From contig NZ_AP014945.1 in the NCBI RefSeq assembly GCF_001548275.1, forward strand, positions 1,080,001-1,112,000: 32,000 bases of DNA. The letters are read 5' to 3'. A program made the position numbers and the translations under genes. Every line of letters starts with the position of its first letter. Positions within the stretch are counted from its first letter, which is position 1. This document shows, piece by piece, positions 1 to 32,000 of this stretch. This DNA is from Caldimicrobium thiodismutans (lineage in GTDB: Bacteria; Desulfobacterota; Thermodesulfobacteria; Thermodesulfobacteriales; Thermodesulfobacteriaceae). Under the pieces are notes generated by a model. It saw only the letters and a list, made by a program, of their open reading frames with translations. It ran no database searches and was not told the DNA's origin.

Positions 1-719
1 CTGTTCATTTTTTTTAGCTCTTCCATAAGGTTATATTTTGTGTGAAGTCTTCCAGCGGTATCAACAAGAACAAGGTCTTTATTTTCTTTGATAGCCTTTT
101 CAAGGCCCTGATAAATAACAGCAGAAGGATCACTTCCTTCTTTCTGATGGGAAACCTCTAAGCCAAGCCTTTCACCCCACATCTTCAATTGATCAATAGC
201 TGCTGCTCTAAAGGTATCTCCTGCAACAAGAAGAACTTCTTTTCCATCTTCTTTGAAACGCTTAGCTAATTTGGCAATCGTAGTAGTTTTACCCACACCA
301 TTTACCCCGAGAAAGAAAAGAATCGAGGGTTTTTCGGAGGGTGGAAAGGGCTTTTCATATTCTATTAAAAGTTCAAGCATTTTTTCCTTTAATTGCCTTT
401 TTAATTCCTTTGTGGTTAAGGGTTCTCCCTTTATTACCTTGTTTTTAAAAGGTTCAAGAAGATGTAGGGTGGTTTCAACACCAAGATCTGCTAAAATGAG
501 TTTTTCTTCAAGCTCTTCAAGAAGATTTAGATCAACCAGTCTATCAACTTCAAAGACTTCACTTAAGGCAGAAGTAAGCTTTTCCTTGGTTTTAGAGAGC
601 CCTTCTTTGAAACGCTCAAATAGATTCTTTTTCTTGGGGGCTTCAGTCGTATCTTCTAAAGGTTTATGTTCTTCCTGGGCTTCTTTTTGGGAAACTTTAG
701 AAAAAAGTTTTTTGAGCAC
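1..719 (-). CDS. ftsY: Signal recognition particle receptor FtsY (partial; the 3' end runs off the window start)
   Basis: The minus-strand frame is open from GTG at 719 to the window edge. Hand translation gives ..LFERFKEGLSKTKEKL.., the P-loop FLGVNGVGKTTTIAKLA, then LLVAGDTFRAAAIDQL and LVLVDTAGRLHTKYNLMEELKKM, all typical SRP-GTPase/FtsY motifs. It is missing from the ORF track only because it has no stop inside the window. The + ORF 253..723 is its antisense shadow. Confidence 0.85.
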   Translation of the reverse strand, partial: MLKKLFSKVSQKEAQEEHKPLEDTTEAPKKKNLFERFKEGLSKTKEKLTSALSEVFEVDRLVDLNLLEELEEKLILADLGVETTLHLLEPFKNKVIKGEPLTTKELKRQLKEKMLELLIEYEKPFPPSEKPSILFFLGVNGVGKTTTIAKLAKRFKEDGKEVLLVAGDTFRAAAIDQLKMWGERLGLEVSHQKEGSDPSAVIYQGLEKAIKENKDLVLVDTAGRLHTKYNLMEELKKMN

Positions 720-748
720 TTGAAAAACCAGCTGATTTAATAGATTTA

Positions 749-839
749 CGGAGGGGGAGGGATTCGAACCCCCGGAGGGAGAGCAAGCTCCCTCAACGGC
801 TTTCAAGGCCGCCCCCTTCGTCCGCTCGGGCACCCCTCC
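749..839 (-). tRNA. tRNA-Ser (anticodon UGA), class II with a long variable arm
   Basis: The reverse complement GGAGGGGTGCCCGAGCGGACGAAGGGGGCGGCCTTGAAAGCCGTTGAGGGAGCTTGCTCTCCCTCCGGGGGTTCGAATCCCTCCCCCTCCG folds as a cloverleaf. It has anticodon loop CT-TGA-AA, a long extra arm and a GGTTCGAATCC T-loop. Confidence 0.9.
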
Positions 840-854
840 AAACTTTGTCTATAA

Positions 855-882
855 ATTATAAAACATTTTTTAGGATTAACAA
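855..882 (-). promoter_or_regulatory. Candidate sigma70-type promoter for tRNA-Ser
   Basis: On the minus strand: TTGTTA (882->877), 16-nt spacer, TATAAT (860->855). The -10 lies about 15 nt upstream of the tRNA 5' end. Confidence 0.35.
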
Positions 883-891
883 GCAGAGCCC

Positions 892-921
892 TTGACAAAT
901 TCTGGCTGTGGGGAGTATTGT
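892..921 (+). promoter_or_regulatory. Candidate promoter for the 965..2134 gene
   Basis: Consensus -35 TTGACA at 892-897, 18-nt spacer, and a weak -10 TATTGT at 916-921. Confidence 0.3.
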
Positions 922-964
922 TTTTTTATTAAAGAGGATTATCTTAAAAAGGAAAACTTGAAAA

Positions 965-2134
965 ATGGATAAATCTGTGAAAAGAAGCTTTTTAATTCTT
1001 CTCCTTTTTTTTGTATTTACCTCAGAGAGGATTTTTGCTGAGGAGCCTAAGAAGGTTCTTATTTTGCCTTTTGAGGTCTATTCTCAGCAAGATTTAAGCT
1101 ACCTTGCAAGAGCTATCCCAGAGATGCTCACAAGCAGGCTTTTTATACCGAATAAAATACAGGTAATTGAGGCAGAAAAGATAGAAGAGGAACTCAAGAA
1201 TAAAAAAATAGATAAAAATACAGCTCAGGACTTAGCCAAAAAACTCTCTGCAGACTATGTTATCTGGGGAAGTGTTACGGTAGCAGGAGAGGTGGTAAGT
1301 ATTGATGCTCAAATTATGGACTTAAGTAACACCAAAAAGCCAGCTCAGTTCTTTCAAGAAATAAAAGGTCTTTCAGATCTAATTCCCCAGCTTACCCGTT
1401 TTGCAAGGAAATCAAAAAATTACATTGAAGGAAAGGAAGAGGACTTTTATAAAGAAGATCTTTCTCTTGCCATGGCAGGGGCTCCTTATTATGCTCCAGG
1501 AAGGGCTCATCCTGAAAGAGGTTATTTTGGATATGCACCCTATCCAGTAAGACCAATTCCTGAAGAGCCCCCTGTTGAGAAGGCCAAACCACGCTTTGGT
1601 GGTATAGGGGATCCTGCTTATGAAGGAGGACTTTTAGGAAATCTGGTTATTGAACTTTCAGGAAATAAGCCAAGAGTTGGTTTTGCTAAATCTGAAGAGG
1701 AAAGGGCCAAGGGAAATCAAACCCAGGCTCCACCTCCCTATCTCTATTACTATCCTCCTCAACCTTATTATAATTATTCACCTCCCCCTTATTACTATTA
1801 TCAGAGGCAGCCTCAGGAGGAAGGGCTTCTTTCCAAGATGAAGAGATGGCTTTGGCCCTTTGGAGAGGATAATACTCGCTTAGTTTATCCTCAACCCCTT
1901 TATCCCCAACCTGTTCCTATAACTCCGCAAGGGGTAACTTCTACGCAACAGCCAGTGCCCTCTCAACCTTCTATCACTCCTCAACCATCCATATCCTCTC
2001 CTCAACCTCAGAGAGCTTCTCCTCCTTCACCGCCACAAGCCCTTACACCACAGGCACCTCCTATTCCTTCAACTCCCCCTCAAACCGTATCCCCACCTTC
2101 AGGACCATCCAGCAATCCCTGGCGCTGGGAATAA
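965..2134 (+). CDS. Secreted protein: signal peptide, a CsgG/LpoB/TolB-N-like periplasmic domain, and a long Tyr/Pro/Gln-rich low-complexity C-terminal half
   Basis: 389-aa ORF with an N-terminal signal peptide (KRSFLILLLFFVFTSERIFA/EE). Residues ~25-150 (KKVLILPFEVYS..YLARAIPEMLTSRLF..LSADYVIWGSVTVAGEVVSIDAQIMD) follow the pattern of periplasmic scaffold domains. The C-terminal ~200 aa are YYYPPQPYYNYSPPPYYYYQ and PQPS(I)T/S repeats. Confidence 0.7.
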   Translation: MDKSVKRSFLILLLFFVFTSERIFAEEPKKVLILPFEVYSQQDLSYLARAIPEMLTSRLFIPNKIQVIEAEKIEEELKNKKIDKNTAQDLAKKLSADYVIWGSVTVAGEVVSIDAQIMDLSNTKKPAQFFQEIKGLSDLIPQLTRFARKSKNYIEGKEEDFYKEDLSLAMAGAPYYAPGRAHPERGYFGYAPYPVRPIPEEPPVEKAKPRFGGIGDPAYEGGLLGNLVIELSGNKPRVGFAKSEEERAKGNQTQAPPPYLYYYPPQPYYNYSPPPYYYYQRQPQEEGLLSKMKRWLWPFGEDNTRLVYPQPLYPQPVPITPQGVTSTQQPVPSQPSITPQPSISSPQPQRASPPSPPQALTPQAPPIPSTPPQTVSPPSGPSSNPWRWE

Positions 2135-2276
2135 CTTGTAAAAATTTATTTACTGGTAAGAAAGCCCCAATTTTACATCTTAATTTAGAAAAGGATCAGG
2201 GTTAAAAAGTTAAGAAAAACAAGGCTAAAATTCTTAGAATAAGTTTCTGGAAAAAAAGCCTTAGAATTGGAAAAAA

Positions 2277-2630
2277 TTAACAGGTGAGATGAAAGGCTCC
2301 TGCTAAAGAGACTTTTTCTTTGAGAAGCTCGTTAAAGCGTTTTACAGCCTTTTCTGTGGGATAGGCCTCAAAAACAATTCCCAAAGCCTTAGCTCTTTCA
2401 ACTACTTTGGGATCAATTCTCATAACGCCGCTTGCTCCTGTTCCAACAATAAGATATTGAGGTTTAAAGGAAAAGACCTCCTCCAGATCTTCAACCTGAA
2501 GGTAGTGTCCTTCCTTTCTCCACCAGTGGGAAAGGATTTTTTCTTGGGAAGAGCTTTTGAGAATGATTAAATCTTTGGTGAAAGTTTTATCCTGATAGGT
2601 AAGAGAGCCAAAACTATAGTGCGATATCAT
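2277..2630 (-). CDS. MTH938-domain (DUF498) protein
   Basis: 117-aa ORF ending ..YLIVGTGASGVMRIDPKVVERAKALGIVFEAYPTEKAVKRFNELL.., which matches the Mth938/NDUFAF3-like domain pattern. It starts 5 nt downstream of prfA. Confidence 0.65.
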   Translation of the reverse strand: MISHYSFGSLTYQDKTFTKDLIILKSSSQEKILSHWWRKEGHYLQVEDLEEVFSFKPQYLIVGTGASGVMRIDPKVVERAKALGIVFEAYPTEKAVKRFNELLKEKVSLAGAFHLTC

Positions 2631-2635
2631 AGGGT

Positions 2636-3742
2636 TTAGGCAGCCAAGCGTAAGGACTCTTCTTCTCTTTTTAGGGATTCCATACGAAAGTGGGTTATTA
2701 GGGCATCAATAAATTCATCCAATCCTCCATCTAAGACTTCTGGAAGATTGTAATTTGTAATTCCAACCCGGTGATCAGTCACTCTATTTTGAGGAAAATT
2801 ATAGGTGCGAATTTTTTCACTTCTTTCACCTGTTCCAACCTGGGATCTTCTTTCCTGCTGGACCTTTTCCATCTGCTCTTTTTGAGCAAGCTCAAAAAGT
2901 TTTGCCCTAAGGATTTTGAGGGCAGTTGCTTTATTTTGATGCTGGCTTCGTTCGTTTTGGCAGGAAACTACAATACCTGTAGGAATATGAGTGATCCTTA
3001 CTGCAGATTCTGTTTTATTCACATGTTGACCACCGTGCCCTCCTGCACGCATGGTCTCAATCTTTAGTTCCTCAGGGCGTATCTCAACATCTACTTCATC
3101 TACCTCGGGAAGCACGGCAACTGTGCAGGTAGAAGTATGAATCCTTCCAGAAGACTCTGTGACCGGCACCCTTTGAACCCTGTGAACACCACTTTCAAAT
3201 TTTAATCTACTATAAGCTCCCTTACCATCAATTCTTGCAATAACCTCTTTAAATCCACCAAGACCAGTTTCATTGACATCCAGAATCTCAAACTTCCAGC
3301 CCTTGCGTTCTGCATATCTTTGATACATTCTCAAAAGTTCTCCAGCAAAGAGAGCAGCCTCCTCTCCTCCTGCTCCAGCCCTGATTTCAAGGATAACGCT
3401 CTTCTCATCATTTGGATCTTTGGGAAGAAGTATAAGGGGAAGTTCTCTCTCCAAAGATTCTATTTTTTCTTCAAGAAGTTTAATTTCCTCTCGAACAAGG
3501 GCCCTGAGCTCTTCATCCTTTTCTTCTTCAAGGAGAAGCTTATTTTCTTCAAGCTCTTTTAGGGCTCGTTTATAATCCTGAAAAGTCTTGACTACATCCT
3601 CTAAGGAAGAAAGCTCCTTAGCAAGCTTGGCATATCTTTCGGGATCAGACATAACCTGAGGGTCAGAAAGCCATGATGAGAGTTCCTCATACCGAGTTTC
3701 CAGTGCCTGAAGTTTATCTAAGTAAAACTTAGCAAGACTCAT
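2636..3742 (-). CDS. prfA: Peptide chain release factor 1
   Basis: 368 aa with the GGQ motif ([25 protein letters not shown]) and the RF1-type PxT tripeptide ([12 protein letters not shown]). Confidence 0.95.
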
Positions 3743-3757
3743 ATATAATAAAAATTT

Positions 3758-3985
3758 TTAGGACTCTTCTTTTTGATAGAATTTAGAGTATTTTTTCATG
3801 AATTTCTCAATTTTTCCTTCTGTATCAACAAAGCGGGTTTCTCCAGTAAAAAAGGGATGACAATTAGAACAGACCTCAACCCTAATCTCTTTGCGCGTTG
3901 AGCCAACTTTTATCTCATTTCCACAGGCACACCTAATCACTGCATCTTCATAATAAGGGGGATGAATATCTTTTTTCATAGCCAA
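3758..3985 (-). CDS. rpmE: 50S ribosomal protein L31
   Basis: 75 aa reading [46 protein letters not shown], the canonical Zn-ribbon type L31. Confidence 0.95.
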
Positions 3986-4215
3986 ACCTCTCCTTTTAAA
4001 AATTTTTCTTTAAAATAACCCTAAAATCCAAAAATTCAAGTTGTTGTATGCGTCCCCATCTTTTGAATCCTAAAGAGAAAAAATCCTTTTGATGATTACT
4101 CGTTGAATTCTTCCAATACAGTCCTTCTATAATTTTTGAGGTAGTATTTTTATTTATACAAAATATCCTCTTGTTGTTTCTGAGTTAATATAGATAGGTA
4201 AAAAATATGAATTTA

Positions 4216-4955
4216 TCAATTTTCAAAGAGTTTAAAGATATCTTCAGAGCTCTTCGCAAGAATTATTTCTCTATGCCACTCCTTAAGAACTTTTCTATCC
4301 TCCTCCCTTGCAACCCTCTACCTCACTTCCTCCGGCACATACCCGAGCTTCACCTCTATAGCCTCAAGCACAAGCTCCCTTGCTTACTATATTAACCCCA
4401 TGATATATCCCCTTGTTGAATCCCTTGCTCAATCCCCTGCTGATAAAACTTCTCTTCCTCACTCCTCTTTAAATCTACCACATGAAGCCTAAAAAGTTCC
4501 CCCTTTAACCCCTCTGGCACTGAAAATATCTTCTCTATCCTTTCAGGATACCCCCAGGGCTTATCCCCTTCATAGAATACAAGAGGTAAAACAGGCACAT
4601 ATCCCCTTCCCTCCTTGAGAGACTTTTCATTTAAAGCGGTTATGTAATTTAAGATCTGAAGGTAAATTCTTTTATCAGGTGCACTTTTGTGCTAAATAAG
4701 GATATAGAGATGGGCTTTGGTTGAAGGTTTACCTTCACTAAGAAGATTAACCTCAGCAACAATATCTGGGATTTCTCGCTTTTTTCTTGAGAGAGAAACT
4801 TGCTCTTCCGGGATAATTTTAAGGGAGTCAAAGTCAAGATGCCTTTTAATGTGATCAGGGAGGAAGGTTGAGAGGAAGGCTTTTAAGTTTTCAGGGTCTT
4901 TGAGGAAGGCCTTGGCAAAAAGGTCATAGGGAATGGGATGTTTCTTCCTTGACAT
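4216..4955 (-). pseudogene. Rpn-family (YhgA-like, PD-(D/E)XK) recombination-promoting nuclease / putative transposase, disrupted
   Basis: The N-terminal MSRKKHPIPYDLFAKAFLKDPENLKAFLSTFLP..DIVAEV..HLYILI is cut by an in-frame TAG at 4692-4694, exactly where LIEHKS is expected. The same frame then continues HKSAPDKRIYLQILNYITAL..PVLPLVFYEGDKPW..QQGIEQGIQQG to a TAA at 4392-4394. The family-typical C-terminus (..LVLEAIEVKLGYVPEEVR*RVAREEDRKVLKEWHREIILAKSSEDIFKLFEN) lies in another frame and carries a further TAG at 4318-4320. Confidence 0.7.
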
Positions 4956-5101
4956 AAAGGTATTTTGCCAGAATTTAGAGGGTTTTCAAGTTGTAAGGTT
5001 GGTAAGGGTCTTATAAAGGTTTAAAGGGGGGACCTGAGAAGTTGAGATTTTTAAATAAGGTTTTAATTTAAAAGAGTAGAAATAAAAAGTTAACTGGGTC
5101 T

Positions 5102-6340
5102 ATGAATTTGCAGATTCTTAGTCCTGATAGAAGTTTATTGAAAAAACTTAATATTCTTGCTATGTCTGCAAGATATGATAATTCCTGTAGTAGTTCTGGA
5201 AGTAGAAGAGAAACACCTGCCCAGGGTATAGGGAATGGGTATATCTCTGGGATTTGCCATACCTGGAGTGCTGATGGAAGATGTGTTTCTCTTTTAAAAA
5301 TTTTAATGACCAATTTCTGTAAAAATGATTGCAAGTATTGTATTAACAGAAGGCAAAATGATGTTCCCAGGGCCATTTTTACTCCTGAGGAGATTGCCAG
5401 TCTAACTATTGAATTCTACAGAAGAAACTACATTGAGGGGCTCTTTTTGAGCTCTGGGATTTATCGCTCCCCAGATGATACTATGGAGCTTATGTTAAGA
5501 GCTATAAAGATTTTAAGAGAGAAATACCACTTTGGAGGATACATACATTTAAAACTTATCCCAGGAGCAAGTGATGTGTTAATTTCAGAGGCTTTAAAAC
5601 TTGCAGACAGAGTTAGCTCCAATCTTGAATTAGCTACAGAGACCTCACTCCGAGCCTTAGCTTCTGAAAAGAACTTTGCCCTTCTTTTTGCTCCCTTAAA
5701 GATAGTAAGAGAACAATATGAAAATAAAGAGATAAAGGCTCCAGCATCTACCCAAGTTATAATTGGTGCCAGTCCAGATACAGATAAAACTATTTTAAAT
5801 TTGGCACAAAGATTATATATAAAAAAGATGGTAAGACGGGTTTATTATTCTGCCTATATTCCTCTAAATATGGATCCAGCTCTTCCTGTTCTCTCATCTC
5901 CTCCTTTCCTTCGGGAACACCGTCTTTATCAAGCCGATTGGTTGTTGCGTTTTTATGGCTTTAATATAGATGAACTTTTTGAAAACTCAGAAAATTTGGA
6001 GCTTAATCTTGATCCAAAACTTGCTTGGGCTTTAAGAAATCTTATTTTTTTTCCTGTAGAAATTACAAAAGCAGATTATTGGGAATTAATAAGGGTTCCG
6101 GGAATTGGGCCAACCTCAGCCAAAAAGATCATTCAGGCAAGAAAATATGGTCCCCTTTCGGATGAGATTCTAAAAAATCTTGGCGTTCCTCTTAAAAGGG
6201 CTCGTTATTTTATTACTATTAAAGGCAAATGTTTAGTTAGAAATAGAAAAATGAAAATATTAGAAAATAAGCACCCCTCTCTTTTTAAAGAATTTTCAGA
6301 TACAGAATGGCCAAAAAGCTATGCCTATTTACCTATATGA
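5102..6340 (+). CDS. Putative DNA modification/repair radical SAM protein (TIGR03916-like)
   Basis: 412 aa with the family-typical N-terminus (..LNILAMSARYDNSCSSSG), the radical-SAM cluster motif CKNDCKYC (CxxxCxxC) and a C-terminal helix-hairpin-helix (LIRVPGIGPTSAKKIIQARKYG). Confidence 0.85.
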   Translation: MNLQILSPDRSLLKKLNILAMSARYDNSCSSSGSRRETPAQGIGNGYISGICHTWSADGRCVSLLKILMTNFCKNDCKYCINRRQNDVPRAIFTPEEIASLTIEFYRRNYIEGLFLSSGIYRSPDDTMELMLRAIKILREKYHFGGYIHLKLIPGASDVLISEALKLADRVSSNLELATETSLRALASEKNFALLFAPLKIVREQYENKEIKAPASTQVIIGASPDTDKTILNLAQRLYIKKMVRRVYYSAYIPLNMDPALPVLSSPPFLREHRLYQADWLLRFYGFNIDELFENSENLELNLDPKLAWALRNLIFFPVEITKADYWELIRVPGIGPTSAKKIIQARKYGPLSDEILKNLGVPLKRARYFITIKGKCLVRNRKMKILENKHPSLFKEFSDTEWPKSYAYLPI

Positions 6341-7064
6341 TGGCACATGGGAAGCCTTTTTAACTCTTCTTTCTCAATTGGTATTTGAAAAGTCTAATAA
6401 TCTTAATGAACTACGAGTTTATAATTTACGCTTACTTTGCAGAAAGGGGGTTCCTTTCCTTGGAGAAAAAATTGAGGTATCCGAGGTTTGGATTGAAAAG
6501 ATTAAAAAATTTATTCATGAAATTGGAGGAGACCAGTTGCTCAGAGAGGTTTATCACTGGTATCTATGTGATAGGGCCAATATTGAAATACCTCTTGCTA
6601 TGTGTTTAAAAAAGGCTGAAAAAGATCCTGAAATATTTTTGAGACCACAGATTATTGAGGCTGTAAAATTGCAAAAGGCAAAGAAATCCCTACTTAGGGA
6701 GAGACACAGGTGGCTTGGTTTTTTGCGGTTTTACTCGCCAGAAGAAGGAGTGCTCTTTGCAAGCTTTGAGCCCCAGTATAATGTATTACCTCTCCTTGGT
6801 GGACATTTTGTTAAAAGGTTCCCTCAGGAAAAGCTTTTTATTGTGGATACCTTAAGGGGGCTCCTTTTTCTTGGACAAGGAAGAAGAAGCAAGCTCCTGT
6901 TTCTTGAAGAATGGGATGTGGATTTAAAAAAACTTAAAGATCCCTTTTTTGAAATTTGGAAGACTTATTTTAGGGAAATTGCAGTTCCAGAAAGGGTTGA
7001 TTTAAAGCGTCAGCAAAAAAGAGTTCCTTTAAAAGTAAGGCCCTTTCTTCCAGAATTTATGTAA
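6321..7064 (+). CDS. TIGR03915-family 'probable DNA metabolism protein' (DUF4130), obligate partner of the radical SAM gene; no UDG fusion
   Basis: 247 aa reading IYLYDGTWEAFLTLL.., ..RERHRWLGFLRFYSPEEGVLFASFEPQYNVLPLLGGHFVKRF.. and ..IWKTYFREIAVPER... This matches my memory of the family. It overlaps the upstream radical SAM gene by 20 nt, suggesting translational coupling. Confidence 0.75.
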   Translation: MPIYLYDGTWEAFLTLLSQLVFEKSNNLNELRVYNLRLLCRKGVPFLGEKIEVSEVWIEKIKKFIHEIGGDQLLREVYHWYLCDRANIEIPLAMCLKKAEKDPEIFLRPQIIEAVKLQKAKKSLLRERHRWLGFLRFYSPEEGVLFASFEPQYNVLPLLGGHFVKRFPQEKLFIVDTLRGLLFLGQGRRSKLLFLEEWDVDLKKLKDPFFEIWKTYFREIAVPERVDLKRQQKRVPLKVRPFLPEFM

Positions 7065-8607
7065 CTTTTTCCCAGTGAAAGGAAACAATGTTTTTAGTAT
7101 CTTTACTAAAATCAAAGCCAAGGAGATAGAGCTCTTTGAACTTCCCTCTATATTTTTCGTGATACCCCTTTTCTTTAAGCTGTTCTATTGCCTTAGGGCT
7201 TTCTCCTTCCATCTCAACCACCTTAAACTCAACTATAAAACATCTCTCCTCAAAAATTATAGTTAAATCAATTCTTCCAAGGCTTGTATAATCCTCAGGG
7301 ATTACTTCAAAGCCTGCCCCCTCAAGAAAACTATAAACCACACTGGCATAATACCCTTCATATCCTGCTATCTCATTACTTCTATACCACTCATAGGGAA
7401 TCCCTGAAAAAAGGGCCTTTAAAACCTCTCCAAAGGCGGAAACCCTTCCCTCCCTCAAAGCCCTGGTTAACTTAAGGGTAAGCCTTGCACTCTCAGGCCC
7501 CTTCCTTGTCAAATAATCCACTATGTAATTATTCAGGGAAACTCTAACCTCTTTATTGGGATAACTCAGATAATAGAGGTATCCCGTTGGGATTTCTTCA
7601 ACTCCTTTTATGGTGAGATAGCCTGTTTGAAAGAGAAGGTTTTCTGGTTCAATAAAGTCCACATCAAAGCTTCCAAGGAGGCGCTCTGAAGCCATAAGTT
7701 CTGAGAGCTGGGGGATATAAAATTTCTTTTCCACCAGGAGTTTAATAAGAAAACTGGGAGTCCCTGTCTCAAACCAGTAAGGGTGAAATTGTCTTTCTTT
7801 TAGGTAAAGAAGCACATCAAAGGGATTGTAAACGGGTTCCCCAAGCCAGGAATAACCATTATACCAGCATTTAATAAGCTCTAAATCCTTATCTTGCAAT
7901 TCTTCCCCAAAGACCTTTTCAAGCTCTTTTTGAGTGTATCCACAGATAGTTGAATACTCTTTGCTTAAAGTAATATCTCTTAACTGATTTAGCCCTGAAA
8001 AAAGGGAAACCTTTGAGAATTTAGAAACTCCCGTTAGGAAAACAAATTTGAGCTGGGCATCAAGGGGCTTAAGAACACTATAAAAGTTTTTGAGGACATC
8101 TCTTACTGCCTTTGCAGTTTCTCTATCCTCAATGCAATCAAGAATGGGTTTATCATACTCATCAACAAGAACTACTACTTTAGATGCATACTTCTGAGAA
8201 AGTTTTAAGATTAGTTCCCTGAAACAGGCATGATAATCATCTTTCCATTTGCAGGTAATATCATAGAGATTTTGATGTTCCTCAAGTTGCTGAAGTATCC
8301 ATTTCTCAAGGGCTTCTGCACTTTTGACCTCTCCTCCCCCAAAATCAATATGAATAACGGGATACCTGATACTCCAGTCCCAGTTCTTTTCAAGATAGAG
8401 CCCCTGGAAAAGCTCTTTTCTTCCGAGGAAGGCCTGCTTCAGGGTATCCACAAAAAGGGATTTTCCAAATCTCCTCGGGCGAGAGAGAAAATAGTATTTC
8501 CCCCCGGAGGCAAGTTTTTCAACAAAATGAGTTTTATCCACATAATAATAGGGTTCTGAGCGAATCTCAACAAAGCTTGAAATCCCGATGGGTAGGTTTT
8601 TCCCCAT
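7057..8607 (-). CDS. AAA-ATPase-like (PF09820-type) protein with a C-terminal PD-(D/E)XK nuclease domain (PDDEXK_9 type)
   Basis: 516 aa. The N-terminus has GISSFVEIRSEPYYYVDKT and the Walker-A-like SRPRRFGKS, with Walker-B-like VVVLVDEYD. The C-terminus has GRIDLTIIFEERCFIVEFKV (D..ExK). Its 3' end overlaps the convergent TIGR03915 gene by 8 nt. Confidence 0.8.
   Translation of the reverse strand: MGKNLPIGISSFVEIRSEPYYYVDKTHFVEKLASGGKYYFLSRPRRFGKSLFVDTLKQAFLGRKELFQGLYLEKNWDWSIRYPVIHIDFGGGEVKSAEALEKWILQQLEEHQNLYDITCKWKDDYHACFRELILKLSQKYASKVVVLVDEYDKPILDCIEDRETAKAVRDVLKNFYSVLKPLDAQLKFVFLTGVSKFSKVSLFSGLNQLRDITLSKEYSTICGYTQKELEKVFGEELQDKDLELIKCWYNGYSWLGEPVYNPFDVLLYLKERQFHPYWFETGTPSFLIKLLVEKKFYIPQLSELMASERLLGSFDVDFIEPENLLFQTGYLTIKGVEEIPTGYLYYLSYPNKEVRVSLNNYIVDYLTRKGPESARLTLKLTRALREGRVSAFGEVLKALFSGIPYEWYRSNEIAGYEGYYASVVYSFLEGAGFEVIPEDYTSLGRIDLTIIFEERCFIVEFKVVEMEGESPKAIEQLKEKGYHEKYRGKFKELYLLGFDFSKDTKNIVSFHWEKVT
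8329..8607. repeat. 279-bp segment duplicated in inverted orientation at 29241..29519
   Basis: In my hand alignment of the encoded N-termini, 84 of 92 residues are identical (differences at positions 2, 27, 30, 33, 35, 53, 80 and 81). Nucleotide similarity is high throughout and stops abruptly after ..GATTTTGGGGGAGGAG. Confidence 0.85.
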
Positions 8608-8743
8608 AGCTTTATTTTAAGGCCTTTTTATCTGAATTTCAATATCAATATGTGGAACTTTAATATAAAAAGGGCCTTTATGAAGTAAGAGGAAGCAGTA
8701 TAAATTTATGCAAGAAGTTAATTAAGATTCAAGAAGACACATG

Positions 8744-8817
8744 CGCCCCCGGAGGGACTCGAACCCCCAACCTGCGGATTAGAAGTCCGCTGCTCTATCC
8801 TGTTGAGCTACAGGGGC
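8744..8817 (-). tRNA. tRNA-Arg (anticodon UCU)
   Basis: The reverse complement GCCCCTGTAGCTCAACAGGATAGAGCAGCGGACTTCTAATCCGCAGGTTGGGGGTTCGAGTCCCTCCGGGGGCG is 74 nt. It has a 7-bp acceptor stem, anticodon loop CT-TCT-AA and a TTCGAGT T-loop. Confidence 0.9.
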
Positions 8818-8828
8818 AAGCTCTCTAA

Positions 8829-8856
8829 AATTTAATCCAAAAATAATTTTTGACAA
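8829..8856 (-). promoter_or_regulatory. Candidate promoter for tRNA-Arg
   Basis: On the minus strand: TTGTCA (8856->8851), 16-nt spacer, TAAATT (8834->8829), about 11 nt upstream of the tRNA 5' end. Its -35 overlaps the -35 of the divergent + strand promoter. Confidence 0.35.
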
Positions 8857-8878
8857 GACCTCCTGAAAGGTGTATAAT
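8850..8878 (+). promoter_or_regulatory. Perfect-consensus sigma70 promoter (TTGACA-17-TATAAT) driving the 8887.. operon, probably as a leaderless mRNA
   Basis: TTGACA at 8850-8855, an exact 17-nt spacer, and TATAAT at 8873-8878. The ATG at 8887 is only 8 nt after the -10, and no Shine-Dalgarno sequence lies between them. Confidence 0.6.
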
Positions 8879-8886
8879 CTTACTCA

Positions 8887-9672
8887 ATGAACTGGGAAGA
8901 CCTCAGAAATCTCTTTTTTGAAGACTTAAAGGCCGAGTGGATAGGGGAGCGTCTCTTAAAGCAACCACCCTGGGAGGTCTTGAAAGAATTAAAATCCTTC
9001 TTACATGATTCTTTACCTGAGATACCCAGAATTTTATCACAAAAACAGCCCCTTTTAGAGGATTATTTTCTCTCAACTGAGGGAGACCTTATTCCTCTGA
9101 ATCAAATTACAAAAGAAGAAGATAATTATTTTTTTCGGGGGGCGAAAATTAAGGGAGCTATCTTAATGGCTGGAACTTATATAAAGGGAACACGCTTTTA
9201 CTTTGGGGAAGGTGTTATTGTTGAGCCCTTTAGTTATATTGAGGAACCTGCCTATTTTTCAGAGGGCACTCAGATTCGTCATGCCTCCTATGTGAGAGGA
9301 AGTGTCTATACAGGGAAAGGGGCTGTTATCGGGCACACAACTGAAGTAAAAAATTCTATCTTTTTAAAAGAAGCAAAGGCAGCTCACTTTGCCTATGTAG
9401 GAGATAGTATCCTTGGGGCAGAGGTAAATCTTGGTGCAGGTACAAAACTTGCAAACTTGAAATTTTTAAAAAGGGAAATTACCTTTGAAATTAATGAGGT
9501 AAAATTTAAGACAGGTCTAAGAAAAATGGGTGCCATCCTGGGGGATAGAGTTCAGACTGGATGTAATGTGGTGCTTCAGCCAGGCACCCTCCTTGGAAAG
9601 GGCACTGTAGTGTATCCAGGGATGACCGCTGGGTCTGGCTTTTTTCCACCGGGAAGCAAAATAAAATCTTAA
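8887..9672 (+). CDS. Left-handed beta-helix (hexapeptide-repeat) transferase-family protein, GlmU C-terminal-like
   Basis: 261 aa. The C-terminal two thirds show hexapeptide periodicity (..GAVIGHTTEVKNSIF..AHFAYVGDSILGAEVNLGAGTKLANL..GAILGDRVQTGCNVVLQPGTLLGKGTVV). No nucleotidyltransferase domain is present. Confidence 0.65.
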   Translation: MNWEDLRNLFFEDLKAEWIGERLLKQPPWEVLKELKSFLHDSLPEIPRILSQKQPLLEDYFLSTEGDLIPLNQITKEEDNYFFRGAKIKGAILMAGTYIKGTRFYFGEGVIVEPFSYIEEPAYFSEGTQIRHASYVRGSVYTGKGAVIGHTTEVKNSIFLKEAKAAHFAYVGDSILGAEVNLGAGTKLANLKFLKREITFEINEVKFKTGLRKMGAILGDRVQTGCNVVLQPGTLLGKGTVVYPGMTAGSGFFPPGSKIKS

Positions 9673-9688
9673 GGGAGGAGTATTAGAT

Positions 9689-10570
9689 ATGAAAAGGATC
9701 CTTTTGAGTGTTATTGCTATTTGTTTCTTTTTTAGCACTCAGGCCTTGGCGGAAAAATTAATAGCTGAAGTTGGCCCTTATAAGCTTTTTGATACAGAGC
9801 TTCAAAAAATTATGGAAGATGATCCCCAGATAAAGCAGATTCTTCAGGCCAAACCAGAATTAAAAACCCAGGTTTTACAAAGTTTGATTGAGAGATGGAT
9901 GAATATATCTCTTTTTGCTTTAGCCGGTAAGGAGGCTAAGCTCACCGATGATCCCGAGGTTAAGAAAAAATTAATGGAATCTGAGAAGATGATCCTTGCA
10001 GAGGAGTATCTCCAGAAAAACATCTCAAAGATAAATATTTCAGAGGAAGAGATAAAAGACTATTATGAAAAAAATAAGGCCCAATACAAAGAGCCTGAAG
10101 GAGTTAAGTTAAGACACATCTTGATCTATGTTCCCAAAAATGCCGACAAAAAAACAGAAGAAAAGGCTTTAAATAGAGCCAAACAGATCAGAGCTCAGCT
10201 TCTTAAGGGAGCTAAATTTGAGGAGCTCGCTAAGATTCACTCTGATGATACAGCATCCCGTGACAAAGGAGGAGACCTCGGGATCCTCAGAGAAGGAGAG
10301 ACCATTCCAGAGTTTGAAAAAAGTGTTTTTAAGTTGAAGCCAGGTGAAATCAGTGAACCCATCCACTCCCCTTATGGGTATCACATTGTTAAGGTTGAAA
10401 AGAAGATCCCCTCTCAGGAACTACCCCTTGAAAAAGTTAAAGATAGGGTTAGAGAAGACTTAATGAAAGAGAAGGAAAGAGAAGCTTTTCAGAAACTTTT
10501 ACAGGAATTAGTTAAAAAATATGGGCCCAAGGTATATTTAGAAAAGGAAAATAGAGGTGCTTCAAAATAG
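9689..10570 (+). CDS. Secreted parvulin-type peptidyl-prolyl isomerase (PpiC/PrsA/SurA family)
   Basis: Signal peptide MKRILLSVIAICFFFSTQALA, then a parvulin domain: VKLRHILIYV..FEELAKIHSDDTASRDKGGDLGILREGETIPEFEKSVFKLKPGEISEPIHSPYGYHIVKV. Confidence 0.85.
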   Translation: MKRILLSVIAICFFFSTQALAEKLIAEVGPYKLFDTELQKIMEDDPQIKQILQAKPELKTQVLQSLIERWMNISLFALAGKEAKLTDDPEVKKKLMESEKMILAEEYLQKNISKINISEEEIKDYYEKNKAQYKEPEGVKLRHILIYVPKNADKKTEEKALNRAKQIRAQLLKGAKFEELAKIHSDDTASRDKGGDLGILREGETIPEFEKSVFKLKPGEISEPIHSPYGYHIVKVEKKIPSQELPLEKVKDRVREDLMKEKEREAFQKLLQELVKKYGPKVYLEKENRGASK

Positions 10571-11096
10571 TAAAAAACACCTTAAACGATATCTTCTTAG
10601 ACCGGAGGAGGCCCTTTTTGTTGATATAGAAACAGAGGGCCTCTCCAAGGAAAGAAATGACATTACTCTTATTGGTATATACAAAAAAGATAGATATTTT
10701 GCCTTTGTCAAGGGTATCAACTTAGAAAAGGCTCTGAGGTTTTTAGCTACAACCCCTCTCTGGATAACCTTTGGAGGTGAAAACTTTGATATCCCCTTTT
10801 TAAAGAAGACCTTTCAGGGACTAAGCTATCCCGAGATTCATCTGGATCTCTATCACCTGACCGGGGCTATCGGGCTTAAAGGTGGTCTCAAAAAGATTGA
10901 AAAGGCCTTAGGCCTTGAGAGACAAACCGATGGAATGAATGGATATGATGCCGTCAAGCTTTGGAAGAAATGGGTTGAAGATAGAGATAAAAGCGCTTTA
11001 CGAAAACTAATCCTTTACAATAGAGAGGATGTGGTAAATTTAAAGATTATTCTTGAACATGTGATTCGAAAATTTTTCTTTGAAGAAAGGGGGTAG
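10557..11096 (+). CDS. RNase H-like fold 3'-5' exonuclease-domain protein (YprB/COG3359-like)
   Basis: 179 aa with ALFVDIETEGLS (DxE exonuclease motif I), ..ITFGGENFDIPFL.. and ..LILYNREDVVNL... The GTG start overlaps the upstream gene by 14 nt. Confidence 0.6.
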   Translation: MLQNSKKHLKRYLLRPEEALFVDIETEGLSKERNDITLIGIYKKDRYFAFVKGINLEKALRFLATTPLWITFGGENFDIPFLKKTFQGLSYPEIHLDLYHLTGAIGLKGGLKKIEKALGLERQTDGMNGYDAVKLWKKWVEDRDKSALRKLILYNREDVVNLKIILEHVIRKFFFEERG

Positions 11097-11101
11097 AGAA
11101 G

Positions 11102-12580
11102 ATGAAAAGATGGCCCACTTATAAGACCATATTGGTTATGCTTTTAATATTTGCTTTGGGGGTCTTTGCTCGGGAGACCCTGCGTCACCTTAATTTTTTC
11201 AAGGCTCAGGGAGTGATAGCTGAAGATGGAAAACTTCTCCAGGATGAAAACATTCAGCTTGCTCAAAAGTTTTCTCAGGCCTTTTCATTGGTTGCAGAAA
11301 AATCAGCTAAAGCTGTAGTTTACATTGAGACAGAAAGGGTTGTCTCTCATCCTCAACCCACTTTCCCCTTTGATTTTTTTGGAGAAGAATTTATGAAACG
11401 CTTTTTTTCACCCCCCCGTTTTAGAGAGAGAGGGGCAGGCTCTGGCTTTATTCTTTCAAGTGATGGTTATATTGTGACCAATAATCATGTTATAGAGGGA
11501 GCTCAAAAGATTACAGTTAAGATGCTTGATGGGAGAGTCTTTAAGGGTAAGGTAGTTGGAGCAGATCCCTTTTCAGATGTTGCTTTAGTAAAGGTTTCAG
11601 CTGATCATTTGCCTACCCTTCCTCTTGGAAATTCGGATTTGATAAGGGTTGGTGAATGGGTGATTGCTATCGGGAATCCCTTTGGTTTAACTCATACAGT
11701 TACTGTAGGGGTAATTAGTGCCAAGGGAAGAAGTGGTATTGGCATTACGGATATTGAGGACTTTATTCAGACGGATGCTGCCATTAATCCAGGCAACTCA
11801 GGTGGGCCATTACTTAATCTTAAAGGTGAAGTTATAGGTATGAATACTGCTATTTTCTCTCGCTCAGGTGGCTACATGGGAATTGGGTTTGCAATTCCTA
11901 TAAATATTGTGAAATCTGTTGCAGAGCAGATCAAATCTAAGGGTAAAGTGGAAAGAGGCTGGCTGGGAGTGGTTATTCAGGATCTTACCCCAAGTCTGGC
12001 AGAAGAACTGGGGATAAAGGCAAAAGAAGGTGTTTTGGTAGTTGAAGTGGTTCCTGATTCACCAGCAGCTAAAGCAGGGTTAAAGGAAAAGGATGTAATT
12101 TTAAGAATAAATGGAAAGGAGATTAAAAATTCTGCGGAATTAAGAAGCACCATCCTTCTTATTAAACCAGGAACCACAGTTGATCTTGAAATCATAAGAG
12201 GCTCTGAAAGGAAAACACTCAAAGTAGTTATTGAGGCCCCAAAGAAATCAGCTTTGACCTCCAAGGCAGAAAGAGATAAATTACAAGAGCTTCTGGAGGA
12301 GTTTGGCCTTGTGGTCTCCGATTTAACTCCAGATATAGCCAGACGCTTTGGAATTCCATCTAAAATTAAAGGAGTGGTGGTTGTAGAGGTTCTTCCCGAT
12401 ACTCCCGCAGACTTTGCCGGTCTTGCTTCTGGTATGGTTATTGAAGAGGCTAATAAAAAAAGGGTCTCAAATACCCTTGATTTGTATGAGGCTTTAAAGG
12501 AATCTGCTCAGAAAAAAAGACTTCTGCTCGGAGTCCGTACTGCACGAGGTAAGTTTTTTGTAACTTTAAGCTTAGAGTAA
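11102..12580 (+). CDS. htrA: Periplasmic serine endoprotease DegP/HtrA family with two PDZ domains
   Basis: 492 aa with the catalytic triad contexts TNNHV, DVALVKV and GNSGGPL, followed by two PDZ-like segments (..GVLVVEVVPDSPAAKAGLKEKDVILRINGKEI.. and ..GVVVVEVLPDTPADFAGLASGMVIEEANKKRV..). Confidence 0.92.
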   Translation: MKRWPTYKTILVMLLIFALGVFARETLRHLNFFKAQGVIAEDGKLLQDENIQLAQKFSQAFSLVAEKSAKAVVYIETERVVSHPQPTFPFDFFGEEFMKRFFSPPRFRERGAGSGFILSSDGYIVTNNHVIEGAQKITVKMLDGRVFKGKVVGADPFSDVALVKVSADHLPTLPLGNSDLIRVGEWVIAIGNPFGLTHTVTVGVISAKGRSGIGITDIEDFIQTDAAINPGNSGGPLLNLKGEVIGMNTAIFSRSGGYMGIGFAIPINIVKSVAEQIKSKGKVERGWLGVVIQDLTPSLAEELGIKAKEGVLVVEVVPDSPAAKAGLKEKDVILRINGKEIKNSAELRSTILLIKPGTTVDLEIIRGSERKTLKVVIEAPKKSALTSKAERDKLQELLEEFGLVVSDLTPDIARRFGIPSKIKGVVVVEVLPDTPADFAGLASGMVIEEANKKRVSNTLDLYEALKESAQKKRLLLGVRTARGKFFVTLSLE

Positions 12581-12582
12581 GT

Positions 12583-13470
12583 ATGCACTTATTGAGTATA
12601 ATCTTTCTGAGTTTGTTATTATTTTTTGCATCAAAGGGATTTTCTGCTCAGGCTATAAATAAAATTGTTGCTATAGTAGGGGATGAGATTCTTACTCTTT
12701 ATGAACTTGATCAGATGGGGGAGCCTTATTATCAAAAATTTATAAAACCTGAAACATCTCCTGAAGAGGCCGAGGCAATCAAAAATAAGATCCGTCGAGA
12801 TCTTCTGGATCAATGGATTGAGGATACAGTCATTGGCCTTGAGGCCAAAAAATACGGTATAAAGGTTACAGATGCGGAGCTTAATGAGTATTTGAAAGAA
12901 GAACTTAAACAAGCAGAAGCCCAGGGCTTAAACCTTGCAGAGGTAAAGGAAAAACTCAAAGATCGTCTGATGAAAATAAAATTTATTCATCTGACAGTTA
13001 GAGAAAAAATTGCTATTCCTGAGGAAGAATTAAAAAAGGCTTATGAAATTAAGATTAAAAATTTTGATCCAACCCCCAAGTATCAGCTTGAGATCCTGTT
13101 GATTAAGGAGGACCTTTTGGTCAAGGATCTTTACGAGCAGATTTTAAAAGGAAAGAGTTTTCAAGAAATCTATCAAGCTAATAGGGAACAGACTCTTTAT
13201 TTCAGGGAGATTTTTAAAGAAGAAGAGATTGACAAGAACATTTTACAGGAGCTAAAAAAGCTTAAACCTGGAGAGGTTACAGAACCTTTAAAAAGAGGAG
13301 AGGCCTTTCAGATTATCCGTTTAATCAAAAAAGAGGAGGGGCAACCTCCTGCTTATGAAGAGGTCAAAAAAGAGCTTTACGAAGAGCTTTTTCAAAAAAA
13401 GGCCCAGGAGTATCTCGAGAAGTGGATTAAAGAGCTCAAAGAGACCAAGTTTGTGAAGGTTTATTTATAA
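12583..13470 (+). CDS. SurA-N-domain chaperone-like protein with a degenerate parvulin domain
   Basis: Signal peptide, then INKIVAIVGDEILTLYELDQ (SurA N-terminal pattern). The C-terminal parvulin-like region (YQLEILLIKED..LKPGEVTEPLKRGEAFQIIRL) lacks the catalytic His context. Confidence 0.6.
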   Translation: MHLLSIIFLSLLLFFASKGFSAQAINKIVAIVGDEILTLYELDQMGEPYYQKFIKPETSPEEAEAIKNKIRRDLLDQWIEDTVIGLEAKKYGIKVTDAELNEYLKEELKQAEAQGLNLAEVKEKLKDRLMKIKFIHLTVREKIAIPEEELKKAYEIKIKNFDPTPKYQLEILLIKEDLLVKDLYEQILKGKSFQEIYQANREQTLYFREIFKEEEIDKNILQELKKLKPGEVTEPLKRGEAFQIIRLIKKEEGQPPAYEEVKKELYEELFQKKAQEYLEKWIKELKETKFVKVYL

Positions 13471-13474
13471 AAGG

Positions 13475-14227
13475 GTGCTGTTTACACTTCCCGCCCTTGT
13501 TCTTGATAAAGACAAGATTGAAGAGATAGATTACTTAGTTACCCTTTTTACACCACGAGGAAAAACACGAGTTCTTGCCAAAGGTGCTCAAAAGTCCTTA
13601 AAAAGATTTCTCAATCTTCTTGAGGATCTTACCTATTTGAGGGTGCATCTTCGTAAACCCCAGAGAGGAAAGATCTTTATTCTTGAAGGAGCAGATCTTT
13701 TATATCTTCCAGAAAGCCCAAGAAAGGAGCCCTTGAAATTTTATTTTTTTTCCTATCTTGCTGAGGTAATAGACTTTACCTCTCCATCTTCTCTTTCAAA
13801 GGAGAGTTTTTACTGGATTACGGAATATGTAAAAGATATTGATAGAAGAGATGCGGTAAAACTGGATAAATTCTTTTGGGAAATGAAGTGGTTAGAGATT
13901 TGCGGACTTTCTCCTTATATATATGATTGTGTGAGATGTGGAAAGAGGCCCCAGAGAATGTTTTACTTTTCCATTTCTCAAGGAGGAGTTTTATGCTTGA
14001 ATTGTCGAGATGAAAATGTCTTTATTCTTAGCCCTTCTCAGATTGACCTTTTAAGAAAGATTGGTAGAATTAAAACACTTAAGGAGATGGAAATCCTTTG
14101 GGAAGGGCTTTTTGAGGAAGAGAGGGGGCAACTTTTAGAGCTTTCTGAGAGATTTTTTCTACATCACTTTGATTGGGAGCCAAGATCCCTTAAACTTTTA
14201 AAGGAGCATTGGGTTAACCATGGATGA
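13475..14227 (+). CDS. recO: DNA repair protein RecO
   Basis: 250 aa with an N-terminal OB-fold-like region and the RecO zinc motif CVRCGKRP..x..CLNCRD. Confidence 0.8.
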   Translation: MLFTLPALVLDKDKIEEIDYLVTLFTPRGKTRVLAKGAQKSLKRFLNLLEDLTYLRVHLRKPQRGKIFILEGADLLYLPESPRKEPLKFYFFSYLAEVIDFTSPSSLSKESFYWITEYVKDIDRRDAVKLDKFFWEMKWLEICGLSPYIYDCVRCGKRPQRMFYFSISQGGVLCLNCRDENVFILSPSQIDLLRKIGRIKTLKEMEILWEGLFEEERGQLLELSERFFLHHFDWEPRSLKLLKEHWVNHG

Positions 14228-14900
14228 GGCGATTAAAAATAGATTTTTAGAGGAAAAACAATATGTTCTTGAAGGTCTTCAGGCCAAGGAATCCTGGAGG
14301 CTCTTTAGAATTTTAGCTGAATTTGTAGAAGGTTTTGAGGTTTTACCCAGAGTTTATCCCGGAGTTACTGTCTTTGGTTCAGCCCGGACAAAACCGGAGG
14401 ATGCTGATTATCAGAGGGCCTTTGAGCTGGGGAGGCTCCTTGTAAAATCTGGTTTTTCGGTAATTACAGGAGGTGGCCCCGGGATAATGGAGGCGGCTAA
14501 TAAAGGGGCTAAAGAGGCAGGAGGTTATTCCGTTGGGCTTAATATCAAACTTCCTATGGAGCAGGAGCCCAATCCCTATGCCAATGTGAGGCTTGAGTTT
14601 CGCTACTTCTTTATTCGTAAAGTTATGCTGGCTAAATACTCCGTTGCCTTTGTCTTTTTTCCCGGTGGGTTCGGCACTATGGATGAGATGTTTGAGATTT
14701 TGACCCTTGTGCAGACTAAAAAGATAAGGCCTGTGCCTATTGTACTTGTAGATAGAGAATTTTGGAAACCTATGTATGCCTGGCTTAGTAAAACCTTGAT
14801 TGCTACGGGTAAAATTTCTCCCTCAGATGTTGAACTTTTTAGAATACTTGATGAACCTCAGGAAGTGGTAAATCATATAAAAGAAAAACTCTGGATTTAG
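14220..14900 (+). CDS. LOG-family (TIGR00730) nucleotide/cytokinin riboside 5'-monophosphate phosphoribohydrolase-like protein
   Basis: Contains GGGPGIMEAANKGA and the PGGFGTMDE motif. It overlaps recO by 8 nt. Confidence 0.85.
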   Translation: MDEAIKNRFLEEKQYVLEGLQAKESWRLFRILAEFVEGFEVLPRVYPGVTVFGSARTKPEDADYQRAFELGRLLVKSGFSVITGGGPGIMEAANKGAKEAGGYSVGLNIKLPMEQEPNPYANVRLEFRYFFIRKVMLAKYSVAFVFFPGGFGTMDEMFEILTLVQTKKIRPVPIVLVDREFWKPMYAWLSKTLIATGKISPSDVELFRILDEPQEVVNHIKEKLWI

Positions 14901-14905
14901 ACACC

Positions 14906-15835
14906 ATGCGACATCTCCTGGATATACAGAGCCTTTCTCAAGAGGAAATCTCAGAAATTCTGAGGCTTGCAGAAAATCTTAAAGAAATCCTGATCAGGCC
15001 CATTCCCAAGGTGCCAACTCTGAGAGGTAAATTGGTTTTACTTTTGTTTTATGAACCTTCAACACGCACCAAATTTTCCTTTGAAAGGGCCTGCAAGGTT
15101 TTGTCTGCTGATACCATGAGCTTTTCTGCCAAGGGAAGTAGTCTCGAAAAAGGAGAGACCATTCTGGATACAGTTAAAAATCTTTATGCCCTGGGAGTTA
15201 ATCTTCTTGTTATAAGGCACAATCTCTCAGGGACTCCCCATTTTCTTGCCAAACATCTAAAAATTCCTGTGGTCAATGCAGGAGATGGTATTCATGAGCA
15301 TCCTACCCAGGCCCTATTAGATTTGTTAACTGTAAAGGAAAAGCTGGGCACTCTTTCAGGTTTAAAGGTTGCTATAGTGGGAGACATTAAACATAGCAGA
15401 GTTGCTCATTCAGATATTCTTGCCTTTCAAAAAATGGGTTCATCGGTTTATGTCACAGGGCCTGCTCATCTCCTGCCAGAACCGAAAGAAAGGGAGTTTT
15501 TTGAGGTTAAATCCGGAGGCTTTAAGGTCTGCTACAAGATGGAGGACGCCTTGAAGGATGCTGATGTTGTAATGGCCTTAAGGATTCAACGAGAAAGACA
15601 TGGGGAGCCCTTTATTCCTGCTCTTAAGGAATATGCTGAGATCTTTGGGCTTACACCAAAATACCTTGAGTTGATTAAAGAAAAGGCCCTTCTTATGCAT
15701 CCAGGACCTATTAATTGGGGGGTTGAACTTTCCTATGAAATGGAAAAATATCCCTTTCAAGTTATTCTTGATCAGGTGGAAAATGGAGTGGCGGTAAGGA
15801 TGGCGGTTCTTTTAAGATTTCTTTCAGGGGATTAA
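14906..15835 (+). CDS. pyrB: Aspartate carbamoyltransferase catalytic subunit
   Basis: Contains STRTKFSFE, HEHPTQALLD and LMHPGP. Confidence 0.95.
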   Translation: MRHLLDIQSLSQEEISEILRLAENLKEILIRPIPKVPTLRGKLVLLLFYEPSTRTKFSFERACKVLSADTMSFSAKGSSLEKGETILDTVKNLYALGVNLLVIRHNLSGTPHFLAKHLKIPVVNAGDGIHEHPTQALLDLLTVKEKLGTLSGLKVAIVGDIKHSRVAHSDILAFQKMGSSVYVTGPAHLLPEPKEREFFEVKSGGFKVCYKMEDALKDADVVMALRIQRERHGEPFIPALKEYAEIFGLTPKYLELIKEKALLMHPGPINWGVELSYEMEKYPFQVILDQVENGVAVRMAVLLRFLSGD

Positions 15836-15838
15836 AAA

Positions 15839-17119
15839 ATGAAGATACTTCTCAAAAAGGGGCGTATCCTTGATCCCTCTTCAGGATTGGATTTTGTGGG
15901 TGATCTTTTAATAGAAGATGGAAATATACGAGGTGTTGAAAGGGACATAGAGCTTTCGGAAAAGAATATTACTATGCTTGATTGTCAAGGAAAACTTATT
16001 TTTCCAGGCCTTGTTGATATGCATGTGCACTTAAGGGAGCCTGGAGAAGAGTGGAAGGAGGACATTGAGAGTGGCACAAGGGCAGCCCTTTATGGTGGTG
16101 TTCTTAGAGTTGCCTGTATGCCAAACACTAAGCCTGTTAACGATTCTCCTGAAGTGACTTCATATATTTTGAAGAGGGCTAAGGAAAAGGCCTGGGTCAC
16201 TGTTTATCCCATTTCAGCTATCACCAAAGGCCAGGAAGGAAAAGAACTTTCCGAATTTGGAAGGCTTAAAAAAGCTGGAGCTATAGCGGTTTCTGATGAT
16301 GGAAAATGGGTAGCTAACTCTGCTCTCATGAAAAGGGCTCTGCTTTATGCCAAGAATTTTGATCTTCCTGTGATCTCCCATTGTGAAGACCCTTTTTTAA
16401 GTTTCAAAGGGCAGATAAATGAGGGAAAAATCTCTGCCAAGCTTGGACTTAAAGGCATTCCCTCATCTGCTGAAACCATTGCAGTTATAAGAGATCTTCT
16501 CCTTGCCAAAGAAACGGAAACTTCTGTGCATCTTGCTCATCTCTCTGTAAAGGAAAATATACCTTTCTTAAAATGGGCTAAAGAGGAGGGGATTCCCTTT
16601 ACAGCTGAGACCTGCCCTCATTATTTTACTTTAACTGAAAAGGAGGTTGAGGGCTATAATACCTTAGCTAAGGTAAACCCTCCTTTAAGAACAGAAGAGG
16701 ATATTTATGCCATAAAGAACGCTTTAAAAGAGGGCTATATTGAGGTTATTGCAAGTGATCATGCCCCTCATAGTCCCCTTGAAAAGGAGGTTGAATTTGA
16801 GCTTGCAAGTTTTGGGATGCTCGGGCTCCAGTTTCTCTTACCTTTAAGTTTTAATCTTGTAAGAGAAGGAGTTTTATCCGAGCTCAAATTACTTGAATAT
16901 ATGATTACTAATCCCTCTAAAATTTTACGGGTAACGCCTCCCAGTTTTAAAGAGGGAGCTCTGGCAGAAGTGATTGTCTTTGATCCAGAAGAAGAATGGA
17001 AGGTAACAGAAGAGATTATTCAATCAAAGAGCAAAAATACGCCCCTTCTTGGAAAAACCTTAAAAGGAAAAGTCAAAATGATAATTTTACAAAAAACGAT
17101 ATATAGGGCAGACACATAG
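15839..17119 (+). CDS. pyrC: Dihydroorotase
   Basis: Contains VDMHVHLREPG and ASDHAPH, 426 aa, immediately downstream of pyrB. Confidence 0.92.
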   Translation: MKILLKKGRILDPSSGLDFVGDLLIEDGNIRGVERDIELSEKNITMLDCQGKLIFPGLVDMHVHLREPGEEWKEDIESGTRAALYGGVLRVACMPNTKPVNDSPEVTSYILKRAKEKAWVTVYPISAITKGQEGKELSEFGRLKKAGAIAVSDDGKWVANSALMKRALLYAKNFDLPVISHCEDPFLSFKGQINEGKISAKLGLKGIPSSAETIAVIRDLLLAKETETSVHLAHLSVKENIPFLKWAKEEGIPFTAETCPHYFTLTEKEVEGYNTLAKVNPPLRTEEDIYAIKNALKEGYIEVIASDHAPHSPLEKEVEFELASFGMLGLQFLLPLSFNLVREGVLSELKLLEYMITNPSKILRVTPPSFKEGALAEVIVFDPEEEWKVTEEIIQSKSKNTPLLGKTLKGKVKMIILQKTIYRADT

Positions 17120-17146
17120 GTCTGCCTTATGCAGACAGGCCTGCCC
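17106..17146 (+). other. GC-rich cluster of mutually exclusive hairpins spanning the pyrC stop codon
   Basis: GGCAGAC(17107-13)/GTCTGCC(17120-26) forms a hairpin with a 6-nt loop containing the TAG stop. GTCTGC(17120-25)/GCAGAC(17131-36) forms another with a 5-nt loop. GGGCAG(17106-11)/CTGCCC(17141-46) is a possible outer stem. No U-tract follows. Confidence 0.3.
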
Positions 17147-17604
17147 CTACACTACGAATTGCCTCTATAAAAAATTTTTCAATTTAAATTCAGCACATTT
17201 CTTAAAACTTTACGGAAAAACTATCTATTTTGCTCTTCTTAAATTCATGAAAGGTTGACCTTAAGTCTCTTGGCAAAGCTTATTTCAAAGGAAAGAGTGG
17301 GTAAGGAGCTTTACAGAAAGATAAGGCAATATCAGAAAATGCTTGAGAGAGCATATTTAAAGAAAAAAGGGGATTATTTTCGAGGAAAAAATTGACAATA
17401 AAAAGGAGGGGGAGTTAAAATAAATTCCTTTAGAAAATTAAATTAGGCATTACGACTAAAAACAAAGGTGTGGTTTTTTTAATACATTTGTAGAAAAAAA
17501 GTCACACTCGGGAATAGTTTGGTCCCCATAAAATCCTTTAATTTCCTTAGTATAGAGTTGGGCATAAATTTTGATTGAAAAAATATGAAAAATTTTAAAA
17601 GGAT

Positions 17605-18510
17605 TTGACTATGGAATATCAAAGAACTGTTGCAGATGTGGTAATTTTTGAAGGGGAAGGAGTTTTTTCAGGTAAAAAGATCAGGGTAGAGATTCATCCC
17701 TTAAGAGAAAATGAAGGCATTGTCTTTGAAAGGGCTGATCTGTCGGATAAACCCCGCATTCCTCTTGTTATTGAAAATATAGTTGGCCTTGAGGGGGCAG
17801 TTCTTCTCACAAATGGTAAAGAATCAATCTCCTTAGTGGAGCATCTACTTTCTGCTTTTCATGGCCTTGGTATTGATAATGCTTTAGTAAAGGTCTTTGG
17901 GGAAGAGATTCCTCTTCTTGATGGGTCTGCTTTTCCTATAGTTAGAGCCTTGCAGGAGGTAGGGTATTTATTATTGCCCGCACCGAGAAAGAAGTTTGTT
18001 CTCAAAAGGCCCTTTCAGCTTGTTAATGGAGTGGGAAAGATATCCTTCAAACCTTCCCATAAATTAAGTATCAATGCCAGGATTTATTTTGAACATCCTT
18101 CCATAGGGGAACAGACCTTTAAGTTTACTCTTACCCCACAGGATTTTATAAGAGAAGTCTCCTTTGCCCGGACTTTTGGTTTTAAAGATCTTCTTGAGGA
18201 AAGAAAAAAGAAAGGCCTTCTCAAGGGAGGAAGTTTATCCAATGCCATAGTGATAGATAAAGAGAAGGTCCTTAATGCTGAGGGATTGAGGGCCCAGGAT
18301 GAATTTGTCAGGCACAAGGTTCTTGACATAGTGGGAGATCTCTTTACCTTGGGGCATCCCCTTTTAGCTGAGGTTTCAGCAGAACTTACAGGGCATAAAC
18401 TTCATATCGAGGCTTTAAAAGCCCTTTCCCAGGCTGGGCTTCTGGAGGAGGTTTCTACACGGGCCCTTACTTTTTTATGGATTCCTAAAAAGAAGAGGAG
18501 GTCTTTCTAA
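17605..18510 (+). CDS. lpxC: UDP-3-O-acyl-N-acetylglucosamine deacetylase
   Basis: Contains VEHLLSAFHGLGIDN and DEFVRHKVLDIVGDL. The track start is TTG 17605; ATG at 17611 is equally plausible. Confidence 0.93.
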   Translation: MTMEYQRTVADVVIFEGEGVFSGKKIRVEIHPLRENEGIVFERADLSDKPRIPLVIENIVGLEGAVLLTNGKESISLVEHLLSAFHGLGIDNALVKVFGEEIPLLDGSAFPIVRALQEVGYLLLPAPRKKFVLKRPFQLVNGVGKISFKPSHKLSINARIYFEHPSIGEQTFKFTLTPQDFIREVSFARTFGFKDLLEERKKKGLLKGGSLSNAIVIDKEKVLNAEGLRAQDEFVRHKVLDIVGDLFTLGHPLLAEVSAELTGHKLHIEALKALSQAGLLEEVSTRALTFLWIPKKKRRSF

Positions 18511-19423
18511 TTTTTCCAATTTTGTAAATCAGGCCATCAGGTTTACTTAAAACTTCTTCCAGAGTTAGAAGATTAATTCTATAGGTTAGGCCTTTGGATG
18601 AGGTAAGTTCTTCAAGCCTTTTTATAATATATTGAACCGGATCAGGAAAGCGTTTATCTATATCTGGAAAGGCTTGGAGATAGATTGAATTGTCCTCAAT
18701 AGCCAGTTTGTAAGGCAAATAGGTTACAAAAACATCTGTTTTTAAGGGAACCATTTTAAAGAGTCTTTCAATATCTTCAGGATAGAGCCTGAAACATCCA
18801 TGGGTAGTTCTTCTTCCAATGCTGTATGCCTTGTTAGTGCCATGAATAGCAAAGAGGCCTTTATCTAAATACAAGGCATAATCTCCCATAGGATTTTCAG
18901 GCCCAGGAGGGACGACCTCTGGAAGCTCAGGTTCTTCCCTGCGTATTGATTCCGTTGGATACCAGTATGGCTTTTCTTTTTTGCGCACAATCTTGTAATT
19001 TCCTGTGGGGGGAAGCTTGCCCTCATCTCCAATCCCAATGGGAAAGGTTAAAAAGGTCCCCTTCCGAAAATAGTAAAGTCGCATTTCTGGAAGATTTATA
19101 AGTATATAGTTTTCCTTTTTAAGGATAAATTCTTCTGGAACAATAAGTTTATAGGGTAAAAGAATTTTTGAACCAGGAGGAGGAACCCATGGATCAACCC
19201 CTGGATTGGCAAGAAGTAGTGCCTGATAGCCTAATTTGAACTTTACTGCAAGATCAACCAGAGTATCCCCCTTTTTTAGGATATATTCTTTGTCTTCAAA
19301 ATAAATAAATTTATTGTTTTGCAAAGAAGTAAAGGCAAGCCCTTGAGAGTAAAGTAAAATGATATAGAATAAAAAAATCCCGGTCAAGGAGGTAAATCCA
19401 TGCGCTTTCATAATATCCTTCAA
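18485..19423 (-). CDS. L,D-transpeptidase (YkuD family) with an N-terminal LysM domain
   Basis: LysM segment YILKKGDTLVDLAVKFKLGYQALLLANPGV and YkuD active site HGTN..GRRTTHGCFRL. The track start is TTG 19423. ATG at 19411, preceded by AAGGA, is the more likely start and gives the signal peptide MKAHGFTSLTGIFLFYIILLYSQGLA. The 3' end overlaps lpxC by 26 nt. Confidence 0.88.
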   Translation of the reverse strand: MKDIMKAHGFTSLTGIFLFYIILLYSQGLAFTSLQNNKFIYFEDKEYILKKGDTLVDLAVKFKLGYQALLLANPGVDPWVPPPGSKILLPYKLIVPEEFILKKENYILINLPEMRLYYFRKGTFLTFPIGIGDEGKLPPTGNYKIVRKKEKPYWYPTESIRREEPELPEVVPPGPENPMGDYALYLDKGLFAIHGTNKAYSIGRRTTHGCFRLYPEDIERLFKMVPLKTDVFVTYLPYKLAIEDNSIYLQAFPDIDKRFPDPVQYIIKRLEELTSSKGLTYRINLLTLEEVLSKPDGLIYKIGKIRKTSSSF

Positions 19424-21727
19424 AAGGTTGGAAATACTCCTATTGTTAAACTAAACAAGTTAAAAGTCAAGGGGGCTGTAGAAATTTGGGGGAAGCTTGA
19501 AAGTCAAAATCCAGGTGGATCTGTGAAAGATCGTATTGCCCTTGCGATGATAGAGGATGCAGAAAAAAGAGGTCTTCTTACTCCTGAAAAGATTGTTATT
19601 GAGGCTTCAAGTGGGAATACAGGAATTGGGCTTGCCATGGTTTGTGCAGCCAAAGGGTATCGTTGCGTTATTGCTATGCCAGAGTCTGCATCCCTTGAGA
19701 GAAGAAAGGTTATGCAGGCTTTTGGAGCTGAAATTGTTTTAACTCCTGCAGGCAAAGGCACAGATGGAGCCATTGAGTTTGTTTATGATCTTGTGAGGGC
19801 TGAGTCTGAAAAATATTTTTGCCCTGACCAGTTTAACAATCCTGCCAACTGGCAAATGCATTACCGAACAACTGGGCCTGAAATCTGGGCTCAAACCGAG
19901 GGGAAAGTTACCTTTGTGGTAAGTGCCCTTGGAACCACTGGAACAGCCATGGGAATTGCAAGATATGCCCTTGATAACCATCTTCCCTTTAAGGTGGTTG
20001 GGGTTGAACCCTATCCCGGGCATAAAATTCAGGGACTTAAAAATATGAAGGAATCCTTTCCCCCAGGAATTTTTGATAGAAAACTTCTTTATAAGGTGAT
20101 TAATGTTTGCGATGAAGAGGCCTATGAGATGGCAAGATGGCTTGCAAGGAATGAGGGTATATTTGTAGGAATGAGCTCAGGGGCAGCTCTTGCTGGAGCT
20201 TTGAAACTTGCTGAAGAAATTGCTGAAGGAATGATTGTAGTAATCTTCCCTGATCATGGAGAAAGATATCTCTCAACTCCCCTCTGGGCCTTTGAAACAA
20301 AAGAGGTGGAAAGGGACCTTTATCTTTATAATACCCTTACTCAGAAAAAGGAGGCCTTTGTTCCTAAGGACCCCCCTGTAGTTAAGATTTACACCTGTGG
20401 CCCAACTCTTAACATCAGGCCTCACATCGGGCTCTATCGCAGGCTTCTTACTGCAGATATTTTAAAGGGGTATCTCAAACTTTTCGGATATACTCCTTTT
20501 CATGTGGTAAACCTTACTGATTTTGATGATAAAACCATCCAGACTGCCCTTGAAAAAGAAAGACCCTTAAAGGAATTAACTGAAGAAATAGAAAGAGCCT
20601 TTTATGAAGATCTTGAATTTTTAAGAATTGAAAGGGCTAATGCTTATCCCAGGGTGAGTGAAAATCTTGAGGAGATGAAGGAGCTTGCCTTTAAACTTTA
20701 TGACCAGCACAAGGCCTATGAGAAGTTTTCTGCCCTTTATTTTGATGTGTCAAGATTCCCTGATTACGGAAGGCTTGCCAAAGTTGATTTGAAGGCTCTC
20801 AAAGGAGGTGTGACAGTTGATCAAGAGGAATATGAAAAGGAAGAACCCTATGATTTTGCCCTTTTGAAAAGGGTTCATATTCTTGAGATGAAGGCAGGCT
20901 ATTTTCTTGAAACACCCATTGGAAGAGTGAGGCCTACCTGGCATATCCACTGCGCTTGTATAGCTTTAAAATATCTTGGGGACAATTTTGATATCTATAC
21001 CAGTGGAAGGGATTTAATCTTTCCCCATCATGAAAACACAAGAGCCGTTGCCAAGGCTTTAACTGGTAAGGAACTTGCCAATTACTGGATTCACACAGAA
21101 CTCAGCTATTTTGAAGGAAAAAAACTCTCCTCAGATAATAGAATCACCCTTCCAGATATCAAAGAAAAAGGTTTTGAAGGTCGGGTTTTAAGACTATATA
21201 TGCTTCAGAGTCACTACAGTAGTCCTCTTAATTTTTCCTGGAAAGCCCTTGAGGATGCAAAAAGATACCTTGAAAAAATTGATACCTATCTTGCCTATAT
21301 TTCCTTTGCAAAAGAAAAGGTTTTACCAGATAGGGAAAGGGAAACTCTCTGGGAAAAACTCTCCACCTTTGAAAAAAACTTTAAATCCGCTTTAAAAGAA
21401 GATTTAAACACCCCTCTTGCTATTTCGGAATTAACCGACTTTCTTAAAGATCTTTATCGTCAGGCAGAAAAGGGCTTTCCTGCAGGCTATAAAGAAAAAG
21501 TTTTTGAGGTTTTAAGGAGTTTTAACTCCATCTTTAAATTTCTTAAGTTTCCAAAAGAAATAAAAGACAGGGAAATACTTGAGCTTGCAAAGAGAAGAGA
21601 TAGGGCACGAAGGGAGGGAAACTTTGAGGAGGCAGATATTATAAGAGAGGAGCTTATTAATAGAGGTTATAAAGTTTATGATACTCCCTCAGGCACCAGG
21701 GTTATAAATTTCCTTGATGAAGAATAA
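19400..21727 (+). CDS. cysS: Fusion protein: cysteine synthase (CysK/CysM, PLP-dependent) plus full-length cysteinyl-tRNA synthetase with degenerate HIGH/KMSKS motifs
   Basis: Continuous 775-aa ORF with a strong SD (AAGGAGG, 7-nt spacing). The N-terminal half has GGSVKDR, SSGNTG, GTTGT, HKIQGL, SSGAA and ERYLSTPLW. The C-terminal half has LYLYNTLTQKKEAF, YTCGPTLNIRPHIGLYR, NLTDFDDK, PTWHIHC, DIYTSGRDLIFPHHENT, GKKLSSDN, LNTPLAISEL and RRDRARREGNFEEADIIREELINRGYKVYDTPSGTRV. Confidence 0.85.
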   Translation: MRFHNILQKVGNTPIVKLNKLKVKGAVEIWGKLESQNPGGSVKDRIALAMIEDAEKRGLLTPEKIVIEASSGNTGIGLAMVCAAKGYRCVIAMPESASLERRKVMQAFGAEIVLTPAGKGTDGAIEFVYDLVRAESEKYFCPDQFNNPANWQMHYRTTGPEIWAQTEGKVTFVVSALGTTGTAMGIARYALDNHLPFKVVGVEPYPGHKIQGLKNMKESFPPGIFDRKLLYKVINVCDEEAYEMARWLARNEGIFVGMSSGAALAGALKLAEEIAEGMIVVIFPDHGERYLSTPLWAFETKEVERDLYLYNTLTQKKEAFVPKDPPVVKIYTCGPTLNIRPHIGLYRRLLTADILKGYLKLFGYTPFHVVNLTDFDDKTIQTALEKERPLKELTEEIERAFYEDLEFLRIERANAYPRVSENLEEMKELAFKLYDQHKAYEKFSALYFDVSRFPDYGRLAKVDLKALKGGVTVDQEEYEKEEPYDFALLKRVHILEMKAGYFLETPIGRVRPTWHIHCACIALKYLGDNFDIYTSGRDLIFPHHENTRAVAKALTGKELANYWIHTELSYFEGKKLSSDNRITLPDIKEKGFEGRVLRLYMLQSHYSSPLNFSWKALEDAKRYLEKIDTYLAYISFAKEKVLPDRERETLWEKLSTFEKNFKSALKEDLNTPLAISELTDFLKDLYRQAEKGFPAGYKEKVFEVLRSFNSIFKFLKFPKEIKDREILELAKRRDRARREGNFEEADIIREELINRGYKVYDTPSGTRVINFLDEE

Positions 21728-22361
21728 GATTTTTTTTGAAATTTTTGAAAAGTTATATAGGTTTTTTGGTCCACAGGGGTGGTGGCCTGCAGAGAGTCCC
21801 TTTGAAGTCTGCGTGGGAGCTATCCTTACTCAAAATGCAAACTGGAAAAATGTAGAAAAGGCCATAGAAAATTTAAAAAAAAAGAATCTTTTAACCCCAG
21901 AAGCCTTATATCAGCTTTCAGAAAGAGAACTTGCCGAGCTCATTAAACCCTCTGGATTTTATAATCTTAAGGCCAAAAGACTAAAAAATTTTTTAAAATT
22001 TCTCTTTGAAAACTATCAGGGAGATCTTAAAAGAATGAGGGAGGAAAATCCTGAGATTTTAAGAAGAAAACTTCTTGAGGTAAAGGGCCTTGGCCTTGAG
22101 ACCGTGGATTCCATTTTACTTTATGCCTTAGATATGCCCTTTTTTGTGGTGGATGCCTATACCTATAGAATCCTTTTTCGGCACGGGCTCTGTCCTGAAG
22201 AAACCACCTATGAAGAACTACAAAATATCTTTCATGAAAATCTTGAAAGGGATATAGAATTATACAAGGAATTTCACGCCCTTTTGGTTGCCTGTGGAAA
22301 AATTTTCTGTAAGATGAAAGAGCCCCTCTGTGAACCTTGCCCTTTATCTGAGCTGAGGTAA
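21714..22361 (+). CDS. Endonuclease III-related HhH-GPD DNA glycosylase-family protein (COG2231-like)
   Basis: Contains ..GAILTQNANWKNVEKA.., the HhH LLEVKGLGLETVDSILLYAL, the catalytic Asp context FFVVDAYTYRI and the C-terminal Cys cluster CGKIFCKMKEPLCEPC. The EndoIII lysine is absent, so it is probably monofunctional. It overlaps the upstream gene by 14 nt. Confidence 0.78.
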   Translation: MMKNKIFFEIFEKLYRFFGPQGWWPAESPFEVCVGAILTQNANWKNVEKAIENLKKKNLLTPEALYQLSERELAELIKPSGFYNLKAKRLKNFLKFLFENYQGDLKRMREENPEILRRKLLEVKGLGLETVDSILLYALDMPFFVVDAYTYRILFRHGLCPEETTYEELQNIFHENLERDIELYKEFHALLVACGKIFCKMKEPLCEPCPLSELR

Positions 22362-22370
22362 CCCTCCTTT

Positions 22371-23255
22371 ATGGTCTGGATAATCCTTTCCATTCTTGCA
22401 GGGTTCTTTGTAGCCCTAAGTGATGCCTTAAACAAAAAATATATATCCAAAGAAGGCTTTGTAAAAATGACTGTTTCAAGAACCCTTGGAGCCTTTCCCT
22501 TTTTATTTCCTTTGTTTCTCTATTTTCTATTAGAGAAAACTTCCTATCTTTATTTTACCCCAGATTTTATAGTTAATACTCTAATTCTTCTTTTTCTTGA
22601 AATCATAGCTACCCTTTTTTACATGAAAGGTATCGAGATCTCTCCTCTTTCAGCTTCCCTTCCCTTTTTATCCTTTACCCCAATTTTTATCATTTTTACT
22701 GGATTTTTCATTCTTGGAGAAAGGGTAAGTGTGCCTGGTGCTTTGGGAATTTTTTTAATTGTTACCGGAGCCTATCTCATTCACCTTCCAAGAATTAATC
22801 AGGGAATCCTTGCACCTTTAAAAGGTATCTGGGAGGAAAGAGGAGGCCTTTTTCTTCTGGTCACAGCCTTTATCTATGGAATTACAAGTGTTCTTGGTAA
22901 AAGAGGCCTTCTTCTATCAGATCCCCTCTTTTTTGCCTCCTTTTATTTTTCCCTTCTTTCCTTTACCACACCATTAATCTTAAAGTTTATATATAAAATT
23001 GAAATCCTTTCTTTTTTAAAGAAAAATTTTAGAGGTATAATTCTGGTGGGAGGAACGCAGGCTCTTATGTGTTTTTGCCACATGCTTGCTTTAAGTCTTA
23101 TTGAAACCGCCTATATGATTGCCTTGAAAAGAACAAGCATTTTCTTTGCAGTGGGGCTTGGCTGGCTTTTTTTTAAAGAGAGGCACATTGGCCTTCGCTT
23201 GGGAGCCTCAATTCTAATGTTTATAGGAATTCTGATTATTGCCTTCTGGAAATAG
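22371..23255 (+). CDS. EamA/DMT-superfamily transporter
   Basis: 294 aa with about 10 hydrophobic helices in two halves, typical of EamA repeat proteins. Confidence 0.75.
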   Translation: MVWIILSILAGFFVALSDALNKKYISKEGFVKMTVSRTLGAFPFLFPLFLYFLLEKTSYLYFTPDFIVNTLILLFLEIIATLFYMKGIEISPLSASLPFLSFTPIFIIFTGFFILGERVSVPGALGIFLIVTGAYLIHLPRINQGILAPLKGIWEERGGLFLLVTAFIYGITSVLGKRGLLLSDPLFFASFYFSLLSFTTPLILKFIYKIEILSFLKKNFRGIILVGGTQALMCFCHMLALSLIETAYMIALKRTSIFFAVGLGWLFFKERHIGLRLGASILMFIGILIIAFWK

Positions 23256-23261
23256 ATAAAA

Positions 23262-24422
23262 ATGTCCTCAAAATCTCCTTTTACCCTGATTATATTGCTT
23301 GGGCTTGTAAGTCTTTTTTCAGATTTTACCTATGAAGGGGCAAGATCCATTATTGGGCCCTATCTTGCAACCTTAGGGGTAAGTGCAACCCTTGTTGGAT
23401 TTGTAGCGGGATTGGGAGAGTTTCTGGGATATTTTTTGCGTTTTTTTTCAGGCTATCTTACAGATAGATTGAGAAAATACTGGGCCATAACCTTTGCAGG
23501 TTATTTTATAAATCTTTTTTCAGTGCCAGCCCTTTATTTTGCAAAAACTCCCTTTCAGGCAGTAAGTCTTATTCTTCTTGAAAGAACAGGAAAGGCTTTA
23601 AGAACACCAGCAAGAGATACCATCCTCTCTTACGCAACTTTTAAAATAGGAAGAGGCAAAGGTTTTGGCATTCATGAGGCCATGGATCAGATAGGGGCTT
23701 TTCTTGGCCCTTTGATGGTTGCAGGAATTCTTTATTTTACCAAGGATTATAAAACCGCCTTTGCAGGTCTTTTATTTCCTGCCTTATTGGCTTTATTTTT
23801 TCTCTTTCTGGCAAGGAAGCTTTTTCCAAGTCCTGAAAAGTTTGAAAGGACATCCCCTCTCTCTGAAGGAGATAGCTTTTCTAAGGGCTTTTGGCTATAT
23901 GCCCTTGCTATGGGAATCTACGGTGCAGGTTATGCAGATTTTGCCCTAATTAGCTATCATTTTAAAAAGATTGAGCTTTTTATAGGAGAAGAAATTGCCC
24001 TTCTCTATGCCTTAGCTATGGCAATTGATGCCCTATCAGCCCTTATCTTTGGTTATCTCTTTGATAAGAAGGGTATTTTAATTTTAATAGGGGCTATAGG
24101 ACTTTCCTCTCTTTTTGCTCCTTTTGTGTTTTTGGGAAGAAAAGAGCTTGCCATATGGGGAATTATTCTCTGGGGGATAGGCTTTGGCGCTCAAGAATCA
24201 ATTATTCGGGCAGGAGTTTCCTACTTTGTCCCTCCCCAGATGAGAGGAAGAGGTTACGGAATTTTTAATGCCCTCTTTGGGCTCTTCTGGTTTCTTGGTA
24301 GCACCCTCCTTGGAATCTTATACGATTTATCTTTACCTATCTTGGTGGGAACATCAATTTTTTTACAGCTTCTTTCCATTCTATTATTAATAAAAGTATC
24401 TAAAGTATCTCAATTTCCATAG
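23262..24422 (+). CDS. MFS-type transporter
   Basis: 386 aa, polytopic, with an MFS-like loop motif (..LLERTGKALRTPARD..) between TM2 and TM3. Confidence 0.7.
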   Translation: MSSKSPFTLIILLGLVSLFSDFTYEGARSIIGPYLATLGVSATLVGFVAGLGEFLGYFLRFFSGYLTDRLRKYWAITFAGYFINLFSVPALYFAKTPFQAVSLILLERTGKALRTPARDTILSYATFKIGRGKGFGIHEAMDQIGAFLGPLMVAGILYFTKDYKTAFAGLLFPALLALFFLFLARKLFPSPEKFERTSPLSEGDSFSKGFWLYALAMGIYGAGYADFALISYHFKKIELFIGEEIALLYALAMAIDALSALIFGYLFDKKGILILIGAIGLSSLFAPFVFLGRKELAIWGIILWGIGFGAQESIIRAGVSYFVPPQMRGRGYGIFNALFGLFWFLGSTLLGILYDLSLPILVGTSIFLQLLSILLLIKVSKVSQFP

Positions 24423-24566
24423 AAAGATCTATCACTAAACACTATGCATATTTACTAACGCATTTTCATTTATAATTTCATACACTTTGAGCAATATTTA
24501 TTGTATCAAGAAAATAATCCTTTTTTTTCAAAAAATTCAGGTTAAAATAACTTTGAGATTTTCAAG

Positions 24567-25592
24567 ATGTCTATGAATTCAATTATAGAGATTATAACTT
24601 ATTTTTCAGCCTTTTTGATGGCCACTGGAGTTATCACTTTTTGTGGAAGCAGGCTTTCTAAATATGGAGATATAATTGCGGAAAAATTGGGGCTTTCTCG
24701 CACCTGGATAGGTGTCATTCTTTTGGCCACAGTTACTTCTCTACCAGAACTGATAACAGGCATTAGCTCTGTGACCTATGCAGATGTTCCTGATATTGCT
24801 CTTGGAGATATTTTGGGAAGCTGTGTTTTTAATCTGTTGATTCTTGCTTTTCTTGACATGCAATTTAGAGGCTCACCTGTAACTTCCCTTGCCCATCACG
24901 GTCACATTCTTTCTGCCTCCTTAGGAATACTACTTTTCATCATAACCGCCTTGAGCCTCTTTTTAAAGGATAAAATTTTTCCTCTTGGATGGATTGGGCC
25001 TTATACCTTAATATTTATTCTAACTTACTTTATTGGTGTTAAAATGATTTACATATATGAAAAAAGACAGTTTGCCAGATATATAAAAGAAAAAGCTATA
25101 GAATTAAAATATGAAGAAATCTCTACTAAAAAAGCTATAATACACTATGCAATTAATGGTTTTTTTGTAATAATTACTGCTATTTTTCTTCCCATAATTG
25201 GAGAGGGTCTTGCTGAAGCAACAGGGCTTGGGCAGAGCTTTATTGGAACTATCTTCATTGCAATGACAACTTCTCTCCCTGAAGTAGTGGTCACCCTTTC
25301 TGCTGCAAAAATTGGTGCTATTGATCTTGCCATAGGAAATCTCTTTGGAAGTAATTTATTTAATATTTTCATTTTGGGAATTGATGATATACTTTATGTG
25401 AAAGGTCCCTTATTATATTATGTTAATGAAAATCATATAATTTCGGCTTTATCAGCAAGTGCCATGACCTCTGTGGCCATAATGGGGCTTATCTATAGGG
25501 CTGAAAAAAAGAATTTTTTCATTGCCTGGGATTCTCTAATAATTATAATGTTCTATCTTATTAATATGATGTTGCTTTACACCCTGCGCTAA
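24567..25592 (+). CDS. Sodium/calcium exchanger (CaCA, YrbG-like) family membrane protein
   Basis: Contains two alpha-repeat motifs: SLPELITGISS..GDILGSCVFNLL and SLPEVVVTLSA..GNLFGSNLFNIF. Confidence 0.8.
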   Translation: MSMNSIIEIITYFSAFLMATGVITFCGSRLSKYGDIIAEKLGLSRTWIGVILLATVTSLPELITGISSVTYADVPDIALGDILGSCVFNLLILAFLDMQFRGSPVTSLAHHGHILSASLGILLFIITALSLFLKDKIFPLGWIGPYTLIFILTYFIGVKMIYIYEKRQFARYIKEKAIELKYEEISTKKAIIHYAINGFFVIITAIFLPIIGEGLAEATGLGQSFIGTIFIAMTTSLPEVVVTLSAAKIGAIDLAIGNLFGSNLFNIFILGIDDILYVKGPLLYYVNENHIISALSASAMTSVAIMGLIYRAEKKNFFIAWDSLIIIMFYLINMMLLYTLR

Positions 25593-25666
25593 GCCTTTAA
25601 TCTTGAAGAAATTATTTTAATTCCCTCAAGTAAAATAGAAAATATTACCCATCAGGAGGGTAAAGT

Positions 25667-28267
25667 ATGATTTATCAGGGATTAACCCATGAAGAGGCAG
25701 GAAAAAGGTTTGAACTTTATGGACCAAACGAGATAGAAGAAGCCAAAAAGATCTCTCCTTTAAAAATCTTACTTTCTCAATTTTTAAATTTTATTGTTAT
25801 TATACTTATTATAGCAGGAATTATTTCTTTTTTTCTTGGGGAAAAAGTTGAGGCTTTGGCTATTTTTGCCATTGTTATAGCAGCAGGGCTTCTCGGATTT
25901 TTCCAGGAATATCAGGCAGAAAAATCTCTTCAGGCCTTAAAAAAGTTGATAACTCCCACAGCCAAAGTAATAAGAGAAGGAAGACTTATGGAGATTCCTG
26001 TGCGAGAGATTGTTCCAGGAGATATAGTTTTTGTTGAAGCTGGAGATAGAGTTCCTGCAGATGGAAAACTTCTTGAGGCAATAGATCTGTATGTGGATGA
26101 GGCTGTGCTTACAGGAGAATCCTTCCCTGTAGAAAAAAGGCTAAAAGAAACCCCTCAAGATGAAGAGAATAAAAATCTTCTTTTTATGGGAACTTATGTG
26201 GTGCGAGGTAAGGGATATTTTGAGGTCCTTGCCACCGGTAAAAATACCGAATTTGGAAAGATTGCAAGTATGCTTAAAGAGGTGGAAGAGAAAAAGACCC
26301 CTCTACAGGAGAAAATTGAGGCCTCAAGTAAAAAGCTTGGAATGGTAATTCTTCTCTTAAGTGCCCTGATAGCCCTTTCAGGGATTTTACGGGGATATCC
26401 TGCTTATGAGATGTTTATCTGGGGTGTGGCTTTAGCGGTTGCTCTAATTCCTGAGGCCCTTCCTGCTGTAAGCACAATCACCCTTGCCCTGGGTGTAAAA
26501 AGAATGGCTGAAAAAAGGGCTCTCATCAGAAAACTTCCTGCTGTTGAAACCCTTGGTTCTGTTACCTATATCTGCACGGATAAAACAGGAACTCTTACCA
26601 AAAACGAAATGACTGTGAAAAAAATCTTTGTGTCAGAAAAAATTCTTGAAGTTACAGGGGTGGGATATGAACCAAGAGGTGAAATCCTCTGGGAGGGTGA
26701 ACCCTTTAAAGCAGATAAAGCCTTTGAGTTGCTCCTTAAAGTTACTCTCTTATGCAATAATTCCGAGCTTTATTTTGATGAAAGTGAAAGACGCTATAAA
26801 ATTAAGGGTGATCCCACTGAAGGAGCTCTTATTACTTTTGCTTATAAAGCAGGGCTTTCTGAAGAAACAAGGGCTTTCAATCCACCTCTAAGGGAGATTC
26901 CCTTTTCCTCTGAGAGAATGAGAATGACAACCCTTCATTCCTTTGAAAATAAAATTTATGCCTTAACTAAAGGTGCTCTTGAGATTATTCTTGAGAGGTC
27001 CTCTTATATTCTTGTGGGTGATACCTTAGAGCCTCTATCTCAAGAAAAAAGAAAGGAGATTCTTCAAATTGCCCAAACCTTTTCTGAGTCTGCACTTAGA
27101 GTTCTTGCCTTTGCCTACAGAGAGGTTGAGGATTTAAATCTTCCAGACCATGAAATTGAAAGGGAGCTTATTTTTCTTGGTTTTGCAGGAATGATGGATC
27201 CACCAAGAGAGGAAGTCAAAGAAGCAGTAAGGATTGCAAAAGAGGCAGGTATCAAAGCTGTTATGATTACCGGGGATAATAGAGAGACTGCTCTTGCAGT
27301 TGGAAAAGAAATCGGGCTTTATCAGGGCGGACTGATTCTTACAGGAAAAGAGTTGAGGAATTTATCCGAAAGGGAATTTGAAGAAAAGGTGCTTCAGGTT
27401 GAGATTTATGCAAGAGCTATGCCTGAGGATAAGTTAAAAATTGTTAAGGCCCTTCAGAAGCGGGGGCAGATTGTTGCTATGACAGGAGATGGAGTAAATG
27501 ATGCCCCAGCCTTAAAGCAGGCAGATATAGGAATTGCCATGGGGATTACAGGAACCGAGGTTGCCAAAGAAGCAAGTGCCATGATTCTTCTTGAAGAAAA
27601 CTTTGCAACCATTGTAAGAGCTGTGGAAGAGGGAAGAACCATTTTTGCTAATATTAGAAAATTTCTCACCTATCTTATGACAGGAAATACAGCTACCGTT
27701 CTTGCGCTAACAACTGCGCTTCTTCTTGGACTTCCATTACCCCTTACTGCAGTTCAGATTCTCTTCATCAATCTTCTCATGGATGGCTTTCCAGCCCTTG
27801 CCCTTGGGGTTGAACCTCCTGAACCAGGAATTATGAAGCGAAAACCAAGAGATCCCAGGGAGGGACTTCTTCCTAAGGAAAACCTTCTTTTTATCGCAGG
27901 AATGGGGCTCTATATGGCAGGGCTTGCCTTTGCCCTTTATTATTATACCCTCAAGATTGAAAACCCCCTTAAGGCAGGAACCATCTTTTTTGCCTCCATT
28001 ATTACTTTTCGTCTAATTAATGCCCTAAATTGTAGATCCATTGAATATAGCCTTTTTAAACTGGGGATTTTTAGCAATCGCTGGCTCCTTCTTGCTCTCT
28101 CTCTTTCCTTTGTGCTCATGTTACTTGCCCTTTATACTCCCTTAAGCCTTATTTTGCATACTCAACCTTTAAGCCTAAATGACTGGTTCCTTATTCTTGC
28201 TTGTGGAGTTCTTATTTTATTAGTTGATGAGATTCATAAAGGGATTAAAAGAAAAATAAGGGCTTGA
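25667..28267 (+). CDS. P-type cation-transporting ATPase, type II (Ca2+-ATPase-like)
   Basis: 866 aa with LTGES, ICTDKTGTLTKNEM, MITGDN and TGDGVNDAPALKQADIGIAMG, plus 10 predicted TM helices. Confidence 0.92.
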   Translation: MIYQGLTHEEAGKRFELYGPNEIEEAKKISPLKILLSQFLNFIVIILIIAGIISFFLGEKVEALAIFAIVIAAGLLGFFQEYQAEKSLQALKKLITPTAKVIREGRLMEIPVREIVPGDIVFVEAGDRVPADGKLLEAIDLYVDEAVLTGESFPVEKRLKETPQDEENKNLLFMGTYVVRGKGYFEVLATGKNTEFGKIASMLKEVEEKKTPLQEKIEASSKKLGMVILLLSALIALSGILRGYPAYEMFIWGVALAVALIPEALPAVSTITLALGVKRMAEKRALIRKLPAVETLGSVTYICTDKTGTLTKNEMTVKKIFVSEKILEVTGVGYEPRGEILWEGEPFKADKAFELLLKVTLLCNNSELYFDESERRYKIKGDPTEGALITFAYKAGLSEETRAFNPPLREIPFSSERMRMTTLHSFENKIYALTKGALEIILERSSYILVGDTLEPLSQEKRKEILQIAQTFSESALRVLAFAYREVEDLNLPDHEIERELIFLGFAGMMDPPREEVKEAVRIAKEAGIKAVMITGDNRETALAVGKEIGLYQGGLILTGKELRNLSEREFEEKVLQVEIYARAMPEDKLKIVKALQKRGQIVAMTGDGVNDAPALKQADIGIAMGITGTEVAKEASAMILLEENFATIVRAVEEGRTIFANIRKFLTYLMTGNTATVLALTTALLLGLPLPLTAVQILFINLLMDGFPALALGVEPPEPGIMKRKPRDPREGLLPKENLLFIAGMGLYMAGLAFALYYYTLKIENPLKAGTIFFASIITFRLINALNCRSIEYSLFKLGIFSNRWLLLALSLSFVLMLLALYTPLSLILHTQPLSLNDWFLILACGVLILLVDEIHKGIKRKIRA

Positions 28268-28298
28268 AGAAGTTTTTTAAGCGTTTATCATATAATTT

Positions 28299-29216
28299 AT
28301 GAATTTAGAAGACCAAGAAAGGAAAACCAAATCCGGTGTAGTTGCCATAATTGGACTTCCCAATGTAGGGAAGTCCACCCTTTTAAACAATCTCCTTGGC
28401 ACTAAGGTTTCCATTGTTAGCCCCAAACCCCAGACCACCCGCTTTAATATCAGAGGAATTTACACTAAGGATAATTTACAGATTATTTTTGTTGACACTC
28501 CAGGGATTCACGAGGCCCAGAGTCTTTTCAATCAGCTCATGGTAAAACAGGCAATTTCTGCCCTTGAAGAGGTTGATGCAGTTCTCTGGGTTATGGATGT
28601 AACAAACAGGGTCCCTGAAGAGGAAAAAATTCTTGAAATAATTAAAAAAGTTGGAAAACCAACTATTCTTGCCATGAATAAAATTGACCTTATGAAAAAC
28701 AAAAACGAGCTTTTACCCCTTATAGATTATTTTTCCAAACTCTATGATTTTTCTACCATTATTCCCATCTCTGCTCTCGAAAGAGACGGCCTTGATAGAA
28801 TTATAGATGAGCTTGAAAAGATTCTACCCGAAGGTCCCTTTTATTATGATCCCGAATATGTGACTGATCTTCCTTTGAAATTGCTTGTTGCTGAAATTAT
28901 AAGAGAAAAGGTTTTTATGCATACCTATCAGGAAATTCCCTATTGTGTGGCTGTAAAGGTTGATTCTATTGAGGAGGTTCCTGAAAAAAATCTCCTTCAT
29001 ATTCAGGCAACCATTTTTGTGGAGAGGGATTCACAAAAGGGAATTATTATTGGAAAAGGTGGAAGGATGCTTAAAAAGATTGGAACCCTTGCGAGAGAAG
29101 AGCTTGAGTTTTTACTCAAAAAGAGGATTTATCTTGATCTCTGGGTTAAGACCCTTGAAGGCTGGCGCGAAAAAGAAAGCCATATCAGAAGACTTCTCCC
29201 CTTAATGCTTGAATAA
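28299..29216 (+). CDS. era: GTPase Era
   Basis: Contains G1 GLPNVGKSTLLN, G3 DTPG, G4 NKID and a C-terminal KH domain (..IIGKGGRMLKKIG..). Confidence 0.95.
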   Translation: MNLEDQERKTKSGVVAIIGLPNVGKSTLLNNLLGTKVSIVSPKPQTTRFNIRGIYTKDNLQIIFVDTPGIHEAQSLFNQLMVKQAISALEEVDAVLWVMDVTNRVPEEEKILEIIKKVGKPTILAMNKIDLMKNKNELLPLIDYFSKLYDFSTIIPISALERDGLDRIIDELEKILPEGPFYYDPEYVTDLPLKLLVAEIIREKVFMHTYQEIPYCVAVKVDSIEEVPEKNLLHIQATIFVERDSQKGIIIGKGGRMLKKIGTLAREELEFLLKKRIYLDLWVKTLEGWREKESHIRRLLPLMLE

Positions 29217-29240
29217 TGCTTAAATAAGGTATAGTCTTTT

Positions 29241-29525
29241 ATGAAGAAAAATCTTCCCATCGGGATTTCAAGCTTTGTTGAGATTCGCTCAGAACCTTAT
29301 TATTATGTGGATAAAACTCCCTTTGTAGCCAAACTTGTCTCCGAAGGAAAATATTATTTTCTCTCCCGTCCAAGGAGATTTGGAAAATCCCTTTTTATGG
29401 ATACCCTGAAACAGGCCTTCCTTGGGAGAAAAGAGCTTTTCCAGGGGCTCTATCTTGAGAAAAACTGGGACTGGAGTGTTAAGTATCCAGTTATTCATAT
29501 TGATTTTGGGGGAGGAGTTATTTGA
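29241..29525 (+). pseudogene. Truncated paralog (N-terminal 92 aa only) of the AAA-ATPase-like/PDDEXK gene at 7057..8607
   Basis: The ORF reads MKKNLPIGISSFVEIRSEPYYYVDKT..SRPRRFGKS..VIHIDFGGG and then stops. Homology to the full-length copy ends at 29519, where unrelated transposase-like sequence begins. Confidence 0.85.
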
Positions 29526-29721
29526 GGATTTGGAGAAATTTAATAAGGAGTTGATGGGGTATTTGATATGGTATAATGGAGAGAGGCCACATAGTGGATT
29601 GCAGCAGGTATCACCAATAAAATATTTGTATTATGCCATAAAAAAATACTATAAAGTCTCAAAAGATATGGACTTATACATTGTCTTGAAGATTTTGAAA
29701 ATTTCATTATCATGTATTTAA
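29518..29721 (+). mobile_element. Remnant of the C-terminus of an rve (DDE integrase-core) transposase of IS3/IS481 type
   Basis: The frame of ORF 29422..29721 from residue 33 reads LFEDLEKFNKELMGYLIWYNGERPHSGLQQVSPIKYL. The ..YN.ERPH..L...P.. motif is the conserved tail of rve-domain transposases. No catalytic core or terminal inverted repeats are recognisable. Confidence 0.55.
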
Positions 29722-29724
29722 AAT
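29695..29724 (+). promoter_or_regulatory. Candidate promoter of the R-M operon
   Basis: TTGAAA (29695-29700), 18-nt spacer, TAAAAT (29719-29724), about 25 nt upstream of the methyltransferase start. Confidence 0.3.
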
Positions 29725-29748
29725 TCTAAAACTTTTTGAAGTCATCTA

Positions 29749-30567
29749 TTGATGGATAAAGAAGAAAAAATTTTTTATCAAAATCAAAAGGTTGTTATTA
29801 TTAACGATGACTTTTTAACTACAAATCTTATACCCTCTAATTCTATAGACTTAATAGTCACTTCCCCTCCATATAATGTTGATATACATTACGCAACTTT
29901 CAAAGATAATATACCTTATGAAAAGTATCTTGAATTTACTCAGAAATGGCTAGAAAAAGCACTTGAACTTCTTAAACCAGATGGTCGATTATGTTTAAAT
30001 ATACCACTCGATAAAAGTAAAGGACGAAAAGAAGAAGGCTTTCAAAGTGTCTATGCAGATGTTTTATCTATAGCAAAAAAAATAGGCTGGAAATATTTTA
30101 CTACAATTGTATGGAATGAACAAAATATATCCAGGAGGACTGCCTGGGGATCCTGGCTCAGTGCACGCTCTCCTTATGTAATCGCACCAGTTGAAGTTAT
30201 AGTAGTATTGTATAAAAGTAAGTGGAAAAAAACAAGTGGAACAGGAATCTCTGATATCACAAGAGAAGAATTTATAGAATGGACAAATGGATTGTGGTCC
30301 TTTCCAGGCGAGAGTAGAAAAAAAATTGGACATCCTGCTCCATTTCCATTAGAACTACCAAAAAGATGTATTAAACTTTTCAGTTTTGTAGGGGATACTG
30401 TCTTAGATCCTTTCCTTGGTAGTGGAACAACTTTAATAGCTACTGCATTATTAAATAGAAAAGGAATTGGAGTAGAAATAGATAAAAAATATTGTGAACT
30501 TGCTTTGAAAAGATTGTTAAATGAAGGAAATATATTTCAAAAGAAGTTACATGAGTTAATAAAATGA
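29749..30567 (+). CDS. Type II DNA methyltransferase, beta-class amino-MTase (N4-cytosine or N6-adenine; the SPPY motif favours N4-C)
   Basis: Motif IV DLIVTSPPYNV lies near the N-terminus and motif I VLDPFLGSGTT near the C-terminus, which is the beta permutation. The likely real start is ATG 29752. The stop overlaps the downstream ATG (ATGA). Confidence 0.88.
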   Translation: MMDKEEKIFYQNQKVVIINDDFLTTNLIPSNSIDLIVTSPPYNVDIHYATFKDNIPYEKYLEFTQKWLEKALELLKPDGRLCLNIPLDKSKGRKEEGFQSVYADVLSIAKKIGWKYFTTIVWNEQNISRRTAWGSWLSARSPYVIAPVEVIVVLYKSKWKKTSGTGISDITREEFIEWTNGLWSFPGESRKKIGHPAPFPLELPKRCIKLFSFVGDTVLDPFLGSGTTLIATALLNRKGIGVEIDKKYCELALKRLLNEGNIFQKKLHELIK

Positions 30568-31286
30568 GGCGAGGATTTATTTGTAAAAAAGAGATTCTGG
30601 ATAAGCTTAAAAAAATCTATGATAAAATCGTTGAAAAAGAATATAATGGAAATTATCTTTCCGCGATCCAAAACTTTGATACTTTTGCAGAGGCTACATT
30701 GAGAGATAATTTACTAAAGTTTTACAAAAACCAGCGAAGTCGCGATCAAGCCTGGAAAACTTGTAAAGGATCCTTATATGAATATGCTGTATTTAAAGTC
30801 ATAGAGCAAATAATAATCGAGGACAATGAACTAAATAGTATGTTTATGGTAACAATGAGTGATAAAGATTTATATAATTATAAGGATCAGGTGGCTATCA
30901 AAAACTGGACTGAAATCTTTCCAGATGCAGATATTCTTATAGTTGAAAAAAATAAAAATTTAGTTAGAGTAATCATTTCATGTAAAACAAGCTTAAGAGA
31001 AAGATTAACAGAGACTGCTTTTTGGAAAAGAGAAATAGAAAAAACTAAAAATGAAAAAATCCTATTAATTTTTATGACTACTGATAAAGATGATGAACTT
31101 AAGATAGATACAAATCGCTACATTCTTTTACATGTAATAGATTATACATTTATAACAGATCGTTCTAAATATACTAAATTATTAGAAAGCTATAAAAAGA
31201 AATATGGAAATAGAGAAGATTTTCAAAAGCTTATTTCAAAAGTTAGGTTTATTGCTGATATTAAAGATTTTCTCCACACTTTATAG
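30564..31286 (+). CDS. Putative Type II restriction endonuclease (PD..SxK-type PD-(D/E)XK fold)
   Basis: 240-aa ORF translationally coupled to the MTase by a 4-nt overlap, in a very AT-rich context. It contains FPDADILIV..(x)..VIISCKTSLRERLTE, which resembles the PD...SxK...E active site with an adjacent K-x3-R-E-R recognition motif seen in NgoMIV/Cfr10I/Ecl18kI/PspGI-type enzymes. Confidence 0.55.
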   Translation: MRRGFICKKEILDKLKKIYDKIVEKEYNGNYLSAIQNFDTFAEATLRDNLLKFYKNQRSRDQAWKTCKGSLYEYAVFKVIEQIIIEDNELNSMFMVTMSDKDLYNYKDQVAIKNWTEIFPDADILIVEKNKNLVRVIISCKTSLRERLTETAFWKREIEKTKNEKILLIFMTTDKDDELKIDTNRYILLHVIDYTFITDRSKYTKLLESYKKKYGNREDFQKLISKVRFIADIKDFLHTL

Positions 31287-31442
31287 CTATTTATTAAATT
31301 TTTAATAATTTTACAGAAAACTTCAGCTGTTTATTCTATTTCTACCAAAATTCATAAATACTTAAACAGGTGCAATTGTAACTTTTAGAAGCGTAAAAAA
31401 TTTTTTGTGTTTTTGTAATTAATTGAATTTTAAAAGTTTATT

Positions 31443-32000
31443 CTATTTTCGTAGAAGTTTTTTGAGGTCTTTGTATAGTTCGGGTAATTTTTCAAAAATA
31501 ATAACTGCTCTTCTCCAGAGGCTTGCCTTTATTGCAGGAATGCCTGCAACCTCTTCTCCCTGAGGCACCTCTCCATGCACTCCTGATTTTGCTGCAACTC
31601 TTGCTCCCTTTCTTATCACACTTCCTGGTGCAACCCCAACCTGACCAGCAAGCATAACATAATCTTCAATCACCGCACTCCCTCCAATAGCGGTGTGGGA
31701 AACAAGAATGCACTCCCTTCCAATTCTTACATTGTGTCCAATTTGAACAAGATTGTCAATCTTTGTGCCAGAACCAATGATCGTCTCCCCAAAGGTTGCC
31801 CGATCAAGGGTTGAATTTGCTCCAATTTCAACTTCATCCTCAATCTTTACCCTTCCAAAATGATAGATCTTTAGATTTTTAAAACCTTCATTTTTTGGCT
31901 CCTGGGCATAGCCAAAACCATCTGCCCCAACAACAACACCTGCATGAAGAATACAGTTCCTCCCAAGTAAAGTCCCAGGATAAAGAACTACATGGGGATA
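31443..32000 (-). CDS. lpxD: UDP-3-O-(3-hydroxyacyl)glucosamine N-acyltransferase (partial; the 5' end lies beyond the window)
   Basis: The minus frame is open to the window edge: ..[93 protein letters not shown].. This shows hexapeptide repeats and the LpxD C-terminal helix. Confidence 0.9.

Follow-up and report, generated by a model that had tools for sequence, protein, structure and literature searches.

What does a radical-SAM gene do when it is paired with a small overlapping gene of the DUF4130 family, and does the pair belong with DNA repair, DNA modification or defence? The question is raised by a locus in the 32,000-nucleotide stretch of DNA analysed here (the window), taken from the 1.8 Mb genome of a Caldimicrobium-type thermophile. 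Our preferred answer, with a probability of roughly 0.6, is that the two genes form a self-contained operon whose enzyme processes DNA lesions. The features concerned are:

4392..4955, minus strand: decayed Rpn/YhgA-like (PF04754) gene, N-terminal half in two frames, C-terminal half missing
4956..5101, plus strand: AT-rich upstream region of 146 nt, presumed promoter
5102..6340, plus strand: radical-SAM gene (protein P0001), 412 aa, TIGR03916 / COG4277
6321..7064, plus strand: DUF4130 partner gene (protein P0002), 247 aa, TIGR03915 / PF13566, stand-alone, UDG domain absent
7057..8607, minus strand: AAA-ATPase_like + PDDEXK_9 gene, 516 aa, convergent with the pair
8743..8817, minus strand: tRNA-Arg(TCT)

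Family membership and integrity of the pair

The two open reading frames, of 412 aa and an overlapping 247 aa, are present exactly as the original prediction described them, and its assignment to TIGR03916 and TIGR03915 is borne out by profile searches in which both proteins exceed the curated cut-offs. P0001 scores 521.4 bits against TIGR03916 (cut-off 343.5; 520.7 bits in the whole-genome search) and is also matched by Pfam Radical_SAM, while P0002 scores 137.9 bits against TIGR03915 (cut-off 112.25) over profile positions 1-243 of 243, and 106.9 bits against PF13566 (DUF4130; cut-off 27). Its description as the variant without a UDG domain is equally sound, as NCBIfam and Pfam profile searches gave no UDG match in P0002. 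A stand-alone family-4 UDG, which the prediction had proposed looking for, does exist elsewhere: the sole UDG of the genome lies about 540 kb from the pair and is an ordinary family-4 enzyme, above the cut-off for TIGR00758 (135.9 bits) and well below that for TIGR03914 (88.4 bits, cut-off 189.95). No UdgX-type UDG was found anywhere in the host genome. TIGR03914 currently carries the name 'UdgX family uracil-DNA binding protein'.

The radical-SAM and DUF4130 genes overlap by 20 nt, and the start of the second inside the first suggests that they are translationally coupled. In all loci with upstream DNA but one, the radical-SAM gene precedes the DUF4130 gene on the same strand, usually with an overlap. 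Neither frame is disrupted, no family-invariant residue is missing, and in a 99%-identical sister MAG the pair is likewise intact and equally arranged. The two-gene unit is widespread, and the window contains a genuine and intact copy of it, ordinary apart from its LexA-less host. A search for contigs encoding P0002 or P0049 found none.

These observations bear on the idea that the window pair is a dispensable, non-functional passenger in the course of being lost. Such a fate would agree with the lack of the pair in roughly half of the genomes searched from its genus, with its pseudogenised copy in one of the relatives (G009) and with the decaying repeat-family genes around it in the window, but we find it hard to credit for a copy whose frames and invariant residues are all preserved and whose enzyme is 99% identical, in the same arrangement, in the sister MAG.

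Genomic context

A decayed Rpn gene, an AAA/PD-(D/E)XK gene and a nearby tRNA had been reported around the pair, and all three are confirmed as annotated. The Rpn remnant consists of two PF04754 fragments (4692-4955 and 4392-4598, minus strand) and shares 53% identity with an intact relative over residues 7-156 of the latter. The use of this context as a clue to function does not survive, however. The AAA/PD-(D/E)XK gene has 14 full-length copies in the host genome and the Rpn gene about 8 full and 4 decayed ones; because both are multi-copy families scattered genome-wide, the flanks are uninformative on function and their adjacency to the pair is expected by chance. In the 99%-identical sister strain, moreover, an intact pair stands beside a broken copy of the AAA/PD-(D/E)XK gene. 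The 'defence island' inferred from these multi-copy neighbours is thereby removed as false.

No att-like direct repeat of the tRNA 3' end was found between 3900 and 8900, and a search for other island borders across the same interval gave only short repeats, probably due to chance. A 15-mer with 2 mismatches occurs on both sides of the pair (4963-4977 and 7045-7059).

A role in anti-phage defence or counter-defence, in an island shared with Rpn and AAA/PD-(D/E)XK nucleases, would account for the patchy distribution, varying location and horizontal transfer of the pair as well as for the nuclease-family genes on both flanks, and in Moraxellaceae damage-response and defence genes are governed by one and the same regulator (PMC12392091). 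We nevertheless judge this very improbable. PADLOC defence models gave no match for P0001 and only an insignificant AbiEii match for P0002 (E 0.002, 15.7 bits), the flanking families are of the kind just described, and most loci of the pair sit among housekeeping or metabolic genes. Among 118 neighbour genes from about 45 UDG-less loci, no recurrent defence or repair partner was found. Comparison of neighbourhoods, suggested in the original prediction as a way of detecting co-occurrence with defence islands or with LexA/SOS boxes, showed no defence enrichment around UDG-less loci, and LexA boxes upstream of the pair in Clostridia.

Regulation

Those boxes are highly concentrated. Of the 18 exact GAAC-N4-GTTC LexA boxes in 392 kb of clostridial sequence, 16 lie at -200..+10 of the radical-SAM start, that is 2.9 per kb upstream vs 0.005 per kb elsewhere (about 560-fold), and 13/26 loci have them. 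In Synergistota, one palindrome, TAAC-N5-GTTA (in longer form GMTAAC-N5-GTTAKC), is present in each of the nine loci (9/9), positioned between -9 and -15, with none elsewhere in 130 kb; we do not count it as a LexA box, since the strict 17-mer is restricted to the radical-SAM/DUF4130 operon in the three genomes checked. The Bacteroidetes SOS motifs (GGA-N5-TCC/TTC and CTAA-N5-TTAG) had no consistent matches upstream of 14 Bacteroidota loci.

Published work points the same way as the clostridial boxes. SOS regulation of the related COG1573-COG4277 operon has been predicted in Bacteroidetes and reported in Verrucomicrobia and Alphaproteobacteria (PMC8565304), and in an Acinetobacter ddaA knockout the damage-response genes with basal transcription reduced more than two-fold include a radical-SAM gene and a gene of the TIGR03915 family (PMC12392091). 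The operon appears to be damage-controlled in LexA-bearing bacteria. The original prediction, which took the locus to be as compatible with modification or defence as with repair, was too even: PADLOC and the neighbourhoods speak against defence, and the LexA boxes together with both published studies speak for repair, which we favour over defence. It had also proposed that the view of the pair as a defence or modification system would fall if the pair lay consistently inside core DNA-repair operons under SOS control; SOS control is indeed seen, through the clostridial LexA boxes, but the pair is not located within core repair operons.

None of this regulation can apply in the window genome as SOS control, for the host has no LexA: none was found, and PF01726 has no match in the genome, whose single S24 peptidase is UmuD-like and 127 aa long. 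The LexA DNA-binding domain is likewise absent above the Pfam cut-off from the other Thermodesulfobacteriaceae genomes searched (0/24), one of which (G011) has a sub-threshold match. No Cheo-type LexA box was found in the 146-nt region upstream of the window pair, and no upstream motif common to the Thermodesulfobacteriaceae copies is visible. An AT-only inverted repeat, TTTTAAAT-N9-ATTTAAAA, is present at 5049-5073 and may be due to chance.

Distribution and partners

A homology search alone recovered at least 8000 protein clusters at E <= 1e-30. Within the lineage of the window, the claim that the two genes are always paired fails: TIGR03916 is above cut-off in 24 of 61 related genomes and TIGR03915 in 11 of 61, and two complete one-contig genomes hold a solo radical-SAM enzyme. 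Bacteroides thetaiotaomicron and Caulobacter vibrioides each have both genes with scores exceeding the cut-offs. The accessory character ascribed to the locus fares better, as the pair is patchy among relatives, occupies non-syntenic locations and has moved between phyla. The window pair is accessory, and its acquisition was probably horizontal.

Besides DUF4130, the TIGR03916 enzyme can be accompanied by a B12-binding protein, by a SAM methyltransferase or by fused PAS-GAF-GGDEF-EAL domains. G033 is a genome where a class-I SAM methyltransferase, rather than DUF4130, is coupled to the enzyme; in another (G029) the enzyme forms part of a 1235-aa fusion, radical-SAM-HhH followed by PAS-GAF-PAS-GGDEF-EAL. 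Three Caldimicrobium relatives, between them showing two gene orders, also have PAS-GGDEF genes directly next to the pair, as do Synergistaceae loci, GGDEF genes accounting for 7/240 ORFs at positions +-1-2 vs 2/492 further out.

Two other kinds of neighbour were considered and set aside. A photolyase gene adjoins the pair in Caldimicrobium sp. SKYB6, but the homologue in the window genome is about 310 kb away and the photolyase was rejected as a conserved neighbour. The patatin and SIR2 neighbours of Anaerovoracaceae loci (the sirtuin being a full-length Sir2-family match, 183 bits) were rejected as functional partners and attributed to lineage synteny, the loci all coming from related families.

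The closest relative for which context is available has the pair next to an island comprising Mrr_N, a type IIG methyltransferase, SNF2 and PLD genes. This, along with the methyltransferase-coupled enzyme of G033, the accessory distribution across phyla and the label 'modification/repair' given to the family in databases, would suit a radical-SAM enzyme that installs an epigenetic or mutagenic base modification in undamaged DNA, with DUF4130 setting the target and the system spreading horizontally. We regard such a role as unlikely. Homologues of the Mrr_N/type IIG restriction-modification island lie about 860 kb from the pair in the host genome, no nuclease or reader recurs as a partner among the 118 neighbours, and the clostridial LexA boxes point to damage-induced rather than constitutive expression.

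The two proteins

Residues 73-80 of P0001 read CKNDCKYC (CX3CX2C), with C73, C77 and C80 invariant in 39 sequences from six phyla; by the same measure C29, C52, C61 and His53, all N-terminal of this motif, are invariant too. The enzyme is at least 49% identical across six phyla, with 87 invariant columns, every one retained in the window copy. At about residues 305-360 there is a C-terminal helix-hairpin-helix module, whose hairpin 'VPGIGPTSAKKI' can be read directly in the sequence. HHH_3 matches residues 319-352 with 24.3 bits, slightly below the Pfam cut-off of 27, and this part of the protein matches ComEA and RuvA PDB chains (phmmer; ComEA, 2duy, E 2.5e-4), which marks it as a non-sequence-specific DNA-binding module of the ComEA/RuvA type. 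When the PDB was searched by sequence, no structure related to P0001 or P0002 turned up apart from matches to the HhH module and the cluster-binding loop.

The AF2 model of P0001 (pLDDT 82.5, falling below 50 at residues 30-49, part of the region with the additional cysteines) has a generic radical-SAM core whose best Foldseek matches are HydE, LipA, PFL-AE, BioB and viperin. That of P0002 is a confident two-lobed fold (pLDDT 90.8) with a weak DHH/DHHA1-RecJ-like resemblance (E 7e-3, TM about 0.3), its best fold matches including the dinucleotide phosphodiesterases PggH, TM1595 and NrnA. The same DHH/RecJ-like resemblance is described in a recent preprint, in which an AF3 model of the DUF4130/radical-SAM complex has a narrow channel (bioRxiv 10.64898/2026.08.19.745780), and was recovered independently by our Foldseek search. 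No DHH tripeptide was found in P0002, and no DHH Pfam family is listed for it at E <= 0.01. P0002 is probably a binder rather than a cutter.

A proposed model of lesion processing

The lesion-processing reading that we prefer can be put as follows. The radical-SAM and DUF4130 proteins would form a heterodimer, in which the HhH module would grip DNA and DUF4130 would hand a damaged nucleotide, flipped out or single-stranded, to the SAM/[4Fe-4S] site. There a 5'-deoxyadenosyl radical would take a hydrogen atom, so that a replication-blocking lesion is reversed or resolved, as by spore photoproduct lyase (SPL). C29, C52, C61 and His53 could bind a putative auxiliary cluster or donate hydrogen atoms. 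As many relatives have the enzyme without DUF4130, the heterodimer model cannot be universal. Patchiness, the pseudogene in one relative and the crossing of phyla also fit a dispensable or selfish function, and no repair genes recur beside the pair.

The variety of partners allows a different proposal, in which a modular radical-SAM core acts on a nucleotide or dinucleotide or feeds c-di-GMP signalling and DUF4130 is one interchangeable partner. The GGDEF-EAL fusion, the PAS-GGDEF genes beside the pair with their excess at the nearest positions, and the dinucleotide phosphodiesterases among the fold matches of DUF4130 are all in its favour. We hold it to be distinctly improbable: the GGDEF cases come from three lineages only and their members, being kin, are non-independent; GGDEF genes are common, and none adjoins the window pair; both the HhH module and the LexA boxes indicate DNA; and DUF4130 lacks the DHH catalytic motifs. 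For the Thermodesulfobacteriaceae in particular, LexA-less in the genomes searched, there is a slim chance that the TIGR03916 enzyme is a modular core, working alone or with interchangeable partners and possibly connecting the chemistry of nucleic acids or dinucleotides with c-di-GMP signalling. In that case DUF4130 would be a subunit for specificity or regulation that the enzyme can do without, and the role of the enzyme might exceed SOS lesion repair.

Whichever reaction is involved, the enzyme of this lineage can dispense with DUF4130 and with LexA, and this limits the roles that can be proposed for the partner; DUF4130 looks like an accessory specificity factor rather than an obligate catalytic subunit. 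The family is a known one, biochemically uncharacterised as the original prediction stated, of which the window copy is a further member, and the cassette is among the most widespread damage-response modules without a known reaction. The window copy, encoding thermostable proteins of a strict anaerobe, may suit anaerobic reconstitution and structural work.

Comparison with known systems

SplB (COG1533) is similar in being a radical-SAM enzyme that acts on DNA and belongs to SOS regulons, and it provides the best mechanistic analogy, direct reversal through hydrogen abstraction by a 5'-dA radical. It belongs to a different family: no SPL model in NCBIfam matches P0001 (E <= 0.01), no SPL chain is among its phmmer PDB matches, and SPL is absent from its top 50 Foldseek matches. 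SPL is not known to have a DUF4130 partner or an HhH module at its C-terminus. The DHH/DHHA1 phosphoesterases (RecJ, NrnA, PggH, PAP phosphatase) resemble P0002 with a TM of only about 0.3, and P0002 is without their DHH catalytic motif.

The SOS-regulated COG1573-COG4277 operon (UDG-fused; TIGR03914), whose membership of a damage regulon is documented (PMC8565304), shares its radical-SAM family and its DUF4130 domain with the window pair, but the window partner is without the UDG/UdgX domain. Closest of all is the catalogued TIGR03916/TIGR03915 cassette (COG4277 + PF13566), with which the window pair agrees in gene order, overlap, CX3CX2C motif and HhH module, its partner being the stand-alone DUF4130 form as in all 70 recovered loci. 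It differs in having a host without LexA and without a UdgX-type UDG, and in belonging to a lineage where the enzyme is found more often than DUF4130 and where other partners can take the place of DUF4130.

An intact member of a catalogued family

The pair in the window is genuine and intact, and typical of its family, which is catalogued but biochemically uncharacterised; the two reading frames lie exactly where the original prediction had put them. The features of the locus are:

4392-4955 (-), decayed Rpn/YhgA-like gene (PF04754 fragments)
5102-6340 (+), radical-SAM gene, 412 aa (TIGR03916, Pfam Radical_SAM, CKNDCKYC at residues 73-80)
6321-7064 (+), DUF4130 gene, 247 aa (TIGR03915, PF13566)
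7057-8607 (-), AAA-ATPase_like + PDDEXK_9 gene (domain matches)
8743-8817 (-), tRNA-Arg

Both proteins exceed the curated cut-offs of their assigned families. The radical-SAM protein (hereafter the enzyme) scores 521 bits against TIGR03916 in a profile search (cut-off 343.5) and matches Pfam Radical_SAM; its partner scores 138 bits against TIGR03915 (cut-off 112), covering the entire profile, and 107 bits against PF13566 (DUF4130). Profile searches find no UDG domain in the partner, which is of the UDG-less form, as anticipated. The standalone family-4 UDG that was to be sought elsewhere does exist: the host genome (complete, 1.81 Mb, single contig) has one UDG, about 540 kb from the pair and of the ordinary TIGR00758 type (135.9 against a cut-off of 125.3), which does not pass TIGR03914 (88 against 190), presently named 'UdgX family uracil-DNA binding protein' by NCBIfam.

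The two genes overlap by 20 nt, identically in the closest relative, and the enzyme carries a C-terminal helix-hairpin-helix (HHH_3 at residues 319-352, 24.3 bits, slightly below the Pfam threshold) in a region that matches PDB chains of ComEA and RuvA. The partner lacks a DHH motif and the invariant residues of DUF4130 are chiefly arginine and aromatic, a combination that would fit a binding rather than a catalytic role. What the pair encodes is a radical-SAM enzyme with a DNA-binding module and, probably coupled to it in translation, a partner that looks non-catalytic and resembles nucleotide binders.

Flanking genes and the defence reading

The Rpn remnant, the AAA/PD-(D/E)XK gene and the tRNA are all real, but the hint of defence drawn from them is not supported. 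The AAA-ATPase_like + PDDEXK_9 gene has 14 full-length paralogues in the 1.8-Mb host genome (63-94% amino acid identity to the copy beside the pair), with 2 further broken or partial copies, one of them an 88-aa N-terminal remnant at 29241-29504 (+) in the window; the family has the look of a selfish or mobile gene that is proliferating. Of the Rpn/YhgA-like genes (PF04754) in the same genome, about 8 are full-length and 4 decayed; the one beside the pair lacks its C-terminal half. A sister-strain MAG (enzyme 99% identical) has the same layout, with its AAA/PD-(D/E)XK gene in three pieces and the pair intact. PADLOC gives no significant match for the pair. The flanking genes are therefore not informative on function, and a defence role, once thought as compatible with the context as repair, is very improbable. 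No att-like repeat of the tRNA-Arg was found across 3900-8900. The pair is flanked almost exactly by two 15-nt stretches (4963-4977 and 7045-7059; TTTTGCCAGAATTTA / TTCTTCCAGAATTTA) that form a direct repeat apart from 2 mismatches, which may well be due to chance.

Distribution and lateral exchange

TIGR03915 is present in 6 of 13 genomes of the same genus and 5 of 10 of a sister genus labelled Thermodesulfobacterium, and in none of the 37 remaining relatives searched. Synteny of the flanking genes is absent among relatives. The closest relative with context (identities of 78% and 63% to the two proteins) has the pair flanked by a polysaccharide-export cluster on one side and, on the other, by an island of Mrr_N / type IIG methyltransferase / SNF2 / PLD genes; in the host genome about 860 kb separate the homologues of this island from the pair. 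The enzyme's maximum-likelihood tree contains a thermophile clade (support 98/94), in which a Caldatribacterium (Atribacterota) sequence falls inside the Caldimicrobium group and a Thermodesulfovibrio (Nitrospirota) sequence inside the Thermodesulfobacterium/Thermodesulfatator group. Because sequences of other phyla are nested in this way, the pair is an accessory trait passed among hot-spring anaerobes, and the accessory character suspected of the locus is borne out by its patchiness, lack of synteny and lateral exchange. In G009, a 99% complete genome of the same genus, both genes are pseudogenised by stops and frame breaks (L023:8442-10001, G009:C26); that the pair of the window is a functionless passenger nevertheless seems very doubtful.

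Caldimicrobium sp. SKYB6 has a gene for a DNA photolyase (PF00875; L017:12495-13898, -) at a distance of about 3 kb from the pair; the host-genome homologue is about 310 kb away, so this linkage is not conserved and was dropped.

The enzyme without DUF4130

The claim that the two genes are always paired fails in this lineage: of 61 related genomes, 24 have a TIGR03916 match above the cut-off and 11 a TIGR03915 match. Solo enzymes, 65-75% identical to that of the window, occur in genomes G018 and G024, as a second copy in G031, and in G011 (L106, L107, L113 and L114, respectively), with no DUF4130 remnant nearby. TIGR03915 has no match anywhere in G011, G018 (a complete one-contig genome) or G024 (likewise); the one match in G031 adjoins its other radical-SAM copy. 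Elsewhere other genes accompany the enzyme. In G036 a gene for a 368-aa B12-binding_2 + B12-binding protein (L026:351-1457, -) overlaps it by 20 nt, with DUF4130 on a different contig; in G033 a class-I SAM methyltransferase (L109:5805-6482, +) takes the place of DUF4130, with a 17-nt overlap; and in G029 a single 1235-aa ORF (L108:3052-6759, -) fuses the enzyme to PAS-GAF-PAS-GGDEF-EAL. Evidence from relatives thus indicates that DUF4130 is dispensable or replaceable. A 675-aa ORF in a soil Bacteroidetes MAG (L077:6414-8441, +) matches both proteins, as a natural fusion or through a missed stop.

Neighbourhood and regulation in other lineages

A pattern scan with one genome per species gave 70 loci of the UDG-less variant, from Clostridia, Synergistota, Bacteroidota, Thermodesulfobacteriota, Atribacterota and Kiritimatiellota. 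In all loci with upstream DNA bar one, DUF4130 directly follows the radical-SAM gene in the same orientation. The 118 genes within two genes of the pair (about 45 loci) fall in 127 Pfam families, none matched by more than four neighbours, and UDG, LexA, Y-family polymerase, ImuB and restriction-modification are absent from the 25 most frequent families listed. With no recurrent partner family, the pair is a free-standing operon, in neither core repair operons nor defence islands. That the pair acts in DNA modification is unlikely.

GGDEF-domain signalling genes do recur right beside the pair (7 of 240 ORFs at positions ±1-2 against 2 of 492 farther out, from only about three independent lineages). 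Caldimicrobium relatives have PhnD-like and dCache-PAS-GGDEF genes in two different orders (L017:9736-12532, L021:10712-13466, L023:5592-8346), and Synergistaceae loci L042, L058, L061, L073 and L081 have a PAS-GAF-GGDEF gene of about 1000 aa upstream on the opposite strand. This adjacency and the GGDEF fusion suggest a nucleotide- or c-di-GMP-linked role, which we consider improbable.

LexA boxes, one of the features proposed for comparison, are seen in Clostridia. Exact Cheo-type boxes (GAAC-N4-GTTC) number 18 in the 392 kb of 33 Firmicutes-labelled loci, and 16 of them fall between -200 and +10 relative to the start of the radical-SAM gene, a density of 2.9 per kb compared with 0.005 elsewhere; 13 of 26 such loci have an exact box, with near matches in others. 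All nine Synergistota loci (L042, L046, L048, L056, L058, L061, L065, L073, L081) have one TAAC-N5-GTTA palindrome (longer consensus G(A/C)TAAC-N5-GTTA(G/T)C), which precedes the estimated start of the radical-SAM gene by 9-15 nt, with no further copy in their remaining 130 kb and no second site for the strict 17-mer in whole-genome searches of three of the genomes; it is probably a dedicated operator. Homologous operons in other phyla are preceded by predicted LexA boxes, and published regulon work agrees with damage control of the family: SOS regulation of the COG1573-COG4277 operon is predicted in Bacteroidetes and reported in Verrucomicrobia and Alphaproteobacteria (PMC8565304), DUF4130 was tied to SOS contexts in 2013 (PMC3765255), and in Acinetobacter a radical-SAM gene and a TIGR03915-family gene are listed among damage-response genes, and knocking out ddaA lowered their basal transcription by more than two-fold (PMC12392091).

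Such control cannot be directly transferred to the window. Its 146-nt region upstream of the radical-SAM gene has no Cheo-type LexA box, and the host genome has no LexA, a Pfam search finding no LexA DNA-binding domain there and none passing the cut-off in 24 other Thermodesulfobacteriaceae genomes (one sub-threshold match, in G011). The sole S24 peptidase of the host is a 127-aa UmuD-like protein adjoining a Y-family polymerase; in this LexA-less genome the two genes (127 and 418 aa; L004:229-1878, -, or G000:C1 about 396.5-398.1 kb) follow an adenosylhomocysteinase-like gene at a distance of 6 nt.

Proposed role

We favour DNA lesion processing as the role of the pair, with a probability of about 0.6. 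The enzyme and DUF4130 would form a heterodimer in which DUF4130 presents a replication-blocking DNA lesion, and the 5'-deoxyadenosyl radical would then reverse or resolve it. Particular to the window pair are its LexA-less thermophilic host, its accessory, laterally exchanged nature and relatives in which DUF4130 is dispensable or replaceable. Enzyme identity is at least 49% across six phyla, and beside CX3CX2C the invariant residues C29, C52, H53 and C61 are candidates for auxiliary-cluster ligands or hydrogen-atom donors. The predicted model (pLDDT 82.5) has a generic radical-SAM core; spore photoproduct lyase does not figure within its top 50 structural matches, the nearest structures being HydE, LipA, PFL-AE, BioB and viperin.

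What the first reader, a model, noticed from the sequence alone, without database searches (positions are those of the whole stretch)
19400..21727. Intact cysteine synthase fused in-frame to a complete CysRS whose ATP-handling signature motifs are degenerate
One uninterrupted 775-aa ORF. Residues ~1-300 carry every cysteine synthase hallmark: the PLP lysine in GGSVKDR, SSGNTG, GTTGT, HKIQGL, SSGAA and the usual C-terminal ERYLSTPLW. After about 10 linker residues a full-length class I CysRS starts. LYLYNTLTQKKEAF aligns with E. coli MLKIFNTLTRQKEEF, and the domain runs to the normal C-terminus (..EADIIREELINRGYKVYDTPSGTRV). The cysteine/zinc pocket is largely kept (YTCGP, NLTDFDDK, TWHIHC, FPHHEN). 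The catalytic signatures are not kept: HIGH reads HIGL, KMSKS reads KKLSS (second Lys lost), DIHGGG reads DIYTSG, and the fourth Zn ligand (last E of HHENE) is T. One reading is an atypical but active CysRS physically coupled to cysteine synthesis, giving product channelling. The other is a CysRS-derived cysteine/tRNA(Cys)-binding module put to a new use. Possible uses include charge-sensing control of CysK, persulfide chemistry (CysRS enzymes are reported to have PLP-linked persulfide synthase activity), or a tRNA-bound PLP beta-replacement analogous to SepCysS. I know of no characterised protein with this architecture.
Basis: partly seen in the sequence, partly recalled or inferred. Interest (0 to 1): 0.78.

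Follow-up and report, generated by a model that had tools for sequence, protein, structure and literature searches.

The report
Cysteine synthase fused to atypical CysRS
One gene of a hot-spring sulfur bacterium joins the enzyme that makes cysteine to the enzyme that loads cysteine onto its tRNA; the loading half has a rebuilt ATP site shared by a whole bacterial clade, nobody appears to have studied it, and I could not settle whether it still charges tRNA.

Summary
Window 19400-21727 (+) is one uninterrupted 775-aa ORF. It is 100% identical to a Caldimicrobium thiodismutans protein. It consists of a complete CysM-type cysteine synthase, a roughly 10-residue linker and a full-length CysRS.

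The fusion is not an assembly artefact. More than 200 database clusters and 37 bacterial genome loci carry it, covering every sampled genus of Thermodesulfobacteria plus Desulfobulbia, Syntrophia and Desulfofervidaceae MAGs.

The odd CysRS motifs belong to the whole bacterial fusion clade. Every member has lost the second KMSKS lysine. Nearly all have fixed G226S, Q241I/V, Y33H/N/S and a new Arg after HIGH (E. coli numbering). DPANN-archaeal versions of the same fusion are fully canonical.

Much is still kept at about 90-100%: three of the four zinc/cysteine ligands, the ribose Asp, the first KMSKS Lys and all anticodon-binding-domain invariants. The catalytic domain is under purifying selection as strong as the PLP half.

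Best reading (about 0.5): an active bifunctional CysM-CysRS with a remodelled ATP site. Main rival (about 0.3): a cysteine/tRNA(Cys)-sensing pseudo-synthetase that controls CysM.

The decisive test is whether the genome holds a second cysS. These tools could not run it. I found no publication on the fusion.

The parts
19343..19370 (+). Sigma-70-like promoter candidate (TTGAGA-16-TAGAAT), about 30 nt upstream of the ATG
   Evidence: Consensus scan, 10 of 12 matches. The number of such sites in the region is no higher than in shuffled sequence, so this is only a candidate.
19400..21727 (+). Single 775-aa ORF: the CysM-CysRS fusion (end coordinate includes the stop codon)
   Evidence: It is 100% identical to the C. 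thiodismutans 'cysteinyl-tRNA synthetase' (P0001).
19418..20287 (+). PLP-dependent cysteine synthase domain, CysM type (residues 7-296)
   Evidence: Pfam PALP 2e-76. TIGR01136 scores 373 bits, above the 344 cutoff. The best solved relatives are CysM 2jc3/2bhs at 280 bits. Foldseek TM 0.95 to 2bhs.
19526..19528 (+). Codon for Lys43, the PLP Schiff-base lysine in GGSVKDR
   Evidence: Invariant in all 79 aligned fusions and in every full-length member of the two 120-protein sets.
20288..20317 (+). Short linker (residues 297-306, AFETKEVERD)
   Evidence: It lies between the end of the CysM match and the start of the TIGR00435 match at residue 307. pLDDT falls to about 71-80 here.
20318..21262 (+). 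CysRS Rossmann-fold catalytic domain with its CP insertion (residues 307-621)
   Evidence: Pfam tRNA-synt_1e 7e-74. phmmer to 8qhp gives 2e-80. Foldseek TM 0.92 to 8qhp. dN/dS is 0.03-0.07 within Caldimicrobium.
20396..20398 (+). Cys333, equivalent to E. coli zinc ligand Cys28
   Evidence: 100% conserved in all fusion groups.
20423..20443 (+). HIGH-equivalent H342-I-G-L345, then Y-R347-R348. R348 (E. coli T43) is the clade-specific extra arginine.
   Evidence: R348 is present in 98% of bacterial fusions. The same column is T, A or S in canonical CysRS. The helix starts at residue 343 in the model.
20948..20953 (+). His517-Cys518 (WHIHC). Cys518 equals zinc ligand Cys209. His517 replaces the canonical Glu208.
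   Evidence: E517H and E547T each occur in 100% of the window's subclade. A ligand swap is my inference.
20990..21007 (+). D531-I-Y-T-S535-G536, in place of the canonical DIHGGG
   Evidence: G226 is invariant in 131 of 131 canonical representatives and is Ser in 96% of bacterial fusions. H224 is F or Y only in the window's subclade.
21026..21040 (+). H543-H-E-N-T547. His543 equals zinc ligand His234. Thr547 stands where zinc ligand Glu238 would be.
21122..21133 (+). KMSKS-equivalent loop K575-L-S-S, with a 2-residue deletion. The first Lys is kept and the second is absent.
   Evidence: K575 is kept in 97% of bacterial fusions.
21377..21544 (+). DALR_2 helical-bundle domain (residues 660-715)
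   Evidence: Pfam 2.2e-05, 25.3 bits against a cutoff of 22.
21584..21709 (+). C-terminal anticodon-binding domain (residues 729-770). The canonical invariants R733, D746, R749, G756 and D761 (E. coli R423, D436, R439, G446, D451) are all present.
   Evidence: These positions are about 93-100% conserved in all six bacterial subclades. The Pfam CysS_C hit is weak, 19 bits against a cutoff of 23.
21714..22361 (+). HhH-GPD DNA glycosylase gene whose start overlaps the fusion's stop. It is a neighbour, not a functional part.
   Evidence: The neighbour is conserved in 29 of 43 loci.
22371..23255 (+). EamA-family (DMT) transporter gene, a neighbour conserved within Thermodesulfobacteriaceae
   Evidence: 24 of 43 loci. 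Any link to cysteine or O-acetylserine export is speculation.

Best explanation
The gene encodes a bifunctional enzyme. The N-terminal CysM-type PLP domain makes L-cysteine from an activated serine and reduced sulfur. The activated serine is probably O-acetylserine, possibly O-phosphoserine. The covalently attached CysRS domain binds that cysteine through its zinc site, activates it with ATP and esterifies tRNA(Cys). Cysteine synthesis and Cys-tRNA formation are therefore physically coupled.

The CysRS half belongs to a distinct bacterial clade whose ATP/adenylate pocket was rebuilt once, in the clade's ancestor. The clade lost the second KMSKS Lys and the H/N at HIGH position 4. It fixed G226S, Q241I/V and Y33N/H. 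An invariant extra Arg (R348) appeared one helical turn after HIGH, where it could replace the lost phosphate contacts.

In the Caldimicrobium/Thermodesulfobacterium subclade the fourth zinc ligand Glu238 was also lost. His517, next to Cys518, may replace it.

Shown here: the architecture, its conservation, the residue pattern and purifying selection.
Inferred: that ATP-dependent aminoacylation persists, that R348 compensates, that zinc ligation is swapped, and that any channelling occurs.
For: 1. All parts needed for aminoacylation other than the two signature residues are kept at about 90-100% across six bacterial subclades (n=201). [quoted passage not shown]

2. Within Caldimicrobium the catalytic domain shows dN/dS of 0.03-0.07, the same as the PLP domain. 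The changed positions are fixed in their new state rather than scattered.

3. There are precedents for each loss.
- Human and yeast TrpRS are active with KMSAS. A distal Arg and a loop Ser contact ATP there (PMC2275098).
- E. coli CysRS K266A/K269A mutants reportedly kept cell-free translation (PMC10655014).
- MshC holds its zinc with only three protein ligands, and its first KMSKS Lys contacts the phosphate mimic (PMC9736012).
- HIGN is commoner than HIGH among the canonical CysRS representatives retrieved here.

4. The same fusion with fully canonical CysRS motifs exists in DPANN archaea (18 clusters). An unfused tRNA-Cys/cysK/cysS cluster exists in a Methanosarcinales MAG. Coupling CysK/M to a working CysRS therefore has independent support.

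5. The fusion is present in every sampled genus of Thermodesulfobacteria (Caldimicrobium, Thermodesulfobacterium, Thermosulfurimonas, Thermodesulfatator, Thermosulfuriphilus). It sits among housekeeping genes such as pyrB, pyrC, lpxC and era, with no specialised operon.

6. Known paralogs with new functions (MshC, CysRS*, HisZ) have lost the anticodon-binding domain. This protein has not (established knowledge; PMC5389517).

7. The model is confident (pLDDT 91.5) and superposes on tRNA-bound E. coli CysRS (1u0b, TM 0.82).
Against: 1. The second KMSKS Lys and G226 are invariant in 131 of 131 canonical representatives and are lost in the whole bacterial fusion clade.

2. The ATP-contact positions keep drifting between subclades.
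- HIGH position 4 is L, F, I, V, H, N or Q.
- HIGH position 1 is Asn in one subclade.
- The loop reads KKSPD or KKPSR in another subclade.
- H224 is F or Y in the window's subclade.
This looks like relaxed constraint on ATP chemistry while the cysteine and tRNA sites stay fixed.

3. The clade's nearest canonical relatives are archaeal-type CysRS. It may therefore have entered bacteria as an extra copy alongside a resident bacterial cysS.

4. TIGR00435 scores just under its curated cutoff (336.6 against 340).

5. AlphaFold gives pTM 0.65. It predicts no fixed orientation between the two halves, so a channel has no structural support.

6. I could not determine whether this is the only cysS in the genome.
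Confidence: 0.5

Rival explanations
1. Pseudo-synthetase sensor. The CysRS half no longer makes Cys-AMP. It binds cysteine at the zinc site and tRNA(Cys) through the anticodon-binding and CP domains, and uses that occupancy to regulate the fused CysM. This would give feedback by product and/or activation by uncharged tRNA. The analogues are HisZ, which regulates HisG, and the HisRS-like domain of GCN2. A separate canonical CysRS would serve translation.
For: - Conservation is selective. Cysteine/zinc and tRNA-binding residues are about 100% conserved.
- The classical ATP contacts (second KMSKS Lys, HIGH position 4, G226, H224 in the window's subclade) are lost. Several of those positions vary freely between subclades.
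- The clade forms a separate long branch away from all canonical CysRS.
- Its nearest canonical relatives are archaeal, consistent with an additional, horizontally acquired copy.
- CysM, unlike CysK, is not known to be regulated through the CysE complex, so a built-in regulator would make sense (established knowledge).
- HisZ and GCN2 are precedents for aaRS-derived sensors (established knowledge).
Against: - His37, Gly39, Asp229 and the first KMSKS Lys have no obvious role without a nucleotide. They are still about 84-97% conserved after class-level divergence.
- Known regulatory aaRS paralogs lost their anticodon-binding domain or their amino-acid pocket. This one kept both.
- No second cysS lies within 10 kb of the fusion in any of the bacterial fusion loci fetched. 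This is weak evidence.
- The fusion is universal in a class of small-genome thermophiles, which suits an essential gene better.
Confidence: 0.3
2. Specialised second CysRS. The domain is catalytically active but is dedicated to a particular substrate or condition, alongside a housekeeping CysRS. One candidate substrate is the non-canonical selC*-type tRNA(Cys) reported in Thermodesulfobacteria, Syntrophobacterales and relatives. Another possibility is adaptation to sulfide- or polysulfide-rich conditions.
For: - The reported distribution of selC* tRNA(Cys) (Thermodesulfobacteria, delta-proteobacteria, Smithella) overlaps the distribution of the fusion.
- Clade-specific fixed changes also lie in the CP domain, which reads the acceptor stem: R168T, D474, R491, K498, G500.
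- A dedicated CysRS* for such tRNAs is a precedent (PMC5389517).
Against: - No tRNA-Cys or selC*-like gene lies within 10 kb of the fusion in the 36 bacterial fusion loci scanned.
- The anticodon-binding invariants are canonical.
- The overlap in distribution is coarse and was not tested genome by genome.
Confidence: 0.08
3. New tRNA-linked sulfur chemistry. The CysRS-like half holds tRNA(Cys) or Cys-tRNA(Cys) while the PLP domain acts on the esterified residue. This could be a SepCysS/SelA-like beta-replacement or formation of a persulfide.
For: - A beta-replacement PLP enzyme is fused to an intact tRNA(Cys)-binding scaffold whose ATP site is altered.
- SepRS-SepCysS and SelA show that tRNA-bound beta-replacement exists (PMC5424206).
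Against: - SepCysS and SelA are fold-type I enzymes, whereas this is a standard fold-type II CysM with every free-substrate motif intact.
- No mis-acylating enzyme is known in these bacteria. The 2017 survey confirmed bacterial SepRS only in Parcubacteria and Chloroflexi.
- The zinc-thiolate pocket for free cysteine is conserved.
- Two of the four lysines implicated in CysRS persulfide synthase activity are lost.
- AlphaFold does not place the two active sites in a defined relation.
Confidence: 0.06
4. Assembly or annotation artefact: two adjacent genes, cysM and cysS, were merged by a sequencing error near 20.29-20.33 kb.
For: - Unfused cysK-cysS neighbours exist in a Methanosarcinales MAG.
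- One 98%-identical MAG protein is called as only 506 aa (P0046).
Against: - The same in-frame junction occurs in more than 200 independent clusters from isolates and MAGs, down to 37% identity in the CysRS half.
- The junction sequence has no homopolymer run.
- The linker holds no internal start with room for a separate gene.
Confidence: 0.01

Closest known systems
Canonical class I cysteinyl-tRNA synthetase (E. coli CysS, PDB 1LI5/1U0B; archaeal-type 8QHP)
   Same: - Same full domain order: Rossmann fold, CP insertion, stem-contact fold, helical bundle, C-terminal anticodon-binding domain.
- Foldseek TM 0.82-0.92.
- Shares Cys28/Cys209/His234, Thr68, Trp205, Asp229, the first KMSKS Lys and the anticodon-binding invariants.
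   Different: - Fused to CysM at its N-terminus.
- Lacks the second KMSKS Lys and has a 2-residue deletion in that loop.
- HIGH position 4 is Leu.
- G226S, H224Y, Q241V, Y33N and W184L.
- Zinc ligand Glu238 is Thr.
- Extra Arg at the T43 position.
- TIGR00435 score is just under its cutoff.
CysM / O-acetylserine sulfhydrylase B (PDB 2BHS, 2JC3)
   Same: About 45-47% identity. All PLP and substrate-loop motifs are present. TM 0.95.
   Different: - The C-terminus continues into a CysRS instead of ending.
- It scores below the cysM equivalog cutoff (371.5 against 394.2) but above the cysKM subfamily cutoff.
- Substrate (O-acetylserine or O-phosphoserine) and sulfur donor are unknown.
DPANN-archaeal CysK/M-CysRS fusions (Nanoarchaeota, Nanobdellota and Woesearchaeota MAGs, e.g. 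P0126)
   Same: - Same PALP + tRNA-synt_1e + DALR_2 architecture and similar length (760-804 aa).
- Their PALP halves are closer to the bacterial fusions (50-56%) than either is to enterobacterial CysM.
   Different: - Every CysRS invariant is canonical there: HIGN, DIHTGG, HHxNExAQ, KMSKS.
- Their CysRS halves nest inside archaeal CysRS and do not group with the bacterial clade.
- They are also uncharacterised.
SepRS-SepCysS(-SepCysE) 'transsulfursome' of methanogens
   Same: Works like it at the level of logic: cysteine synthesis is physically coupled to Cys-tRNA(Cys) formation (PMC5424206).
   Different: - The chemistry there occurs on the tRNA (Sep-tRNA to Cys-tRNA), with a class II SepRS and a fold-type I PLP enzyme.
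- Here a free-cysteine synthase is fused to a class I CysRS with a free-cysteine zinc pocket.
- The two systems are not homologous.
MshC (Cys:GlcN-Ins ligase) and CysRS* of Desulfobacterales, known CysRS paralogs
   Same: They derive from the CysRS catalytic domain and have a zinc-thiolate cysteine pocket. MshC's zinc has only three protein ligands, as appears to be the case here.
   Different: - Both paralogs lack the anticodon-binding domain. MshC keeps HIGH and KMSKS.
- This protein keeps the anticodon-binding domain and lacks the signature residues.
- TIGR03447 scores 144 against a cutoff of 485.
HisZ and the GCN2 HisRS-like domain (aaRS-derived sensors)
   Same: This is how the protein would work if the rival explanation is right: an aaRS-like module with impaired ATP motifs, attached to and regulating an enzyme of the same amino acid's metabolism.
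   Different: - HisZ lost its anticodon-binding domain, and GCN2's domain lost its amino-acid specificity.
- They belong to class II.
- No regulatory behaviour has been shown for this protein.

Membership tests
Cysteine synthase CysK/CysM (fold-type II PLP; TIGR01136) | PLP Schiff-base lysine in the SxKDR motif | tested here: met
   GGSVK43DR is present. The lysine is invariant in 79 aligned fusions.
Cysteine synthase CysK/CysM (fold-type II PLP; TIGR01136) | Substrate 'asparagine loop' [ST]SGNTG, phosphate loop GT(G/T)GT, and Ser binding PLP N1 (MSSGAA) | tested here: met
   SSGNTG (70-75), GTTGT (178-182) and GMSSGAA are all present and conserved.
Cysteine synthase CysK/CysM (fold-type II PLP; TIGR01136) | Curated HMM cutoff | tested here: met
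   The cysKM subfamily model scores 373, above 344.15. The equivalog models are not reached: cysM 371.5 against 394.2, cysK 330.3 against 350.95.
Cysteine synthase CysK/CysM (fold-type II PLP; TIGR01136) | O-acetylserine or O-phosphoserine sulfhydrylase activity | not testable with these tools
   Needs an enzyme assay.
Cysteinyl-tRNA synthetase (class I; TIGR00435 / PF01406) | Full-length CysRS domain set: catalytic domain, DALR_2 and C-terminal anticodon-binding domain | tested here: met
   PF01406 7e-74, DALR_2 25.3 bits against a cutoff of 22. TIGR00435 aligns over profile positions 1-465 of 466. TM 0.82 to 1u0b.
Cysteinyl-tRNA synthetase (class I; TIGR00435 / PF01406) | Curated equivalog score | tested here: not met
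   336.6 bits against a cutoff of 340, a marginal miss.
Cysteinyl-tRNA synthetase (class I; TIGR00435 / PF01406) | HIGH signature H-x-G-[H/N] | tested here: not met
   The motif reads H342-I-G-L345. Positions 1 and 3 are kept. Position 4 is Leu, where the canonical representatives have N in 88 and H in 43.
Cysteinyl-tRNA synthetase (class I; TIGR00435 / PF01406) | KMSKS signature with both lysines | tested here: not met
   The loop reads K575-L-S-S with a 2-residue deletion. The second Lys is absent here and in all 201 bacterial fusions. It is present in 134 of 145 representative clusters; 10 of the 11 that lack it carry the clade's Arg43 signature.
Cysteinyl-tRNA synthetase (class I; TIGR00435 / PF01406) | Zinc/cysteine pocket: Cys28, Cys209, His234, Glu238, plus Thr68 and Trp205 | tested here: inconclusive
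   Five of the six are present (C333, C518, H543, T373, W514). Glu238 is Thr547. His517 co-occurs with it in 100% of the subclade and may substitute. MshC manages with three protein ligands.
Cysteinyl-tRNA synthetase (class I; TIGR00435 / PF01406) | Invariant Gly226 of DIHxGG and the ribose-binding Asp229 | tested here: inconclusive
   G226 is Ser535, whereas it is Gly in 131 of 131 canonical representatives. Asp229 is kept as D538.
Cysteinyl-tRNA synthetase (class I; TIGR00435 / PF01406) | Anticodon-binding-domain invariants (E. coli R423, D436, R439, G446, D451) | tested here: met
   R733, D746, R749, G756 and D761 are present and 93-100% conserved in all subclades.
Cysteinyl-tRNA synthetase (class I; TIGR00435 / PF01406) | ATP-dependent charging of tRNA(Cys), and being the organism's CysRS | not testable with these tools
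   No tool scans a single whole genome. All attempts to find or exclude a second cysS failed.
MshC (TIGR03447) | Curated score, absence of the anticodon-binding domain, intact HIGH and KMSKS | tested here: not met
   144.2 bits against a cutoff of 485.1. The anticodon-binding domain is present and the signatures are altered.
SepCysS-type tRNA-dependent cysteine synthesis | Fold-type I PLP enzyme working with a SepRS partner | tested here: not met
   The PLP domain is fold-type II CysM. The literature survey confirmed bacterial SepRS/SepCysS only in Parcubacteria and Chloroflexi. I did not search this genome for SepRS directly.
aaRS-derived regulatory pseudo-enzymes (HisZ-like) | Loss of adenylation chemistry, plus a separate functional synthetase in the same genome | not testable with these tools
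   The motif losses are compatible with this. Catalytic inactivity and a second cysS were not established.

The most novel reading that the evidence does not exclude
The CysRS half of the bacterial fusion clade has given up canonical ATP-dependent aminoacylation. It now acts as a cysteine- and tRNA(Cys)-binding module wired to a cysteine synthase. This would be a bacterial, class I counterpart of HisZ or GCN2 that tunes cysteine synthesis to tRNA(Cys) charging status. More radically, it could be a scaffold for cysteine-related chemistry on or next to the tRNA. Translation would then depend on a separate canonical CysRS.
Probability: 0.33. Interest if true: 0.85.

Novelty: new variant of a known kind. 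Interest (0 to 1): 0.62.

Why it matters
Direct coupling of cysteine synthesis to tRNA charging is so far known only from the archaeal-type SepRS-SepCysS route. A covalent CysM-CysRS enzyme would be a second, independent solution. It occurs across a class of sulfur-cycling thermophiles and related anaerobes, and in canonical form in DPANN archaea.

If the synthetase half is active, it is a natural class I enzyme that works without the second KMSKS lysine and without an H/N at HIGH position 4. A relocated arginine would do that job. This would be a useful test case for how class I active sites are built.

If it is inactive, it is a new kind of aaRS-derived sensor that keeps its full tRNA-binding apparatus.

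In both cases the annotation needs care. Databases label these proteins 'cysteine--tRNA ligase' or 'cysteine synthase' more or less at random. Genome-based metabolic or marker-gene inferences that rely on cysS in these lineages rest on an untested enzyme.

Tried and rejected
1. Finding a second cysS in the same genome. This failed by every route.
- The nearest canonical relative of the CysRS half (P0127) has only archaeal relatives.
- The genome-collection scan returned only the fusion itself in Thermodesulfobacteria.
- tblastn of all 45 fetched loci found no second CysRS-like gene in any of them; each covers at most 10 kb on either side.
- The supplement of the aaRS census paper is not held.
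- Ten thermophile-like canonical representatives were looked up for organism names. Only Methanococcus was named.
- The question stays open.

2. Linkage to tRNA-Cys or selC*-like tRNA. None was found near any bacterial fusion.

3. A conserved operon partner such as a sulfur carrier, CysE or SepRS.
- None was found. Neighbours are housekeeping genes and differ between classes.
- The hexapeptide-repeat protein at 8887-9672 is GlmU-like, not CysE.

4. Structure-based evidence for a channel.
- AlphaFold models both halves confidently but gives pTM 0.65.
- The tool returns no coordinates, so the distance between the two active sites could not be measured.

5. Ideas rejected.
- Assembly artefact: rejected by recurrence of the fusion.
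- MshC membership: rejected.
- Akaike-type persulfide synthase through KIIK/KMSK lysines: unlikely, because K76 and K269 are lost.

6. Statistical caveat. The association between loss of the second Lys and gain of Arg43 is 10 against 131 clusters. It reflects a single clade and therefore a single event. It is not independent statistical proof of compensation.

7. Literature. Six full-text searches found no paper on the fusion. The library lacks most subscription journals.

Full report
**What is there**

Window 19400-21727 (+) is a single ATG-initiated ORF of 775 codons with no interruption. The junction DNA is unremarkable. The protein is 100% identical to a protein of Caldimicrobium thiodismutans, a thermophilic sulfur-disproportionating member of the Thermodesulfobacteria, encoded on a 1.81-Mb contig.

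Domain assignments:
- Pfam finds PALP at residues 7-285 and tRNA-synt_1e at 322-621, followed by DALR_2 and a weak CysS_C match.
- NCBIfam places the N-terminal half above the cysKM cutoff (373 against 344).
- The C-terminal half aligns end to end with the cysS equivalog but falls just below its cutoff (336.6 against 340).
- The N-terminal half is most like CysM, O-acetylserine sulfhydrylase B (2jc3/2bhs, 280 bits, about 46% identity).
- The AlphaFold model is confident (pLDDT 91.5). Its halves superpose on CysM (TM 0.95) and on CysRS, including the tRNA complex 1U0B (TM 0.82-0.92).
- No PDB chain covers both halves.

**Not an artefact, and not a one-off**

The 120 best database relatives are all the same fusion, apart from one truncated gene call. 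A scan of one genome per species returned 41 loci, 37 of them bacterial fusions. They come from these taxa:
- Caldimicrobium
- Thermodesulfobacterium, including three DSM type strains
- Thermosulfurimonas
- Thermodesulfatator
- Syntrophaceae/Syntrophus MAGs and a 'Deltaproteobacteria' MAG

A third search added Desulfofervidaceae, Syntrophobacter-like and many unclassified Thermodesulfobacteriota MAGs. It also added a set of DPANN archaeal fusions.

**Anatomy of the CysRS half across the family**

I compared 219 fusions with 115 canonical CysRS representatives and numbered positions on E. coli CysRS. I verified that sequence as identical to 1LI5. Two groups separate cleanly.

The 18 DPANN fusions are canonical at every invariant: HIGN, DIHTGG, HHxNExAQ and KMSKS.

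All 201 bacterial fusions, in six subclades, share a derived set of changes:

| E. coli position | State in bacterial fusions | Frequency |
|---|---|---|
| T43 | R (window R348) | 98% |
| G226 | S | 96% |
| Q241 | I or V | 96% |
| Y33 | mostly H, N or S | not scored as one figure |
| W184 | L or F | not scored as one figure |
| G201 | V or I | not scored as one figure |
| R168 | T | 96% |
| K269 (second KMSKS Lys) | not K; Arg in part of two subclades, otherwise F, H, S, A, V or deleted | essentially all |

New fixed residues also appear at window positions R491, K498 and G500.

The window's subclade (Caldimicrobium plus Thermodesulfobacterium) adds further changes:
- H224 becomes F or Y.
- G204 becomes T.
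- M267 becomes L.
- The KMSKS loop carries a 2-residue deletion.
- E238T and E208H each occur in 100% of members.

The following stay at about 84-100% in the bacterial clade:
- zinc ligands Cys28, Cys209 and His234
- Thr68 and Trp205
- His37 and Gly39 of HIGH (lost only in one 'NLSH' subclade)
- Asp222 and Asp229
- the first KMSKS Lys
- Arg290, His297 and Tyr298

Within Caldimicrobium the catalytic domain has dN/dS of 0.03-0.07, the same as the PLP half. The helical and anticodon-binding part is at 0.09-0.17. dS is saturated, so these values are rough.

In a neighbour-joining tree the bacterial fusions, plus a few unfused proteins with the same signature, form one clade apart from all canonical CysRS. 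The DPANN fusions nest inside archaeal CysRS. The nearest canonical relatives of the window's CysRS half are archaeal. The PALP halves of the archaeal and bacterial fusions are closer to each other (50-56%) than to enterobacterial CysM (41-47%).

**How 'degenerate' are the motifs?**

They are less degenerate than they look in two respects:
- Among 131 canonical representative clusters, retrieved as the nearest relatives of this domain, HIGH position 4 is Asn in 88 and His in 43.
- The first Gly of DIHGGG is freely G, T, A or C.

They are truly non-canonical in three respects. The second KMSKS Lys and Gly226 are invariant in those 131 clusters, and Glu238 is invariant in the 115-sequence canonical comparison set.

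Each loss has a precedent:
- Human and yeast TrpRS work with KMSAS. A distal arginine and a loop serine take over ATP contacts there (PMC2275098).
- A review reports that E. coli CysRS K266A/K269A mutants kept cell-free translation (PMC10655014).
- In MshC, zinc is held by only three protein ligands plus the substrate thiol. The first KMSKS Lys and the fourth HIGH residue touch the phosphate mimic. The Tyr equivalent to E. coli Y33 flips into the pocket on ligand binding (PMC9736012).

In the model the HIGH helix starts at residue 343. R348 therefore sits one turn after L345, on the same helical face. That is a plausible position for replacing the lost phosphate contacts, but this is inference. 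The strict pairing of E238T with E208H, next to Cys209, suggests a swap of the fourth zinc ligand. That too is inference.

**Context**

The neighbours are housekeeping genes:
- upstream: pyrB, pyrC, lpxC and a divergent YkuD transpeptidase
- downstream: an overlapping HhH-GPD glycosylase, an EamA transporter, an MFS transporter and era

This order is conserved within Thermodesulfobacteriaceae but not beyond. No locus has a tRNA-Cys, CysE, sulfur-carrier or second CysRS gene near the fusion.

**Interpretation**

The most economical reading is a bifunctional enzyme. CysM makes cysteine, and the attached CysRS, with a rebuilt ATP pocket, loads it on tRNA(Cys). Arguments in favour:
- It retains everything needed for cysteine and tRNA recognition, and part of the nucleotide site.
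- Purifying selection is strong, and the changed residues are fixed in their new state.
- Canonical versions of the same fusion exist in archaea.
- It is present in every sampled genus of a class of small-genome thermophiles.
- Known repurposed CysRS paralogs (MshC, CysRS*) lost their anticodon-binding domain, whereas this protein did not.

Arguments against:
- The classical ATP contacts continue to drift between subclades. Examples are NLSH in place of HIGH, and KKSPD or KKPSR in place of KMSKS. The cysteine and tRNA sites meanwhile stay frozen.
- The clade looks like an archaeal-type copy that may have arrived alongside a resident bacterial cysS.

That pattern is what a cysteine/tRNA(Cys)-sensing pseudo-synthetase regulating CysM would show, by analogy with HisZ or GCN2.

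My estimates are:

| Reading | Probability |
|---|---|
| Active bifunctional enzyme | about 0.5 |
| Sensor | about 0.3 |
| Specialised second CysRS | about 0.08 |
| tRNA-linked new chemistry | about 0.06 |
| Artefact | about 0.01 |

The channelling idea has no structural support yet, because pTM of 0.65 means the relative orientation of the two halves is undefined.

**What could not be done**

The decisive question is whether C. thiodismutans and its relatives carry another cysS. No tool scans a single genome, so it could not be answered. Four indirect attempts failed.

**Novelty**

Six literature searches found nothing on this architecture. A curated aaRS resource lists only GST as an accessory domain for CysRS. 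Databases name the protein inconsistently. I classify it as a new variant of known kinds: two well-known enzymes fused, with a clade-wide remodelled class I active site.

Noticed in passing
L045 8904-11401 (Methanosarcinales MAG, contig CAZHVK010000003.1): Three unfused neighbours lie in a row: tRNA-Cys(GCA) at 8904-8975, a CysK/M-like PALP gene at about 9083-9961, and a separate canonical cysS ORF at 9971-11401. This could be a precursor arrangement of the fusion, or a compact 'cysteine for translation' cluster.
   Followed up: partly
Proteins P0126 and P0407-P0423 (Nanoarchaeota, Nanobdellota and Woesearchaeota MAGs): DPANN archaea usually have few biosynthetic genes. They nevertheless carry the same CysK/M-CysRS fusion with completely canonical CysRS motifs, in at least 18 clusters of 760-804 aa.
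   Followed up: partly
Protein P0255 (711 aa, found): A different cysteine-pathway fusion: an N-terminal hexapeptide-repeat acetyltransferase domain (possibly like serine acetyltransferase) joined to a canonical CysRS.
   Followed up: no
L001 and L002 4700-12510 (Desulfobulbia-type MAGs): In both loci the fusion gene directly follows a five-gene run whose Pfam content looks like dsrMKJOP (Nitrate_red_gam, Fer4, a small ORF, Fer4_11, NrfD). A tRNA-Arg(TCT) follows it. A tRNA-Arg(TCT) also lies 10.6 kb upstream of the fusion in the window (8743-8817).
   Followed up: no
Window 20948-20950 and 21038-21040: In the Caldimicrobium/Thermodesulfobacterium subclade, loss of zinc ligand Glu238 (Thr547) always co-occurs with Glu208 becoming His517, next to ligand Cys518. 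Syntrophaceae fusions instead read FPHCENV, with a new Cys beside ligand His234. The fourth zinc ligand may have been replaced more than once.
   Followed up: partly
Proteins P0123, P0124, P0131, P0133, P0135 (found): These are unfused proteins of 460-511 aa with the bacterial-fusion signature (RR after HIGH, TSG, no second KMSKS Lys). They group inside the fusion clade. They may be fission products or sit next to a separate PALP gene. Their genomic context could not be fetched.
   Followed up: no
Window 5102-7064: A radical-SAM protein matches TIGR03916 ('putative DNA modification/repair radical SAM protein', 521 bits). The next gene overlaps it and encodes a DUF4130 protein. An AAA-ATPase_like + PDDEXK_9 protein lies on the opposite strand at 7057-8607.
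   Followed up: no
Window 253-723 and 965-2134: Two ORFs of 156 and 389 aa have no Pfam match at E <= 1e-5. The longer one also has no NCBIfam match.
   Followed up: no
Window 18485-19423 (-) and 19400 (+): The YkuD/LysM ORF, as listed from its first TTG, overlaps the start of the fusion gene by 24 nt on the opposite strand. Its true start is probably further in. Two promoter-like sites face each other at 19343-19387.
   Followed up: no
Protein P0046 (506 aa, 98% identical, MAG contig of 113,615 bp): In one near-identical MAG the gene is called as only the last 506 residues, without the PALP domain. This suggests a frameshift or a gene-calling difference in that assembly. P0046 is also the representative of the 50%-identity cluster for the window's own relatives (the Thermodesulfobacteria fusions), so that cluster looks like a plain CysRS in the clustered library.
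   Followed up: no
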